Assembly (NCBI GenBank): GCA_041484665.1
Contig: JBGPIA010000014.1
Location: 59,309 to 123,308, forward strand
Reading direction: 5' to 3'
DNA length: 64,000 nucleotides
From: Candidatus Krumholzibacteriia bacterium
GTDB lineage: Bacteria; Krumholzibacteriota; Krumholzibacteriia; JAJRXK01
Within the stretch, counting starts at the first letter, position 1. Every line of letters starts with the position of its first letter. Positions 1 through 64,000 of the stretch are shown piece after piece. The notes beneath the pieces are model-generated. The model had not been told where the DNA came from. It made no database searches and saw nothing but the letters and a program-made list of their open reading frames with translations. Both the position numbers and the translations under genes were made by a program.

Positions 1-67
1 GAATCTGGTCTCATGGCAGAAGGGGAACAGGTTTTCGCATGTGGCGCTGCCCGGCCACGAGGCGCCG

Positions 68-183
68 ATCCGTCTCCGTTGCGCCCCTGTCTGTGGCCGC
101 GCTGCCCGGGTCAGTTGTCGCGCCGGCGGGGTCCGTCATTACGCTGGCGGGGTCGGTCGCCGCGCCAGCGGGGTCCGTCGCAT
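68..183. repeat. Degenerate 21-bp tandem repeat, about 5-6 units, intergenic
   Basis: Units such as ggtccgtcattacgctggcgg and ggtcggtcgccgcgccagcgg recur with a 21-nt period. Confidence 0.6.
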
Positions 184-401
184 CAACGCCCCCTTTTGTG
201 GCTGCCGCGTGTCCTCCACGGGGGACATCCGTGGACGGGGCTGTTGCACGGAGTTGACAATTGCCGGCGCCGGCTCGCGTAAGTCGTGGCGCGGCTGAAG
301 ATTCTGGCCGAGGCCGTCTTTGGGGCAGCCGTGGCACGCCCGCTGCGATGGGAACGCTCAGCAAGCCGTCGCAGCCTTCACCCCACAAGGAGGGTCGAGC
401 C

Positions 402-1067
402 ATGAGAGCCAAGGGCATCCGCGCTACGAAGACCGCCCTCGCGCTGGCGCTCGGCGCCGCGCTACTGGCCGCCGCGCCGCCGCTCGTTCCCACGGCCGCA
501 GCGGACCGTGGCCGCTCGCGTCGGCACGATCGCGGCCACCAGCATGTCACGGTCGCCGCTCCGTACTCCCGTCCAAGCGTGGTCGCACCCGGCGCCTGGG
601 CTGCCTTGGGCGCGCGGTACGCCCGGCCCGCCGTGATTGCGCGGTACGCCCGGCCCGCCGTGATTGCGCGGTACGGCCGGCCGGCCGTTGTCGCTCGCTG
701 CGCCCGACCCGTATTCGCGCCGTGTCCCGTGGCCGTCGTGCGGCCGCGCTTCGTCGTGGCTCCGCGCTCCGCGTTCCGCGTAGTCGTCGCACCAGAGCGC
801 TCCACATGCCGCGGGTCGTACGCCGACGTTGACTTCGTCGAGGTCGATGGCAGCCGCTACTACTACAACGCAAGCTTCGGCTTCTACCTGGGAGGCCTCG
901 CGCTGAACGTCCAGGTGAACAGCCGGCCCCCCGACGGCTACGCCTACTATGATCCCTACTGCGGGCGGGAGTTCTCGTCGCTGGACGATTATCGCCACCA
1001 CCTCCACGCCCACAGTCACCCGCAGGCCCTGACGCTGGTGCGGGCGGACTACGCGGACAACGACTGA
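402..1067 (+). CDS. Hypothetical exported protein with ARYARPAVI repeats and a His/Cys C-terminal motif
   Basis: AAGGAGG Shine-Dalgarno before ATG402; signal peptide (MRAKGIRATKTALALALGAALLAAA); 27-bp tandem repeat at 612-712; C-terminus YDPYCGREFSSLDDYRHHLHAHSH. Confidence 0.75.
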   Translation: MRAKGIRATKTALALALGAALLAAAPPLVPTAAADRGRSRRHDRGHQHVTVAAPYSRPSVVAPGAWAALGARYARPAVIARYARPAVIARYGRPAVVARCARPVFAPCPVAVVRPRFVVAPRSAFRVVVAPERSTCRGSYADVDFVEVDGSRYYYNASFGFYLGGLALNVQVNSRPPDGYAYYDPYCGREFSSLDDYRHHLHAHSHPQALTLVRADYADND

Positions 1068-1080
1068 GGCGATGCGAGCC

Positions 1081-1230
1081 GATGATCGGGGCAGCTGATC
1101 GGGGTTCGTGATCGGGACCGGCGTTTCGGGTCGACGTTCCAGGCCGACGATCGGGGTCGACATCCCGGGCCGACGATCGGGGTCGACGATCGGAACTTGC
1201 GATCGAGCCCGGCGAATCCAATCGACGATG
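1081..1230. repeat. Degenerate short repeats of a (GTCGAC)GATCGG-type motif, intergenic
   Basis: gatcgggg and gtcgacgatcgg recur many times between convergent genes. Confidence 0.5.
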
Positions 1231-1488
1231 GAAACCGTAGGAGACCGCAGAGACCTGATGAGCTCGCGGAGTCGTTGTGGAGGAGCTGGGGTCGAAGACC
1301 TCAGGGGTGGAGGAACGGCGCGGCCACCAGGCTGCGCCGGGAGAGCGTGGTGGCAGCCAGGGCCCGGCCGTTGAAGGGACTCGCACCTGGGATCTACACC
1401 AGGGTCGACACCCCGATGGAAGGACAACACGGCCGGGTCCTGGTTGGTTCGCGCCAGTTCTAGCGGGTTGGATCGGCCGAGCGTCCGC

Positions 1489-2715
1489 CTACCGCATCGC
1501 GCGGAAAAACGCCCGGATATCCTCCACCAGAAGCTGCGGCTGCTCCTGCGCGGGGAAATGCCCGCCGCGCGGCATGTCCGTCCATCGCGTGACGTTGTAG
1601 CAGCGCTGCGCCCACTCTCGCGGCACGATCAGGTCCTTCTCACCGGGGAACATCGCGATTCCCGTGGGCACCTCAATGCGCAGACCTGGCCCCAGTGGGT
1701 TCGCGTTTGGGTCGTGCCGCGACTCGTAGTACATACGGATCGATGAGTTGATCGTCCCGGTCACCCAGTACAGCGTGACGTTGGTCAGCAGCTCGTCCTT
1801 CGTGAAGCAGCGCTCCACGTCACCGCCGCAATCGCTCCACGCGCGGAACTTCTCCACGATCCACGCTGCCAGGCCTGCCGGCGAGTCGTTGAGTCCGTAG
1901 GCGAGGGTCTGCGGCCGCGTGCCCTGGATATGGTCGTAACCACCCTCCTCGTCCTCCCAGCGTCGCACGCGTTCGAGATAGTCACGCTCGGCCGCGCTGA
2001 GCTGCTCGGGCTGCGGCACGGGATTGGGCCGCAGCAGGTCCACGGTCCACAGATGGATGCCGGCGACGCGCTCGGGATAGAAGAGCCCCAACCTGCTGGT
2101 CACGCCCGCGCCGATGTCGCCACCCGACGCACAGAAGCGGCGGTATCCGAGTACCTCGGTCATGAGCTTTGCCCACAGCGCGTGGACGTGCACACGGCCG
2201 CGGCGCGCTGGCGGCTGCGAGAAGCCGAAGCCGGGCAGCGACGGAACCACCACGTCGAAGGCATCGGCTGGATCGCCGCCGAAGCGTGCCGGATCGGCCA
2301 GCATCGGCACGATCTTCAGCATCTCGGCGAACGAGCTTGGCCAGCCGTGGGTGAGAATCAGCGGCAAGGGCTGCTGGCCAGCTTCTGGCTGTCCAGCCGC
2401 GCCGCGCTGCCCGGCCGCGCCTGACAACCGGCGGCTGCCTGATCCCGGACCTGCACCCCGCTCGTGGACGAAGTGGATGCGCAGGCCGTCGATCTCGGCA
2501 TGGAACTGCGCGAAGCCGTTGAGCGCGCGCTCCTGCGTGCGCCAGTCGAATCCGGCGCACCAGTACGCGACCAGGTCCTGCATGGAGGCAAGGCTGGCGC
2601 CGTAATCCCAGCCTGCGCCCGCGACCTCATCTGGCCAGCGCGTGCGGGCCAGCCGTTCCCGCAGGTCATCGAGGACCGGCTGGAGCACGTGCACCTGGAA
2701 GGGATCGATGCGCAT
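1489..2715 (-). CDS. Epoxide hydrolase (EHN N-terminal domain + alpha/beta hydrolase)
   Basis: MRIDPFQVHV..LDDLRERLARTRWP start; HGWP oxyanion motif; GGDIG nucleophile Asp; GGHF catalytic His. Confidence 0.93.
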   Translation of the reverse strand: MRIDPFQVHVLQPVLDDLRERLARTRWPDEVAGAGWDYGASLASMQDLVAYWCAGFDWRTQERALNGFAQFHAEIDGLRIHFVHERGAGPGSGSRRLSGAAGQRGAAGQPEAGQQPLPLILTHGWPSSFAEMLKIVPMLADPARFGGDPADAFDVVVPSLPGFGFSQPPARRGRVHVHALWAKLMTEVLGYRRFCASGGDIGAGVTSRLGLFYPERVAGIHLWTVDLLRPNPVPQPEQLSAAERDYLERVRRWEDEEGGYDHIQGTRPQTLAYGLNDSPAGLAAWIVEKFRAWSDCGGDVERCFTKDELLTNVTLYWVTGTINSSIRMYYESRHDPNANPLGPGLRIEVPTGIAMFPGEKDLIVPREWAQRCYNVTRWTDMPRGGHFPAQEQPQLLVEDIRAFFRAMR

Positions 2716-3103
2716 AGGGTCGCGGCGTGGGCGCGGGGGGGCCGAGCAGAGCGGGGTGGACGCCGCGCAGAACCAAGCGGCAGTGGTGTCCGTACCCGCT
2801 GGCGCCGCCGGACCGCGGGACCGTCCGTCCATCGCTGCGCCGACGCCAGTGTACGACCCTATTGTACGATGAGCGCGCTGCGACGTCCGCTGCGGAGTCG
2901 GGAGGAGTGCGCGCCGGGGACGGGGGCGGCGTGCCGGAGTGGGAAACGTGGCGCGGCGATGAGCGCGGGACAGGCACGTAGCGGGCAGCACGGGACAGTC
3001 ACATTGCGATCAGCACAGGACGCGCAGTTGGCGATAGGCGCGGCGAGGTGTGACGGCAGCGACACCGTGCGCCGCCTTCGGTCGGCCTGACTGTCAGCTG
3101 CGA

Positions 3104-3406
3104 TCAGAGCTGAGCGTCGTAGGTCTCTGGTACGTCCCGCAGCGCGGCCCGGCGCAGAGTATCGAGCAGCTCGTCGAGCTTCAGACACTGCCGACAGTCG
3201 GCTTGCGTCGAGTCGCAGGGGACCCCATCGGCCTGGACCTTGGGGCACCGCGGCTCCCGCACGAAATCGGCCAGCTCGATCATGAAGCGATCGAGCTTCT
3301 GCCGCAGCGCGCTATCGGATACCTCGCGGAGCGTGCGCAGGAGCATCCACTCCTGGGGCGTGACCGCGACGTACTTCAGGCCTTTCTGCATGACCTGTCC
3401 TTCCAT
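3104..3406 (-). CDS. Small hypothetical protein with 4 Cys (possible metal binding)
   Basis: Protein-like composition; CPKVQADGVPCDSTQADCRQC. Confidence 0.65.
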   Translation of the reverse strand: MEGQVMQKGLKYVAVTPQEWMLLRTLREVSDSALRQKLDRFMIELADFVREPRCPKVQADGVPCDSTQADCRQCLKLDELLDTLRRAALRDVPETYDAQL

Positions 3407-3544
3407 GGTCGAGACAAAACCCGGATCGCGCGCGCGCCAGGCTCCGGCTCAACAAGGGGGTCCAGCTCGAAGGTAGTCATCGGACGGCGCGGAACCAAGC
3501 CGGAGGTTTCCCCAGGATTTCGCGGGAATCTTGAGGGTTTCTCC

Positions 3545-3573
3545 TTGACGGGGGGCCTCTCATAGGATACACT
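3545..3573 (+). promoter_or_regulatory. Sigma70-type promoter for the HNH gene
   Basis: TTGACG-N17-TACACT, 45 nt upstream of ATG3619. Confidence 0.7.
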
Positions 3574-3618
3574 TGTCTTTACGTTGCACGACCTCGCCTC
3601 CCAGCTTGGAGTGCAACC

Positions 3619-5970
3619 ATGCCGTCGCTGCTGCGGCCCCCGGGGCCGCCGGATCCCTGCGGCCCCCGCGGGGAAACCCTCGGCCTGGTCCTCTCGCCCC
3701 CACCGACCCCCGCGCCGTCGCGGTCCGCTGACTGGATTCGCCTGCTGCTGCCGTCCGCCGGCAGTGCGCGAGCTTCCGCGCAGGCCGCTAACGCCGCGCT
3801 GTGGCAGCGCTGTGCCAAGCTCGTCTCGGAGCCCTTGCAGTTGCGCGCGGAGCTCTGCCGACTGGCCGCCCGATTTGCCGACATCGAGGGCCGGCGCTGG
3901 CTGGCCTACTCCAGCCGCTCCGACTACGCCGTCGAGCGGTTGGGGATCTCCGGCGGAGCCTTCTGCGATGCGGTGGGCGCCGGCCGGCTCTTCGCGCGCT
4001 GTTCCGCCGCGCAGCACGCGTTCCTCACGGGTTGCGCGAGCTACGCCGTCGTCGTAGAGCTGGCGCGCGTCCACGACCCGGCGTTCGTCGAGTCCCTGCT
4101 GCCCCGGGTGCACGGGCTGACCCGCAAGGAAGTGCGAGCGGCGATCCAGTGGGTGCTGGGAGATGAGCAGCGCGCCTGCGGTGGCGACTGCGAACGGCCG
4201 GATCGCGGCGGGGTGGCAGGTGACACAGTGGCTGTCGCGGGCTCCGACTGCGAACGGCAGGATCGAGGTGGGGCGGTCTGTGCACGTACGGACGATGCGG
4301 AGGCCGACTGCGAACGGCCGGATCGAGGTGGGGCGGTCTGTATAAGTAGGGACGATGCAGAGGCCGACTGCGAACGGCCGGTTCGCCGACTGGTGCCCGA
4401 CGCCCCGCCCTCCTTTATGCGCATCCGCTGGGACGGTCCCGCACTCCATGTGCACGTTATCGAGCGGACGCTGCAGTTCGCCTCCCTGCTCCTGGGCCGC
4501 GATGCCCCCCTGGACCAGCTGCTCGCCGCCATGGCGGCCGAGGCCAGCACCGAGATCGAGATCACCGTATCCGCCGAGGAGGCCTGCCGCCGGTTCGGCG
4601 TCCGCCTGCATGCCGAGGGCACCGACCTCGTGTCCCTGGCCCGGCGGGCCGCGGCCCACGGCGCCACCCAAGCTGACGCGACCGATGCCGCCGCAGCGCG
4701 GGCCGCCGACGCTTCCTCCGCTGGCGGCGCCCTCGCGGCGCCGGTTACCTCCATCGCCGCCGCCCGCCCCGCCGGCACGCATCCCTGCGCCCTGCCCCCC
4801 GAGCTCGTCTCCAACGCCCCAGCCTGGAAGCTCGCCGACGACCACCCCCACCGTCAGCTCGCCCACGACCTCGACGCCCGCATGCGCGAGCTCGTCGCCA
4901 CACTCAATCGCATCCAACTCTGGATCGAAGACGAGCTGCTCGCCCTCCTGGAGGAGGGCGCCCACGGCGAGCTCGGCTACCCCAGCTTCGAGCGGTTCTG
5001 CGCCAAGTGCCTGGGCATCCCGCGGCGCACCGCCTGGGAGTCCGTCGACCGTGCCCGCCGCCGCCGCCGCAACGACCCCGTGGCCTGCGCCCACGCCGAT
5101 GGCCGCATCTCCACCGTCCAGTCCGACCTGCTCGACACGCTGCAGTCCCGCGACCACGTGCCGTGGTCGGCCATGGGTCCTTGGATCGACCTGGCCCACA
5201 AGGTCACCGTCCGCTGGCTGCGCGACGCGGTGCGCTGGGCGCGCGGGCAGGTCCTCACCGATTACCGCGCCTGGTCGCTGGGGGGGTATCCACCCCCCAC
5301 GGAGGACCAACTGCGAACGGCCGGTTTGGCCCTGCAGCGGATCGTGGAGGATCCCATGCTTCCCGACCCGGCCAGCCTGCTGCTGGCCGGCAGCCTCCAG
5401 CAGGCCCACGTGGACTGGTGGGTGGAGACGGACAGCGGACTGCTCCTGCTACAGATGGCGGCCTCCATCCAGGACAGCGCCGTCCGCCAGGCGCAGGCAG
5501 ACTGCGCACCCCGAGCAGACAGCGCCGCCCTCACGCAGAGCGCGGAGCTCGCCCGCCTGCTCCCTGCACGCCCGCCCCTGTGGTGGGCCATGGACAAGAT
5601 CGCCGACCTGGCGCGCGTGGCCTGGGCTCCCCTCGTCCTGCAGAACACCCACGACAGCCACCCCATCCTCGAGCGCGAGCTCTACCGTTGCGCCGCACCG
5701 GGTTGCACGTGCCGCCGCATGGAGGACCACCATCTGCACTACAAGGGCCGGGGCGGTGACGACGTCCCGGACAACCGCGCCGCGCTGTGCCCCTTCCACC
5801 ACCGTCTGGGCGAGCACGGCGGGCTGTTGCGCGTGCGCGGCCGCGCCCACCCCGACGCCCGCACGCTCGTGTGGGAGATGGGCATCGACCCCCAGGGCAG
5901 GCCCAAGGAAAGGTTCCGCGGAGATTGGAGGATAAACCCCGAACGCGAGGCGGAGAGTGCCGACGCGTGA
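3619..5970 (+). CDS. DUF222-like protein with C-terminal HNH endonuclease domain
   Basis: C-terminal CAAPGC..EDHHLHYKGRGG..NRAALCPFHH (HNH with Zn ligands); two helical DUF222-like segments (YSSRSDYAVERLGIS; GYPSFERFCAKCLGI). Confidence 0.8.
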   Translation: MPSLLRPPGPPDPCGPRGETLGLVLSPPPTPAPSRSADWIRLLLPSAGSARASAQAANAALWQRCAKLVSEPLQLRAELCRLAARFADIEGRRWLAYSSRSDYAVERLGISGGAFCDAVGAGRLFARCSAAQHAFLTGCASYAVVVELARVHDPAFVESLLPRVHGLTRKEVRAAIQWVLGDEQRACGGDCERPDRGGVAGDTVAVAGSDCERQDRGGAVCARTDDAEADCERPDRGGAVCISRDDAEADCERPVRRLVPDAPPSFMRIRWDGPALHVHVIERTLQFASLLLGRDAPLDQLLAAMAAEASTEIEITVSAEEACRRFGVRLHAEGTDLVSLARRAAAHGATQADATDAAAARAADASSAGGALAAPVTSIAAARPAGTHPCALPPELVSNAPAWKLADDHPHRQLAHDLDARMRELVATLNRIQLWIEDELLALLEEGAHGELGYPSFERFCAKCLGIPRRTAWESVDRARRRRRNDPVACAHADGRISTVQSDLLDTLQSRDHVPWSAMGPWIDLAHKVTVRWLRDAVRWARGQVLTDYRAWSLGGYPPPTEDQLRTAGLALQRIVEDPMLPDPASLLLAGSLQQAHVDWWVETDSGLLLLQMAASIQDSAVRQAQADCAPRADSAALTQSAELARLLPARPPLWWAMDKIADLARVAWAPLVLQNTHDSHPILERELYRCAAPGCTCRRMEDHHLHYKGRGGDDVPDNRAALCPFHHRLGEHGGLLRVRGRAHPDARTLVWEMGIDPQGRPKERFRGDWRINPEREAESADA
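4185..4385 (+). repeat. 60-bp tandem repeat (3 units plus a partial fourth) inside the HNH gene
   Basis: cgactgcgaacgg at 4185, 4245, 4305 and 4365; encodes DCERPDRGG-type repeats. Confidence 0.9.
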
Positions 5971-5998
5971 CGACCGTCTCCGAGCCGGGCTGGCCGCT

Positions 5999-6028
5999 TT
6001 GACACCCGCGCATCGGAGCGCATACAAT
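5999..6028 (+). promoter_or_regulatory. Sigma70-type promoter for the 6107/6822 gene pair
   Basis: TTGACA-N18-TACAAT. Confidence 0.7.
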
Positions 6029-6106
6029 CAAGGTGTTATCTGCGACGAGCAGCCGGGCGCCCCCTGCGCGGCTTGCCCCTGAGGTCCCTCCTTACCCTGA
6101 GGTCAG

Positions 6107-6775
6107 ATGATCATGGCCGGATCGCGGACTCGCGCACCGTTGGCTCCCCTCACTACCCTGCTGGTCCTGCTTGCCGCGGGCCTGCTGTTCGCGGCGGCCC
6201 TGGCGGTCGCTTCGGAGAAGGACTCTCCTGCACAGGACGCCTCTGCGCCAGCGGCCCAGGACCAGGGCACGGCTTCCCAGCCGGCGACCACCGATGCGAA
6301 TGGCACCCCGGCTGCCGCCCCCGCGAGCTCCGGCACCGCCGGCACGCAGCACATGGCGGGGCAAGCCATCTCGCCCACCGAGGGCTCACCCGCGGAGGGG
6401 GCGTCCCCCGAGGGGTTGCCCGCGCCGGGCGCCCTCGCGTCCCAGCAGCGGCCGCTGACCCCCATGCACGCAGAGATCCAGCGCGTGATCGAGGACGAGA
6501 AAGCCGCCGTCGCCGCGCTCCAGGCCCGGTTCGAGCAGACCAAGGACCCCGTCACCGCGATGGAAGTCCAGAAGCAGGTGCAGGACACGAAGATCCAGAC
6601 CGAGATCACCATCCTGCAGATCCAGGTGCGCTACGCGCGTCAGGAGGGTCACAACGACGTGGCCACCCAGCTCGAGTCCGCGATCAAGGAGATGACCACG
6701 CCCAAGGCGGCCGGCACGCCGATCGATCGCCCGGCCCCGCAGCAGACTCCGGCCCGCGGCTCGCAGCAACACTAA
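6107..6775 (+). CDS. Exported hypothetical protein with low-complexity linker and coiled-coil C-terminus
   Basis: Hydrophobic signal peptide; heptad-like helices EIQRVIEDEKAAVAALQARFEQ; GC3-rich codon usage. Confidence 0.8.
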   Translation: MIMAGSRTRAPLAPLTTLLVLLAAGLLFAAALAVASEKDSPAQDASAPAAQDQGTASQPATTDANGTPAAAPASSGTAGTQHMAGQAISPTEGSPAEGASPEGLPAPGALASQQRPLTPMHAEIQRVIEDEKAAVAALQARFEQTKDPVTAMEVQKQVQDTKIQTEITILQIQVRYARQEGHNDVATQLESAIKEMTTPKAAGTPIDRPAPQQTPARGSQQH

Positions 6776-6821
6776 CCGGTCGCACGGCCAACACCACACC
6801 CGAGCGACAGGAGAACCAGAT

Positions 6822-9800
6822 ATGCGCATTGGCAACGGTGCCAACCCCTGGAGCCGCGCCGTAGGCCGACTCCTTTCCCATGCCCCTGCGGCGTGCACGC
6901 TGCCGGGAATTGCGCGCAGACTCGCGCCGGAATTCGAGCCGCAATCCACGTTCCGATCCGCGTCCCCACCCGCGTCGCGGATCGCTCGACTGTCGCTGGG
7001 CCTGCTCGCGGTGCTGGGGGCTTCGCTCGCCGCCGCCCCGCAGGCGCACGCCGACCTGGCGCCGCCGATTCGCGTCCGTTTGGCGCGCCCACCCCATCCC
7101 GCCGAGGCCTCCAAAGCTTTCAGCGACACGTTGATCATCACTTCGCTGCAGGCCGGTGAGATCGGCAACCTCCGCCTGGAGAGCGACGGCTTCAAGGCCA
7201 TCGCGTTCGAAGCTCCGATTGCCAAGAAGCTCACCGCGCAGAGCGAGCTGCGCGTGCCGTTCACGGCCACCGTGCAGAACGCCGACCAACCGCTCGGCGT
7301 CTTCATGGAGCTGGACGGCTGGCCGTTCGCGACGTACATCGACCTGTCCCAGCACGCGTTCGAGCTGAGCCAGCATCCGCTGCCGGTGCAAAAGGTCCCC
7401 GACTCGCAGGTGACGCCCTTCCCGGGCGTGAACGAGTCCCTGACGCGGCCGGCGCTACCGCCCCCGCCCCCGCAGAATGCGCCCACCGAGGCGCAACGCG
7501 CCGCGCAAGCCCAGCAGAAGAGCGGCGGCAACCCAGGCGAGGCTCAGCCGACGCACTCCCGCTGGGTTCGCGTGCACGGCCGCTTCGTCTACCCGCGGTC
7601 GGACGGTGTTACGATCGGCGCCGACGGGTGCGGCGTGTACGTCTACGATGACGACAGCCCCTTCGGACCCGAACTACTGGCCTCGGTAGCCACCGACGCG
7701 TTCGGCTACTACGACGTCAGCTTCTACTGGAACCCCTGCGGCATCTTCTGCGACTCCGAGCCGGACATCTATATCTTGTTCGAGGCGACCAACTCCAGGG
7801 TGGAGGTCACGAACACCGGCGGTAGCCGCTACCGTTGGCAAACCGGCACCACGAACGATTACGATGGGGCGGACATCGACTTCGGGTGGCTCCAGCCGGG
7901 CAATCCGGCGGACTTCCCGTCGCTGCACATCCTGACCGACCTGACCCGTACCTGGCGCTGGCTGCAGAACCGCGGCTACGACTGCCCGCAGGTGCGCGGC
8001 GTCTGGCCGGATGGCGCGACGGGCGCCTACTACAACGGCGACCAGATCCACGTGGGTGTCGACCGCCAGTGGCGTGAGGACACGCACTCCCACGAGTTCG
8101 GGCATCACTTCATCGGCCACTTCGCCACGCAGGTCAGCCCGGACTACTGCAACGGGATCTGCGACAGCCCGGGACCCCCGGTCAGCTGCGGCCATTGCAT
8201 CTGGTGCCGCGAGACCGACCACGACGCGTACTCCGAGGGCTGGCCCAACTGGCTCGCCGACATCCTGACGCGCTCGTACGCCGGCCAGTACGGCATCGCG
8301 TCACAGTTCTTCCGCAGCCAGGAGAGCCTGAGCACCTGCAGCGGGACGCTCGACGACCCGCTGCGCACCGAGGGCTTCCTGGGAGCGGTGCTGCGCGACA
8401 TCGAGGACAACACGCAGGACGACCACCCCGAGTTTGCGCAGGGAATCGACGCCCTGGCGCTCGGGGAGGGCCCGATCCTCACCGTGGCGGATCTCGACGC
8501 GCCCACGACGCCCATGGGCTTCCTCAACTCGTTCAAGGCGCGCTATCCGTGGCTCAACGAGCCGCTGTGGCAGACGGCCAAGAACTGCGGTTACGAGATC
8601 GACACCGCCAACCCTAGCTACGCGACGAGCATCAGCTCGAGCCACGCGCTGTTCAGCAGCTCGGCCGACCCCACGGTCGATTTCTACTGGACGCGGGCCA
8701 CCGACGACTGCTCGGGAACGGCCGGCTACAGCATCGTGATCGCCGGTGGGTTCGTGTTCCCCGACGCGTCCGCGGAGATCGGCAACGTGACGAGCTACAC
8801 GACCGGGATCCTCGCCCCGGGGACGTACTACTTCAACATCCGCGCCGTGGACAACGCCGGACGCTGGTCCGGCTCATACAACGCGTACGGGCCCTTCACC
8901 ATCCGGCCGCCGGAGCCGGCGAATCTGACGTACTACACTCCGGGTGGGTGGACGTATCCGCTGACGCCGCGTGGCGCCGCGGACGCGGCCTCCAACAACG
9001 TCCCGGTGCCGGCGACGTTGCCCGGCAATAGCCCCACCACCTACACCAACCTCGCCGGAATCAACAACGGCGAGTCGCCGGCCTCCGCGAACTTCTTCGG
9101 GTACGTCTACGTGGACGACATCTTCAACGTGTGGGTGGAGTGGGCTCCCCTGCCGGCGGGCTGGTGGTACTACGGAACGAACCTCGTTCCGATCACCGTG
9201 CCCGGAGGCCGCCACACCTACGGGATGCGGGCGGATGCCAGCGACGCCATCTCGGAGACCAACGAGTACGACAACGTCTGGGCGCACCAGTGGGTGTGGA
9301 CCCCGCTGTCGATCGGCAGCGGCGTCGACGTCGTGCGCAGCGCCCCGTCGCCCCGCCTGGCGGGAGCGGGCTGGGTGGTCGATGGATCGCCGTTCTACTA
9401 CAACTGCGACGGCCTGCGGCTCGACTCGGAGTACTGGTGGACCGTGGCCTACGGTTACTCCCAGAACATGTCGGAGGACTACGATCTCTCGCTGCACAGC
9501 CCCTCGGTTGGCGCCCAGGATGGATTCGGCCCCAACCTGGCCTACTCCGGGCGGCTGGCGGGATGCCTGGACGCGGTGATCGCCAACCTGAATACCACGC
9601 CCTATCAGCAGTACGACGTCGGCGTGATCAACTGGAACTCCGGCTCGAGCAACTACCGCGTGATGCAGACGCGCAACAATTACATCGCCGTCGATGACTC
9701 GTTCCCGGTCGCCTTCGCCCAGGACGAGATGCTGAAGATCTGGGAGTGTTATATCCCGCCGGACAAGGTTGGACCGGTGAGCGTGACGGTGGACCTGGCG

Positions 9801-11441
9801 GATCCCTCGCAGGGACCCGTCTACGTTGGCTGGCTGGACCGGACCTTCACCCGGGGCAGCCTGGCCAGCTTCTCGTACACCGGCGCCACGGACTCCTACA
9901 CCGGTCGCGCGCGGCTCGACATGAGCATCGGATCGGCCGGGTACTATGGGCTGGTGGTGTACCGGGATCCCAAGGACGGCACCGCTCCCCTGGACGTGAC
10001 GATCGAGGAGAGCACGACGCCGCCAGACTATACGCCGTACCTGGCCGCGGGCTGGTACGCGCCGCTGGTGCCCAGACCGGCCAACGACGGCACGTACGGC
10101 TCGGTGCCGGCGCCAACGGTGCTGTGGGGCGACGTAGCGTCGACCTATTTCAATTATGGGTTCGCCAACATCAGCCCGACCGGGGACCCGTTCCTGCACA
10201 CGCTGACCTATCTCGATGGGACCGCCTACTGGTACTTCGACAGCTGGCCGTACGGTGCCTACGCAACCGCCTTGTGGAACTGGAACGCCGCCTGGTGGAT
10301 CGCTGGCGGCCGCCACACCTTGTCGGTGCGCCTGGATCCGGACAACACCGTCGAGGAGATCTACGAGAACAACAACATCAACGGCCAGCAATGGGTGTGG
10401 CAGCCCTCGGTGCTGGCGTTCGCGACGCCGGTGTCGCGCGGCGCTCCTCCCGACCCGTATGGCGGATGGACGGACGTGACCACGGGCGAGCCGTTCTACG
10501 CCAACTGTGACGGGCTGCGGACACCTTTGTTCTCGCCCGGGTCGGGCTACTGGGGCGCGGTGGCGCTGATGCCGGGCGCCAGCAGCGACGTGGACCTGCG
10601 GCTGCACGAAGTGGCCCCCGACGCCAAGACGGGCTTCGACAACGTGCTGACGTACTCCAACTGGGGAGTCGGCGAGTGCGACTACGTGGTGGTGAACTTC
10701 AACCGGACTGCGTTCCGGCGCCTCGACGCAGGAATCGTCGAGTTCGCCGGCGGCGAGGGATACTCCGCCGAGGCGGTGACCGCGCCCTATCTCGGATCGG
10801 CGCCGGTGACCACCGGGCCGGTGACCCTGGGCCCCAGCCACATCATGCAGCTGTGGGAGGTGTACCTGGGCGTCGGCACCTTCAACGTGCGCCTGGAGAA
10901 TCTCGCGGGCACGGTGGACTGGGGGCTGACGGCCCACGACCAGTCGTTGGTCTACGACAGCAAGTTCGGGTCGATCCCGGGAGGGAGCTCGTTCCTGAAC
11001 GGCCCCGGCTCCAACGAGTGGGTCACCATCAACATCACGGCCCCCGGCTTCTACGCCGTGGGCGTGTGGAAGTCGTCGGCGGCGGACCTGGCGAAATCGG
11101 GAACCTACCGGCTGAGCATCCTGCAGCCGGCCACCGACGTGGCGTCGAGTCCGAATCTGCCCAGCGTCACGGCTCTGTCGGACGTCCACCCCAACCCGTT
11201 CAACCCGCGCACGACGGTCTCGTTCGACCTCGCGCGCGAGGGGAGCGCACGGGTGGCGGTCTACGATGCGGCGGGACGTCTGGTGCGCACGCTGGTGAGC
11301 GAAACCCGCCCGGCGGGCCGCTACGAGATCACCTGGGATGGCCATGACGACGCGGGCCAGCAGGTGGCCAGCGGCGTCTACATCGTGCGTCTAGAGGCCG
11401 CCAACGCCAGCGACCAACGCAAGATCACGCTGGTGAAGTAA
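6822..11441 (+). CDS. Large secreted putative zinc metallopeptidase with duplicated CARDB-like modules and FlgD-Ig/T9SS-like C-terminal domain
   Basis: AGGAG SD; signal peptide ending AHA; HSHEFGHH (HExxH) with downstream AYSEG; twice-repeated GGRHT..E..E.NN..QWVW and NCDGLR; C-terminal PNPFNP..WDG.D..G..VASGVY..RKITLVK. Confidence 0.8.
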   Translation: MRIGNGANPWSRAVGRLLSHAPAACTLPGIARRLAPEFEPQSTFRSASPPASRIARLSLGLLAVLGASLAAAPQAHADLAPPIRVRLARPPHPAEASKAFSDTLIITSLQAGEIGNLRLESDGFKAIAFEAPIAKKLTAQSELRVPFTATVQNADQPLGVFMELDGWPFATYIDLSQHAFELSQHPLPVQKVPDSQVTPFPGVNESLTRPALPPPPPQNAPTEAQRAAQAQQKSGGNPGEAQPTHSRWVRVHGRFVYPRSDGVTIGADGCGVYVYDDDSPFGPELLASVATDAFGYYDVSFYWNPCGIFCDSEPDIYILFEATNSRVEVTNTGGSRYRWQTGTTNDYDGADIDFGWLQPGNPADFPSLHILTDLTRTWRWLQNRGYDCPQVRGVWPDGATGAYYNGDQIHVGVDRQWREDTHSHEFGHHFIGHFATQVSPDYCNGICDSPGPPVSCGHCIWCRETDHDAYSEGWPNWLADILTRSYAGQYGIASQFFRSQESLSTCSGTLDDPLRTEGFLGAVLRDIEDNTQDDHPEFAQGIDALALGEGPILTVADLDAPTTPMGFLNSFKARYPWLNEPLWQTAKNCGYEIDTANPSYATSISSSHALFSSSADPTVDFYWTRATDDCSGTAGYSIVIAGGFVFPDASAEIGNVTSYTTGILAPGTYYFNIRAVDNAGRWSGSYNAYGPFTIRPPEPANLTYYTPGGWTYPLTPRGAADAASNNVPVPATLPGNSPTTYTNLAGINNGESPASANFFGYVYVDDIFNVWVEWAPLPAGWWYYGTNLVPITVPGGRHTYGMRADASDAISETNEYDNVWAHQWVWTPLSIGSGVDVVRSAPSPRLAGAGWVVDGSPFYYNCDGLRLDSEYWWTVAYGYSQNMSEDYDLSLHSPSVGAQDGFGPNLAYSGRLAGCLDAVIANLNTTPYQQYDVGVINWNSGSSNYRVMQTRNNYIAVDDSFPVAFAQDEMLKIWECYIPPDKVGPVSVTVDLADPSQGPVYVGWLDRTFTRGSLASFSYTGATDSYTGRARLDMSIGSAGYYGLVVYRDPKDGTAPLDVTIEESTTPPDYTPYLAAGWYAPLVPRPANDGTYGSVPAPTVLWGDVASTYFNYGFANISPTGDPFLHTLTYLDGTAYWYFDSWPYGAYATALWNWNAAWWIAGGRHTLSVRLDPDNTVEEIYENNNINGQQWVWQPSVLAFATPVSRGAPPDPYGGWTDVTTGEPFYANCDGLRTPLFSPGSGYWGAVALMPGASSDVDLRLHEVAPDAKTGFDNVLTYSNWGVGECDYVVVNFNRTAFRRLDAGIVEFAGGEGYSAEAVTAPYLGSAPVTTGPVTLGPSHIMQLWEVYLGVGTFNVRLENLAGTVDWGLTAHDQSLVYDSKFGSIPGGSSFLNGPGSNEWVTINITAPGFYAVGVWKSSAADLAKSGTYRLSILQPATDVASSPNLPSVTALSDVHPNPFNPRTTVSFDLAREGSARVAVYDAAGRLVRTLVSETRPAGRYEITWDGHDDAGQQVASGVYIVRLEAANASDQRKITLVK

Positions 11442-11452
11442 ACGATCGCGCC

Positions 11453-11480
11453 GCCCGCGGGAGCGAGGGCTCCCGCGGGC
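11453..11480. terminator. GC-rich hairpin between convergent genes
   Basis: gcccgcgggagc-gagg-gctcccgcgggc, perfect 12-bp stem; no U-tract. Confidence 0.6.
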
Positions 11481-11484
11481 GCGC

Positions 11485-12369
11485 TCATGCGATTGCTGCC
11501 GGCTCGCCCGTCTCGCACGGGATGAGCCGCGGCGCCCGCCCCCGGCTCAGCACCACCATCTGGTTCGCCGGGATCTCCCGCCAGCCGCGGTCCTCGGTGA
11601 GCCGCTCCGAGCTCACCACCACCGCTTCCGGGGCCTCCTTCTCCTTGCGCGGGCGTGCCGGCACGGAGTGGCGCTCGTACAGCTGGCCCGCGAAGTAGTA
11701 GAGCGACTCGGGCGCGCCGCCAGGCTCGTTGGTGAAGCGCGACACGACGGCGCGGTGCCCGTCGGAGACGGCGACGTTCAGGTACGAGGGCTCGCCCCCA
11801 CCGTGCTCCGCCACGGTGGCCAGCACGCGCCCGATCGCCCGCTGCAGCGCCTCGGCCATCAGCATCGCCGGATCGCGGCCGCGGTCGCCGCGGCGCAGCA
11901 GCTCGTCGATGAAGACGGCGAACACGTGCTCCGAATCCGTGCTGCCGTACACGTTCCCGAAGGCCTCGTCGCAGACCGACTCCAGCAGCTTGCGGCGTAC
12001 CCGCGCGAAGTTGCCGACGTCGCCGTTGTGCATGAACAGGTAGCGGCCGAAGCGGAACGGGTGGCAGTTGGCCTCGTTCACGCCGCTGGCCTGGGTCGCC
12101 GCGCGCACGTGGGCCATGATGCAGGGGCTGGCCACCACCCGCGACAGGTTGATCAGATTGCGGTTGTTCCAGGCGGGGGTGATGGAGCGGAAGACCGCCG
12201 GCTCCTCGGACAGCTCGGGCACGTACCAGCCGATGCCGAATCCGTCGCCGTTGAGGGGCTCCTCGCGCTCGCGGCTGTGGGTGCTCTGGCGGATGAGGCT
12301 GTGGGTCGGCTCCACCAGGAGCGAGCTCAGGCGGATGGGAGGGCCCAGATAGTGCGTGAAGCGGCACAT
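11485..12369 (-). CDS. Class II glutamine amidotransferase (Ntn hydrolase, EgtC/YafJ-like)
   Basis: N-terminal MCR nucleophile Cys; NGDGFGIGWY, AHVRAAT, NCHPF, MHNG, GSTDSE motifs. Confidence 0.92.
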   Translation of the reverse strand: MCRFTHYLGPPIRLSSLLVEPTHSLIRQSTHSREREEPLNGDGFGIGWYVPELSEEPAVFRSITPAWNNRNLINLSRVVASPCIMAHVRAATQASGVNEANCHPFRFGRYLFMHNGDVGNFARVRRKLLESVCDEAFGNVYGSTDSEHVFAVFIDELLRRGDRGRDPAMLMAEALQRAIGRVLATVAEHGGGEPSYLNVAVSDGHRAVVSRFTNEPGGAPESLYYFAGQLYERHSVPARPRKEKEAPEAVVVSSERLTEDRGWREIPANQMVVLSRGRAPRLIPCETGEPAAIA

Positions 12370-12670
12370 GCTCGATCCCCCTGCGGCCGGCCGGCGATGG
12401 GGCCCGGGGCAGTCCGGGCCGAAGACGGCTGGCGCCCGGGACGGGTATCGGCAGGAAGCTGGGCGACCTTGAAATCAACCTGCTCGTCGATCGCAGAGCA
12501 TCGTGCGGTTGGTCGTGCCCAAACCGGAGGTTGGCCTGCGGCTGCGCTCCCCACTTCCCGCGGCCGGCCCCCTGCACCCTTGGCTTCGCGGTTCGCTCCC
12601 GTCGCGACCGCCCCGGTCCGGCAAGTCCGCCACCTACAAGGTCCTGCCCATGCTGGGCGCACCACATGCA

Positions 12671-12703
12671 GAAGGGCCCCACCTTCGCCCGGTGGGGCCC
12701 TTC
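12671..12703 (-). terminator. Hairpin downstream of the CBM20 gene (likely end of the alpha-glucan transcript)
   Basis: gaagggccccacc-N7-ggtggggcccttc, perfect 13-bp stem. Confidence 0.55.
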
Positions 12704-12835
12704 ACAGTCATGCTCGCCGGCCGGCGCGCGGAGCACGGCCCGCCCGCAGGGGGTGGTGCACCGGCGCACGGCCTCGAGCGGCCGCCCACCCAAAGCGGGC
12801 GGGCGGCCGGACGGGGGTCCGGACGGGCGGCCGGA

Positions 12836-13990
12836 TCAGTGGGCGCCGAAGCGGGACTTGATCGAGCCCCAGCTCTTGTCGCCGTTCGGCACAGGCGAGC
12901 ACATGGTCGTCCCGTTGTCCCACGTGCTGAGCAACGTCTGCGTGTCCGGGCTGCTGTCGTCCAGCACGACGCTTCGGTTGCCCACGCTCTCCCAGGTATT
13001 GCAGTCGTCCTTCTTGAACTTGTATTCGATGGTGGCGGGCACCGGCTGGCCGGGCAGGAAGTGCACGCATGCTTCCCACAGGTTGATCCCCACGAGCACC
13101 ATGGGAACTCCCGTGGTCCAGACCGTCAGCTCCGGTGCGGAGCCGATGACGCACACAACGCCGTTGGTCGGCACGCCTTCGAGGCAGGCCTGGAAGCAGA
13201 TGATCTTCTCCGCCTGCAGCGTCCGCCCCAGGTCGCAGCCGAGCGGCGCGTTGTTGTAGCTGTCGGGAGCCAGCGTCACGTTGATGGTGCCATCGGTGGG
13301 CAGCGTCACGAAGCGGTTGCCCACGAACTCCCAGTCGGTGCAGTCGTCCTTCTTGTACTTGTACTCGAATGCCGGGCTACTGCCGGCGGCAAACGTGACG
13401 GTGGTCATCCACAGCTCGCCGCTCACATTCGTCATCGTCACGCCGGTCCCCCAGACGCCGAGCTCCGGGGCACTGCCGATCACGCACGGCGGTGCGTTGG
13501 TCGTCGTGCCGCTCATGCAGAGGGTGAACGTGACCGCGACCGCGGCGGGGAGCACGTTGGTCACGGTGTAGCGCAGCGGGGGCGCGTGACCCTGCTGATC
13601 GCCCAGCATTTCGAACGATGTGCCGTCGGTCAGATCGTGGAACACAACCGTGACGTCGACGTAGGCGGCCCCTGCGAGCGCGGCCTGGGGGATGTCCGCC
13701 TTGTACTCGTCATTGCTACCGACGTCCACGTTGTAGGTCATCGCGAGCGTGATGGATGCCGCAATGTTCGTGGTGTAGATGAGATCGGCGGTGACCCCCG
13801 CGCCCTGGCCCGCACTGTCGGTGGTGCCCTCCTTCCAGACCTGCGCGTACACGGTCACCGGTCCGGTCGGAACGACCAGGGCACCGTTGTTGGGGTACAC
13901 GTTGCCCGCCCAGCCGATCGCGGCCCAGGCGTTCGCCGCGAAACACACGGAGACGGCGCAGGCCATCCCCATCAAGAGCAGCTTTCTCAC
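12836..13990 (-). CDS. Secreted non-catalytic starch-binding protein with two CBM20 domains and a C-terminal SWGxIK motif
   Basis: GTG start with AGGAGG SD; signal peptide; two copies of VIGSAPEL.VW...EYK(Y/F)K...WE..GNR; ends KSWGSIKSRFGAH. Confidence 0.85.
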   Translation of the reverse strand: MRKLLLMGMACAVSVCFAANAWAAIGWAGNVYPNNGALVVPTGPVTVYAQVWKEGTTDSAGQGAGVTADLIYTTNIAASITLAMTYNVDVGSNDEYKADIPQAALAGAAYVDVTVVFHDLTDGTSFEMLGDQQGHAPPLRYTVTNVLPAAVAVTFTLCMSGTTTNAPPCVIGSAPELGVWGTGVTMTNVSGELWMTTVTFAAGSSPAFEYKYKKDDCTDWEFVGNRFVTLPTDGTINVTLAPDSYNNAPLGCDLGRTLQAEKIICFQACLEGVPTNGVVCVIGSAPELTVWTTGVPMVLVGINLWEACVHFLPGQPVPATIEYKFKKDDCNTWESVGNRSVVLDDSSPDTQTLLSTWDNGTTMCSPVPNGDKSWGSIKSRFGAH

Positions 13991-14067
13991 TGAAGTCCTC
14001 CTGTTCTTGGGTTGTCCCGACTTCTCGACGAAGCCTGCGTTCCCTGCGCCTCCCGCAGGGCCAGGGG

Positions 14068-16536
14068 CTAACGCACGAGAGCCACCTTCAGCCCGTCGAC
14101 GCTCCCAGCGGCGATCAGGCGCGCGAAATAGACCCCGCTGGCCACCACGGATCCGTCCGCGGCGCGGCCGTCCCAGGTCAGCTCGTGGCGGCCGGCGGCC
14201 AGCACCCCGTCCACCAACGTGGCGAGGTAGCGCCCGCGCGCGTCGAAGAGCTCCAGGCGCGCGTGACCGGCCGCTGGCAGCTCGAACACCAGGGTCGTGC
14301 GGGGGTTGAACGGATTCGGCCGCGCCTCCACCAGGCGTGGCAGCGCCCGTGGCGCGGGCGCGTCTCCGATTCCCACGGGGACCGTCCGGTGCAGGATGTC
14401 CACGGGGAGGATCTGGGGATTGGACGCCGCGTTGAACTGGTCGTCGAGGGCAGCGAAGCGGTTCGGCAGCCCGACACCCTCGTAGGTGCTGTTGACCGCG
14501 TACTTGTACTCGAGGGCGTAGTTGCTGCTGTCGGGGAAGACCACCGAGCCCGAGTAGATCTTGTCACCCGCCGCCGCGTCCGGGGCGACCCCGTCATCGT
14601 GCATGGCCAGCCCGGTGCCGATGTCGAAGCCCAGCGGCGCCACGCTTCCCGTGAGCCGTAGGTTGAGCGGTGGCGAATAGCTCGACTGGCTGGTGTCCAC
14701 CCGGAACACCACTTTGACGCTGTGACCGATCACGAAGCAACGATCGAAGTAGGCCAGCGGCAGCACCAGCGGCCCGTGGGCCCCGCCGATGGTGTCATAG
14801 AGCTGGTCGTTGAGGAACAGGGCCCGGTTCCCCGTTTGCGCGCATTCGAAGGCCTCGTTCAGCAGGAACTTGTACTCCACGGTCTTGAGGGTTCCGGTGG
14901 GGAAGCGCGCCACGACCGTGTAGACCTTGTCCCCCGCCGTCGCATCCTGCCCCGTCCCATCGTCCACCATGGGGGTGAACGGGGCGGCGAAGGTCAGCGG
15001 CAGTTGGCTGCCGCCCAGGCCCACCTGATCGGAAACGCCGGGGTTTTGCCGGTTCATGTCCACCCGGATGACCACGTCGACGGCGTGGGTCGTGAACGCG
15101 GTGGGGTCGAGATCGTCCCAGTAGACGGAGATGGTCTGGACCGACGGGCTGGCCAATGCCAGCGTGAACGAGCGATTGCCGATCGACTCGAAGGTCGAGC
15201 AGTTGTGGGCGAATTTCCATTCCACGACCAGGCTGCCCGAGTTGTCGGCGCAGCTCACTGCGAAGGAGAACTTTGTGGTGAAGGTCCAGGTGTTGTTGAC
15301 GCCCATATCGGTCATGCTCGCGCCGTCGCAGAGCGCAAACGTCAGGGGCGCCTTGCTGCCCTCGACGGTGAAGCCATCGGGCGGTGAGCTGTGCTGGGCG
15401 AGGTACGGGCCGAACTTTCCCTCGAAGCTGATCTGCTTCACGGCGAAACAGCCGACGTTGCCCACCCCATTGGCTACGATGGTGTTGTTGTGGAGGTCCT
15501 TCACCCCGTTCACCGTCACGCGGTAGGCGTCCGCGGAGGCGACGAGGTCGCTGGAGAGGGTCAGATGGACGACGTTGGGCGCGACGCCGTCGCGCGCGGC
15601 CGCTGTCACCGTGGCGGGGGAAGTGCCGCCGCTGACACTGAAGTGGCTCGCCACGCCCGCCGTCGCTGCGTCGACCGGCTCGTTGAACGTCACGTCGATC
15701 TGGGCGGTGAGCGGATGGCTGGCGCCCGTGACCAGCGGTGGTGACGTGTCGACGGTGCTCTGCACACCGTAGGTTAGATACGAGGTCATCTGCACCGCCG
15801 TCGTGACGTCGAACGTCGTCCCGGTCGTGGTGGAGGTCTGGACGGCATCGCTGGCCACCGCGTCCAGCGGCGGCTTGCTCGTGCCATCCTGGGTCATCCA
15901 CAGCTCCAGGTAGAGGGGATTCCCCGCCGTGACGCCGAAGACGCTCAAGGGCAGGGACAGCTCCTCGAACCCGGTGTCGTTGGCCATCCCCAGACCGTTG
16001 CTGCCGCTGCCGTAGGCGGGGTTCACCGTAGCGGAGACGTTGGACCAGGCGCTGCCCGTCCACTTGTAGAGCACCTCGTAGTTGAACGCATCGAGCACCA
16101 CGTAGAAGACACTGTCCGGTTTGCGCGCGATGGTGCCCCAGGCGATCTTGCGGGAGAACGGGTCGGTGGTCCCGCCGTCTCCCTCCGCACCGTAGCTGAA
16201 CGCGATGCCCAGGTTGACCTGCGGGGACGCGAAGCAGTAGCGCCGGTACTCGAAGCCGATGTACAGGTTGTTGGCGTCGTTGGTGACGAACACCTTCTTG
16301 ATGTCCATGGGCGACTCGAGGCCGGGAGTGCCGGTGCACCAGTCCTTGGTCTCCGTGTCGCCCGTGTCGTCGGACAGCAGGTTGGCGGCATTGAAGTCGT
16401 TCACGCCGTCGACCGCGATCGTCTGCGGAACCTGGGCCAGTGCCGCCGCCGCCAGCAGGATCAACGGGGCGGCGCTCCAGACTCCCAGGAGCCGTGTCAC
16501 ACGCATGTGATGCCGTGTCGTGCGCAAGTGATGCAT
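14068..16536 (-). CDS. Secreted carbohydrate-binding protein (DOMON-like, Ig-like and CBM20-like/choice-of-anchor-X modules) with FlgD-Ig/T9SS-like CTD
   Basis: GAAGGAG SD before ATG16536; signal peptide; TNDANNLYIG; two DDG...D..AGDK(V/I)Y motifs followed by EYK(F/Y); PNPFNP..VASGVY..KVALVR. Confidence 0.8.
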   Translation of the reverse strand: MHHLRTTRHHMRVTRLLGVWSAAPLILLAAAALAQVPQTIAVDGVNDFNAANLLSDDTGDTETKDWCTGTPGLESPMDIKKVFVTNDANNLYIGFEYRRYCFASPQVNLGIAFSYGAEGDGGTTDPFSRKIAWGTIARKPDSVFYVVLDAFNYEVLYKWTGSAWSNVSATVNPAYGSGSNGLGMANDTGFEELSLPLSVFGVTAGNPLYLELWMTQDGTSKPPLDAVASDAVQTSTTTGTTFDVTTAVQMTSYLTYGVQSTVDTSPPLVTGASHPLTAQIDVTFNEPVDAATAGVASHFSVSGGTSPATVTAAARDGVAPNVVHLTLSSDLVASADAYRVTVNGVKDLHNNTIVANGVGNVGCFAVKQISFEGKFGPYLAQHSSPPDGFTVEGSKAPLTFALCDGASMTDMGVNNTWTFTTKFSFAVSCADNSGSLVVEWKFAHNCSTFESIGNRSFTLALASPSVQTISVYWDDLDPTAFTTHAVDVVIRVDMNRQNPGVSDQVGLGGSQLPLTFAAPFTPMVDDGTGQDATAGDKVYTVVARFPTGTLKTVEYKFLLNEAFECAQTGNRALFLNDQLYDTIGGAHGPLVLPLAYFDRCFVIGHSVKVVFRVDTSQSSYSPPLNLRLTGSVAPLGFDIGTGLAMHDDGVAPDAAAGDKIYSGSVVFPDSSNYALEYKYAVNSTYEGVGLPNRFAALDDQFNAASNPQILPVDILHRTVPVGIGDAPAPRALPRLVEARPNPFNPRTTLVFELPAAGHARLELFDARGRYLATLVDGVLAAGRHELTWDGRAADGSVVASGVYFARLIAAGSVDGLKVALVR

Positions 16537-16559
16537 GGCTCTCCTTCGGGTCTCTCGAC

Positions 16560-19500
16560 CTACTTGGCCAGGGTGATCTTGCGAGTGAGGATGGTCTCCC
16601 CGATCTGCAGGCGGACGACGTACTCGCCCGAGGCCACCGCCGCGCCGCTTTGATCCGTGCCCGCCCAGGTCATCCGGTGTTCGCCGATCCCTACGGGCAC
16701 TCCGTCCAGCAGGAGCGTCACCAAGCGCCCGCGCAGGTCGTGCAGGGTCAGGTGCACGCGGGCCGCGGCGTCGTGCGGCGGCACGAAGAAGCGGATCGAG
16801 GTTGCGGGGTTGAAGGGGTTGGGAACGTTGGGCAACAGGACCGCGTGCCCAGCGGCCAGCGCCGGTACCGCCGTCACCGGGTCGGCAATTGCGACCATCT
16901 GGTTGGGGGTCATGGCGTTGGCGTTGCACGAGACATCGCGCACGTTGCTCGCCAACAGGCTGTAGCGGCCCGCGGCCGGCACGGCCTGCGTCTCCAGCAG
17001 CACCAGCGCGGGCGCCGGTCCGGATTGGGCCGCCGTTACCGCGATGGTGCTGGCGGGCACCTGGGTGTCGAAGATGGTGTAGTTGGCCGGCTGGGTCGCG
17101 CTGCCGGCGTCCACCGCCTCGTTGAAGGCCAGCAGCACTCGATACGGGCTGCCACCCGTGGATTGCACGGTCGCTGACAGCAGCAGCGGGCCCGCCATGT
17201 CCTCCAGATCGGGCAGCCCATCGCCGTCGCCGTCCACCACGAAGCTGAGATGGTTGTCCACGTTGGGGAGCGTGGCTGCGATGGCATTGGGCAGGACGTC
17301 GCCGCCCAGCTGGCCATCGGGGTCGGGGTCCCAGCACAGGCTCGCCACGAACCCGATCTGCGCGCCGGGCGGCACGTGGCCCGGGCCTAGGCCGTAGAGC
17401 ACTTCCCAGGGGATGGCGATCTCGCTGCCGCCGCCACCGGCGTACACGTGCTGTGAATCGAAGGCCGACAGGATCTGCGCGCTGAGATTGACGGTCGCGC
17501 TGGCCGACACGATGCGGAAGAAGCTGTCGCTGTCGTACTGCCCCTGGTGCTGGTAGCAGCCGTACTCGAAGTCGGGCTTGAACGACGCCTGCAGGAAATG
17601 CGCCCCGCGCTCCCAGGCGTCGATTGCCGACAGGTCGCTCTGCCCGTTGGGGCCGCCGGGATCGGTGTCCAGATAGAGGATCCACGAGTTGCTCGACGCG
17701 GTCCCGTCGATGGCGAGGTACAGATACGTCGCGTCCCAGCGCGCGTACACTCCGTCGAGCTCGTTGCTGGCCGTCCAGATCGAGTCGCCCGGGGGATCGA
17801 GGAAAACCTTGTTGCAGGGGCGCTGCCATTGCGCGGCCTCGACGTGTCCGTCGATCGCGACCGCCGTCGCGGCGCCGTAGCTGAGACCGATGGTGCGCGC
17901 CGGCCCGGCCACCCCACCCGCATCCCGCACCGAGCCCGCAGACACCAGCAGGCGTAGCGCGGCGTGGTTGAGCGCCTCCAGCGCGGCCGCTTCGGCCGGT
18001 GTGAGCTGCAGGCTCAAGGTGAGCGCAGGCGTGGTCTCGACGACCGTGGTGCCGGCGCCCAGCACGACCTCGGGCACGCCGTCGCCGTTGCCGTCCACGG
18101 CGAACCCGCCGGGGACCAGGCCGCCGGGGGCCGCGCCCTGGTCGAACGTCACACGCAGGCGATCGGTGCCGGGGAGGTAGACCGCCGACTCCGGGCGCGG
18201 CCCGAGCACGTCCACGAGCGCCCCAGCCAGCGCGCGCAGCTGTGCGATCTCGCCGCCGACGGGCGCGGACGTCTGCCCTGCGTACAGGTAGAACTCGAAG
18301 GCGCCCGAGCCGACGATCTCGTCACCCTTCATGATTTGCCCCGAGAACTCGCGCTGGTGGTCGGCCCCGGCCGTTCCCAGCACGTACGCCACGGTCGCGC
18401 CGGTGTTGGGATTGCGCCGTCCCATGTACGCCCGGTCGGGGGTCCACACCCGGTCCATCTGCGCCCGCCAGATCAGGTCCAGCAGGTCGGGGCTCATGCC
18501 GGTCTGGATGTAGGTGGTCTGCGCGGCGGTCCGATAGGTTGCGCGGATGTACGGCTGCCCCGTGTCCAACGTGAAAGTCTTCTGCAGCCCGCCGGGATGG
18601 CGGAAGGTCACCGCGACCGTGGAGCCCGCTGCGGAGTCGATCGTCCACGCGTACGGATCGTGTTGGGTATTGGGCCCGACGTCGCTGAACGCGCCCACGT
18701 GGTTGCCGTCGTTGTAGTCGGCCTCGGTGCCGTACCAGTAAGCATTGTCGACGCCGACCGCGCTGAACTCGTAGCCAGTCCCCTTGGCGAAGATGTTGAC
18801 GGCCCGCCCACCGATCCCCTCGAAGCAAGCGAAGATGCGCTCGTTGTGGAGCACGACCTCGTCGTAGCCGTCCTCGTCGAGGTCTGCGACGAACGCGCCG
18901 GTGGGGTTGCCGTAGAGGCCCGCGGCCCAGCGTGCCGCCTCGGCATAGACCAGCGCGTTCTTGGTCTTGGCGCTGTAGGTGTGCTCCCACCCGCTGATGG
19001 GGCCACCGAAGCCATCGTGCCAGGCCGTCTCGTGCAGATTGGTCATCAGCACGTACCAGCCGCTTTCGCTCAAGTTGTTGCTGGGGACCGACAGCAGCTT
19101 GTTCACCGCGGCGGTCCACAGCGCGCCATAGTTGCGGCAGTTGCCGGCGGTCCCCGCGCACGCGCCAGAGCCATTGCCGCCGGTCACGTAGGGGACGAAC
19201 CCCGCCCAATGGGTGTACCACCCGTTATTGCCGCCTCCGTAGCCCGCGGTGCCGCCGATCTCCTGGTAACAGCCCAAAGTGAGCTGGGGGATCGTCGCGC
19301 CGTTGAAATCGGGATTGTCGAGCGCGTCATCGAGGCGCCAGACGTGGATCCAGGCCTCGCTGGCCACCTTGTTGATGAACCAGTCGTAGGTCTCCTTGGC
19401 CTGGGGCGTTGCGGTGGCCCACGAGCCCATCTCGGCCGCGGCCTCCCAGTCCTCCGCATAGACTGCGATGCGGTATTGCCCCACCCCACTGTTGGCCAGG

Positions 19501-20939
19501 CCGGTGAGCACATCGAGCGCCCCCTGCCCGTTGCCGCCCACGATGCGGCCCGTGAAGGTCCGGTCGCGCGGCACGATCCGCAGCCCGTTGCTCAGGAAAT
19601 GGATCTGGTGGTTGTTGTAGCCGGCCACGTGCACGTCATCGTCGAGGATCACGGCGTGCACCCCGTTGGGGAGGAAGTCATCGCCAGGCCAGTCTTGCAC
19701 CCCCGCGCTGGGATATCGCGCCGGATCCAGCCAGGTGCGCTCCGGGATCCAAGCGGTGTGCGGCACGTAGCCGTAGCGATACGCCACCATGTCCGACTCG
19801 GTGTGCACGGACCAGCTGTTCATCGCATCGGTCACGAAGGGCATGATGTGCTGGGCGTACGCGCTGGTGAGCATGGCGACCCACCCCGCCTGCACGCCGG
19901 TGGCGAGCCAGGCATTGAAGCCGATGGGACTGCCGTTGTTGGCGTCCCACTGCGCGGCCGTGATCAAGGGGCCCGACAGGTGGAAGTTGCCCGGAACACC
20001 GGTGGTCTGGTGGATGCGGAGCGTCTCATCGAAGCCGCTGCCCTGTGGGTCATCGGCGCGCCCGAAGAACACGTCGGTAGAGGCGAGCCCCTGGTTGCCG
20101 TGGTGGGCGAACGCGCAGTGCGCCTCGCTGACCGCGGTTCGCGGGTACGTCCCGGCGATCTCGTCGATGACAGGATCCGCAGGCGGTGGCGCGGTGTCAC
20201 TGTGCAGCGGCAGCGGGGCCGCGGCGGCGAGCGATTGCACCCGGATCCGCAGCGGCTCCGTGGCGCTCGCTTTTGCCACCTCGCGCAGGAGGGTACCGTC
20301 GCCGGGTACCAGCATCAGGAGCACCTCGCCCGCAACGGCGGTTGCGCCGACGACGGCCGACGGGCTCACGCCGCCCGACACGCCGTGGTCAGGTCCTGCG
20401 GCCGCGGCCAGATCCACGATCCCGCCGGCGTCGAGGGCGCGCCGGGGCTCGAGCTCGCGCAGGAACAGGACCGTCCCCCGGGCGTCGGTCATGCCCAGCC
20501 GCAGACGGCCACCTTCGCGCCAGAAGCGCTGGCTTTGCATCGACGGCCCGCCGGTCATGTCCACGCGCACCAGGATGTCGCCACCCTCCAGGGGGCGGAC
20601 CCAGAGGCTCAGCAGATCTGCGCCCGCGTCACCCCGCGCGTCGGTCGCGGCATCAACAGCGATCAGATCGGGGGGCCTCAACTGGGGCAATCCGACGGCG
20701 GCGGTCGCTGCCCGGCCGGTGGGCGGGAGCGGCACGAGCGTCAGGACGGCCAGCAGGCCCAGGCAGGCCAGGAAACCACGCCGGATCAGCGGGCCCGGCC
20801 GGGTGCGTGTGCCGGAGCGGGTCGGGAGGTCGCGCCGGGCCGGCAGGCCGTTCCAAATCGGGCATTGGAGACCGCTGCGCGAGTCCCCTGAGCAGGGGCG
20901 GCGATGGGAGCGCGACGCAGCATGGCTCATGCGGCGCAT
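16560..20939 (-). CDS. Secreted GH57-family glycoside hydrolase (amylase/4-alpha-glucanotransferase-like) with accessory domains and FlgD-Ig/T9SS-like CTD; start uncertain
   Basis: GH57 motifs HHGNQ, HLSGPL, TSAYAQHIMP, WIPERTW (nucleophile Glu), AEDWE (acid/base Asp); DLDEDGYDEVVLHN C-terminal domain; PNPFNP..RKITLAK. Confidence 0.8.
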   Translation of the reverse strand: MRRMSHAASRSHRRPCSGDSRSGLQCPIWNGLPARRDLPTRSGTRTRPGPLIRRGFLACLGLLAVLTLVPLPPTGRAATAAVGLPQLRPPDLIAVDAATDARGDAGADLLSLWVRPLEGGDILVRVDMTGGPSMQSQRFWREGGRLRLGMTDARGTVLFLRELEPRRALDAGGIVDLAAAAGPDHGVSGGVSPSAVVGATAVAGEVLLMLVPGDGTLLREVAKASATEPLRIRVQSLAAAAPLPLHSDTAPPPADPVIDEIAGTYPRTAVSEAHCAFAHHGNQGLASTDVFFGRADDPQGSGFDETLRIHQTTGVPGNFHLSGPLITAAQWDANNGSPIGFNAWLATGVQAGWVAMLTSAYAQHIMPFVTDAMNSWSVHTESDMVAYRYGYVPHTAWIPERTWLDPARYPSAGVQDWPGDDFLPNGVHAVILDDDVHVAGYNNHQIHFLSNGLRIVPRDRTFTGRIVGGNGQGALDVLTGLANSGVGQYRIAVYAEDWEAAAEMGSWATATPQAKETYDWFINKVASEAWIHVWRLDDALDNPDFNGATIPQLTLGCYQEIGGTAGYGGGNNGWYTHWAGFVPYVTGGNGSGACAGTAGNCRNYGALWTAAVNKLLSVPSNNLSESGWYVLMTNLHETAWHDGFGGPISGWEHTYSAKTKNALVYAEAARWAAGLYGNPTGAFVADLDEDGYDEVVLHNERIFACFEGIGGRAVNIFAKGTGYEFSAVGVDNAYWYGTEADYNDGNHVGAFSDVGPNTQHDPYAWTIDSAAGSTVAVTFRHPGGLQKTFTLDTGQPYIRATYRTAAQTTYIQTGMSPDLLDLIWRAQMDRVWTPDRAYMGRRNPNTGATVAYVLGTAGADHQREFSGQIMKGDEIVGSGAFEFYLYAGQTSAPVGGEIAQLRALAGALVDVLGPRPESAVYLPGTDRLRVTFDQGAAPGGLVPGGFAVDGNGDGVPEVVLGAGTTVVETTPALTLSLQLTPAEAAALEALNHAALRLLVSAGSVRDAGGVAGPARTIGLSYGAATAVAIDGHVEAAQWQRPCNKVFLDPPGDSIWTASNELDGVYARWDATYLYLAIDGTASSNSWILYLDTDPGGPNGQSDLSAIDAWERGAHFLQASFKPDFEYGCYQHQGQYDSDSFFRIVSASATVNLSAQILSAFDSQHVYAGGGGSEIAIPWEVLYGLGPGHVPPGAQIGFVASLCWDPDPDGQLGGDVLPNAIAATLPNVDNHLSFVVDGDGDGLPDLEDMAGPLLLSATVQSTGGSPYRVLLAFNEAVDAGSATQPANYTIFDTQVPASTIAVTAAQSGPAPALVLLETQAVPAAGRYSLLASNVRDVSCNANAMTPNQMVAIADPVTAVPALAAGHAVLLPNVPNPFNPATSIRFFVPPHDAAARVHLTLHDLRGRLVTLLLDGVPVGIGEHRMTWAGTDQSGAAVASGEYVVRLQIGETILTRKITLAK

Positions 20940-21023
20940 AGGGGGTCGGCGCCTGGTTCTGGAGCACGATCGAGCGGAGAGGCGGCAGGACGTGGGGCGA
21001 GGCTACCTCCCTTGGACTTCGCG

Positions 21024-21032
21024 AGTATATCA
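21024..21032 (-). promoter_or_regulatory. Extended -10 element upstream of the GH57 gene
   Basis: TGATATACT on the minus strand in a short AT-rich patch. Confidence 0.4.
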
Positions 21033-21062
21033 TAGGAAATGAGCCCCCCGGGGGGGTAGGGA

Positions 21063-21884
21063 CTACCCCTTGACCCCTCCCAACGTGAGGCCTCCCACCA
21101 GGAACCGGCTCAGCAGCAGGAACAGGACGACGACCGGAACGGCCACCAGCAACGATCCCGCCGCGTAGTTGGCCCACTCGGTCTGGAAGGTGCTCGCCAG
21201 GCTCTCCAGGCCCAGCGGCAGGGTGTAGATGTCCCGGCTCACGATCAGCACGCGAGCGACGATGAACTCGGCCCACCCCGCCATGAAGCTGAACAGGGCT
21301 GTGATCACCAGCGCCGGCGCCGACAGTGGCAGCGTGACGCGGCGGAAGGCCTGCAGCTCGTTCATGCCGTCGATGAGGGCGGCCTCCTCCAGCGAGCGCG
21401 GGATCGTGTCGTAGTAGCCCTTCATGGTCCAGATGCAGAATGGCAGGGCCGTGGCCGTGTAGGCCAAGACCACCCCGCCGAGCGTGTTCACCAAGCCGAC
21501 CTTGCGCATGAGCAGATACAACGGGAGTAGCAGCATGGTGGCGGGGAACATCTGCGTCATGAGCACCGCGAACAGCCAGGCTCCCTTGCCCGGCAGGCGG
21601 AAGCGGCTCAGCGCGTAGGCCGCGGTCGAGGCCAGCGACACACCTAGGAGCGCCGTGGCCAGGGCCACCAGCAGGCTGTTGCGCATCCACAACAGGAAGG
21701 GCCTCTGCAGCAGCATGACCCGATAGGCGGCGAAGGTGGCTCCGCGCGGGATCGGGTCGAGGCTCGTCGTGTAGAGCGTATCGCTGGGGCGCAGGCTGAT
21801 CGTGAAGATCTGCATGACCGGGTAGACCGTCACCAGGCACAGCACGACACTCAGCACGTGCCAACGCAATGCGCGCAGGGACAT
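21063..21884 (-). CDS. malG: Maltose/maltodextrin ABC transporter permease (MalG-like)
   Basis: TM helices; KGYYDTIPRSLEEAALIDG EAA loop; GGLTLGGVKG C-terminus. Confidence 0.92.
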   Translation of the reverse strand: MSLRALRWHVLSVVLCLVTVYPVMQIFTISLRPSDTLYTTSLDPIPRGATFAAYRVMLLQRPFLLWMRNSLLVALATALLGVSLASTAAYALSRFRLPGKGAWLFAVLMTQMFPATMLLLPLYLLMRKVGLVNTLGGVVLAYTATALPFCIWTMKGYYDTIPRSLEEAALIDGMNELQAFRRVTLPLSAPALVITALFSFMAGWAEFIVARVLIVSRDIYTLPLGLESLASTFQTEWANYAAGSLLVAVPVVVLFLLLSRFLVGGLTLGGVKG

Positions 21885-21893
21885 GGCGACCTC

Positions 21894-22766
21894 CTACGCC
21901 CAGGTGGGCCGCTGGCTCCGCCGATAGCTCACCCAGGTCAGCCCCATCAAGATGAAGAAGATCAGGACGCTGAACGCCGCGGCGTAGCCGTAGCGGTAGT
22001 AGTTGAAGGCGGCCTTGTACACGTACGTTACCAGGATGTGGGTCTTGTCCCCCGGCTCTCCCTGGTTGGTCACCAGCCAGATGACATTGAGATTGTTGAA
22101 CGTCCAGATCGTGCCCAGGATCACGGCGGGCAGGAGCACGGGCCGCAGCAGCGGCAGCGTGATCGTGCGCAGTCTCCACCAGCGGCCGGCCCCGTCGAGC
22201 TCGGCAGCCTCGTAGAGCTCCTGGGGGATGCTCTGGAGCCCGCCCAGCGCCACGACCATCATGAACGGGAAGCCCAGCCAGATGTTGGTGATGGTGGGCG
22301 CCAGAAAGGCCGCCACCTCGTTGCCGAACCAGGGCACCGCCGGCACCCCCAGCTTGCCCAGCAGCAGGTTCACCGCGCCGTAGCGGTAGTTGAACATCCC
22401 GCGCCAGCTCAGCGCCGCGATGTACTGCGGAAGCGCCCACGGCAGGATCAGCAGTGCGCGGTAGATGCCACGCCCCCGGTACGGCTTGTTTAGGAGCAGC
22501 GCCAGCGTCACGCCGATCGTCACATGGAAGAACACGTTGACGGCGGTCCAAACGACCGTGCGCAGCAGGTAGTTCCACAGCTCTGGCTCGCGGAAGATGC
22601 GTGCGTACTGGCGCAGGCCGACGAACGAGGCGCCGTCCTTGATGGTGTACAGGCCCAGGTTCGTGAAGCTCAGTCCGATGTTATATGCGAACGGCCACGC
22701 CACGACGGCCACCAGCACCAACAGCGCGGGCAAGAGGAACAGCAGCGCCGTGCGGTTGCGCGTCAC
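21894..22766 (-). CDS. malF: Maltose/maltodextrin ABC transporter permease (MalF-like)
   Basis: GTG overlapping the malE stop; NIWLGFPFMM..LQSIPQELYEAAELDGA; TFNNLN; YGYAAA. Confidence 0.92.
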   Translation of the reverse strand: MTRNRTALLFLLPALLVLVAVVAWPFAYNIGLSFTNLGLYTIKDGASFVGLRQYARIFREPELWNYLLRTVVWTAVNVFFHVTIGVTLALLLNKPYRGRGIYRALLILPWALPQYIAALSWRGMFNYRYGAVNLLLGKLGVPAVPWFGNEVAAFLAPTITNIWLGFPFMMVVALGGLQSIPQELYEAAELDGAGRWWRLRTITLPLLRPVLLPAVILGTIWTFNNLNVIWLVTNQGEPGDKTHILVTYVYKAAFNYYRYGYAAAFSVLIFFILMGLTWVSYRRSQRPTWA

Positions 22767-24028
22767 AGGCGCAGCTCCTCGATCTTGCGCACGGCCTGCG
22801 CTTGCATCCAGGCCGGAGCCTGCTGTGGGCTCATGGCGCCGCCGAGCACCTGCTGGTAGGCGGTACGCATCACGTCCCAGATCACCCGCATCTCCGGCAC
22901 GATGGGCATGGGCCGGCCGCGCCGCAGCTGCTCCCAGCTGGTGTGCAGCATCGCGTTGCCGGCGATGTCGGGCCAGGCGGCCACGTCGATGCGGCTGGGC
23001 AGAGCGCCGAGGCTGCGCGACACCTCGGCTACCTTGCGCGCCGAGGTCAGGAATGTCAGCAGCTCCAGCACCAGCGCGCGGCGCGCGGGCGGCACGTGCA
23101 CGCTCATGGAGTAGCCCAGCGCCGCCGTCATGGGCGTGGGATAGAGGCCGCTCTGCGAGATGCGCGGCAGGACGGCCAGGCCGACGTCGATGCCCGCGTC
23201 GCGGTAGCTCTGCCACGACCACGGGCCATTGACCGCATAGGCAGCGGCGCCCTGCTTGAACAGGGTGTCCATGAGCGGGTAGTCGCAGTTGGGCGGGATG
23301 ACGCCGCTCTGCGCGATCGACCGCATGAACTCCAGCGCTTGCGTTTGCGCGGGCGTGTCCAGCGTCGGTCGGCCCTGCTCGTCCATGACCCACCCGCCGA
23401 AGCCCCCCAGCCACGGCACCAGCCAGAACGGCTCGGTGAGGTTCATCACGATGCCGTAACGATCGATGCGCCCGTCGCCGTCGAGGTCGCGCGTGAGCTC
23501 CTTCGCCTGGCGCAGCCAGAGGTCGGTGTCCGTGGCCGGCTCGTGCACCAGGGCCTTGTTGTAGACCAGCGTCAGGTGGTTGCCCACCTGGTCGGCCAGG
23601 GCGTAGACGTGTCCCGAAAGGCCCGGCCGCGCGGCCTCTACGAACAGCTTAAGCGTGTCGGGATCGACCAGGCCCTCCAGCGGCAAAATGAGGCCCATGA
23701 TGCTGAAGGGCCCCACCTGATCCGAGGGGCCGTACACGAGGTCGGGGCCCGCTCCGGCGAGGCCCGCCGTCTGGAATTGCGTGCGCAGCTTGTCGGTCTC
23801 GAAGTGGTTGGTCTCGACGGTGACGCCCGGGTGCAGGCGCTCGAACTCCGTGAGCTGGCGCGCGAGCACGGCCTGCTGCGCGGGATCCATCTGCTCCCAG
23901 AGACTGAGGCGGGTGGCGGCATCGGGCCGGGGAGCGCAAGCGACCGCGCACAGGACCAATCCCGCAACGGCCGCCGCCGCCAGCAGCGCGGCCGGGTTCC
24001 GCTGTGGGAAGCCACCCGGCCGGGTCAT
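22763..24028 (-). CDS. malE: Maltodextrin-binding lipoprotein of the ABC transporter (MalE-like)
   Basis: Lipobox AVAC; GPDL, LVYNKAL, NGPW, PMPIVPEMRVIW motifs. Confidence 0.9.
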   Translation of the reverse strand: MTRPGGFPQRNPAALLAAAAVAGLVLCAVACAPRPDAATRLSLWEQMDPAQQAVLARQLTEFERLHPGVTVETNHFETDKLRTQFQTAGLAGAGPDLVYGPSDQVGPFSIMGLILPLEGLVDPDTLKLFVEAARPGLSGHVYALADQVGNHLTLVYNKALVHEPATDTDLWLRQAKELTRDLDGDGRIDRYGIVMNLTEPFWLVPWLGGFGGWVMDEQGRPTLDTPAQTQALEFMRSIAQSGVIPPNCDYPLMDTLFKQGAAAYAVNGPWSWQSYRDAGIDVGLAVLPRISQSGLYPTPMTAALGYSMSVHVPPARRALVLELLTFLTSARKVAEVSRSLGALPSRIDVAAWPDIAGNAMLHTSWEQLRRGRPMPIVPEMRVIWDVMRTAYQQVLGGAMSPQQAPAWMQAQAVRKIEELRL

Positions 24029-24774
24029 TGGCTCACATGGACGATGGAGTTCGTTCCACCTTGCCCGTCGTCGGCGCTTTCGGGGTTGTCCGGGTCGGTG
24101 AGCCAGACATCATCGACCACGAATTTGTACCCGTAGTCGCCCGCCGACAGCGAGACCGTGGCGCGCCAGACTCCCAAGGCGTCCAGCGTCATGGCCTGCG
24201 CTTTGGGATCCCAGAGGGCGAAGTCGCCAGTGACGTAGACCTGCTTGGCTTGCGCGTGTCCGCCCAGCGTGAACTCGTGGGGGATGGTACGCTGGCTGCG
24301 TGATCCGGTGTCCAGCGAGCGGGAGATGTAGCTCTCCGAGTACGCGTACTTGACGTTGGAAGGCACCACGAGCACCGAGTTGAGCCCACCGAAATGGTCG
24401 TCGGTGGTCTCGGGGTTCCCCGGATCGTGCTGCCAATCCACCTGGTCGACCACAAACTTGTACTGATAGCGCCCCGGTGGCAGCGGCAAGGTGATCTCCC
24501 AGATGCCGTCGCCGTCGAGGTCCTTCATTCCGTCGATGTTGGGGTCGAGGCGGCCTCCGTTGGCGGTGCCCAGCCAGTTGTTGAACTCGCCGGCGAGGTT
24601 GATCTGGCGTGCGGCGGGGGCCTTGTAGCGGAACCGCATCCCGTTGCGGGTGGGCTCCGGCGGCGGCAGGCGGTCCTCGATGAACCCGAGGAGCGAGCAG
24701 CCCCCCAGCAGCAGCAGGCCCGCCAGCGAGAGCGCGCAAGCGAATCGCCGGCCTTGGACGTCGCCGCGTCTCAG
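24025..24774 (-). CDS. Lipoprotein with two CBM48/AMPK-beta-type glycogen-binding domains; start uncertain (CTG24774 or TTG24915)
   Basis: Lipobox LLGGC; LAGEFNNW..DGDGIWEITLPLPPGRYQYKFVVD..DPGNP and a second VTGDF..W..GDYGYKFVVD..DPDNP. Confidence 0.82.
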   Translation of the reverse strand: MRRGDVQGRRFACALSLAGLLLLGGCSLLGFIEDRLPPPEPTRNGMRFRYKAPAARQINLAGEFNNWLGTANGGRLDPNIDGMKDLDGDGIWEITLPLPPGRYQYKFVVDQVDWQHDPGNPETTDDHFGGLNSVLVVPSNVKYAYSESYISRSLDTGSRSQRTIPHEFTLGGHAQAKQVYVTGDFALWDPKAQAMTLDALGVWRATVSLSAGDYGYKFVVDDVWLTDPDNPESADDGQGGTNSIVHVSQ

Positions 24775-27056
24775 AACGTCACCACCGCGTTGAAGACCAC
24801 CTGGCGGCGGTCCGTGAGCGCCTGCTCTGCCCTCAGCACGTTGACCGGGTTGTAGGGGTCCAACCGCAGATCGAACAGATAGCCGTCGCGGAACTGCTGG
24901 CGCCCGTTCGGCCAACCCTCGGGCGAGATGACCTTGTAGAAGGTCGGGTCCACGCCGTAGCCCACGTGCAGCTGCACGGCGTTGGCCGGCCGGTAGACGA
25001 ATGCCGCAAAGGCCGAGAAGAAGTTCCGGTCCAGATCCAGCACCTGGCCGTTGGCGTCCAAAAGGTCGCCTTTGCCAGCGTATCGGATGTAGCGCAGATC
25101 GAACCGCAACGCCAGGTCCTTACCCCGCAGGCGTCCGCCGGTGGGGACCAGCCCACTCAGGGTCCACTCCGTGCTGTTGAGCCGCAGCAGCTCACCGTTG
25201 CCCTGGCCCGGCACGGGCGAGACCACGGCTGCCGCGCCCGTCGTGGTGAACTGCAGCGGGTCAGCAGTGCGCAGGAACTGCGACTCCAGCGTGATGTGCT
25301 GGTCGGCAGCGGCGAATGGCCGCCAGTGCAGCTGGGGGCTGGTTCGCCAGGTCCAGCGATCCAACGTAGCGGGGCCGCTGCCGAGCAGGCTCGTGTAGTC
25401 GAGGTTTTCGCGGTCGCGCTCGTAGCCCAGCAGTGCCTCCCACTGCCCCACCCGGTACGCGAGGTCCAGCCGCGAAACGTGCTCTTGACGCTGCGGGCGG
25501 GGACCCAACCTCAAGATATCCAGGGCGTCCGTGCCGTTGACATCCTGGTAGCTGGTCACCGCGGCCGCGTCGACGTAGTAGTCGCGGTCGGACAGCATGC
25601 TGCCGGGGACGGTGCGATACACGACGAAATTCTCACCGGCATCCATCCCCTGGTTCCAGCGGACCTCGTGGCTCACAACGGTCGTCAGGCCCTTCCACTC
25701 GTGGTCGAGCAGGAGCTTGCCGCGGTAGCCGCGCTCGTTGCCGATGGGGATGTCGACCTTACCGTTGACGAAGCCGTTGCCTTGGACCTTCTCCCGATTG
25801 CCCAGGTCCCAGCGCGCCGCATACCAGACGTAGCCGAGCGCGGCTCGAGCGTTCAGATGCGCAATGCGTGGAACCGGACTGGTCACATCCACGGCGACAG
25901 TGTGGCGGTCGTTGGCCAGCTCGAAGTTGTCGGATTTGTCTTGGTCCCGGCGCTGGCTCGCGGCCCGGAAGGCCACCAGATCCGCTGGATACGAGTTCAC
26001 CGAGCTGGTGAAGTTCACCCACCAGTCGCTGAACTCCCCCCGGTAGGTGAGGCCAACCGCGCGCGCGCCCAGCGGGCGTGTCCAGCGCAGCCCGACCACG
26101 TCGGTGCCGGTGTTTTGATTGAGTCCCTCCTTGCGCGGCACGAGCACCGTCGGAGCGCTGGGATTGAAGATGTCCTCGTCATAGGTGTCGGCGTACAGCA
26201 GCGCCAGGTTGCTCCCCCAGGGCGTGGCGCGCAGGACGACCCCCTGCGTCCCCTGACCGAACGGCCGCTGCTCGCGCCCGATGGTCCCGCGCAGGTCCTG
26301 GTGGCCCAGCAGCTCGAAGGGGTCCCCGCTGTCGAACGCCTCCTCGTTGTAGAAGGCCTGCGCCTGGAAGTGGTCGTCGATGAAGTTGCTCTGGGCCTTG
26401 TACAGGTCGGTGGCCAGCTCGTTGGCGCCCCCCTCGCCGGTCTTCAACTGCAAGCGCACGGTCCCCCACAACCTGGGGCTGAGGTTCGCCGTGACGTCGA
26501 GGTTGAACTGGTCGTCGGGGCGCTCCAGCCGCAGGCGCGCGTCACCGTTGTCGTCGCTGGTGCTCTGCATCAGCATGCGAAAGAAGCCGCCCAGGTAAAC
26601 GCGGTTGTGCAGCGGCGTGTTCGAGACCACCGGCGTGCCCGATGGGATCGCCGGCACTGCAGCCGCCGACCCTTCCCGCGCGAGCTTGAGATCGGCGCCG
26701 ACTTTGACCAACGAGTTGCCGTACTCACCACCGGTCAGCGGGTTGTCGGGGTCGGCCACCCAGGTACCGCCGTTGACGACGAACTTGTATTCGTAGCTAC
26801 CGGCCGCGAGCTTGACCACGACCGTCCAGGTCCCGTCGCCGTCCTGGTCGGACATGGATGAGGCGGTGGTGTTCCAGTCGTTGAAGCTGCCTGCCAGGCT
26901 CACCGACGTGGCTCCCGGATCCGTATAGCTGAAGAGGACTCCGCCCTCGCCGTCGGCCACCGCCGCGCGGGCGGCCGGCGCGCACGGAAGCAGCAGGGGC
27001 AGCGCCAGCAGCAGCGACAAGGTCTGCGTCCAGCGAATCCGGCGCGTGACGATCAT
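24771..27056 (-). CDS. CBM48 domain fused to a putative outer-membrane beta-barrel
   Basis: SD plus signal peptide; LAGSFNDW..DGDGTW..YEYKFVVNGG..DPDNP; amphipathic beta-strands and C-terminal Phe (VVFNAVVTF). Confidence 0.75.
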   Translation of the reverse strand: MIVTRRIRWTQTLSLLLALPLLLPCAPAARAAVADGEGGVLFSYTDPGATSVSLAGSFNDWNTTASSMSDQDGDGTWTVVVKLAAGSYEYKFVVNGGTWVADPDNPLTGGEYGNSLVKVGADLKLAREGSAAAVPAIPSGTPVVSNTPLHNRVYLGGFFRMLMQSTSDDNGDARLRLERPDDQFNLDVTANLSPRLWGTVRLQLKTGEGGANELATDLYKAQSNFIDDHFQAQAFYNEEAFDSGDPFELLGHQDLRGTIGREQRPFGQGTQGVVLRATPWGSNLALLYADTYDEDIFNPSAPTVLVPRKEGLNQNTGTDVVGLRWTRPLGARAVGLTYRGEFSDWWVNFTSSVNSYPADLVAFRAASQRRDQDKSDNFELANDRHTVAVDVTSPVPRIAHLNARAALGYVWYAARWDLGNREKVQGNGFVNGKVDIPIGNERGYRGKLLLDHEWKGLTTVVSHEVRWNQGMDAGENFVVYRTVPGSMLSDRDYYVDAAAVTSYQDVNGTDALDILRLGPRPQRQEHVSRLDLAYRVGQWEALLGYERDRENLDYTSLLGSGPATLDRWTWRTSPQLHWRPFAAADQHITLESQFLRTADPLQFTTTGAAAVVSPVPGQGNGELLRLNSTEWTLSGLVPTGGRLRGKDLALRFDLRYIRYAGKGDLLDANGQVLDLDRNFFSAFAAFVYRPANAVQLHVGYGVDPTFYKVISPEGWPNGRQQFRDGYLFDLRLDPYNPVNVLRAEQALTDRRQVVFNAVVTF

Positions 27057-27072
27057 CTCCTCTGCTCCTTCC

Positions 27073-28710
27073 CTAGAACCACATCTTCATGAAAAGCTGG
27101 ACGCGACGCTCCGAGTTCTGGTCGACGGCGCTGGGGTCTTCGCTGATGAACGAGTCGTTCTCCGTGAGCCGGTCGGACCGGCCGCCGTCGCCGTACTCCA
27201 GGAAGAACTCGGCGTTGGCCCAGGCCTCGTAGCGCGTCTGCACGAAGATCGTGCGCCGCGACTCGGTGTTCTCATCGGCGTTGAGAAAGCGCGTGAAGAA
27301 TTTCCAGCGCGAGGTAACGTTGAGATTGATGTCCGTGCCAAAGCCGCGGACCGCCCGCGGAGTCCCGAGGTCGCGGACGCGGACCTGTGGCCGGACCGAG
27401 ATCAGCTTGTTCTGGGCCCGCAGCTCGAAGATCAGGTTCTTGAAGACACTGCCGGCGCCGGCCACCTCGTTGCCCTCGAAGCGGCGCCACTTCACCCAGC
27501 CCGAGAAGCCTCCCTTGATCTCCGCATAGACTTCCAGCTCGTGCTGGTTCTGGTCGAAGCGCTGGCCGTCCGCGCCGATCTCCCGCAGGGCCCGGGTGCG
27601 CCAGTGGGCGTAGCGCAGGTTCAACTGCTTACGGGGCACGCGCCACCAGCTCTCCAGCCAATAGCCGCGCCGGTCGTCATCCCCCTGCTTGCTGCTCATT
27701 CCGGTATAGAAGGAGGGCTCGCGGTACCAGAGCTGCCCCTTGAGCGTCAGGTCGCGGAATCGCACGTCGCGCAGCTCCATCTGGATCCCGTTACGCAGCT
27801 TGTCCTGATCGCTGAGCCAGCCGGAGAAGTTGCGCCCCGCCTCCAGCACCAGGGTCGTCCGACCAAACCGCTGCAACGGCGCGATCAACTCGCCCAGGGC
27901 CACCTCGGCGTCCAGTGCGGCAGTCAGGTCGAAGTTTTCGGGGCGGCTGCCGTAGTCCTTGCGGCCGAAGGTTCCCCCCAGGGAGATGCGGTCCTGGCGC
28001 AGACTCATGTGGGCGCGCCCGGCCTCGAAGTCATCGCCGCTGGTGGCCTTGTCGCCATAGTAGAGGAGTCCGCCGAAGCCCTGCACGTCGTGGAAGTCGA
28101 GGCGCGCTCCCTGGGCGCGCGGACCGAAGGAGTCGTCCTGCAGGGTGTTGCCGTCGACGATCTGCAGCAGCGGCTGGCTGAACCAGAACCGGTTCTGCGA
28201 GCTGAATGCCACCAGCTCGGCCTTGGGTCGGGTCAGGCGCACATGCCCTTGTTTGAAGAAGACCTTGGGGTCGTGTACCGAGATGGCGTCGAGCTGCGTC
28301 TGGGTCGCGGGGTCGATGCCGGGGCTGATGCTGCGGAAACGGTTGGAGGACGCGCTGATTTCCACGAAGCCCTCGGCGCTGGGCCACGGCGCCGCGAGCG
28401 CCCGCAGCTCGAGGTAGTGATTGGGCATGTCCAGCTGCCAGGTCGCGTCCTCACGGGTGCCGCGCAGAAACGCCTCGTAGTAGGCGTGCAGCTGGGTGTC
28501 GGCGCGCGCCGCCCTCGGCAGGGACGCCAGCGCTACCGTGAGCAGGGCACTCAGGAGCCACGCTGCCGGCCAGGCAAGATCACGCGCGGAAACCGGGCAA
28601 CCCATCGGGGCACATCCGGCGAGGGAGGCCGGGCAGCCCGCCTTGGCCCGCCGGGTGCGCAGAGCCGGGCAGCGCAGGGGTGCGCGTCGCGTGCGCGTGC
28701 GTGTGGCCAT
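27073..28710 (-). CDS. Putative outer-membrane beta-barrel protein of unknown family; start 28710 or 28605
   Basis: Signal peptide ending ARA; alternating aromatic/hydrophobic strands; C-terminal VQLFMKMWF barrel signal. Confidence 0.72.
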   Translation of the reverse strand: MATRTRTRRAPLRCPALRTRRAKAGCPASLAGCAPMGCPVSARDLAWPAAWLLSALLTVALASLPRAARADTQLHAYYEAFLRGTREDATWQLDMPNHYLELRALAAPWPSAEGFVEISASSNRFRSISPGIDPATQTQLDAISVHDPKVFFKQGHVRLTRPKAELVAFSSQNRFWFSQPLLQIVDGNTLQDDSFGPRAQGARLDFHDVQGFGGLLYYGDKATSGDDFEAGRAHMSLRQDRISLGGTFGRKDYGSRPENFDLTAALDAEVALGELIAPLQRFGRTTLVLEAGRNFSGWLSDQDKLRNGIQMELRDVRFRDLTLKGQLWYREPSFYTGMSSKQGDDDRRGYWLESWWRVPRKQLNLRYAHWRTRALREIGADGQRFDQNQHELEVYAEIKGGFSGWVKWRRFEGNEVAGAGSVFKNLIFELRAQNKLISVRPQVRVRDLGTPRAVRGFGTDINLNVTSRWKFFTRFLNADENTESRRTIFVQTRYEAWANAEFFLEYGDGGRSDRLTENDSFISEDPSAVDQNSERRVQLFMKMWF

Positions 28711-28714
28711 GACC

Positions 28715-29731
28715 TCAGAATCCGATCGTGATGGTGGCGCGGTAGGTATTACCCAGCCGCTCGTGCGTCATCAGCCCCACGTCGGTGCGCACCTTCTTCA
28801 CCAGCAATCCCGCTCCCGCGGTGAGAGCGCCGTCATCGACCCCGGCGCGAACGGCCACCACGTTGTTGAACCACGACTCGGCGCCGACGTGAAGCGTCCA
28901 CGCCTGGTCCACGTACTCGGGGATGTCGTTGTGGCGCAGCTCACCGCTGATACGCACCACCTTCTGCAGCAGGTAGGTAGCGCCCAGGCGGCGGCGGCCG
29001 CCGATCTGGGTCGCGCGCGCCGTGGTGGAGATCAGGCGGATTTCCGGCCGCACCAGATTCTCGGCGCTCGCGCCCAGGTCGAAGTTGTCCAGCACGTGCA
29101 CGACGACGCCCGTGCTGAACGACAGCTTCCACTGCGCGCCGAGGTAGTTGGGATCGTTGAGCGCCTCGTATCCGGGGGCGGCCACCCCGTAGAACAGCAC
29201 GGATCCGCCCACCACCAGTCGCCCGCGCAGCAGCGCAAGCGCCGCTGCCGCGGTGAGCAGGTCCTCGTGATAGACATCCTTCAGTCCTGTGCGCGACCAG
29301 CCCGCCCCCACCGCCAACCCCTTGCGCGCCTGGAACGTCGCGCCCAGGAAGTCCTCGCTCAGCCCGTCGACGCCGTCGTAGACGGAGGTGCGCATGCCCG
29401 AAAGCTGCACGCGCTGCGGGGCGATGATCGCCGCCGGGTTCCAGAAGAGGCTGGCCGGATCGCCCGTCACCGCCACGAACGCTCCGCCCATGGACAGGGC
29501 GCGCGCGCCGACTTGCGGGTCGACGAAATCGGCCTGCGCGATGCCGGCGGCGCCACACAGCGCCACCGCCAGCGCCGCGGCCAGCGCCGGCGCCAGCGCC
29601 GTTGCCACCTCCGACGCCACCGCCTGCGCCAGCGCCGCAGTCCGCCCCGCCGCCTGCGCGGCGATGCCCGTGCAAGGCGCCCGTCTCCTCGCCGTCCTGA
29701 AGGGCCGCCAAGCCTGGGCTGCGCGCCTCAC
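28715..29731 (-). CDS. PorV/PorP-like (FadL-fold) outer-membrane barrel
   Basis: VGARALSMGGAFVAVTGDPASLFWNPAA signature; C-terminal HERLGNTYRATITIGF. Confidence 0.82.
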   Translation of the reverse strand: MRRAAQAWRPFRTARRRAPCTGIAAQAAGRTAALAQAVASEVATALAPALAAALAVALCGAAGIAQADFVDPQVGARALSMGGAFVAVTGDPASLFWNPAAIIAPQRVQLSGMRTSVYDGVDGLSEDFLGATFQARKGLAVGAGWSRTGLKDVYHEDLLTAAAALALLRGRLVVGGSVLFYGVAAPGYEALNDPNYLGAQWKLSFSTGVVVHVLDNFDLGASAENLVRPEIRLISTTARATQIGGRRRLGATYLLQKVVRISGELRHNDIPEYVDQAWTLHVGAESWFNNVVAVRAGVDDGALTAGAGLLVKKVRTDVGLMTHERLGNTYRATITIGF

Positions 29732-32700
29732 CGCACCACCGCCACGGCCTTCGATTGACGCTCCCAGCGGTCGATCTGTGACCCACGCACCTGAACGCGA
29801 ACGATGTAGATGCCGGTGGGCACCTCATGGCCGAGCTCGTCCTTGCCGTCCCACTGCAGTCCCAGCGTGCGATTGGTGGTGGCTTCGCCCTGGAACAGCA
29901 GCAGCGTGCGCACGCGCGCGCCGCGCAGGTCGTAGACCTCCACGATCGCCTCCCGCGTCTCTTGGGGAAGCACGTAGCTGACGCTCAGCAGGTCGTGGAG
30001 GCCGTCGCCATTGGGCGAGAACGGGTTGGGCGAGAGCTGCAATCCCGTCACGATCGCGTCGGCGTCGACCTGCGAGCTCTTCGTAAACGTCCCGTACAGG
30101 CCCAGTTCACGCACGCGGGCCGTGACGGTGCTGCCCCCCCGCTCGCCGTGCCCGCCGGCGAGCACCCAGCGCCCGGCGCGCTCGGTCCAATGGAACAGTT
30201 GCAGGTCCGCGGGCGGGTCGCCGCCCGCGTCGTAGCGCGGAAAGTGCAACGAGAGCTCTGCTACCTGGGGCAGCACGCTGATCTCGGTCATGGTGCTGTC
30301 GCCAGCCACGGCACGCAGCGTCAAACGCCGTGCCGTGCCCAGGAAGCGGTTGCCCGCCGTCAGGACCGTCTCGTTGTTGTCGCCGCGCGGCGTGAGGTCG
30401 AGGGTACCGTGCGCCGCCGCCTCGTAGGTCAGCTCCAGACGCCCCCCATTGCCAGCGGGCAGCACGCCACGCAGGATTGCGGCGTCCACCCGCAGGCGCG
30501 ATCCCTCGGGGAGATCGAGGGAGTAGGTGTCGACGCCCTGCAGCAGCGCGCGATCGATGGGATAGGTGAGCGAGTCCACGGGTTGGACCGGAAGCTCGAG
30601 CAGGAACTCCTGGCGCGCCGCGGGGTCCGTGCGGTTTCCCACGAGGTCCTGGGCGTCGAAGCTCACCACGAGGTAGCGCACGCTCTGCGTCGACCCGTCG
30701 GGCAGGGTGCGCTGCACGAGGTTGGTCACGCCCTGGCCGACGATATCGTCCCAGCGGATGTCGGCCACCCAGATCACGCCCTTCTCCAGGTCGCTGCGCA
30801 GATGCCCCAGCGGGACGGTCCGCTCGTTGCCGCGCGATTCGCCCAGGCCGCGCCACAGCAGGTTCGCCCAGTCCACGCCGGTCTCGTCCTCCACCGTGGC
30901 CAGCACCGCGATGGGCCCGTCGCGCAGGATCGGCCAGCTGGTCAGGGCGCGCCCCACCGAGCGCAGGAAGGTCACCTTGGGCGGAGCGGTGTCGATGAGT
31001 TGCTGCGCCTCCAGGCGTACGGCCACCTGCCCGTCCTGAAAGCGCCGCTGAGCATCCGCCGTGAGGAAGTCCAGCTGCTCCTGCTGCGCGCGCCCCGGGT
31101 GCTTGCCGGTACCGGCGTGCGCGAGGACATCGACAATGTTCGGGTCGCGCTCGCGGCCGGAATCTCCGTTCTTGCCGCCGCCGAACTGCCACTCGGCGAT
31201 CCCTTCGTTGACCCAGCGCACGGCGCCCCAATTGTCGTCGTTGCTGTCGCCGTCGTGCCCGCTGAGGGTGACGATGGTATCCCACCGGCGCACTGCGGCA
31301 TTAACCGTGGCGCTGTCCGCGCTGGCAGACAGACCCAGCTTGTCTTTGCGGACGAAAATGTCGATCGTGTTCGCGTCGGAGCTGGCGCAGAAGAAGAGTG
31401 TCTCGTCGTTGCGGTCCACGACCCAGCTCCCCGACGACGATGAGCCGTTGCTGCTCACCAGCCCCTTCCACCAGCCGTCGGCCACCAGGGCATACTCCCA
31501 GGCATCCTGCGGCGCCACGTCGGCCCAGCGGTTCTGCGGCAGCTTGGTCGAGCCGCCGTCCTTGCTGTCGACGAGCACGATGACGTTCTGGAGGTTGAGA
31601 TCGACGCGCGAGCCCGCCGGGCAGTTGGCGTCGCGCGGATAGACGGCCTTCCAGTCCGCCGCGCCTGGCTCTGACGGATCGGTGAGGTCGCGCAGCGTGA
31701 CGCGGAAGAGCAGGTCCTGATCCAGATCAAAGATCTCGAGTTTCTTCAGGTCGAACACGCCGTCGAAGAACACACCCGAGGTCGGGTATTGGTAGTAGAG
31801 GTACTGGCGGCCCTGCTGATCGGGCCCGTGGTCGTCGCGCAGCGAGTCCTGCACCGCCAGGATCGGAACGAGCTCCGGCTGGCCGGTGATGGTGAGCTTG
31901 GCGCGGGCGCGGGCTCGCGCCCCGCTGCTGAGCTCCAGCGCTGAGATCACCGCCTCTGGTTCCCCGGCGAAGGTGCTGCGCGATACCGACCAACGCAGGC
32001 TGTACAGCCCGTCGCCCGCCGCTGCATCGCCCTCCAGCCCGTCGTCGCGCAACGGCACGACCTGCTCCCCACCCAGGGCGCTGAGGTCCGCGAAGACCTG
32101 AAAGCTGGGCGAGGGCGGCGGCTGGGCTCTGAACACGGGCCGCGCCGTGAGTAGTGCAGTCTCGCCTTGCGTCACCTGCGGCGGGGTGAAGCCCACATCA
32201 TCCAGAGCCAGCGAGCTGATCGTCTCCACCAGCACTGTCCCGCCCCAGTTGTGCAGCGTGACCGATGCCGGCAGCTGCTGGCACCAGTCGACCCCTGGCA
32301 GCAGCGGGACCATGTCGGCGGTGGCATCGTCGGGGCTGGAGTCCAGCGCCGGCCGCTTGCAGGTCTCCTCCTGCGTCACGTACACCTGCAACCGCACGCT
32401 ATCCTGGCCCACGACGAACGCCGACCCAAACAGCGATACCGGGACCCGGAAGGTGACGTCACGATCGGTCTTGCGGACCCAGCTCGCCTTGCGGGCGTCG
32501 ACCCCGTCGGCAAAGGTCGTGACCCAGGTGCGCGTGCCGACGTCGTACCACTCCCAACCGTTGGGGTCGCCACCGGGCGGCGGCCGGCGGAAATCGGCGT
32601 AGTTATCCGCCTGGTACTTATAGGTGAAGACGTAGTCGGGCAGCAGCGGGTGGGCGTAGCTCACCGGGAAGCCGAAATAGTCCGTCACCGCGCCCGCGAC

Positions 32701-35364
32701 GTCCCCTTGGTACTCCAGCAGCAGGACCATGTGGATACCGCTGTAGTTCGAGAAGAAGGGGACCTTCACGACCATGGTGTCGCGCTCGGAGTAGGCGAAT
32801 ACCGTCGTGAGATCCACCTGCGCGACGGCGTTGTGCGCGTCGTCGCTCTCGGGCGCGAGCTCGCTGGCCGCCGCCAGCCCCGGGCTGATCTCCAGTCGCA
32901 GCTCAGCCGAAGGCTGTGGCAGGGAAGCCAGCGTGGCGGTCACCTCCACCAGTCCGAAGGCCTGCGGGCGCGTGGCCACCTCGAAGCTGGCCGTCCCATC
33001 AGCGGCCAACGCCACCGTGGCAGGGAAGGACTGGATGATCGCCGCCGGCCCCGCGGCAATTGTCACCTGCGCTCCGGCCACGGGGCTGGCGTTGCCGAAT
33101 GCGTCCTCTGCGCGCAGGGTGAACTGCATCCGCCCCAGAGCCGCCACGCGCCCCCCCAGGCTCAGCCGCCGCGGGGTGTCCGGGGCAACGATGAAGACGA
33201 GTGGCTCGCTGAAGATGCTGTCGCTGGGCACGGCGAAGGCGCGCAGCGTGAACGTGTCGGCGACGGTGGAGGTGAAGGCCACGTTCCCCTCGCTGCCGAA
33301 CGAGCCGTCGCTCTGCGTGGTGGCCGTCGAGGGCGCCACCTGCGCGCCCGCAGGATCGATCCGGAAGCCGATGTCCAGATCGGGCAGACGCACGTTGTTG
33401 TTGCTCACGTCCTTGAGCTGACCCTGCAGGCGCAAGCTGCCGCCAGCGACCATGCGCGTTCCCTCGGCGGTGAGCGCGATCGAGCTGGGCTGCACGGGCA
33501 GCACGCCGGTCTCCAGGATCGCCGCGGCCGCCGTCGGATGGGTGGCACGCAAGCGGACCACCTCTTGGCGGTCGTCGGTGAACAGCAGCGTCGCCCGCGC
33601 GGTGGGTGGATCCCCCGTAGCGGGATTCCAGCGCGCGGGGTCCAGCAGCGGCTGGGCGCTGGCCGCCGTGTCGGGCAGCGTCCAGTACGTCACCGCCCCT
33701 TCGGGTGCGATGCTGGGGTCCATCGTGGTGGCCGTGAGGGTGACGCTCCCTTTGACCGCATCATCCAGGATCGCCTCGAAGCCGTCGTCGTCCACGAAGC
33801 CCACCTGCAGCGGCAGATACGCGTAGAAGTGAACGCTGGGGATGCTCACGGTGGTGAAGGCCGCGCTGATGGGTTGGGTGGGCCCGCTGCTCGTGCTGGT
33901 GCCCAGCGGATAGAATGCCAGCCGTGTCGCGCGCACGATGCGCAGGTCCAAAGTGCCCAGGTCGGTCACGCTGTCGTTGGCAACCACCACGTCCTGCTGA
34001 ATCGGTTTGTAGCCCGTGAGCAGGCCGATGCGCGGGTCGTCGGAGAATGGGCCGGCCAACAGCCGGTAGCTGCCGTCGGACACAGGGCGCAGGCTGACCA
34101 CTAGCGGCGCGCTGGGGGGGACGGTCGCCTCGGCGATCACCTCATTCTGCGTGACGTCCGCCGGGAGGAGCACGACGTCGAGCGTAAACGTACGCTGCGT
34201 GGCCTGTGGGCCGTCGGCGAAGCGGAACGCCACGTCCACACCGCCGTTCACCTTGAGTGCCAGAAAGTCGATGCCCGCGACCTCGGCCCCCTCGGCCACG
34301 GCCACGCCGGCGTGCAATGGAGCCAGGTAGAACCGGCTGTCGATCTTCACCGTGTAGGTTCCCGCGGCCAGCCGCGAGAGGAGGTAGGGGCCGCCGCCGG
34401 GCGGGGTCTTCACCCGCGCGACCTCGACGGTCCCGTCGCGCAGCGCGACCACGTTGATCTGCGTGGTGGTGTCCAGCGGGTCGGAGAGCGTCAGCGTGCC
34501 GCGGATGCGACCGTTGGGCGGCCAGCCCAGGTCGGGGACGCCATCGCCGTCGGCATCGACGGTGAAGACCAGCGGCGCATCGATCACGCGGTCGGTGGAC
34601 TGATCGGGCATCGATTCGGGCGAGAGGGAGTCGCCGCCGCCGACCTGCGCCACCACCACGGCGATGCGCGTGCCGGGGGGCACCTGCGCCGCGGCGTTCG
34701 GATAGAGGACGTTCCACGGGATGAACAGCTCGTAGCCCGTGTTGCCCGCCAGGTCCTTGGCCTGCGTGATCGCGTTGACCCGGTTGACCGGGCTGTTGGG
34801 ATCGGCGAGATCGAGAAAGCCCAGGTCGTAGCGGCCGGCCCAGTTGGTGAACCCGAAGTCGCACCCGAAGCCCGAGCCGACGGTCAGCGGCCGCCAGAGA
34901 TTGCGGCTGATGGCGCCCAGCGCGTTCTGGTTGATGAGGCTCAGATCGGCGATGCCCGTGCGTTTGCCGTAGTCCACGTCGATGTACAGATTGACGCTGT
35001 TCTGCCCGGATTGGCCTGCTGGCACGTCCCACAGGGCGCCGCTGACGGCGAGGTAGATCCCGCCGGGGTCCCAGGTGACCCGCAGACCCTGGAGATCGTT
35101 GAAAGGCCCCCACGCGCTGTCGCCCACGGGGTCCTCGTAGAAGAGCTCGTCGGCATCCCAGTCGGCGGCGTCGACCTGTGCCACTCCGTCCACGTTCGGG
35201 GAATTGTAGGTCGTCGCCCGCGCGGGCTCCGCCCTCAGCGCCGCACACGTCAGCAGGGCCAGCAACCAGAGCCGCGCCAGAAGCGGCGGCAGAGATGGGA
35301 GCAAAGGTTGCGGCAGCGGTAGCGCCGGCGGCTGGTACGGCCGGCGGCGCTGCGCGACACCCAT
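29728..35364 (-). CDS. Very large surface protein with glucodextranase-type DOMON domains, Ig-like repeats and a type-B-like (PNxFSPNGDG) sorting domain
   Basis: ATG overlapping the upstream TGA; signal peptide; DDHGP..YQYPT..FFDGVFDL, LNLQN, APQDAWEYAL, WQFGGG..DPNIVDVL; SPNPFSPNGDGLHD..WDGKD..PTGIY..KAVAVVR. Confidence 0.8.
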   Translation of the reverse strand: MGVAQRRRPYQPPALPLPQPLLPSLPPLLARLWLLALLTCAALRAEPARATTYNSPNVDGVAQVDAADWDADELFYEDPVGDSAWGPFNDLQGLRVTWDPGGIYLAVSGALWDVPAGQSGQNSVNLYIDVDYGKRTGIADLSLINQNALGAISRNLWRPLTVGSGFGCDFGFTNWAGRYDLGFLDLADPNSPVNRVNAITQAKDLAGNTGYELFIPWNVLYPNAAAQVPPGTRIAVVVAQVGGGDSLSPESMPDQSTDRVIDAPLVFTVDADGDGVPDLGWPPNGRIRGTLTLSDPLDTTTQINVVALRDGTVEVARVKTPPGGGPYLLSRLAAGTYTVKIDSRFYLAPLHAGVAVAEGAEVAGIDFLALKVNGGVDVAFRFADGPQATQRTFTLDVVLLPADVTQNEVIAEATVPPSAPLVVSLRPVSDGSYRLLAGPFSDDPRIGLLTGYKPIQQDVVVANDSVTDLGTLDLRIVRATRLAFYPLGTSTSSGPTQPISAAFTTVSIPSVHFYAYLPLQVGFVDDDGFEAILDDAVKGSVTLTATTMDPSIAPEGAVTYWTLPDTAASAQPLLDPARWNPATGDPPTARATLLFTDDRQEVVRLRATHPTAAAAILETGVLPVQPSSIALTAEGTRMVAGGSLRLQGQLKDVSNNNVRLPDLDIGFRIDPAGAQVAPSTATTQSDGSFGSEGNVAFTSTVADTFTLRAFAVPSDSIFSEPLVFIVAPDTPRRLSLGGRVAALGRMQFTLRAEDAFGNASPVAGAQVTIAAGPAAIIQSFPATVALAADGTASFEVATRPQAFGLVEVTATLASLPQPSAELRLEISPGLAAASELAPESDDAHNAVAQVDLTTVFAYSERDTMVVKVPFFSNYSGIHMVLLLEYQGDVAGAVTDYFGFPVSYAHPLLPDYVFTYKYQADNYADFRRPPPGGDPNGWEWYDVGTRTWVTTFADGVDARKASWVRKTDRDVTFRVPVSLFGSAFVVGQDSVRLQVYVTQEETCKRPALDSSPDDATADMVPLLPGVDWCQQLPASVTLHNWGGTVLVETISSLALDDVGFTPPQVTQGETALLTARPVFRAQPPPSPSFQVFADLSALGGEQVVPLRDDGLEGDAAAGDGLYSLRWSVSRSTFAGEPEAVISALELSSGARARARAKLTITGQPELVPILAVQDSLRDDHGPDQQGRQYLYYQYPTSGVFFDGVFDLKKLEIFDLDQDLLFRVTLRDLTDPSEPGAADWKAVYPRDANCPAGSRVDLNLQNVIVLVDSKDGGSTKLPQNRWADVAPQDAWEYALVADGWWKGLVSSNGSSSSGSWVVDRNDETLFFCASSDANTIDIFVRKDKLGLSASADSATVNAAVRRWDTIVTLSGHDGDSNDDNWGAVRWVNEGIAEWQFGGGKNGDSGRERDPNIVDVLAHAGTGKHPGRAQQEQLDFLTADAQRRFQDGQVAVRLEAQQLIDTAPPKVTFLRSVGRALTSWPILRDGPIAVLATVEDETGVDWANLLWRGLGESRGNERTVPLGHLRSDLEKGVIWVADIRWDDIVGQGVTNLVQRTLPDGSTQSVRYLVVSFDAQDLVGNRTDPAARQEFLLELPVQPVDSLTYPIDRALLQGVDTYSLDLPEGSRLRVDAAILRGVLPAGNGGRLELTYEAAAHGTLDLTPRGDNNETVLTAGNRFLGTARRLTLRAVAGDSTMTEISVLPQVAELSLHFPRYDAGGDPPADLQLFHWTERAGRWVLAGGHGERGGSTVTARVRELGLYGTFTKSSQVDADAIVTGLQLSPNPFSPNGDGLHDLLSVSYVLPQETREAIVEVYDLRGARVRTLLLFQGEATTNRTLGLQWDGKDELGHEVPTGIYIVRVQVRGSQIDRWERQSKAVAVVR

Positions 35365-38300
35365 CAGGATCGCTCCGAGCGGATCTCCAACACGATGCCC
35401 GACACCGGCGGCGCCACGATCTTCAGAACGCCGCGGCCGACCGTAAGCGTCCCCCCCACGGGCGTGATCTCGCTGGCCACTCCCAGGACCGGTGTCGCCG
35501 TGGCGCCGTCGGCGATGCCTGCATTGCCCACGGGGAGGATCGTGGTGGTCGCCGACTCGCCATTGTTGAGCACGACCAGCAACCGCCGCCCCTGGTGCTC
35601 GCGCAGGTAGGCGAAGACGTCGCCGCTGGCCAGCACCGTCTGGAAGGCCCCCAGGCTCAGTTCCGGATGCGCGCGGCGCAGCGCCGTCACCCGCCGGTAG
35701 TGCTCCAGGACCTGCTTGCGGGCGGGCACGTCGATCTGGCTCCAGGGCATGGTGCGGCGGCAATCGGGATCCTTGTCACCCGCCAGCCCCAGCTCGTCGC
35801 CATAGTAGATGTGCGGGGCCCCCAGGTACGTCATGGCGAAGGTCGCGGCCAGCATCAGACGCCGCACGTCGCCGCCGGCGACGTTCAGCAGGCGCACCGT
35901 ATCGTGGCTATCCACGAGGTTCATCTGGGCGCGCACGGCCTGGATGGGATAGCGCGTGCGGCCCGGAGCCAGCTCCTGGTCGAAGGTGGCCGCGTTGCCC
36001 TGGCGCTGGCCGATCCACTTCACCACAGGGTCCTTGAAGTAGCGGTAGTTCATCACCGCATCGAAGACGTGCGGGTTGATCCAGGCACCCGCGTCGCCCC
36101 AGATTTCGCCGATCAGGACATGGTCGGGCTTGATCTGCCGGCAGCGTTCCCGGAACAGGCCCCAGAACCAGAAGGGCACCTCGTTGGGCACGTCGAGACG
36201 GAAGCCGCTGCAGCCGAGCTTGCCCATCCAGTACTCGGGGATCTGCAGCACATAGTCCACCACCGCGCTGTTCACCTTGGCCTGCGCGATGTCGACGATC
36301 CCGTTCTCCTGGGCGTTGGGGCGTGAGAGGTCGTAGTTGAGGTTGGGGTGCAGACCGAAACCCCACCAGCAGTCGTAGTAGTCGCTGGCCTTCGCGTCCG
36401 ACGGCAGCGGCCAGCTGGGCGGCCGCTTCTGCCACTCGTACCAGTCGTAGTAGGGGCTGTCCTTCCACTTGGCGATCGCATCCTGGAACGCGAAGTGGCA
36501 GTCACCGGTGTGATTGAGAGCCATGTCCACGATCACGCGGATGCCAGCCTCGGCGCAGCGGCGCGTCATCTCGGCGAACTCGGCATCGGTGCCCAGATGC
36601 GGGTCGAGCTTCAGGTAGTCGCAGGCGTCGTAGCGGTGGTTGCTGCGCGCGTCGTTGACCGGATTGAAGTAGATGATCGTGATCCCCAGGCTCGCCAGGT
36701 ACGGGATGTGGTCGATCACGCCGCGAACATCCCCGCCGTAGAAGCTGTAGTAGTCGGGCTTGCCGTCGGTGCGGTAGGGGCTATGCGCGAGACCGGAGAC
36801 GTCGTCCCAGTCCTTCACGACGTGGAAGTACTCCGCGTTGGTCTTCCCACCCGCGGGCAGCTCGTTCCTTCCTTTATAGTACGACTGCTTGAAATCCTGA
36901 TCGTTGCTCGGGTCACCGTTGCCGAACCGATCCGGGAAGATCTGGTAGTAGATCCCCGTCTGCGCCCACTGCGGGATGCGGAAGGGCGGCAGGAGCTGCT
37001 CGCTGTAGGCGATCCACTGCTGCGGATCGGGCTTCTGCTCGGCGAAGCCGCCCCCCGCGGTGGCCCAACGCTGTGTTCCCTTGTCGTGGTAGGAGAACGT
37101 GAAGCGCACCGGCGAGCGCGCGTCGGCCAGCTTGGCCTGCGCCGTCCACGATGCGAACACCGCGTCCTTCGCCCCGGGCATCATGACCGCTTCCTGCGGC
37201 TGCTTGCCCTCCTCCATCCAGTGCAGCACGACCTTCTGCACGTCGTCGCGATAGGCGCGCGCCTGGAACACCAGCAGCCCGTCCTCCACCTCATCGACCG
37301 TGGAGTAGCCAAGCGTCACGCCCAGGTTGTCGACGAGGATCTTGCCGTCGCCGACCTTGACGTCGATCGCCTTGAACCGGTCGTCCACGTGGATCACGCT
37401 GTTCTTGCCGCCGTAGGGGTCGTCCACGAAAGCATCGGCCTTCTCGTCGGTGATCCAGGTGCCGTCTGCAACGAACTTGTACTCGTAGTCGCCGGGCGCC
37501 AGCAGCAGCATTGCCTCCCATACGCCGTCGCCGTCCTGGTCGCGCATCGGGGTGGCGCCCACGTTCCAATCATTGAAGGTTCCCGCCAGGAAGATCTCGC
37601 GCACGCCGGAGATCGGCGGCTGGTAACGAAACGTCACGGTGCGCTGCCCGGTGAGGGCAGCGCTCGATGCGGGCTTGGCCACGGCGGGGGCGGCGGGTTT
37701 CGCGCCGGTTGTTCCCGAGGCGCCCGCGGTAGCGGCCGCACCCGCTCTGCCCACCGCGGGCTGCGCGCCCGCGCTCGTAGCTGCCTCCTGCACGCCCTCG
37801 CCCGCACTCACCTCGACGATGCTGTTCTTGCCGCCGTAGGGATCGGCAACGTAGGCCGCCGAGCGTGGATCCTCCTTCCACGTCCCATCGATCACGTACT
37901 TGTACTGGTAGTGACCCGGCGCGAGCGGGATCGTGACGTCGAACACCCCGTTGCCGTCGGCGTCGGACATGGCCTGCGCCGTGGCGCTCCAAGAGTTGAA
38001 CTCGCCCGCGAGGAAGACTGCGGTCGCCCCCTTGGCTTGCATGGCGAAGTAGACGTTGCGGTGGCTCGCGGAGGCGGCCGCCGACGGGACCGGCACGGCC
38101 GGCTGTGCGACGGGGGGAACCGCCGCCGGGGTCGCGGCCAAGGGCTTCGCCGCCCCCGAAAGCCCGACGCTCAGCGTGGCGGCACCCTCGGGGACCACGA
38201 GCACGCTGTTCTTGCCGCCATAGGGATCGGGCACGGACTCGGTCGAGTACGGGTCTTCCTGCCAGGTCGTCCCCTCGATCACGTACTTGTACTGGTAGCG

Positions 38301-38537
38301 CCCCGGGGCGAGATCGATCGTCACTTCGAAAACGCCGTCCGCGTCGGCATCGGCCATGGCCTGGGCCGTGGCGTTCCAGGAGTTGAACTCCCCAGCGACG
38401 TAGACGGCTTTGGCAGGGACCGAGGGTTGGAAGCGAAACGTGACCTTGGCGGCCTGGGCCTCACGGGGGGGCCCCGCCAGCAGCGTCAGGAAAAGCAGGC
38501 CGGGAAGCCACGGAACGGCGAGAGAGCGAGCCTTCAA
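35364..38537 (-). CDS. Exported GH13 neopullulanase/cyclomaltodextrinase-like enzyme with three N-terminal CBM48 domains
   Basis: TTG start with GAGGAGG SD; signal ending AQA; three AG(E/T)FN.W..YKY/F repeats; YQIFPDRF, DMALNH, GFRLDVPNEV, GEIW, DSHD, DPDCRRTMPW. Confidence 0.92.
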   Translation of the reverse strand: MKARSLAVPWLPGLLFLTLLAGPPREAQAAKVTFRFQPSVPAKAVYVAGEFNSWNATAQAMADADADGVFEVTIDLAPGRYQYKYVIEGTTWQEDPYSTESVPDPYGGKNSVLVVPEGAATLSVGLSGAAKPLAATPAAVPPVAQPAVPVPSAAASASHRNVYFAMQAKGATAVFLAGEFNSWSATAQAMSDADGNGVFDVTIPLAPGHYQYKYVIDGTWKEDPRSAAYVADPYGGKNSIVEVSAGEGVQEAATSAGAQPAVGRAGAAATAGASGTTGAKPAAPAVAKPASSAALTGQRTVTFRYQPPISGVREIFLAGTFNDWNVGATPMRDQDGDGVWEAMLLLAPGDYEYKFVADGTWITDEKADAFVDDPYGGKNSVIHVDDRFKAIDVKVGDGKILVDNLGVTLGYSTVDEVEDGLLVFQARAYRDDVQKVVLHWMEEGKQPQEAVMMPGAKDAVFASWTAQAKLADARSPVRFTFSYHDKGTQRWATAGGGFAEQKPDPQQWIAYSEQLLPPFRIPQWAQTGIYYQIFPDRFGNGDPSNDQDFKQSYYKGRNELPAGGKTNAEYFHVVKDWDDVSGLAHSPYRTDGKPDYYSFYGGDVRGVIDHIPYLASLGITIIYFNPVNDARSNHRYDACDYLKLDPHLGTDAEFAEMTRRCAEAGIRVIVDMALNHTGDCHFAFQDAIAKWKDSPYYDWYEWQKRPPSWPLPSDAKASDYYDCWWGFGLHPNLNYDLSRPNAQENGIVDIAQAKVNSAVVDYVLQIPEYWMGKLGCSGFRLDVPNEVPFWFWGLFRERCRQIKPDHVLIGEIWGDAGAWINPHVFDAVMNYRYFKDPVVKWIGQRQGNAATFDQELAPGRTRYPIQAVRAQMNLVDSHDTVRLLNVAGGDVRRLMLAATFAMTYLGAPHIYYGDELGLAGDKDPDCRRTMPWSQIDVPARKQVLEHYRRVTALRRAHPELSLGAFQTVLASGDVFAYLREHQGRRLLVVLNNGESATTTILPVGNAGIADGATATPVLGVASEITPVGGTLTVGRGVLKIVAPPVSGIVLEIRSERS

Positions 38538-38690
38538 GGGGGGCCTCCTCGAGGAAGGGCGGGCGCCCGGAGCGCGGCAAGTGTAGGGCCTGGAGGGGTC
38601 GCCACGCCAGGACGGACGATGGGGCGCGCGCGGTCCGGCCAGCGAGGCAACGCGCGGCGATCGAGGACGGCCCGGGCGGCACGCACGGCG

Positions 38691-38737
38691 GGCGGCGCTT
38701 CGGGCCGGGCGGCGCTTCGGGCCGGGCGGCACTCGGA
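38691..38737. repeat. 17-bp tandem repeat, about 2.5 units, intergenic
   Basis: gggcggcgcttcgggcc x2 plus a partial copy. Confidence 0.6.
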
Positions 38738-38748
38738 GTGGGCGGCGC

Positions 38749-41019
38749 TCAGGGCGTCGCGCGCCAGCCCATGGGAGAGGCGAGATCCTCGTGCATGGCA
38801 CGGATCATCTCGGCCAGGCTCCACGCCTGGAACGTCGCGCCGCCGAACTCCTCGGTGAGGCCTGTGTCGCCACCGTCACGGATCTCCTGGATCGCGCCGA
38901 CCGCCCCGTGGTCGAGCACCTCGGCCACCAGCGGATCGAGCAGCGTGCGCGCGTCGGCGCTGCGGCCAACGCGGCAGAGCGCAGTGATCATGGGACCGCT
39001 CAGCCAGTACCACACATCGCCGTTGTGGTAGGCCGCGTCGAAGAAATAATGCTCCCAGTCGAGATGTCGCGGATGGAACAGCGGGTCGGACGGGTCGAGA
39101 CTGGTGAGGCCGTAGGGCAGTACCAGCCGCCGCCACGCCAGATCGATCACGGCACGCACCTGGTCCTCTTCCAGGAGCGCCGGCCAGCGTGGCTCCACCG
39201 CGGTGACCGCCAGGATGGCGTTGGGCCGCACCTGCGCGTCGCGGCTCCCGTCGGCGTTGAGGTGATCCGCCAGTCGTTGCGCCTGCGGATCCCAGAAGTG
39301 CGCGCGGAAGGCCTCGCGCGTGCGTGTCGCGAGCGCGCCAAACCGCCGCTGCGCGGCCGCGTCACCCTGCTCGCCTGCCAGCCACTCCCCCACGCGCAGA
39401 GCATTGTAATAGAGCGCTTGCACCTCGACCGCACGGTTGCCGCGAGGGCTGTACGGATGGCTCTCGCCTCCAGCATCCATCCACGTTTCGCCGTCACCGT
39501 GGGTGAGCAGCCCGAGGGAGTCGACTGCCATGCGCTCGGCGCCATCGACCATCAGGCGCAGCGCCGCGGCAAGGTCGCGCTCGTAGTCACCGTCGGCCGT
39601 ACCGCGGGCCCGGCGCGCCATGACGTAGCGGTAGGCAGCGCGCACGTACCACCATGTGCCGTCCACCCCGGCGTACTGCAGCTCATTGGGTTGCACGATG
39701 TTGGGCAGGCGCCCCAGACGCGGGCTCGCCCGGTCCACGTTCTGGTAGAGCAGAAAGCTGCGCAGAATAGCGCGCGCTGCATCGAGCTGTCCGGTGTCGA
39801 GCGCCGCGCCCGGCAGGCTGATGAACGTGTCACGCCCCCAATAGTTGGGAAACCAGTGGAAGCCGGCGTAGATCCCAGGCCCGCGCGTTTGCATCAGCAA
39901 TTCGTCCAGGCTGGCGCGGGCCCAGTGGTAGGCCTTGTCCAGCCGCGCATTGCCGGTGGACAGGTTGGCTGAAGTGAAAAGGCCGTTGACGTATGCGCGC
40001 CGCGCGACGAGCAGCGCGTCGTGTTGCGGCAGCAGGCGCCTGGCGCGCGCCGCAGCCTCCTCGGCCGTGCTCCCTTGCGCGAACACTACGTCCACATGGG
40101 TCGCGCGCGCCGGCCACGCCCCCGCGAAGCGCCCTGGTTCCCAAGGGTGGGTCTGGTCCATGGCGCGCCGCGCTGCGTCGCGCGGATGGGTGACGCTCAG
40201 CAGCCGTGGCTGGGCCGCGAACGCTGCGGGAGCCGAGATCTGCACGGCCAGCCATGCCAGCCCGCCGGCGCCCGGCGCCCAGCCGCTGCGCCGAAAACAC
40301 AGGATACCGTCGACCTGCGTCTGCTCGTAGCCCGGCTGCGGAACCTCCCAGATCCAGCGCATGTCCAGGCGGGGGATGAGAGCAAACCGGCGCGTCGCGG
40401 CCGGTGCCTCCAGACGCACGAGGAGCGCGGGCTCCTCCAGCGGCAGCAGCACTTCCTCAAACAGCCCGCCGGCGTACTCGCGCCGCAGCAGCCATGGCCA
40501 CACCCGGGCGCGCAACGCGTGCGCCGGGTCGAGCGCGGCTCCGTCTGTCTCGAGCACGTAGTCGTCGAGGCACTCGTGCATCGAGGTGTAGAGCCCGGCG
40601 TAGCTGCGCATCTCGCGCGCGGCGGAATCGGCGGCGAAGTGGGTGGCCCGCTTGTTGGTGAAGATCACCTCGCGGCTGGGTGAGGTGACCAGGATTTCCC
40701 AGTCGGCGTCGGAGAACGCGGTCAAAGCACCGGCCTGCGTTGCTCCGCTCGTTGTTGCCGCGGCTTGCGTTGCCGCGGCCTGACTTGGCGCGGCCTGCAT
40801 TGTCGCGGCCAGCGCTGCGCCGACCTGAGCTGCGCCCCCGTGGGGTGCGTCGGCCTGCACCACACACGCACGCGCCGCAGCGGCCGCGCCCGCGACGCAA
40901 CCGAACGGCGCGAACGACGCGAGAGACGCGAACAGGCCTACGGCGACCGCATGGGGTCCTGCGCGTCGATGTGCTATCCTTGAGACCAGGAACCAAGCGC
41001 CATCCAGGCTTGCGCGCAT
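38749..41019 (-). CDS. Amylo-alpha-1,6-glucosidase (glycogen debranching enzyme, GDE_C/GH133-like)
   Basis: AGFHWF..WGRDTFISLPG, GRLPN, TWMDA, PRG..AVEVQAL, RPN, YHNG.VW.WL, E..DG, QAWS. Confidence 0.9.
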   Translation of the reverse strand: MRASLDGAWFLVSRIAHRRAGPHAVAVGLFASLASFAPFGCVAGAAAAARACVVQADAPHGGAAQVGAALAATMQAAPSQAAATQAAATTSGATQAGALTAFSDADWEILVTSPSREVIFTNKRATHFAADSAAREMRSYAGLYTSMHECLDDYVLETDGAALDPAHALRARVWPWLLRREYAGGLFEEVLLPLEEPALLVRLEAPAATRRFALIPRLDMRWIWEVPQPGYEQTQVDGILCFRRSGWAPGAGGLAWLAVQISAPAAFAAQPRLLSVTHPRDAARRAMDQTHPWEPGRFAGAWPARATHVDVVFAQGSTAEEAAARARRLLPQHDALLVARRAYVNGLFTSANLSTGNARLDKAYHWARASLDELLMQTRGPGIYAGFHWFPNYWGRDTFISLPGAALDTGQLDAARAILRSFLLYQNVDRASPRLGRLPNIVQPNELQYAGVDGTWWYVRAAYRYVMARRARGTADGDYERDLAAALRLMVDGAERMAVDSLGLLTHGDGETWMDAGGESHPYSPRGNRAVEVQALYYNALRVGEWLAGEQGDAAAQRRFGALATRTREAFRAHFWDPQAQRLADHLNADGSRDAQVRPNAILAVTAVEPRWPALLEEDQVRAVIDLAWRRLVLPYGLTSLDPSDPLFHPRHLDWEHYFFDAAYHNGDVWYWLSGPMITALCRVGRSADARTLLDPLVAEVLDHGAVGAIQEIRDGGDTGLTEEFGGATFQAWSLAEMIRAMHEDLASPMGWRATP

Positions 41020-41077
41020 GCCGCCCTCCTCGGAGCGGGGCTCCACGCTAGGTCACTCTCTGCGGGAAAGCGAGCCC

Positions 41078-44000
41078 GTGCGAGTCTTTGTCCAACACCC
41101 AGCCCGCACGACGGCTGCCAGGCTCGAGTGCGCCGCTGCCGGCGCGCTGGCGCTGGCGACGACCGGCCTGATGCTCGCGCTCGCGGCACCCGCTGTGGCC
41201 CTGGCGTTGGGCTACGCTTCTCCCTCCGATTGGCGCGACCTGACCATCTACCAAGTGGTCACCGACCGATTCTACGACGGCAGCGCGTCCAACAACAACG
41301 CCCAGGGCAGCTACAGCCCCGCAGACGGCGGCGCCGTCCATGGCGGCGACTGGCAGGGTCTGCAGCAAAAACTCGACTACATCGCCGGGCTGGGGGTGGG
41401 CGCCGTCTGGATCAGCCCGGTCGTGCTCAACGCCTACGGCGAGTACCACGGCTACGCCGCGCGCGACCTCGCCTCGTACTCGCCGACCATGGGCGGGCTG
41501 CCCGCGCTGCAGAGCTTCATCCAGGCCGCCCACGCGCGCGGGCTGTACGTGATCATCGACATGGTTGCCAATCACATGGGCGATCTCATCGACAGCGGCG
41601 GCTCGGGGTACCCGCAGTACGATCCGTCGGGCTCGTACGTGCTGCGCTGGCGCAACGCGGGGCTGCGCCATGCCGCGCCGTTCAACAACCTGAGCCTCTT
41701 CCATACATATGGGCAGATCGGCAACTTCTCCGACCCCGAACAGATCCTCGGTGAGCTGTTCGGCCTTGACGACCTCAAGACCGAGACCGTGACCGTCCGT
41801 GACGCACTGGCCAGCGCCTACGGCCAGATGATCCAGCTCACCGACTGCGACGGATTCCGCATCGACACGGTCAAACACGCCGAGCTGGGGTTCTGGCAGG
41901 ACTTCTGCCCGCGCATCCGCGCCGCCGCGACGACGGCCGGCAAGATCAATTTCCTGCTGCTGGGCGAGGTGTTCGACGGCGATCCGGCCAAGGTGGGCAG
42001 CTACACCGGGACGAAGGCCGGCGGTCCCTACTTGCTGAACAGCGCGACGTGGTTCCCCATGGCTTTCGCGGCGCGGTGGGTCTTCTCCGGCAACGGCCAG
42101 CCGTCCGATCTGATCTCGGTGTACGCGGACAGCAACTTCTACGATCCCACCGTGCGCGCCCGCCTGGGCAACTTCTTCGACAACCACGACCTGGGGCGGC
42201 TCGCGTCGTTCGGGCTGGCCAATCAGGACGACGCCCTGCTGCGCATTGCGCTCACCTGGCTGCTCAGCTCACCCGGCATCCCCATTGTCTATTATGGAAC
42301 CGAGCAGGAGTACGACGGTGGTGGCGATCCCTACAACCGCGAGGACCTCTTCGACGGCCAGTGGGACTTCGGCCCCAGCGCCGGCGACGGGTTCCACATG
42401 GCCGCGCCGCTGTACGCCCACGTCCGCGCGCTCAACGACCTGCGAGCGCAACTGCCGGCCCTGCGGCGCGGCGGCATGACGATCTTGCAGGCCGATGCCG
42501 GCCACCCCGGCGTGCTCGCCTACCTGCGCATCCATGCCAGCGGGAACGTGCTAGTGGCGCTCAACACCGCGACGCAGGGCGCGCAGACGACCTTGCCGTC
42601 GACCGGATGGAGCGCTGGCGTCGTGCTGCACGATCTGCTTGCGCCCGGGCGGCAGGTCGTGGTGGGCGCGGGCGGCCAGGTCAGCCTGCAGGTGCCCGGG
42701 CGCTCGGCGCTGCTGCTCGCGGCCGCTGCAGCGTCTCCAGGACTGGCGGTGGTGTCGACCTGGCCCGCTCACGACGGAGCGCTGCGCCTGAGCAGTCGCC
42801 CGGCGCGCATCGTGTTCGATCGCCCGATGCCCGCTTCGGCGAGCGCCTCGGTGGCGTTCGACCCGCCGCTGGCCGCGACGATCGGCTGGCACGACAGCCG
42901 CACGCTGCTCATCCAGCCGACCAGTGGCTGGAGCGGCGCCACAATCTACACACTGCGCGTGGCGGCGGGCGCGGCGGCGCAGGACGGCGCAACGTTGCCG
43001 GCGACGTTCTCATTTCGATTCCACACCGATTTCTCGAGTGTCGGCGTGACGCTACCGGCCGGATTCGAGGCGGAGGAGCGCCTGCCGTTCGGGCTCAAAC
43101 AGCCACTCGCGCTGGAGATCGCACCGCCAGGGTGGGTGTCCGTCGCCCCGCCCTCGGACGTCCCGCTGGTCAGCGACGTGAGGCGGGGTCGTATCCTGCG
43201 CCTGGATCCCGGGCAGAAGGTGGCGACGTTCGCCGTCGAGCCGACCGGCGTCATCACCGGAATGGCGTTGGATGTCGTATCGCAGAAGCTGCTTGTGGCG
43301 ACATCGTCCGCGCTCTACGAGGTGGACCGTTTCGGCGTGGTCGCGGCGCGCGCGGCGGCGCCCGCTGCCTGGGAGGCGCCGTGGCCTGGAACCGGCGCGC
43401 ACGCCGGCCGCATCTATCTGGCCAGCCCGACGGGCGATGTGATCTACAGTGTACAGGGTGCGGCCGTGAGCAACTTCAACGCGGGCCTGACCGACCCCCG
43501 CGGCCTGGCCCAACCGCCGGCGGGCAGCGGGCATCCCGATCTGTTGTACGTGTGCGATCCGGCGATCAGCGGGGTGGGCAGCGGGCGCTTGTACCGGATC
43601 GATGCCGCCGGTGCGCGTACGGTCTGGGTGAGCGACTCCGCGGTGACCGGCGTGATGGCCATCGCGTTTGCGCCCCCGGGGCCGTTCGGCCTGGGCAATG
43701 TGTATGCGCTCGATGCTCTGGGGGAGCGCGTCCTGCGCGTCGATGCCACCGGCCAGGTGAGCGTCTTCGCCACGGGCTTCAACAACCTCTACGGGTCCGA
43801 CGCCCTCGCCTTCGGCAATGACGGTGACCTGTACGTGGCCGATCCCGGTGGCAGCGAGTCGTACACCAATACCACGGGCACCACCGCCCCGCCGCGCCTG
43901 GTGCGCATCGTGGCACAGACCTTCACGGCGGCTCCTCCGCAGCGCCGGACGGCCGTCGACTTTCCCCCACCACGCCCCAATCCATTCAACCCGCGCACCG

Positions 44001-44227
44001 AGCTGAGCTTCACCCTGGCGCAGGAAGCGTTCGTCCGCTTGGAGATCTTCGACGCGGCGGGGCGCCGCGTGGCCTTGCTGGCCGATGGGCGCAGCGCGGC
44101 CGGCGAGCACCAGTTCCTATGGGAGGGCAACGACCTGAGCGGACGGCCGGTGGCCAGCGGCGTGTACCACGCCCGGCTCACCGCGGACGGCCGGGTGCTC
44201 GGGCACAAATTGGTGCTGGTGCGGTGA
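41078..44227 (+). CDS. Secreted GH13 alpha-amylase with Ig-like domain, beta-propeller and FlgD-Ig/T9SS-like CTD; start uncertain
   Basis: IYQVVTDRF, HGGDWQG, YHGY, DMVANH, GFRIDTVKH, GEVF, FFDNHD, GIPIVYYGTEQ; NHL-like repeats; PNPFNP..HKLVLVR. Confidence 0.9.
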   Translation: MRVFVQHPARTTAARLECAAAGALALATTGLMLALAAPAVALALGYASPSDWRDLTIYQVVTDRFYDGSASNNNAQGSYSPADGGAVHGGDWQGLQQKLDYIAGLGVGAVWISPVVLNAYGEYHGYAARDLASYSPTMGGLPALQSFIQAAHARGLYVIIDMVANHMGDLIDSGGSGYPQYDPSGSYVLRWRNAGLRHAAPFNNLSLFHTYGQIGNFSDPEQILGELFGLDDLKTETVTVRDALASAYGQMIQLTDCDGFRIDTVKHAELGFWQDFCPRIRAAATTAGKINFLLLGEVFDGDPAKVGSYTGTKAGGPYLLNSATWFPMAFAARWVFSGNGQPSDLISVYADSNFYDPTVRARLGNFFDNHDLGRLASFGLANQDDALLRIALTWLLSSPGIPIVYYGTEQEYDGGGDPYNREDLFDGQWDFGPSAGDGFHMAAPLYAHVRALNDLRAQLPALRRGGMTILQADAGHPGVLAYLRIHASGNVLVALNTATQGAQTTLPSTGWSAGVVLHDLLAPGRQVVVGAGGQVSLQVPGRSALLLAAAAASPGLAVVSTWPAHDGALRLSSRPARIVFDRPMPASASASVAFDPPLAATIGWHDSRTLLIQPTSGWSGATIYTLRVAAGAAAQDGATLPATFSFRFHTDFSSVGVTLPAGFEAEERLPFGLKQPLALEIAPPGWVSVAPPSDVPLVSDVRRGRILRLDPGQKVATFAVEPTGVITGMALDVVSQKLLVATSSALYEVDRFGVVAARAAAPAAWEAPWPGTGAHAGRIYLASPTGDVIYSVQGAAVSNFNAGLTDPRGLAQPPAGSGHPDLLYVCDPAISGVGSGRLYRIDAAGARTVWVSDSAVTGVMAIAFAPPGPFGLGNVYALDALGERVLRVDATGQVSVFATGFNNLYGSDALAFGNDGDLYVADPGGSESYTNTTGTTAPPRLVRIVAQTFTAAPPQRRTAVDFPPPRPNPFNPRTELSFTLAQEAFVRLEIFDAAGRRVALLADGRSAAGEHQFLWEGNDLSGRPVASGVYHARLTADGRVLGHKLVLVR

Positions 44228-44436
44228 TGGCGGTGCCGCAGCTGCAATCCTGGACGCAAGCGCGGCGCCGCGCGGCAGCGTGGTGCCCGACGACGACGCG
44301 GCGCCCGACGGCGACGCGGCCTTGGACGACGACGCAAAGCCGCGGAACGCCTCAGCCGCAGCCGCCGCAAGGCGGCGAGCCTCGCTCACCAGCGAGTGTC
44401 GTTGACCCCCCGCCGCGCGCTTCCTAGACTCGGGGC

Positions 44437-45684
<1,248 letters not shown>

Positions 45685-45901
45685 CGCCCGCCTGGCCGCA
45701 GACGTAGCGGTCAGGGCGCCCGCACGGTTGTCTGGGTGTGGGCGAACGTCCCGGAGCTGCGCTGCCCGCCGCGCGGCGGCGAAGCGTTGGGCGAGCGAGC
45801 GCAAAGCGGAATCCGTGGGCGCAGGGTGGCACCAGACAGCCCAGGGATCTGCCGTCCAGTGATCGGTCAACTGACCGGAGCAGGTGAGAGGTCGGCTCAC
45901 C

Positions 45902-46762
45902 TCATCGCAGCAGCACCATCTTGCGGCTCGACACGAAGCCGCCGGCCTGTAGCTCGTAATAGTAGACGCCGCTGGCCGCCGCCCGGCCTTGGTCGTCCTT
46001 GCCGTCCCACAGAGCGCTGTAATCACCGGCGTCCCGCACGTCTCGCAGCAGCTCGCGCACGGCGCGCCCTGCGGCATCGTAGATGCGCAGTCCGACGGAC
46101 CCCGCGCTCTGTACCTGGAAGTCGATCCGCGTCTGCGGATTGAAGGGATTGGGAACGTTCGGCGCCAGCCCCGCCGGCGGCGGGGTGGGCACCCGCTCGA
46201 CGACAGAGGTGGGAACTGTGTTGCCGTCGCCGAAGATCTCGACGCGCGACTGCCCCGAGGCAATCGAGGTGATCAGCAACTCGTCCAGACCGTCGGCATC
46301 GATGTCGAACACGGCTTTGACCGTGCCCTGCCGATTGAAGATCGGCGTGCCGCTGGGCCACTCCACCGCGATCACGTAGTTGCCCGGGTTCTGATTCACG
46401 GTGAACAACGCCTCCTTCCCGTTGTGGCCGTCGATGTCGAAGAACCCCAACAGCGACCACACGCCTCCGGAGGTGTTGTACTCCCAGATCTTGGAGTGGT
46501 CCCGGGCGCGGTAGAAGAAGAAGGTCACGATCGCCTGGGGTCCATTGGTGACCATGATGTCGGGGATTCCGTCCCCGTCCATGTCCATACGGCCGGCGTC
46601 GAACGTGAAGTAGGACTCGGCCGGCGCCCAGGTGTAATTGGCGGGGCTCTGGTACTCCATGACATACGTCGCCGCAGCCTGACGTTCCGGCAGGCTCGTG
46701 ATGGCCAGCGGCAGCAGGGCGAGTGACAGCAGTGCCCGTGGGGAGGTCCTTGTGCGATGCAT
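45902..46762 (-). CDS. Small secreted protein with FG-GAP-like Dx(D/N)xDG motifs and FlgD-Ig/T9SS-like CTD
   Basis: Signal peptide; DMDGDGIPD, DIDGHNGKE, DIDADGLDE; PNPFNP..RKMVLLR. Confidence 0.82.
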   Translation of the reverse strand: MHRTRTSPRALLSLALLPLAITSLPERQAAATYVMEYQSPANYTWAPAESYFTFDAGRMDMDGDGIPDIMVTNGPQAIVTFFFYRARDHSKIWEYNTSGGVWSLLGFFDIDGHNGKEALFTVNQNPGNYVIAVEWPSGTPIFNRQGTVKAVFDIDADGLDELLITSIASGQSRVEIFGDGNTVPTSVVERVPTPPPAGLAPNVPNPFNPQTRIDFQVQSAGSVGLRIYDAAGRAVRELLRDVRDAGDYSALWDGKDDQGRAAASGVYYYELQAGGFVSSRKMVLLR

Positions 46763-47078
46763 GGTGATCCCTCGGGGAGAAGGGGCGCGGGCTGGCCCGT
46801 CGGGGCCGAGGAGAACGACTCTCTCGAGCACGGGCCGTCCCCTGGATGGTCGCACAGGCGTGGCGGATGTTCCACCCCCCTGGATGGTCTGCGGGCCCGC
46901 CGTTGGTACCGGTGCGACTGCGTATCTGCGCGACCTGCTGGCGGCGCGGCAGTGTGCCGGCGCAGCAGTGTGCCGGTGCGCCATTGTGCCGGTGCGACTC
47001 CGTCGCGGTGCGACCCGAAGTGGCGGCCAGAAATGGCGGAGGGACCGGCCGTGTCGGGTTGGCGGAGCATCGCGCGCG

Positions 47079-47160
47079 GACCGGCCGGGTTGGTGCGACC
47101 GGCCGGGTTGGTGCGACCGGCCGTGCTGGTGCGACCGGTCGTGCCGGTCGCACCAACACC
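47079..47160. repeat. 18-bp tandem repeat with a terminal inverted copy, intergenic
   Basis: gaccggccgggttggtgc x3-4 followed by ccggtcgcaccaac (reverse complement). Confidence 0.7.
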
Positions 47161-47310
47161 TTGATCATTCGGTCGAGTCAGCCGGGCAGCTGCCGCCTCG
47201 CCCGCGCAGCGACGGCGCGGCCACCTGGCCAGCGCCAGCGCCGCGGGCCCGCCGTGCGGGCGGCGGTGACGGCCGCGGCCATGGCTTTGGAAGCTCGGCC
47301 GGGGGCAGCG

Positions 47311-48447
47311 TCAGTAGCAGGGATCGGTGCCGGTGTCCACGTGGACGCCGCCGAACACCTGGTTGTTCACGCCGCAGTCCTTGATCCTGACCGTGCGGTA
47401 GATCCCCGCGATCACCGTGTTGTCGTGGGAGAGCGGGGTCAAGAATCCAAACCGAAAGGTGTCGCCGGCCAGATCGATATCGTAGGTGCCGTTGTTCGAG
47501 GCGGCGTTGTTGAAGACCAGGTTGTGGTTGGCGCCATCGATGGCAAGGTAACCGGCGTCCGCGTTCCCCGTGGCCCTGTTGTCGGCGACGATCCAGCGCG
47601 CAGCTGAAAGCTCGCTGCCCACCATTTGCCCGTCCGGCAAGATGCTGGCCAGCGGGACTTTGCACAGGATCAAGCCGATGAAATTGCCGTGTAGGTTGTT
47701 GTTCGAAGCCTGTCCGTTCTCGTCACACGCCCACAGGCCAAAGGAGCTGTTGGTCACGTCGTTGCCCCGCACGAAAACCTGCTTGCCGTTCATGCACACG
47801 ATTCCATCGCCTCCACCGCTGTTGATGGTGTTGCCCCAGATGCGGGCCTGGTTTGCGTGTTGCAACCCAATCACGGTCTGGTGATCGAACAGCGAGTTGC
47901 GCCCGATCAGGGCGCGTGCGGAGTCCTGGACGAAGATGGCCGTGTTTCCGAACGGGCCCAGCGGCCGGATCTCCAGCCCCCAGATCGTCACGTCGTCGGC
48001 TCGCAGCACGTAGAGAGCCGGAGCCACGAGCACAATGTTGGGGTCTGGCTCGGAGCCGATCTTCAGGACCGCCCCGTTCTCACCGAGGATGGAGACGGGC
48101 TGCGTGATGGTCACCCTGCCCGATTCGGTGTGCATCCCCGAACGCACGATCACGACGCCCTGGGCCCCGGCCGCCGCGATCGCGGCGGCCAGCCCGTCCA
48201 CCGAGCCGGCGGGCAGTTTGACGACTGCGGCGGGGCCCGACAGCCGGCTGATGCCGCCGTCGGGCTGCGAGGCCAGCTGCTCGAGATCGCGCATTTGGTC
48301 AACCGGGGGCGGGGTCGTCTCGACGCTGGGCTGGCCCGGCGCGACGGGCGAGTCGTGCGAGCAGCCCACCAGCAATCCCAGGCAGGCTGCGGCGGAGAGC
48401 AAGGCTATGAGAAGCAGGGACCTGTACGGGGCAATGCGAAGACGCAT
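47311..48447 (-). CDS. Lipoprotein with right-handed parallel beta-helix repeats
   Basis: GGAGGT SD; lipobox LLVGC; Asn/Gly-rich PbH1-like repeats (GNTI, GNDV, NNNLHGN, DNRATGN). Confidence 0.82.
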   Translation of the reverse strand: MRLRIAPYRSLLLIALLSAAACLGLLVGCSHDSPVAPGQPSVETTPPPVDQMRDLEQLASQPDGGISRLSGPAAVVKLPAGSVDGLAAAIAAAGAQGVVIVRSGMHTESGRVTITQPVSILGENGAVLKIGSEPDPNIVLVAPALYVLRADDVTIWGLEIRPLGPFGNTAIFVQDSARALIGRNSLFDHQTVIGLQHANQARIWGNTINSGGGDGIVCMNGKQVFVRGNDVTNSSFGLWACDENGQASNNNLHGNFIGLILCKVPLASILPDGQMVGSELSAARWIVADNRATGNADAGYLAIDGANHNLVFNNAASNNGTYDIDLAGDTFRFGFLTPLSHDNTVIAGIYRTVRIKDCGVNNQVFGGVHVDTGTDPCY

Positions 48448-48834
48448 AGCGAGATACCTCCACGTGGATGGATCTGGCCTGGGGAGCCTGGGACCGGGCG
48501 CAAGTGGGTGTAGGGCAGAACGAGTCGTGGTGGAGGCAGCTACGAGGCTGCCTCCACCCTGTCCGGGGAGGCGGCTCCAGCCTCCCTACTCCTGAGAACA
48601 CCGCAGGGCACCCGACCGAACAACGCTTTCGCCGAACCCCCCTCCAGCCCCGGTTTTCGACTATGCTCGGATCCCTCGCGGTTTCGGTCTGCTGCGCCGA
48701 GGGCCAGAGCTCGGAGAATCTGGCGGAATCCGCTCCGCCCCACGCTCTTGGTTCCCGGAAGTTCCGCCCGGTGCTCCGTTCGAGACACACGCACCCGCGC
48801 GGCGCACCACCGACTGAGCCTCACGGAGGTCCCC

Positions 48835-49470
48835 ATGTCCGACGGCGTCCGCCCCGACGCGGCGATGTCTGCCGCTGCTCTGCACACGGTGGTCGTGCCG
48901 ACCGCGGCCGTGGGTGGCACGGGGTCCGCCCAGGACACCCTGGGCCTCGCCCTCGCCGGAGATGCAACCGCTCGCGATCGCCTGGCAAAGCAGTACTTCC
49001 CGGCGCTGCGGAAGTGGGCATCGGGGCGTCTACCGCCCTACGCCCGGGGCCTGATGGACACCGTCGATCTGGTTCAGGATGCATTCGAGCGGACCTACCG
49101 TCAGCTCGACCACTTCGAGCCGCGCTCGAACGGTGCACTTCTCGCGTACCTCCGCATCGCCATCCGCAACCACATCCGCAACCTCGCCCGTGACGGCAGC
49201 CGGCGCCCGCAGCTGGTTCCGCTCGACGACGACCTCGTCGACGCGAGACCATCACCGCTGGAGAACGCGGAATGCCGGGAGAGTGCGCAGCGTTACGAGT
49301 CGGCTCTGCGGCGCTTGAAGCCGAGGGAGCAGGCGCTCATCCTCTGTTTCGACCTGCAGCTCAGCCATGCAGAGGTGGCGAGTACGGTTTGCATGCGCTC
49401 CCCCGACGCCGCCCGTATGGCGATGAAACGGGCACTTCTGCGCCTCGCCGAGGAGATCGGCAGCGCCTGA
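48835..49470 (+). CDS. ECF sigma factor (ECF-A)
   Basis: GGAGGT SD; GDATARDRL, DLVQDAF, YLRIAIRNHIRN (sigma2); ALRRLKPREQ..LSHAEVA..AARMAMKRAL (sigma4). Confidence 0.9.
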   Translation: MSDGVRPDAAMSAAALHTVVVPTAAVGGTGSAQDTLGLALAGDATARDRLAKQYFPALRKWASGRLPPYARGLMDTVDLVQDAFERTYRQLDHFEPRSNGALLAYLRIAIRNHIRNLARDGSRRPQLVPLDDDLVDARPSPLENAECRESAQRYESALRRLKPREQALILCFDLQLSHAEVASTVCMRSPDAARMAMKRALLRLAEEIGSA

Positions 49471-49522
49471 CGCTTGGACGACGCGGGTCGCGCACGCACG
49501 CCGCGAGCCTACCGCCGCCCGG

Positions 49523-52500
49523 CTACCGCCAGTCCCCCACAGCAACGAATCCGCCCCAGGAGAAGGGATGCGTGCTCGCCCCCGCCTGCCGGAGCCTCTG
49601 CAGCGCCACCCGACAGGCCGCGCGTACGGACGCGTCCGTGTCCAAACCACCCCGCAGCCGACTGTCGTAAAGCGCGATCATCCACTCCTTGGTCGGCTCG
49701 TCCTCGACCGACCAGAGGCTCGTGATCACGGTTCTGGCGCCCGCCAGCTGGAACGCCCGCCTCAGGCCAAATACGCCTTCACCCGACAGGGTCTCTCCCA
49801 AGCCGGTTTCGCACGCGGAGAGAACGGCCCACTCCACCCCGGACAGATCCAACCCGGCGATCTCCTCGGCGGTGACGATGCCATCCTCCATGCCCTTGCC
49901 AGCGAGCGCGCGTTGGTTGGCCCCCGCCAGCGCCAGGCCCGACATCAGCAGGGGGTTCCTTCCCATTGCGCGGGGGATCGGGGAATCGCGCCCCACGGCA
50001 AACAGTCCTTCGGCCCTCGGCGCCGGGCCCGTCGTGCAGCCGCCGCCCAGATAGAAGCCGTGCGTCGCAAGATGCAGCACGCCGCACGACGGGGCGCGGG
50101 CCTTGAATGCAGCCTCGGTCGCGTTTTCTCCCAGCAGGACGGTCTGAGCGCCGCGCTCAGCAGGGCGCTCAGCACGGCGCCCATGACCGCGCTCCCGCCA
50201 GAGTCCGGCGATCGCTTCGACTTCCGCCTGGGCCTGGCGGAGCTGCTCGAAGCGGAGCGACTGGAAATCATCGCAGGTCGGCTGCCGGGAGGCACCGCGA
50301 GCGGCGGTGCCGGGCTGCACGGACTCGTCGTGTCCCGCCTGCGACAGCGCCACGGAGAATGGGGACATGCTGTCGAACGCAGGGGCGCCCAACGCGAGCA
50401 GGCTGCCCTTTCCTGTTCGCCGCTGCGCCAGGCTCACGAGATCGCGCTCGGTGGTCAGATAGTGGAGGAGCGGGCCGCTCTCGACGAGGTAGGAGCCGTC
50501 GGGTCCGGAAAGCGCAGAGAGATTGACCGCCTGGAGAGCGCCGTCGGGAACCACGAAGACCCGATCGGGATGGCCCAGCGTATTTGCTACGGGATCCCAG
50601 ATGACCCGCCGAAGCGAATCCGCTGCCGCCCGGTACGCCTCCTCACTGTGTGTGGGATTGCGCCCATCGGCTGCGGGCGCTCGGGCCGCCTCGTGTCTCC
50701 AGCGCGCGACCAGCGGGTCGATGGACGTCGCCGGCCCGAGCGACACCAACACTACCCCCTTACGACCCAGCACGTACGCCGCATACCACGGATTCCCCCG
50801 GGGGAGCTCCCAGTGGCCTGACCCCGTTCCACCTTGCTGGCTTTCGGTCGGAGCAGTTCGCGGGTTGGCATCGAGCCGCACGCGCGAGAACTCGACGTAG
50901 GCCACGAGCGCGGATCCAGCAGGCAGGGCGGCGGCGATCTCTGTCCAGCCGGCGTCGCGCTCGGCGCGCGCCTTCCGGAATTCCGCACTGGCCCTGGCCA
51001 GCGTGTCCTCGGCCTTGTTCCGCCGTTCCTCCGCCTGCTTCAAGAGCTTCGGGTATGCGTCCTCCTGCCCGATCGCCGGACCACGAACGAGCAGGTCGAC
51101 CCATTCCTGTCGGGCGGCCCGGGCAGCCTGGGCGGGTCCGGTGATCCCGGGCGATGATGCGCGAGCGTTCGCCTGATGGCGCGCGGCCATCTCATCCAGG
51201 ATGATGCCGCGCGATCGGACCAGCGCATCCCACGTGCGTGACGGGTCCCAGCGCAGCTGCGCAGAGTGATCCAGCGCGAGCGAGAGCGCCAGATCCAACC
51301 CGCTGGGAAGCGTCGTCGCGAAGTGGAGCGCCCTGGGCTCGGCCACGAACTGGGAGAGGCTGCGGATCCGTGTGCGGCGGATCTCCTCGATCCGCAACGC
51401 AGTCCGCATTGCCTCGTCCAGCTCCCCGCGCTGCGCGCGCAGGTAGCATGCGCCGGGCAGGATCGCGGCCAGATCCCGGCTCAACGGGCCGCTGGCACGA
51501 ATGCAGATGCGCTCGGCGCGTTCGTAATTGCCGACCGCCGCGTCCAGCTCACCGGCCAGCGTCTGGTGATTGCCGAGCGCGCTGAGAGTGAACATGAGAT
51601 CGGCGGCCACTGGGCCAAGTTGGCGCGTCTCGATCTCCAGCGCTCGCCGCAGGTAGCTGTCGGCAAGTTTCCGGTCACCCACCCGGTCGTAGGCGATTCC
51701 CAGGTTATAGAGGGCAGCCCCCAGACCGGAATGGCCTTCGGGGAACAGTTGCTCCCCCATTGCCGCCGCGCGCTGCAGCCAGACGATCGCCTCCGCTGGG
51801 TGGCCGAGCCCCAGGTGGCACAGTCCGAGATTGGTGAGAATCTGGGCAAGAACGGCGGTCGGGCCGCCCGTCCCTACCGTCGCGTTCTGACGCGCGCGCT
51901 CCAGCTGTCCCAGACCGGCGTCGACTTCCCCCAGGTCGCAGAGAATGAGTCCCAAGATACTCATCTGCACGGCATACGTACCCGGACTCCTCGCATACCC
52001 CTTCGTGAACCAGTCGAGGGAACGCTCCATGGTCTCACGGGCTTTGGCCAGATCGTCCTGCTTCCACGCGACCACGGCCATTGCACCCAGGATCTCGCCC
52101 ATCTCGAGTGCGTTGGCGGTGGAATCGCGACTCACGATGGCATAGGCGCGATCCAGATAGCGCGACGCCTCGTCGATCGTCTCCCGCTCCAAGAGCGCGC
52201 TTCCCAGATAGCGCAGGCTCCTCGCAAGATCGGGGTGGGTCGGAGGCAGGAGCCTCTCGCGGACCTCGACGACCTTGCGGAAGTACGGAAGGCATTGCGG
52301 TCCCCTGCCCAGATCTCCCAGCGTCACCGCCAGATTGTGGGCGAGTTTGGCAAACTCCAGATCTTCCGCATGACCGCTGCGAGTCCAAAGATCGTAGGCG
52401 CGCTGGAAGCACTCGAGCGCGTGCCCCTCCCCCCGTCGGAATCTCACATTCCCCAGCCCCCTCCAGCTGACGGCCTGCTCGTGGAGATCCGCGCCCAGGC

Positions 52501-52954
52501 TCTCCTTGATGCGGATGGCGCGCTCCGCCAGGTCCAAGATCTCGGGGTCTTGGATCCTGGGATCATAGAGCAGGCTGGCGACCAGCACGTCGACGACCAG
52601 CGCGGTTGCATACGTGTCCGCCTCTCCGGCCGCGCTGAGGTCCGCCAGCAGCGCCCGTGCGCGCGACTCGGCGGCGGCTGCCTCCTTGCGTCCGATCAGG
52701 TCGCGCAGGTCGTTGAGCTGTTCGACCAGGATCGCAGGCGCTTGGGGCGCCGCCGGGACCGTCGCCGTTTTGGCGGCGGCCGGGACCTTCGCCGTTGTCC
52801 CCCCCGCCGGCGCGGTCGTGGTGGGTGCCGCATCGGTCGCTACGGAGCCTGCTGCGGGCAGGTCGGGCGTCACCAGGAGCGCCGCCGCGAGCCCGGCCGA
52901 AACCGCCACCTGCAGTGGTCGAAACGCGGCCTGCCGGCCGGGACAGTCCATCAT
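49523..52954 (-). CDS. TPR-repeat protein with C-terminal CHAT (caspase-like) protease domain
   Basis: Multiple TPRs (HPDLARSLRYLG, ALYNLG); VVPDGAL, LHLATHG (His), NPLLMSGLALAGAN, VLSACETGLG (Cys), SLWSV, HPFSWGGF. Confidence 0.93.
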   Translation of the reverse strand: MMDCPGRQAAFRPLQVAVSAGLAAALLVTPDLPAAGSVATDAAPTTTAPAGGTTAKVPAAAKTATVPAAPQAPAILVEQLNDLRDLIGRKEAAAAESRARALLADLSAAGEADTYATALVVDVLVASLLYDPRIQDPEILDLAERAIRIKESLGADLHEQAVSWRGLGNVRFRRGEGHALECFQRAYDLWTRSGHAEDLEFAKLAHNLAVTLGDLGRGPQCLPYFRKVVEVRERLLPPTHPDLARSLRYLGSALLERETIDEASRYLDRAYAIVSRDSTANALEMGEILGAMAVVAWKQDDLAKARETMERSLDWFTKGYARSPGTYAVQMSILGLILCDLGEVDAGLGQLERARQNATVGTGGPTAVLAQILTNLGLCHLGLGHPAEAIVWLQRAAAMGEQLFPEGHSGLGAALYNLGIAYDRVGDRKLADSYLRRALEIETRQLGPVAADLMFTLSALGNHQTLAGELDAAVGNYERAERICIRASGPLSRDLAAILPGACYLRAQRGELDEAMRTALRIEEIRRTRIRSLSQFVAEPRALHFATTLPSGLDLALSLALDHSAQLRWDPSRTWDALVRSRGIILDEMAARHQANARASSPGITGPAQAARAARQEWVDLLVRGPAIGQEDAYPKLLKQAEERRNKAEDTLARASAEFRKARAERDAGWTEIAAALPAGSALVAYVEFSRVRLDANPRTAPTESQQGGTGSGHWELPRGNPWYAAYVLGRKGVVLVSLGPATSIDPLVARWRHEAARAPAADGRNPTHSEEAYRAAADSLRRVIWDPVANTLGHPDRVFVVPDGALQAVNLSALSGPDGSYLVESGPLLHYLTTERDLVSLAQRRTGKGSLLALGAPAFDSMSPFSVALSQAGHDESVQPGTAARGASRQPTCDDFQSLRFEQLRQAQAEVEAIAGLWRERGHGRRAERPAERGAQTVLLGENATEAAFKARAPSCGVLHLATHGFYLGGGCTTGPAPRAEGLFAVGRDSPIPRAMGRNPLLMSGLALAGANQRALAGKGMEDGIVTAEEIAGLDLSGVEWAVLSACETGLGETLSGEGVFGLRRAFQLAGARTVITSLWSVEDEPTKEWMIALYDSRLRGGLDTDASVRAACRVALQRLRQAGASTHPFSWGGFVAVGDWR

Positions 52955-52961
52955 GGCGGAC

Positions 52962-53819
52962 CTATTCCTTGGCGACCTCGATGAGAAAGACCTGCCGCCA
53001 CTTGGGATGCTCCGTCTGGGCGTGGCGGTAGAACTCCAGGACCTGGATCTCGATCGTCCCGGGGCTCTTCGTGCGAAGCGGCAGGCGCAACGCCAGCCAG
53101 TTGCGGTCGGCTCCGCTGCGCAAGGCCACAGCGTCCGCGTTGCGCAAGAGCAGACTCTGTGGGCCGTCGGCCGGCCGGTACCACGCTTCGACATCGTAGC
53201 GTACGTCATCCGATGGATCTGGGACGACGATACTCACGGGAATGTGCAGCGCGCGCGAATGCAGGACAACGGTGGCGGAGGTCACGCTCTGAGCGTCACG
53301 CGTGCCGGGCGTCACCTGCTCACCGAGGCTGACCGGCGGCGCCTCTTGCGGTCCCAGCAACGTCCACCGTGCCGTCCCGATGAAGACCCGATAGGCGGGG
53401 TATGCCAGCAGGACGAGGATCACCGCAACCGCGTATGTGGGCCGACGGAGCCGTCGGCGTGCGCCCATCCCACCAGCGCGGTGTGGCGCCCGTTGGTGAT
53501 CGCGCACGTCGGCCGCAACGGGCGCTTGGTCGATTTGGTTCGCGGCCTCTGGACTGTCCGCCACCGCGTCCGCCTGCACCAGACCTACATCCGAGGCGAG
53601 CGCGATCAACTCGTAACGCAGGGACTCCGAATGCAGGAGGGCCTCCTCGACTTGCTCCCGTTCGGCGTCCGTCGCCGTCCCCGACAGATACGCCAGAAGA
53701 ACCGCATCCTGCGGCCGTGCTGCTCCCTCGTCGTCCATGGTCATCGCCCCGAGGATGAGCGTGTCGAGGATCGCGTCGTCATCGCCGGGCGGCGGTCGGT
53801 CTTTGGGCTGTGCTGCCAT
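52962..53819 (-). CDS. Putative single-pass transmembrane anti-sigma factor
   Basis: GGAGGT SD; LLAYLSG..EREQVEEAL anti-sigma-domain-like helices without HxxxCxxC; TM YAVAVILVLLAYPAY; directly downstream of an ECF. Confidence 0.7.
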   Translation of the reverse strand: MAAQPKDRPPPGDDDAILDTLILGAMTMDDEGAARPQDAVLLAYLSGTATDAEREQVEEALLHSESLRYELIALASDVGLVQADAVADSPEAANQIDQAPVAADVRDHQRAPHRAGGMGARRRLRRPTYAVAVILVLLAYPAYRVFIGTARWTLLGPQEAPPVSLGEQVTPGTRDAQSVTSATVVLHSRALHIPVSIVVPDPSDDVRYDVEAWYRPADGPQSLLLRNADAVALRSGADRNWLALRLPLRTKSPGTIEIQVLEFYRHAQTEHPKWRQVFLIEVAKE

Positions 53820-53836
53820 GGGACCCTCACCTCCGC

Positions 53837-54553
53837 TCAAGCGCCGGTCGTGCTCACGAACTCGGAGAGTTGATGCCCGCTCTGCACGAGGATCTCGCGC
53901 AGTCGTTTGCGACAATACGACAGGTCGGTGCCGACCTTCTTGTTCTGCTGGGGAGCCAGCCCGACCAGCGCGGCCATCTCGACCGGCTTCAAGCCCTTGG
54001 CCGCGGCCCACAGCAGCAGACGGCACTTCCGGCTAAGGCTGCGGCACGCCTCGAGCACGATGTCGAGCAGCTCCCGGTTGGCCACGATCCGGTAGGGCGA
54101 GGGCATCCCATCGGGAACCACGTGCTCGATCCCGACCTCGCGGCCATGCTGCGCATCATCACGTGGGGAATCGATCGACACCTCGCGCTCCCACCGCGTT
54201 CGTTCGCGCCTCAGGTACTCGCGCGCGACGTTGCGAGCCACGGCCTTGAACCAGAGTGCGAACCGGTACCCACGATCCTCGTAGGAGCGAAGGACCGCGC
54301 AGTCCCGATCCAGGCAGTGGTGGACGATGTCCGAGTAGACACGCTCGCGGTCCGCGCGGGGAAGATCGCGGTAGGGTGCGGGCGGCTCCGTCTGCAGGAC
54401 CGTGTCCGCGAACGCGATGAACTCGCGCTTCGCCTGCTCCGGGTGGGTCGTCAGCAGCTGCAGGAAGTCCGGCACGCGCTCCTGGGGGGAGACGTGCGCC
54501 GAGGGCCTGGGGGCCGCACCGGAAGCGGCGGGGTGAGCCTCGCGCTGTTGCAT
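53837..54553 (-). CDS. ECF-type sigma factor (ECF-B)
   Basis: FALWFKAVARNVAREYLRR (sigma2); LSRKCRLLL..GLKPVEMAALVG..LSYCRKRLRE (sigma4 HTH). Confidence 0.8.
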   Translation of the reverse strand: MQQREAHPAASGAAPRPSAHVSPQERVPDFLQLLTTHPEQAKREFIAFADTVLQTEPPAPYRDLPRADRERVYSDIVHHCLDRDCAVLRSYEDRGYRFALWFKAVARNVAREYLRRERTRWEREVSIDSPRDDAQHGREVGIEHVVPDGMPSPYRIVANRELLDIVLEACRSLSRKCRLLLWAAAKGLKPVEMAALVGLAPQQNKKVGTDLSYCRKRLREILVQSGHQLSEFVSTTGA

Positions 54554-54798
54554 CGGCTCCTACCAGGGACCACGTAAGGATGGCGCGCGCGGCGGCGATG
54601 CCGGGAGCCGGCGGCATCCACCAGCCGATCCGCGTGGACTTGCGCGCAGTCGCGCGGAGTTGCGACGGTCGGCGCAGGCCCGTCGGCCTGGCGTCGGGCC
54701 AGCGATCTCACCGTTAGCGGTCCCGAGCCTATCAGAGCCGGGTCCGTGGCGTCCAGGGTGCGCCCGCCAGTGGCCGTTCCTGGAACCCCTGCAGGGCA

Positions 54799-54853
54799 GA
54801 CATCCCACGAAGTACGGGGCCAGTGACATCCCACGAGGCAGGGGGCCAGTGAC
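54799..54853. repeat. 26-bp direct repeat x2 in the divergent ECF-B/kinase intergenic region
   Basis: gacatcccacga-N5-ggggccagt twice in tandem. Confidence 0.75.
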
Positions 54854-54947
54854 GTTTCACGCAGCGCCTGCCCCACGGCCGCGTCCGCGGAGACAGTGCG
54901 GCTGGATGTCTGGAAATCGCCGGGCCAGGGTCTGGAAATGGCCAGAC

Positions 54948-56105
54948 ATGGCGCATTCAGGAAACGAGATGGAGGACCATCCCTTCGATCCAGACGACGT
55001 GGCAGGGTCGATGTCCGACCGCCAATCGGTGGACTGGGCCCACGCCGAAGCGCGCGCTCGGTCGGAGCGTCAGCGCCGGATCGTGCGTGCGCTCAGAGAC
55101 ATCGCCGCGATCTCCGCGCCAGATCCCAGCGCGCAGCTGGATACCCACAGCGGAAATTTGCCCTTCTTGCGATGGGGCCAGCTCGAGTTGCGTGCGAGGC
55201 TCGGGAGTGGATCCTTCGGCGAAGTCTTCCTGGCCTGGGACGAGATGTTGGCGCGCGAGGTCGCACTCAAGCTCTTCCACGAACGCGGATCGCCCGGCTC
55301 TCGTGCACCGGCCGACTTCATGGAGGAGGCGCGCCGCCTCGCGCGGATCCGCCAGACCAACATCGTACAGGTCCTGGGAGCGGACTCCCACGAAGGGCGC
55401 CTCGGGTTCTGGATGGAGTACATCGTCGGACAGAATCTGGAGGACATGCTGGACCTGCTCGGCCCGTTCGACGTCGACGAGGCCTGCTTGATCGGCCAGA
55501 AGCTCTGCCGAGCTCTGGCCGCAGTTCATGGCGCCTCCCTCCTGCACCTGGACGTGAAGTGCCAGAACGTCGTGCGGGAGCTGGGTGGCCGGATCGTGCT
55601 CCTGGACTTCGGGGCAGCGGCCGGGACCGGGATCGCTGCTGGGTCGCAATCCCATGGCATCGGCAGGGCAGGCACACCCCTCTGCCTGCCACCGGAGCTG
55701 CTCGGCGGCCAGGTAGCCACGGTCGCATCAGACCTCTACAGCCTTGGGGTCCTTCTCTTTCGGCTGGTGACGGGCAGGTTCCCCGTGGAGGGTGGAACGC
55801 TCGGCGAGCTGCGCCAGGCGCACGCCGATGGACGCCGCCTGCGTGTGTTGGACCTGCGGCCCGACCTGCCGGCGCCATTCGTTGCGCTCCTGGAAAAGGC
55901 CACGGATCCGGAACCCTTGGCTCGCCACCGCTCGGCCGGGGAGTTGGAGCGCGGTCTTCGCACCGTGCTCGGGATCGATCGGGGTGTCCGCCGAAGGGGT
56001 GGCCGAACCCTCGGTCAGAAGGTCGGGGGGCAGCGCAGCGGAGAGCTTGGCGGCAAGGCTCGCGGGAAGGTCCGCGCCCGGCGGCGCCGTTCACCCCGCG
56101 GGTGA
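54948..56105 (+). CDS. Hanks-type Ser/Thr protein kinase (non-RD)
   Basis: LGSGSFGEV, VALK, HLDVKCQN, DFG, GTPLCLPPE, SDLYSLG. Confidence 0.9.
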   Translation: MAHSGNEMEDHPFDPDDVAGSMSDRQSVDWAHAEARARSERQRRIVRALRDIAAISAPDPSAQLDTHSGNLPFLRWGQLELRARLGSGSFGEVFLAWDEMLAREVALKLFHERGSPGSRAPADFMEEARRLARIRQTNIVQVLGADSHEGRLGFWMEYIVGQNLEDMLDLLGPFDVDEACLIGQKLCRALAAVHGASLLHLDVKCQNVVRELGGRIVLLDFGAAAGTGIAAGSQSHGIGRAGTPLCLPPELLGGQVATVASDLYSLGVLLFRLVTGRFPVEGGTLGELRQAHADGRRLRVLDLRPDLPAPFVALLEKATDPEPLARHRSAGELERGLRTVLGIDRGVRRRGGRTLGQKVGGQRSGELGGKARGKVRARRRRSPRG

Positions 56106-56163
56106 CGCCATCCTCCACACAGGTGACGCCGTTGCCCCCGCGGGTGAGGCCGTTGCCCCCGCG
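56098..56163. repeat. 21-bp tandem repeat x3 at the kinase stop codon
   Basis: gcgggtga(c/g)gccgttgccccc-like units. Confidence 0.65.
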
Positions 56164-56498
56164 AAGGACACTCCTTCCTGTCGTTCGCTCGGCGGCACGC
56201 GTTCGCAGCGGGGTGGTGCCGGCCGTGCATGGTGCCCCGTCGGCGGATGGCATGGCGCCGGCAGATGGCGTGCTGCCGGCAGATGGCACGCCGCACATTC
56301 TGATTCGGGGCGCCTCGCGTGCGCCGCCAACTTGGGCGCGCTGATCCCCCCACCCGCTCCCGCTCGCGCGTTTCTGCCTGCAACGCCGGGGGCCGGAATC
56401 GCGTACTCTGTGCCTGCGCCGGCCCGCACTGCCCCACTCCCATCGGGCCGCGAACGTCCTTGACGGCGAGCCCTGAACGTCTTTCGCGGAGAACTTCC

Positions 56499-58256
56499 AT
56501 GATCGATCGCCCTGCTCGCGGGGCACCGTCGCGCGCCGCCGCGACGACGACTCGGACCTCGTTCGGCGGCGCCGCGGCGCCGGATCCGAGACTGCTCCAC
56601 AATCTGGCTCCGATCCGCGCTGTGGACCCCGACTCGGTTGGGGGGCCGGCCCTAGGTGCAGCCCCGGCTGCGATCCTGGGCCTGGTCCTGGCCGTGATCG
56701 TCGCCGTGGTCCCGGCGCTGGTCCCGGCCGGGGCCGCCGTGCGGTCCGCGGCGACTGAGTCCGCAGCAGGCACCGCGCCGGCCGGGGCGTCCGAGGCCGC
56801 GGCTGTCGCTGCTCCCATCGGCTCATCTCACACCACCGCCCCAGCGCCGGCCCCAGCGCCGGCCCCAGCGCTGGCCCCAGCGCCCGCCACGGCGACTGCA
56901 CCCACCCAAGCCGGCGTTCCGGCGTCCTCCAGCTTCTTCCCCTACCCCGTCCACAAGAAGACATTGCCCAACGGCCTGGACGTCATCGTCCTGCCGATGC
57001 ACGAGTTCAAGGACGTGCTGAGCTACAACACCATGGTGCTGGTCGGCTCGCGCAACGAGGTGGAGCAGGGGAAGTCGGGCCTCGCTCACCTCTTCGAGCA
57101 CATCCTCTTCCGCCACCGCTGGGAGGGGAAGGAGGGCGGCTACGACGCCGCGGTCAACCGCATGGGGGCGTTCAACAACGCCTCCACGGGATCCGACATC
57201 ACCTACTACCAGCCGCTCACCTTCACGTCCAACCTCGACCTGTTGGCGCGCCTGGAGGCCGACCGCTTCGGGCGCCTGGCCATCACCGAGAAGATCTTCC
57301 AGACCGAGGCGGGTGCGGTGCTGGGCGAGTACCGGCGGCTTGCCTCCGATCCATCGCTACGCATGGAGGAAGTCCACTCGCAGGTCATGTACGGCAGCTA
57401 CGGCTACGGACACACGGCCATCGGCTACCTCGTCGATGTGGAGGACATGCCCAATGAGTACAAGGCCGCCGTCCGCTTCTACGACGACTACTACCGGCCC
57501 AACAACTGCGTGCTGATCGTAGCGGGCGACGTGGATCCCGCGCGCATCTTCGCCCTCGCCGAGCAGCTCTACGCAGGCTGGCAGCAGAAGCCGATCCCGG
57601 CGCTCGGCGATCCTGCCCCGCTGGGCGGCCCCAAGCAGCAGGAGGTCCCCTGGCCCGTCGACGTCCCGCCACGCGTGGAGTTCTGTTACCGGATGCCGGC
57701 GCATCACACGGGCAGCAAGGACACGGCCATCGGCCAGATCCTGCCGGAGCTGCTCACCAGCGAGACCGCTCCGCTCTACCAGCTGATGCGCTACAAGAAG
57801 CAGACTGCCACCGGTCTCTTCACGCCCAAGGAGCTCTACCAGAGCTTCGGGCCCGGGCCCTTCGTGCTGACAGCAATCCTCTATCAGGACAAGTATGCGG
57901 CGCAGGGAAAGGCCCTGCTGAGCGAGGCCAGCGCCGACATGATCGCAGCGCTGCAGGACATGAAGTCATTCTCGGCGCGTGCCGACGCGGCGCAGACGCT
58001 GCAGGAACTGGGCAGCAAGTACGCCTACGACCTGCTGTCGGGAATCAACAGCCCTGCCCACGCCGCAGAGATCTTCGGCGAGTTCTATCGCTTCGAGCGC
58101 GACCCGCAGGTATTCGACAAGCTGGTCGGGTCGGTGCGCAGCCTGACGCCCCAGGACATCGACGCCTTCGCCAAGAAGATCTTCGTGCCCGAGAACCAGA
58201 CGGTGGTCACTCTCATCCCTGGCGCCGCGGCCGCGGCGGCCGCGGGGACGCAGTAG
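56499..58256 (+). CDS. Exported M16 zinc peptidase, catalytic subunit; start uncertain
   Basis: KKTLPNGL, VGSRNE..GKSGLAHLFEH (HxxEH), NAST, YYRPNN..VAGD. Confidence 0.92.
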   Translation: MIDRPARGAPSRAAATTTRTSFGGAAAPDPRLLHNLAPIRAVDPDSVGGPALGAAPAAILGLVLAVIVAVVPALVPAGAAVRSAATESAAGTAPAGASEAAAVAAPIGSSHTTAPAPAPAPAPALAPAPATATAPTQAGVPASSSFFPYPVHKKTLPNGLDVIVLPMHEFKDVLSYNTMVLVGSRNEVEQGKSGLAHLFEHILFRHRWEGKEGGYDAAVNRMGAFNNASTGSDITYYQPLTFTSNLDLLARLEADRFGRLAITEKIFQTEAGAVLGEYRRLASDPSLRMEEVHSQVMYGSYGYGHTAIGYLVDVEDMPNEYKAAVRFYDDYYRPNNCVLIVAGDVDPARIFALAEQLYAGWQQKPIPALGDPAPLGGPKQQEVPWPVDVPPRVEFCYRMPAHHTGSKDTAIGQILPELLTSETAPLYQLMRYKKQTATGLFTPKELYQSFGPGPFVLTAILYQDKYAAQGKALLSEASADMIAALQDMKSFSARADAAQTLQELGSKYAYDLLSGINSPAHAAEIFGEFYRFERDPQVFDKLVGSVRSLTPQDIDAFAKKIFVPENQTVVTLIPGAAAAAAAGTQ

Positions 58257-58271
58257 ACGGGGAGGGACGCC

Positions 58272-60056
58272 ATGAACCGCAGAACAATGCTCACCACTGC
58301 CGCGACGCTCTATTTCGGCATCCTGGCCCTCGCCATCAGCGCGGATGCCGCACCGCAAGCCCGGCCGCCTGGCGGCTCGCGGCCCCGCTCGCAGGCCGAC
58401 TCGCACACCGGCTCGCAGGCGGGTTCACACGCCGGCGCGCGGACCGGTTCACATGCCAACCCGCAGATCGTTACGTTGCCCGGCTCACCGCCGCTGGTGG
58501 AGGTGCGTGTCATGCTGCGCGCCGGCTCCGCGCACGATCCGGCGGGCAAGGAGGGCCTGGCCGCCCTCACCGCAAATGCCCTGCTTGAGGGAGGGTATGG
58601 AGATCCGGCCAAGCCCGTGACCAAAGACGAGCTGGCCCGCATCACGCGCCGCTGGGGCGAGAACGCCAAGCCCTCCGTGCTCCTGGACAAGGAGACCACG
58701 ACCTTCGTCTTCAACGTGCCCCGCGAGGTGCTGGCCGAGTACCGCCAGACCGTGCTCGAGCCGCTGTTCACGCGGCCGTTGTTCCTCAAGGAGGAGATCG
58801 ACCGGTTGCGCAACGAGGCCGTCACCAACCTGACCGCGTCGCTGCGCTACGAGGATATCGAGATTCTGGGACTGGAGGCTCTGGACGACGACGTTTTCAG
58901 CGGCACGTCCCGCGGCCATACGGTCACGGGCAGCGTGCAGGGCTTGCGCACAATCACACCGGACGACGTGCGGAGCTTCTACGTTACGTACTACAAGACG
59001 CCGAACATGATCCTGGGACTCAGCAGCGACGACGCGCCGGTCATCGACACGGTGCGTGCGGCGCTGGCCACGCTGGGCACGGCGCCAAAGGGCGGCAAGG
59101 CGCGCACGCTCAAGGCCGCGCGTCTGGCGCCGCCAGCGGTCGTCAGCGGCCGCGAGCTCACGATCGTGGGGCTGCCCGATGCGCCGGCGGCCAGCCTGCA
59201 TGCCGGGTTTCCCATCGAGGTCAGGCGGGACCATCCCGATTTCTGGCCGCTGTACGTCGCCAACGTGTACTTCGGCACGCACCGCGACGATCATGGGGTG
59301 CTCTACCAGCACATCCGTGAGCAGCGCGGCTACAACTACGGCGACTACTCCTACATCGAGCACTTCGCATTTCGGCCGTACGCGCTCTTTCCACCGTTCA
59401 ACACCCCGCGCGAACAGCAATACTTCAGCATCTGGATCCGCCCGGTGGCCGAGCAGTACACGCACCATATCCTCAAGGCCTTGACCTGGGAGCTGGAGAA
59501 CCTGTGGCGCAACGGCATCCCGCCTGAGGCGGTGGAACTGTCGAAGAACAAGGCGAAGGTGCTCTACCTGAACCTGGCCGAGACCAGCTCGCGGCTGCTC
59601 GCCGCGAAGATGGACGACGCGTACTACGGCACGCAGCCGGGGTACCTGCAGAGCTACCTCACGCACATCGATGCCGTCACGCCCGAGCAGGTCAATGCCG
59701 CAGTGCGCCGCCACCTGCGGCCGGACAATATCAAGTACCTGATCGTCGAGAAGATGGAGAAGGCGCGCGCGCTGGCCAATGATATCCGCCTCGACCGCAA
59801 CACGGCGGGCAAGACACCCGAGGAGTACCAGATCTCCTCCGCCGAGCAGGATGGCCAGAGGGTCTACGACATCCCGGAGGCGCGCCTGCACGTGCTGCAG
59901 CAGGACGCCGTGTGGGCGAGCACGCGCCTGGGCATCGATCCGCAGCGCATCCGCGTCGTGCCCGTAGAGGCGCTGTTCGAGACGGGGGCGTTCATCACCG
60001 AGGGGGTGGCGGCTGGCGGCGCTGCCGCCACCGCGAGCGCGGCGGGTCCGCGGTAG
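58272..60056 (+). CDS. Exported M16 peptidase-like protein, non-catalytic partner subunit
   Basis: GGAGG SD; signal peptide; AGSAHDPAGKEGLAALTA without HxxEH; IREQRGYNYG (R/Y motif). Confidence 0.88.
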   Translation: MNRRTMLTTAATLYFGILALAISADAAPQARPPGGSRPRSQADSHTGSQAGSHAGARTGSHANPQIVTLPGSPPLVEVRVMLRAGSAHDPAGKEGLAALTANALLEGGYGDPAKPVTKDELARITRRWGENAKPSVLLDKETTTFVFNVPREVLAEYRQTVLEPLFTRPLFLKEEIDRLRNEAVTNLTASLRYEDIEILGLEALDDDVFSGTSRGHTVTGSVQGLRTITPDDVRSFYVTYYKTPNMILGLSSDDAPVIDTVRAALATLGTAPKGGKARTLKAARLAPPAVVSGRELTIVGLPDAPAASLHAGFPIEVRRDHPDFWPLYVANVYFGTHRDDHGVLYQHIREQRGYNYGDYSYIEHFAFRPYALFPPFNTPREQQYFSIWIRPVAEQYTHHILKALTWELENLWRNGIPPEAVELSKNKAKVLYLNLAETSSRLLAAKMDDAYYGTQPGYLQSYLTHIDAVTPEQVNAAVRRHLRPDNIKYLIVEKMEKARALANDIRLDRNTAGKTPEEYQISSAEQDGQRVYDIPEARLHVLQQDAVWASTRLGIDPQRIRVVPVEALFETGAFITEGVAAGGAAATASAAGPR

Positions 60057-60195
60057 GGGGGCGGGAGGGCCCGCGGCTGGGGCTGCCCCTGCGGAGGCGG
60101 AAGGGGAGGCAGAAGGGGAACCGCCAGGGGAGTCGGCGGGACAGGTGCCCGAGGAGGGGGCGGTAGGGGCGGCGGGGCCGATCCGCGCGGCGAGC

Positions 60196-60426
60196 TCAGT
60201 CGTCGAGGTCGTCGCTTCGGACATCGAGGACTTGCAGCGCCTGCTGCAGGTCCTCTTCATTCACGAGCAGGCGCACGCCGCCGGAGAATTGCAGCTCCGG
60301 TCGCATCCCACCACAGTCGTCCGCGGAGACGAGCGCCGGGATCCCGGCCTGCTCCAGCACACCCCGGTCCAACGCTGCCGTGACCACATTCGGATAGGTG
60401 CGAAGGACGACGAGTCGGGCAGGCAT
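60196..60426 (-). CDS. DUF2007-like small protein
   Basis: RTY...A....GVLEQAGIP....D..GG...GVRLLV...DL..A...L pattern. Confidence 0.78.
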   Translation of the reverse strand: MPARLVVLRTYPNVVTAALDRGVLEQAGIPALVSADDCGGMRPELQFSGGVRLLVNEEDLQQALQVLDVRSDDLDD

Positions 60427-60644
60427 CGGGCGGATTCCTCGCGAGTCGAGTGGATTCGGTGGCGGGCGGCTCGGGTGTCGAGCAGCTCCGGAGGCGGGTC
60501 CCTCGGCTGTCGGGTGGCTCCGGTGGTACGTGGGTCGTGGGTCGAGCCACTCGCGCACCGAGTCCCCCAGATTCATCGTCTCCGTGGGCGCGAAGAAGGT
60601 AACCGTGAACGGGCCGCAGCGCCCGCTCACCCATGCCCCATCGC

Positions 60645-61343
60645 TCATGCATCCTTGACGACGAGGCGCATGATCGGCCGCGTGCGCGAGCGCCGCGCGA
60701 CCTCCTTGAAACCGGCCTTACGGAAGGCCGACGGCACTCCTGTCCAGATGAATGGGTCGGGAGTGCGGTCCATCGTCGGCTGGACGGGATAGCCTTCCAC
60801 GGTCCTGGCGCCCTTCTTTGCGGCGAATGCCGCGGCCTCCTGCAGCAATCTCGAGGAGACTCCGCAGCGGCGGTATGGCTTGAGCACGAACAGGCATGTG
60901 ATCGACCACACCGACTGCCCGTCGACAGGCCGCAACACGCGCGAGCGCGTGAGCGCGGGATACTTCTCGCGTGGCGCGATGGCGCACCACGCGATGGGCT
61001 GGCGGCCGCGATAGGCCAGCACTCCGGGCTGTTCGTTGGATGTGATGAGCTTGCGGAACGCGCGCTTGTTGCCGGCTGCCTTGTTCACCTTTCCCGCGTG
61101 CCACTCCTTGCGCGGCAGTCGCCAAGCCATACACCAGCACCCGCCACACGCGCCGCGCTCGCCGAACAGCGCCTCGACGTCCGCCCAGCGCGTGGGGGTC
61201 GCTGGATAGAACCTGAGTTGGGAGAGGTCGAGGGGTATAGGCGCTGGATCTCTTCGCACGCTCCCTGCCGCGTGTGGCGATGGATGGGGCGTCGAGCGCG
61301 GCGATGAGCGTGGCGCCGATGTGGACGAGGTTCGTTTCAGCAT
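60645..61343 (-). CDS. GNAT-family N-acetyltransferase; start uncertain
   Basis: WADVEALFG..GCWCMAWR, IAWCAIAPRE, WSITCLFV...YRRCGVS (acetyl-CoA motif), VEGYP, FRKAGF. Confidence 0.88.
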   Translation of the reverse strand: MLKRTSSTSAPRSSPRSTPHPSPHAAGSVRRDPAPIPLDLSQLRFYPATPTRWADVEALFGERGACGGCWCMAWRLPRKEWHAGKVNKAAGNKRAFRKLITSNEQPGVLAYRGRQPIAWCAIAPREKYPALTRSRVLRPVDGQSVWSITCLFVLKPYRRCGVSSRLLQEAAAFAAKKGARTVEGYPVQPTMDRTPDPFIWTGVPSAFRKAGFKEVARRSRTRPIMRLVVKDA

Positions 61344-61621
61344 GCTCGGCCCCCAACCTGTGGTTGACGCAGATATCGTATGCGCTGGAGTGCGCGCAGT
61401 CGATCCGCCGTCTTGGTCAGTGCGCCGCACGCTGTGCGGACAGTGGTGCATCGGCGAGTCGCTTGTCGCGACGCGTGCCCAGCCGCATGGCCCGCGAAGG
61501 GCGCGTCCGCGAGGGACACGGGTGCATGCGGCCCGGGGGGCGGGCGGCTTGGGGCGAGGACCTCCGGGTCCGGGCGGCCTGGGGGTCCGAGCGCCTCGGG
61601 TTCGGCGTTCCCCGCGCGCGA

Positions 61622-62186
61622 GCTGCAGTTCGCCTCCCTGCTCCTGGGCCGCGATGCCCCCCTGGACCAGCTGCTCGCCGCCATGGCGGCCGAGGTCAGC
61701 ACCGAGATCGAGATCACCGTATCCGCCGAGGAGGCCTGCCGCCGGTTCGGCGTCCGCCTGCATCCCGAGGGCGCCGACCTCGTGTCCCTGGCCAGGCGGG
61801 CCGCGGCCCACGGCGCCACCCAAGCTGACGCGACCGATGCCGCCGCAGCGCGGGCCGCCGACGCTTCCTCCGCTGACGGCGCCGTCGCGGCGCCGGTTAC
61901 CTCCATCGCCGCCGCCCGCCCCGCCGGCACGCATCCCTGCGCCCTGCCCCCCGAGCTCGTCTCCAACGCCCCGGCCTGGAAGCTCGCCGACGACCACCGT
62001 CAGCTCGCCCACGACCTCGACGTCCGCATGCGCGAGCTCGTCGCCACACTCAACCGCATCCAACTCTGGATCGAAGACGAGCTGCTCGCCCTCCTGGAGG
62101 AGGGCGTCTACGGCGAGCTCGGCTACCCCAGCTTCGAGCGGTTCTGCGCCAAGTGCCTGGGCATCCCGCGGCGCACCGCCTGGGAG
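61622..62186 (+). pseudogene. Internal fragment of the DUF222/HNH gene (near-identical copy of 4470-5040)
   Basis: Colinear match from gctgcagttcgcc to cgcctgggag, with a few substitutions and a 6-bp deletion; lacks the N-terminus and the HNH domain. Confidence 0.9.
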
Positions 62187-62554
62187 GCGGGAGGCAAAGA
62201 GAGTCTTGCGGCAGCGAACGTCTGTCTACATCACTATGCTACAATGTCTTAGACAGTAGGCTCACTCTAAGGTGATCGGCTAATCCGGGCTCCGCGGAGA
62301 CCAGGCGGAATAAGCGAGCGGCCCTTGGCCGACGCATCGCGCCCCACGAGGGACGAGATTCAAGCACTCAAGCCGGGCCGCCCTGATGCGGTAGCATCGT
62401 CTCTCCTCGGCTCTTTCCCGGAGGTGCTCGACGCCGCGGCACCGCCACATCGCCAGCACCCAGCACGCTCGTGATTCCTGCAGACCGTGCCTGCTCGCCC
62501 TCGCCCAACCGGGGCGGTTTGCTGCCCCCAGCCGAACAGCACTCGCTCGTTAGC

Positions 62555-62597
62555 GTTCACCAAAGGGTCGCGAGTTGGAGTCCCACCCGGGGAGCCA
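62555..62597 (+). pseudogene. Degenerate 3' half of a tRNA-Asn(GTT); possible att site
   Basis: gttcaccaaagggtcgcgagttggagtcccacccggggagcca resembles the tRNA-Asn 3' half (GTTAACC..AGGGTCG..GTTCGAGTC..ACC.GGGGAGCCA); no D-arm or 5' acceptor strand upstream. Confidence 0.65.
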
Positions 62598-62951
62598 GGT
62601 GATACGGCCTCGAACTCCGAGGCCCCGCGGGTTGACGCAGACCCCATCTCCCGGTCGAGGCGGGGTCGAGTCGAATTGTGTGCGGGAATGCGCAGGGATT
62701 GGCAGGTTTCCCTACCACTTATTCGGCCGAGTCCGTCCCGATCGCCAAGCCATCGCTCGGCTTCACCATCCTGCGTATCGCCCGATGGGCTGACCCAGCC
62801 CGAGAGCAGCTGGCGAGGCCCAACCGGCGACGCGGCGGCGCAATCGGGCGGAGGGCTACCCGCGAATCCGCGACGCGTCCGCCCGGTTCTTGGAGAATGC
62901 GATCGGGGGTCCGCAGGGGCCCGGTCGGCCCCTGCAGACACGCCGATTCGA

Positions 62952-63917
62952 TCAGTGCAGCATGGTGAGATGTCTCGCGCCGATCGAGCGGCCGTCGACG
63001 TCCAGCTTCACGACGTAAACACCGCCGGCCACCCTCTGCCCGTGGTTGTCTCGGGCGTCCCAGCTCGCCAGGTGGTGCCCGGCGGGCAGGCGCCCCAAGT
63101 CGAGTTGCCGCACCAATCGGCCCGCAAGGTCGTAGATGCGGGCGTGCACCGCGGAATCGCCGGCAAGTGAGAACGCCAACTGCGACGCACCCCCGCAGGG
63201 GTTGGGACACAGCGCCTCGAACACAGTGGTCCGGCTTCCCGGCGAGGGTGCGGCCGTCACGCCGGTGAAGTCCAGGGTGCCCGGGTAGCTTGTCGTGCTG
63301 CCACAGCTATTGGTGGCCACGACCGTGTAGGCGCCGTGATCGTTCCAGACGGAATTCAAAATGCTGAGTACCAGCGTGGTGGCCCCGCTGATCGTTGAAC
63401 CGTTGCCTGTCGGCCCGTCCGACAGCGGAAGACCGTTGTGATACCACAGGTAGGTAACTCCGCTGAAGCCGCTCGCGATCTGGGCGGTGAAGGTGACGAT
63501 GTCCCCGAGTTGCACCGTCTGCGAGAATGGAGACGGATTCGCCGAGAACCACGGCAGGCCGGTCTCGTTGTACCGTGCCCAGAATGGCGAGTACAGGGGC
63601 AAGTAGGGGTGGCCGAAATGAACATTCTGAAAACTTCCTCCTACGTGGACCTCGCCGTTGTACGATCCCAACGCGTATACGGTATTGTCTGCCCCGTGGA
63701 TGTCATGCCAGGTGCCGTCCCAGTACCCAATGCGATTGGCCGGAACGCCGCCGATGAGGGTGAAGTCGCCCGCGACGTAGAGCCGGGCCCCGTTGCTTAC
63801 CAGAGCGCGCACGTTGCTGTTCGCACCACCGGTCGAGAAAGTCGAGTAGGAGGCGCCATTATACCCCACTGTTGCATAAAGTGCGCTTGAGTTTGTGATG
63901 TCACGCGGCGATGGCAC
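62952..63917 (-). CDS. C-terminal part of a secreted beta-propeller/Ig-domain protein with FlgD-Ig CTD; probably truncated or frameshifted
   Basis: LYVAGDFT.IGGV.ANRI..WDG.W repeats; I-set-like YLWYHNG..DHGAYTVVATNSCG; PNP..WDARD..VAGGVY CTD; no signal peptide and an in-frame stop near 63965. Confidence 0.7.
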   Translation of the reverse strand: MPSPRDITNSSALYATVGYNGASYSTFSTGGANSNVRALVSNGARLYVAGDFTLIGGVPANRIGYWDGTWHDIHGADNTVYALGSYNGEVHVGGSFQNVHFGHPYLPLYSPFWARYNETGLPWFSANPSPFSQTVQLGDIVTFTAQIASGFSGVTYLWYHNGLPLSDGPTGNGSTISGATTLVLSILNSVWNDHGAYTVVATNSCGSTTSYPGTLDFTGVTAAPSPGSRTTVFEALCPNPCGGASQLAFSLAGDSAVHARIYDLAGRLVRQLDLGRLPAGHHLASWDARDNHGQRVAGGVYVVKLDVDGRSIGARHLTMLH

Positions 63918-64000
63918 CTTCCAGGAGGTGCTCGAAGTGGCCCTGGACGGTCCCGTTTGCGCTCATCGTGAGGACTGCCGTACCGCTGTTGTTGGTGAGC

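Follow-up and report, generated by a model that had tools for sequence, protein, structure and literature searches.

A pair of paralogous, predicted plug-less outer-membrane barrels, one fused to CBM48, in a conserved cassette of a bacterial alpha-glucan locus

The window analysed here, a stretch of 64,000 nucleotides of DNA from a Candidatus Krumholzibacteriia bacterium, carries two adjacent genes, A and B, that encode an undescribed family of outer-membrane barrels set in a conserved cassette. In this locus the two are probably a new form of sugar channel, as far as sequence can tell, and the preferred reading, given a probability of about 0.6, is that they would provide the outer-membrane entry step for maltodextrin instead of LamB or SusC. 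They are larger than any channel in the 8-18-strand classification of diffusion channels in PMC4849052 yet are plug-less, so that their selectivity is a structural question. A survey of literature listings and abstract openings, with subscription papers and supplements outside its scope, found no description of the cassette, which is a candidate answer to how several uncultured diderm phyla move alpha-glucans across the outer membrane. The features of the locus, with positions counted in the window, are as follows.

24771..27056, minus strand: barrel A, 761 residues, comprising signal peptide, CBM48, low-confidence linker and predicted 22-strand beta-barrel
26694..26951, minus strand: CBM48 of A, approximately residues 36-121 (Pfam PF16561 E 2.3e-11, PF02922 E 4.2e-10)
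27073..28710, minus strand: barrel B, predicted 24-strand beta-barrel from residue 2, without plug domain
24025..24774, minus strand: lipoprotein with two CBM48 domains, lipobox Cys at about 24697-24699
28715..29731, minus strand: PorV/PorQ-like barrel (NF033709 E 5.6e-16), probable start about 29620
29728..35763, minus strand: large T9SS-type cargo (Pfam, NCBIfam), probable start about 35360
21063..24028, minus strand: MalE-, MalF- and MalG-like ABC transporter genes, directly downstream (SBP_bac_1/8, BPD_transp_1)
44437..45684, plus strand: MalK-like ATPase (ABC_tran, TOBE_2, OB_MalK)
35364..38801, minus strand: GH13 enzyme with three CBM48 domains and an apparent signal peptide, probable start about 38537
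38749..41046, minus strand: amylo-alpha-1,6-glucosidase (GDE_C, PF06202 E 9.7e-70)
41018..44227, plus strand: GH13 alpha-amylase with FlgD-type C-terminal domain (Pfam), predicted secreted
16560..20939, minus strand: FlgD-tailed protein (FlgD_ig) with GH57-like motifs at residues 280, 397 and 494
12836..17829, minus strand: Big_5/FlgD protein and two-CBM20 protein (Pfam), at the end of the locus

A and B are neighbours on the minus strand with a gap of 16 nt between them and, judged from their sequences, are real, conserved genes; the first homologue searches gave 22 relatives for A and 33 for B, and the B profile comprises 111 representatives. A codon model makes the ATG at 28605 a more probable start for B than 28710, comparison with homologues shows about 25-30 residues ahead of the mature start in its relatives, and mature B, from 28503, has 476 residues and is the barrel alone. 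The earlier note, made from the letters of the DNA, had both proteins ending in Phe and one of them fused to CBM48. The C-terminal residue is Phe in each, and the fused protein is A, whose domain is matched by both of the Pfam families listed above.

By its gene content the window holds a complete alpha-glucan/starch locus. The gene next to B scores 59 bits against NF033709, under the curated cut-off of 90, and on this match is a distant PorV/PorQ relative, termed PorV-like here. Ig-like, Glucodextran_C and FlgD/CHU_C C-terminal domains are recognised by Pfam and NCBIfam in the large cargo, and alignment shows that its N-terminal domain is common to the short cargos of other loci. The GH13 enzyme with three CBM48 domains has no C-terminal sorting domain and is predicted to be periplasmic. 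No GH57 match was found in Pfam for the protein at 16560..20939, the motifs of which we take to be those of GH57. Besides A and B no outer-membrane transporter was recognised in the locus; SusD had no match among the 16 locus proteins scanned, and no TonB/ExbBD-like gene was recognised among the window ORFs scanned. The genome from which the window comes has seven TonB-barrel matches, none of them on the window's contig, and has SprA, so T9SS-type tails are usable there. It also has about a dozen PorV-like paralogues besides that of the window, which suggests many cargo-specific anchors, and two further FlgD-tailed T9SS-type proteins are encoded in the window, one at 6822-11441 (plus strand) with a CARDB domain and, by eye, a metallopeptidase-like HExxH stretch, and another at 45905-46660 (minus strand).

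The barrel nature of both proteins, proposed in the earlier note, is borne out by monomer structure prediction with AlphaFold2. The model of A (mean pLDDT 75.8, pTM 0.66) has the CBM48, a disordered linker at about residues 122-151 that is of low confidence, and then 22 strands; that of B (mean pLDDT 85.8, pTM 0.76) has 24 transmembrane strands with longest loops of 26-29 residues, both counts being taken from DSSP lists of the models. Reference barrels of 16, 18 and 22 strands align to A as far as residues ~579, ~637 and ~761, and because they end at the corresponding strands of A, the count of 22 is favoured for it. In structural alignment porins of 16 and 18 strands run out at the 16th and 18th strand of either model, and it is TonB receptors that cover the full length of A and usher pores that of B. 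Hydrophobic and polar faces alternate in the strands of both, and outer-face hydrophobicity per strand gives a hint, too weak for use, of a protein-covered face near strand 4. The fold comparison that the earlier note had called for returned generic matches and no recognised porin family. A has no clear best match (Z about 12.5, top barrel 12.7). B comes closest to the pore of the PapC/FimD usher (Z 18 at rmsd 5.6-6.1, with usher rmsd spanning 3.9-6.1; 9-11% identity, 363-384 residues), with AlgE among its generic matches at Z 14.7; a close family missing from these match lists may still exist.

Sequence families tell the same story of novelty that the note had put forward. Pfam recognises CBM48 alone in A and nothing in B of the window, NCBIfam adds nothing further for either, and no Pfam family is common to the 71 B or the 51 A members examined. 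Among PDB sequences no relative was matched by the B and A profiles, one search giving an unrelated capsid match at E 0.069 and the other none at E up to 1. The note's remark that TonB plug motifs are missing also holds, as neither A nor B has a Pfam match to a TonB plug or TonB barrel family; a single one of the 51 A members has a sub-threshold PF00593 match (E 0.0088). By language-model features the named cluster nearest to both A and B is DUF6029 (PF19494; scores 0.94-0.95). That identity was not supported: Pfam gives no DUF6029 match for any of the 71 B and 51 A members, these genomes carry DUF6029 as a gene of its own, and its profile, a shallow one of 12 sequences (Neff 3.3), scores 2.4% and 0.1% against the two barrels.

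The note had further taken A and B to be homologous from three stretches aligned by eye. No paralogy is visible by pairwise BLASTP (E 0.24), and shallow profiles give a probability of 4%, with the shallow-profile search likewise blank. Deep profiles do detect it, at 97.4% (E 1.2e-11) in one comparison, the alignment of which pairs all three by-eye stretches, and at 98.2% (E 4.7e-14, 417 columns) in another. The alignment is strongest across strands 1-11. One reversed and 12 block-shuffled control profiles score 0.1-3.1%, and a PorV-like barrel profile scores 1.3% and 0.3% against the two barrels. Searched against other genomes, the B-family profile also picks up the neighbouring A gene over its N-terminal region (best E 2.7e-15). 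No other barrel of the window's own genome is matched by the A or B profile at E 0.01, so the likeness of A and B is not generic barrel similarity.

Comparison with known systems places A and B outside LamB, TonB-dependent receptors, ushers and the 8-18-strand channels to which known passive diffusion channels belong (PMC4849052). Like the window locus, LamB and ScrY with MalEFGK combine a barrel without a plug in the outer membrane with amylases and a MalE-type ABC importer; the models further suggest that strands 5 and 6 are joined in both A and B by a long conserved loop, placed like the constriction loop of porins. In contrast LamB and ScrY have 18 strands (PMC4849052) against the predicted 22 of A and 24 of B, and the window pair consists of two paralogues with a fused CBM48 and a dedicated lipoprotein. 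The fold match to LamB/ScrY is generic (Z 12-13, rmsd 7.2), with LamB aligning to the first 18 strands alone, and PF02264 (LamB) has no match in the window proteins, the 71 B members, the 51 A members or the window's genome, which is 93.65% complete. LamB and ScrY are trimers in which an aromatic slide conducts maltodextrin; conserved aromatics face the modelled lumen of B, for which sugar conduction is a prediction. The Bacteroides SusC/SusD/SusEFG system resembles the locus in that an outer-membrane transporter is clustered with surface glycan-binding proteins and amylases, and the 22 strands of SusC (PMC13543919) are matched by A, unlike B with 24. It differs in that A and B are without a plug domain or TonB-receptor family match, the N-terminal domain of A being CBM48, and in that T9SS-type cargos serve as the surface proteins of the window, an ABC transporter takes the inner step and SusD is unmatched. 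The PapC/FimD usher shares 24 strands and a full-length alignment with B, which however has no internal plug, periplasmic usher domains or sequence match, and no pilus genes were recognised in the locus. OprB, CymA, Occ and ChiP have 12-18 strands and families of their own; A and B differ from them in strand count and match none, the fold matches being generic with rmsd of about 5-10. T9SS type B cargo and cognate anchor genes are usually clustered (PMC10202324), and in the window a CHU_C/FlgD-tailed cargo likewise adjoins a PorV-family barrel, as with PorP/SprF-like anchors. Such a pair accounts only for the two genes upstream, A and B being unlike the PorV-like profile.

The recurring order in other genomes is PorV-like gene, B, CBM48-A and CBM48 lipoprotein. 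Sixty-eight non-duplicate loci with B were surveyed, 20 of them hand-picked from weak matches (four of these for a nearby CBM48) and with kin not independent. All 55 that have at least 2.4 kb downstream show B followed by A and a CBM48 protein, and in 50 of the 55 a PorV-like gene lies upstream of B. The conserved unit, beyond what the earlier note described, also takes in this barrel and a T9SS-type cargo. The remaining 13 of the 68 end too soon; in two of these 13 (L066:9461-10936 and L072:4285-5445) what comes after the B homologue is not A but a gene for a WD40 beta-propeller, a possible alternative partner. Named records among the relatives are from Krumholzibacteriota, Eisenbacteria, Cloacimonadota, Elusimicrobiota and Hydrothermia. 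Five distant metagenome loci (L074, L076, L078, L080 and L082) have MalEFG-like genes beside the cassette, and a further distant clade, represented by five loci, retains B, A and the lipoprotein with no PorV-like gene upstream and no MalEFG within 8 kb, where the sequence extends that far. An IS200-like transposase gene lies between B and A at L076:9568-10236, with an ORF of similar size there in L078. Two B homologues (P0093, its record named Elusimicrobiota, and P0106) are of ~690 residues and have an extra N-terminal domain of ~200 residues that is CsgG/TolB-like by eye, and in L064-L074 (a Hydrothermia-near clade, and L074) a protein of 460-500 residues with a cargo-type N-terminal domain follows the cassette.

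The trees of A and B are congruent (patristic r 0.85; 26 of 32 strong A splits are common to both). From gene order and this co-divergence, assembly of A with B as a heteromer, as the earlier note had it, is slightly favoured. For the homologous pair of L068, the predicted complex between B and the barrel part of A scored 0.09 (mark 0.32, controls not folded), a figure that speaks neither for nor against assembly.

Assignment of the domain of A to CBM48 rests on Pfam scores above cut-off together with retention of the Trp/Lys/Trp/Asn site, binding being predicted. The residues W61, K91, W99 and N114, presumably the equivalents of the AMPK-beta glycogen site, are present and at least 90% conserved among 22 homologues. 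As the domain precedes strand 1 of an even-stranded barrel it would face the periplasm, and to this extent the model agrees with the periplasm-facing glycogen-binding domain of the earlier note. The first CBM48 of the lipoprotein sits on a short tether and carries a cassette-specific inserted loop not seen in the other CBM48 domains compared; across the loci the lipoprotein nearly always shows a recognisable lipobox. Between the stop codon of A and the lipobox (window 24697-24774, minus strand) there is no ATG, GTG or TTG; starting at a CTG that overlaps the A stop would yield a signal peptide of 26 residues that looks normal, and a coupled start at this codon is therefore suggested. The lipoprotein also has a weak T9SS_plug match (E 0.00035), whose 19.7 bits fall short of the cut-off of 100 and which was set aside as fold-level noise.

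The starch connection is carried by the window's own subtype, defined by a B profile E < 1e-85 with family f3 set aside as a separate clade, and by the clade of the locus MalE, defined by E < 1e-110, both cut-offs having been picked after viewing score gaps. Among 151 genomes of the phylum, in which kin are not independent, the subtype occurs in 60 and the MalE clade in 59; 57 genomes have both, three the subtype alone, two MalE alone and 89 neither. It is because the subtype tracks the MalE clade (57/60) in this way, and because the genome has no LamB match, that the entry of maltodextrin is the interpretation preferred for this locus. Sugar channels already characterised are specific diffusion barrels that work together with an ABC uptake system (PMC4849052, PMC13543919). 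By analogy the system works like LamB with MalEFGK, with Sus-like capture at the surface. Starch or glycogen would be cut outside the cell by T9SS-secreted amylases, with the large cargo, anchored to the cell surface through its cognate PorV-like barrel, serving to concentrate the glucan. If A and B do conduct, fragments would pass inward through them without TonB and be handed off to CBM48 domains, that of A on the periplasmic side and those of the lipoprotein, before trimming by the signal-peptide GH13 and debranching enzymes and import by MalEFGK. The 22-24 strands exceed the size needed for maltodextrin, and this counts against the reading, as do the five-locus clade with no MalEFG nearby and the two loci in which a WD40 gene follows B. 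B combines short loops with a highly conserved lumen, which makes it probable that a partner or a bound sugar occupies part of the pore, and the obvious candidate is the lipoprotein CBM48.

For the family at large the picture is different. An A-type barrel is present in 110 of the 151 genomes, far above the MalE-clade count, and the sister cassettes, divergent clades in the tree, are near-universal in families f3, f4, f5, f7 and f8. Of 49 genomes with the divergent cassette alone, eight have any GH13 (E 1e-8 or better) and the MalE clade occurs in one. The single-contig genome G023 (96%) has no GH13, GH57, GT5, GDE_C or phosphorylase match, and its sole MalE-like match lies among AnmK, MurQ-like SIS and GH3 genes. 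In G047 and G041 there are GH57 and GT5 matches, so the loss of alpha-glucan genes is not uniform in the sister clade. Since sister cassettes occur in genomes without detectable alpha-glucan enzymes or a maltodextrin ABC transporter, the family is not solely a maltodextrin channel and has a second role in this clade. A maltodextrin role, as in the earlier note, is supported for this locus, with its full starch gene set, and falls as a family-wide description. Unrooted trees suggest that the starch role is probably the older, because starch-linked cassettes span several phyla and the starch-free clade is seen in one. Many lumen-facing aromatic and charged residues are conserved in starch-linked B, most of them less so in the sister clade, where alignments at about 15% identity may blur conservation.

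These sister cassettes are what gives substance to the first alternative, an unlikely one, in which A, B, the lipoprotein and the PorV-like barrel are not a sugar pore but an outer-membrane scaffold or display platform for placing T9SS cargo or large surface proteins with Ig repeats, and starch loci would merely be among its users. Besides being widespread in genomes mostly without GH13, they are flanked by large Big_1 proteins and not by sugar genes. In L044-L063, L089 and L090 there are two small CBM48 lipoproteins, a downstream Big_1/invasin-D3 repeat gene of 1,600 to over 3,100 residues and, upstream, a CDP-alcohol phosphatidyltransferase or DUF4388 gene and an S8 peptidase with a FlgD tail. 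In five aligned f4/f7 loci (L050, L056, L060, L089 and L090) the A CBM48 has lost one binding-site Trp, and the frequency of the PorV-like gene upstream of B would also suit a display role. Against a scaffold stand the gain and loss of the window subtype with MalE, the five loci that lack the PorV-like gene and the absence of a cargo gene upstream of it in L060, the intact CBM48 site of the second sister-clade lipoprotein, and the strong conservation of the B lumen in starch-linked clades. Anchoring barrels of the T9SS, moreover, already perform this task by themselves (PMC10202324).

A second alternative, less likely still, keeps uptake but makes the barrels gated importers, with the N-terminal CBM48 of A plugging the 22-strand barrel, a CBM48 of the lipoprotein plugging the 24-strand one, and opening by ligand or the pull of an energy transducer. 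The usher pore is closed by a beta-sandwich plug, and LptD too has a plug. A has the TonB-transporter layout of N-terminal globular domain and 22 strands, B is closest in fold to the 24-strand usher pore, the CBM48 domains of minimal cassettes number exactly two, one for each barrel, and the special conserved loop and short tether of the lipoprotein CBM48 would fit such a device. However, TonB plug and barrel families are unmatched apart from the one sub-threshold A member, TonB/ExbBD-like genes went unrecognised among the window ORFs scanned, the A model leaves the CBM48 unfixed relative to the barrel (linker pLDDT < 50 at the pTM above), and A of L082 has no CBM48. A broader and speculative proposal, itself rather unlikely, is that A and B form a two-barrel machine in which oversized pores are CBM48-plugged or gated without TonB and coupled to a T9SS-displayed glycan-binding protein; if true, it would be a third route of glycan uptake besides LamB-type porins and SusCD, common to several uncultured phyla and redeployed in the sister clade for a non-starch job.

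Export of alpha-glucan or another polymer, with the periplasmic CBM48 guiding it to the pore, is very improbable, for although exporters such as BcsC, PgaA and AlgE typically combine a barrel lacking a plug with glycan-binding parts in the periplasm, and AlgE is among the generic fold matches of B, the window neighbours are hydrolases and an importer, and G023 and G115 keep the cassette with no match to GT5 glycogen synthase.

CBM48 turns up in other unexpected settings in these genomes. At L086:7150-8283 and L087:7286-8359 it is the C-terminal part of a fusion with a ParA/MinD-type ATPase, the genomes concerned including G084, where there is no GH13 or GH57 match. At L088:8325-12015 it is present in an anti-sigma-like protein and, C-terminally, in a small barrel-like protein, in a cluster with an apparent ECF sigma factor, the CBM48 domains alone being confirmed. 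Proteins of ~900 residues with a C-terminal CBM48 are encoded at L091:5901-8591, L092:8353-11121 and, as a relative in the window's own genome, G000:C5:184381-187242; one of them has a weak MGH1-like glycoside hydrolase match.
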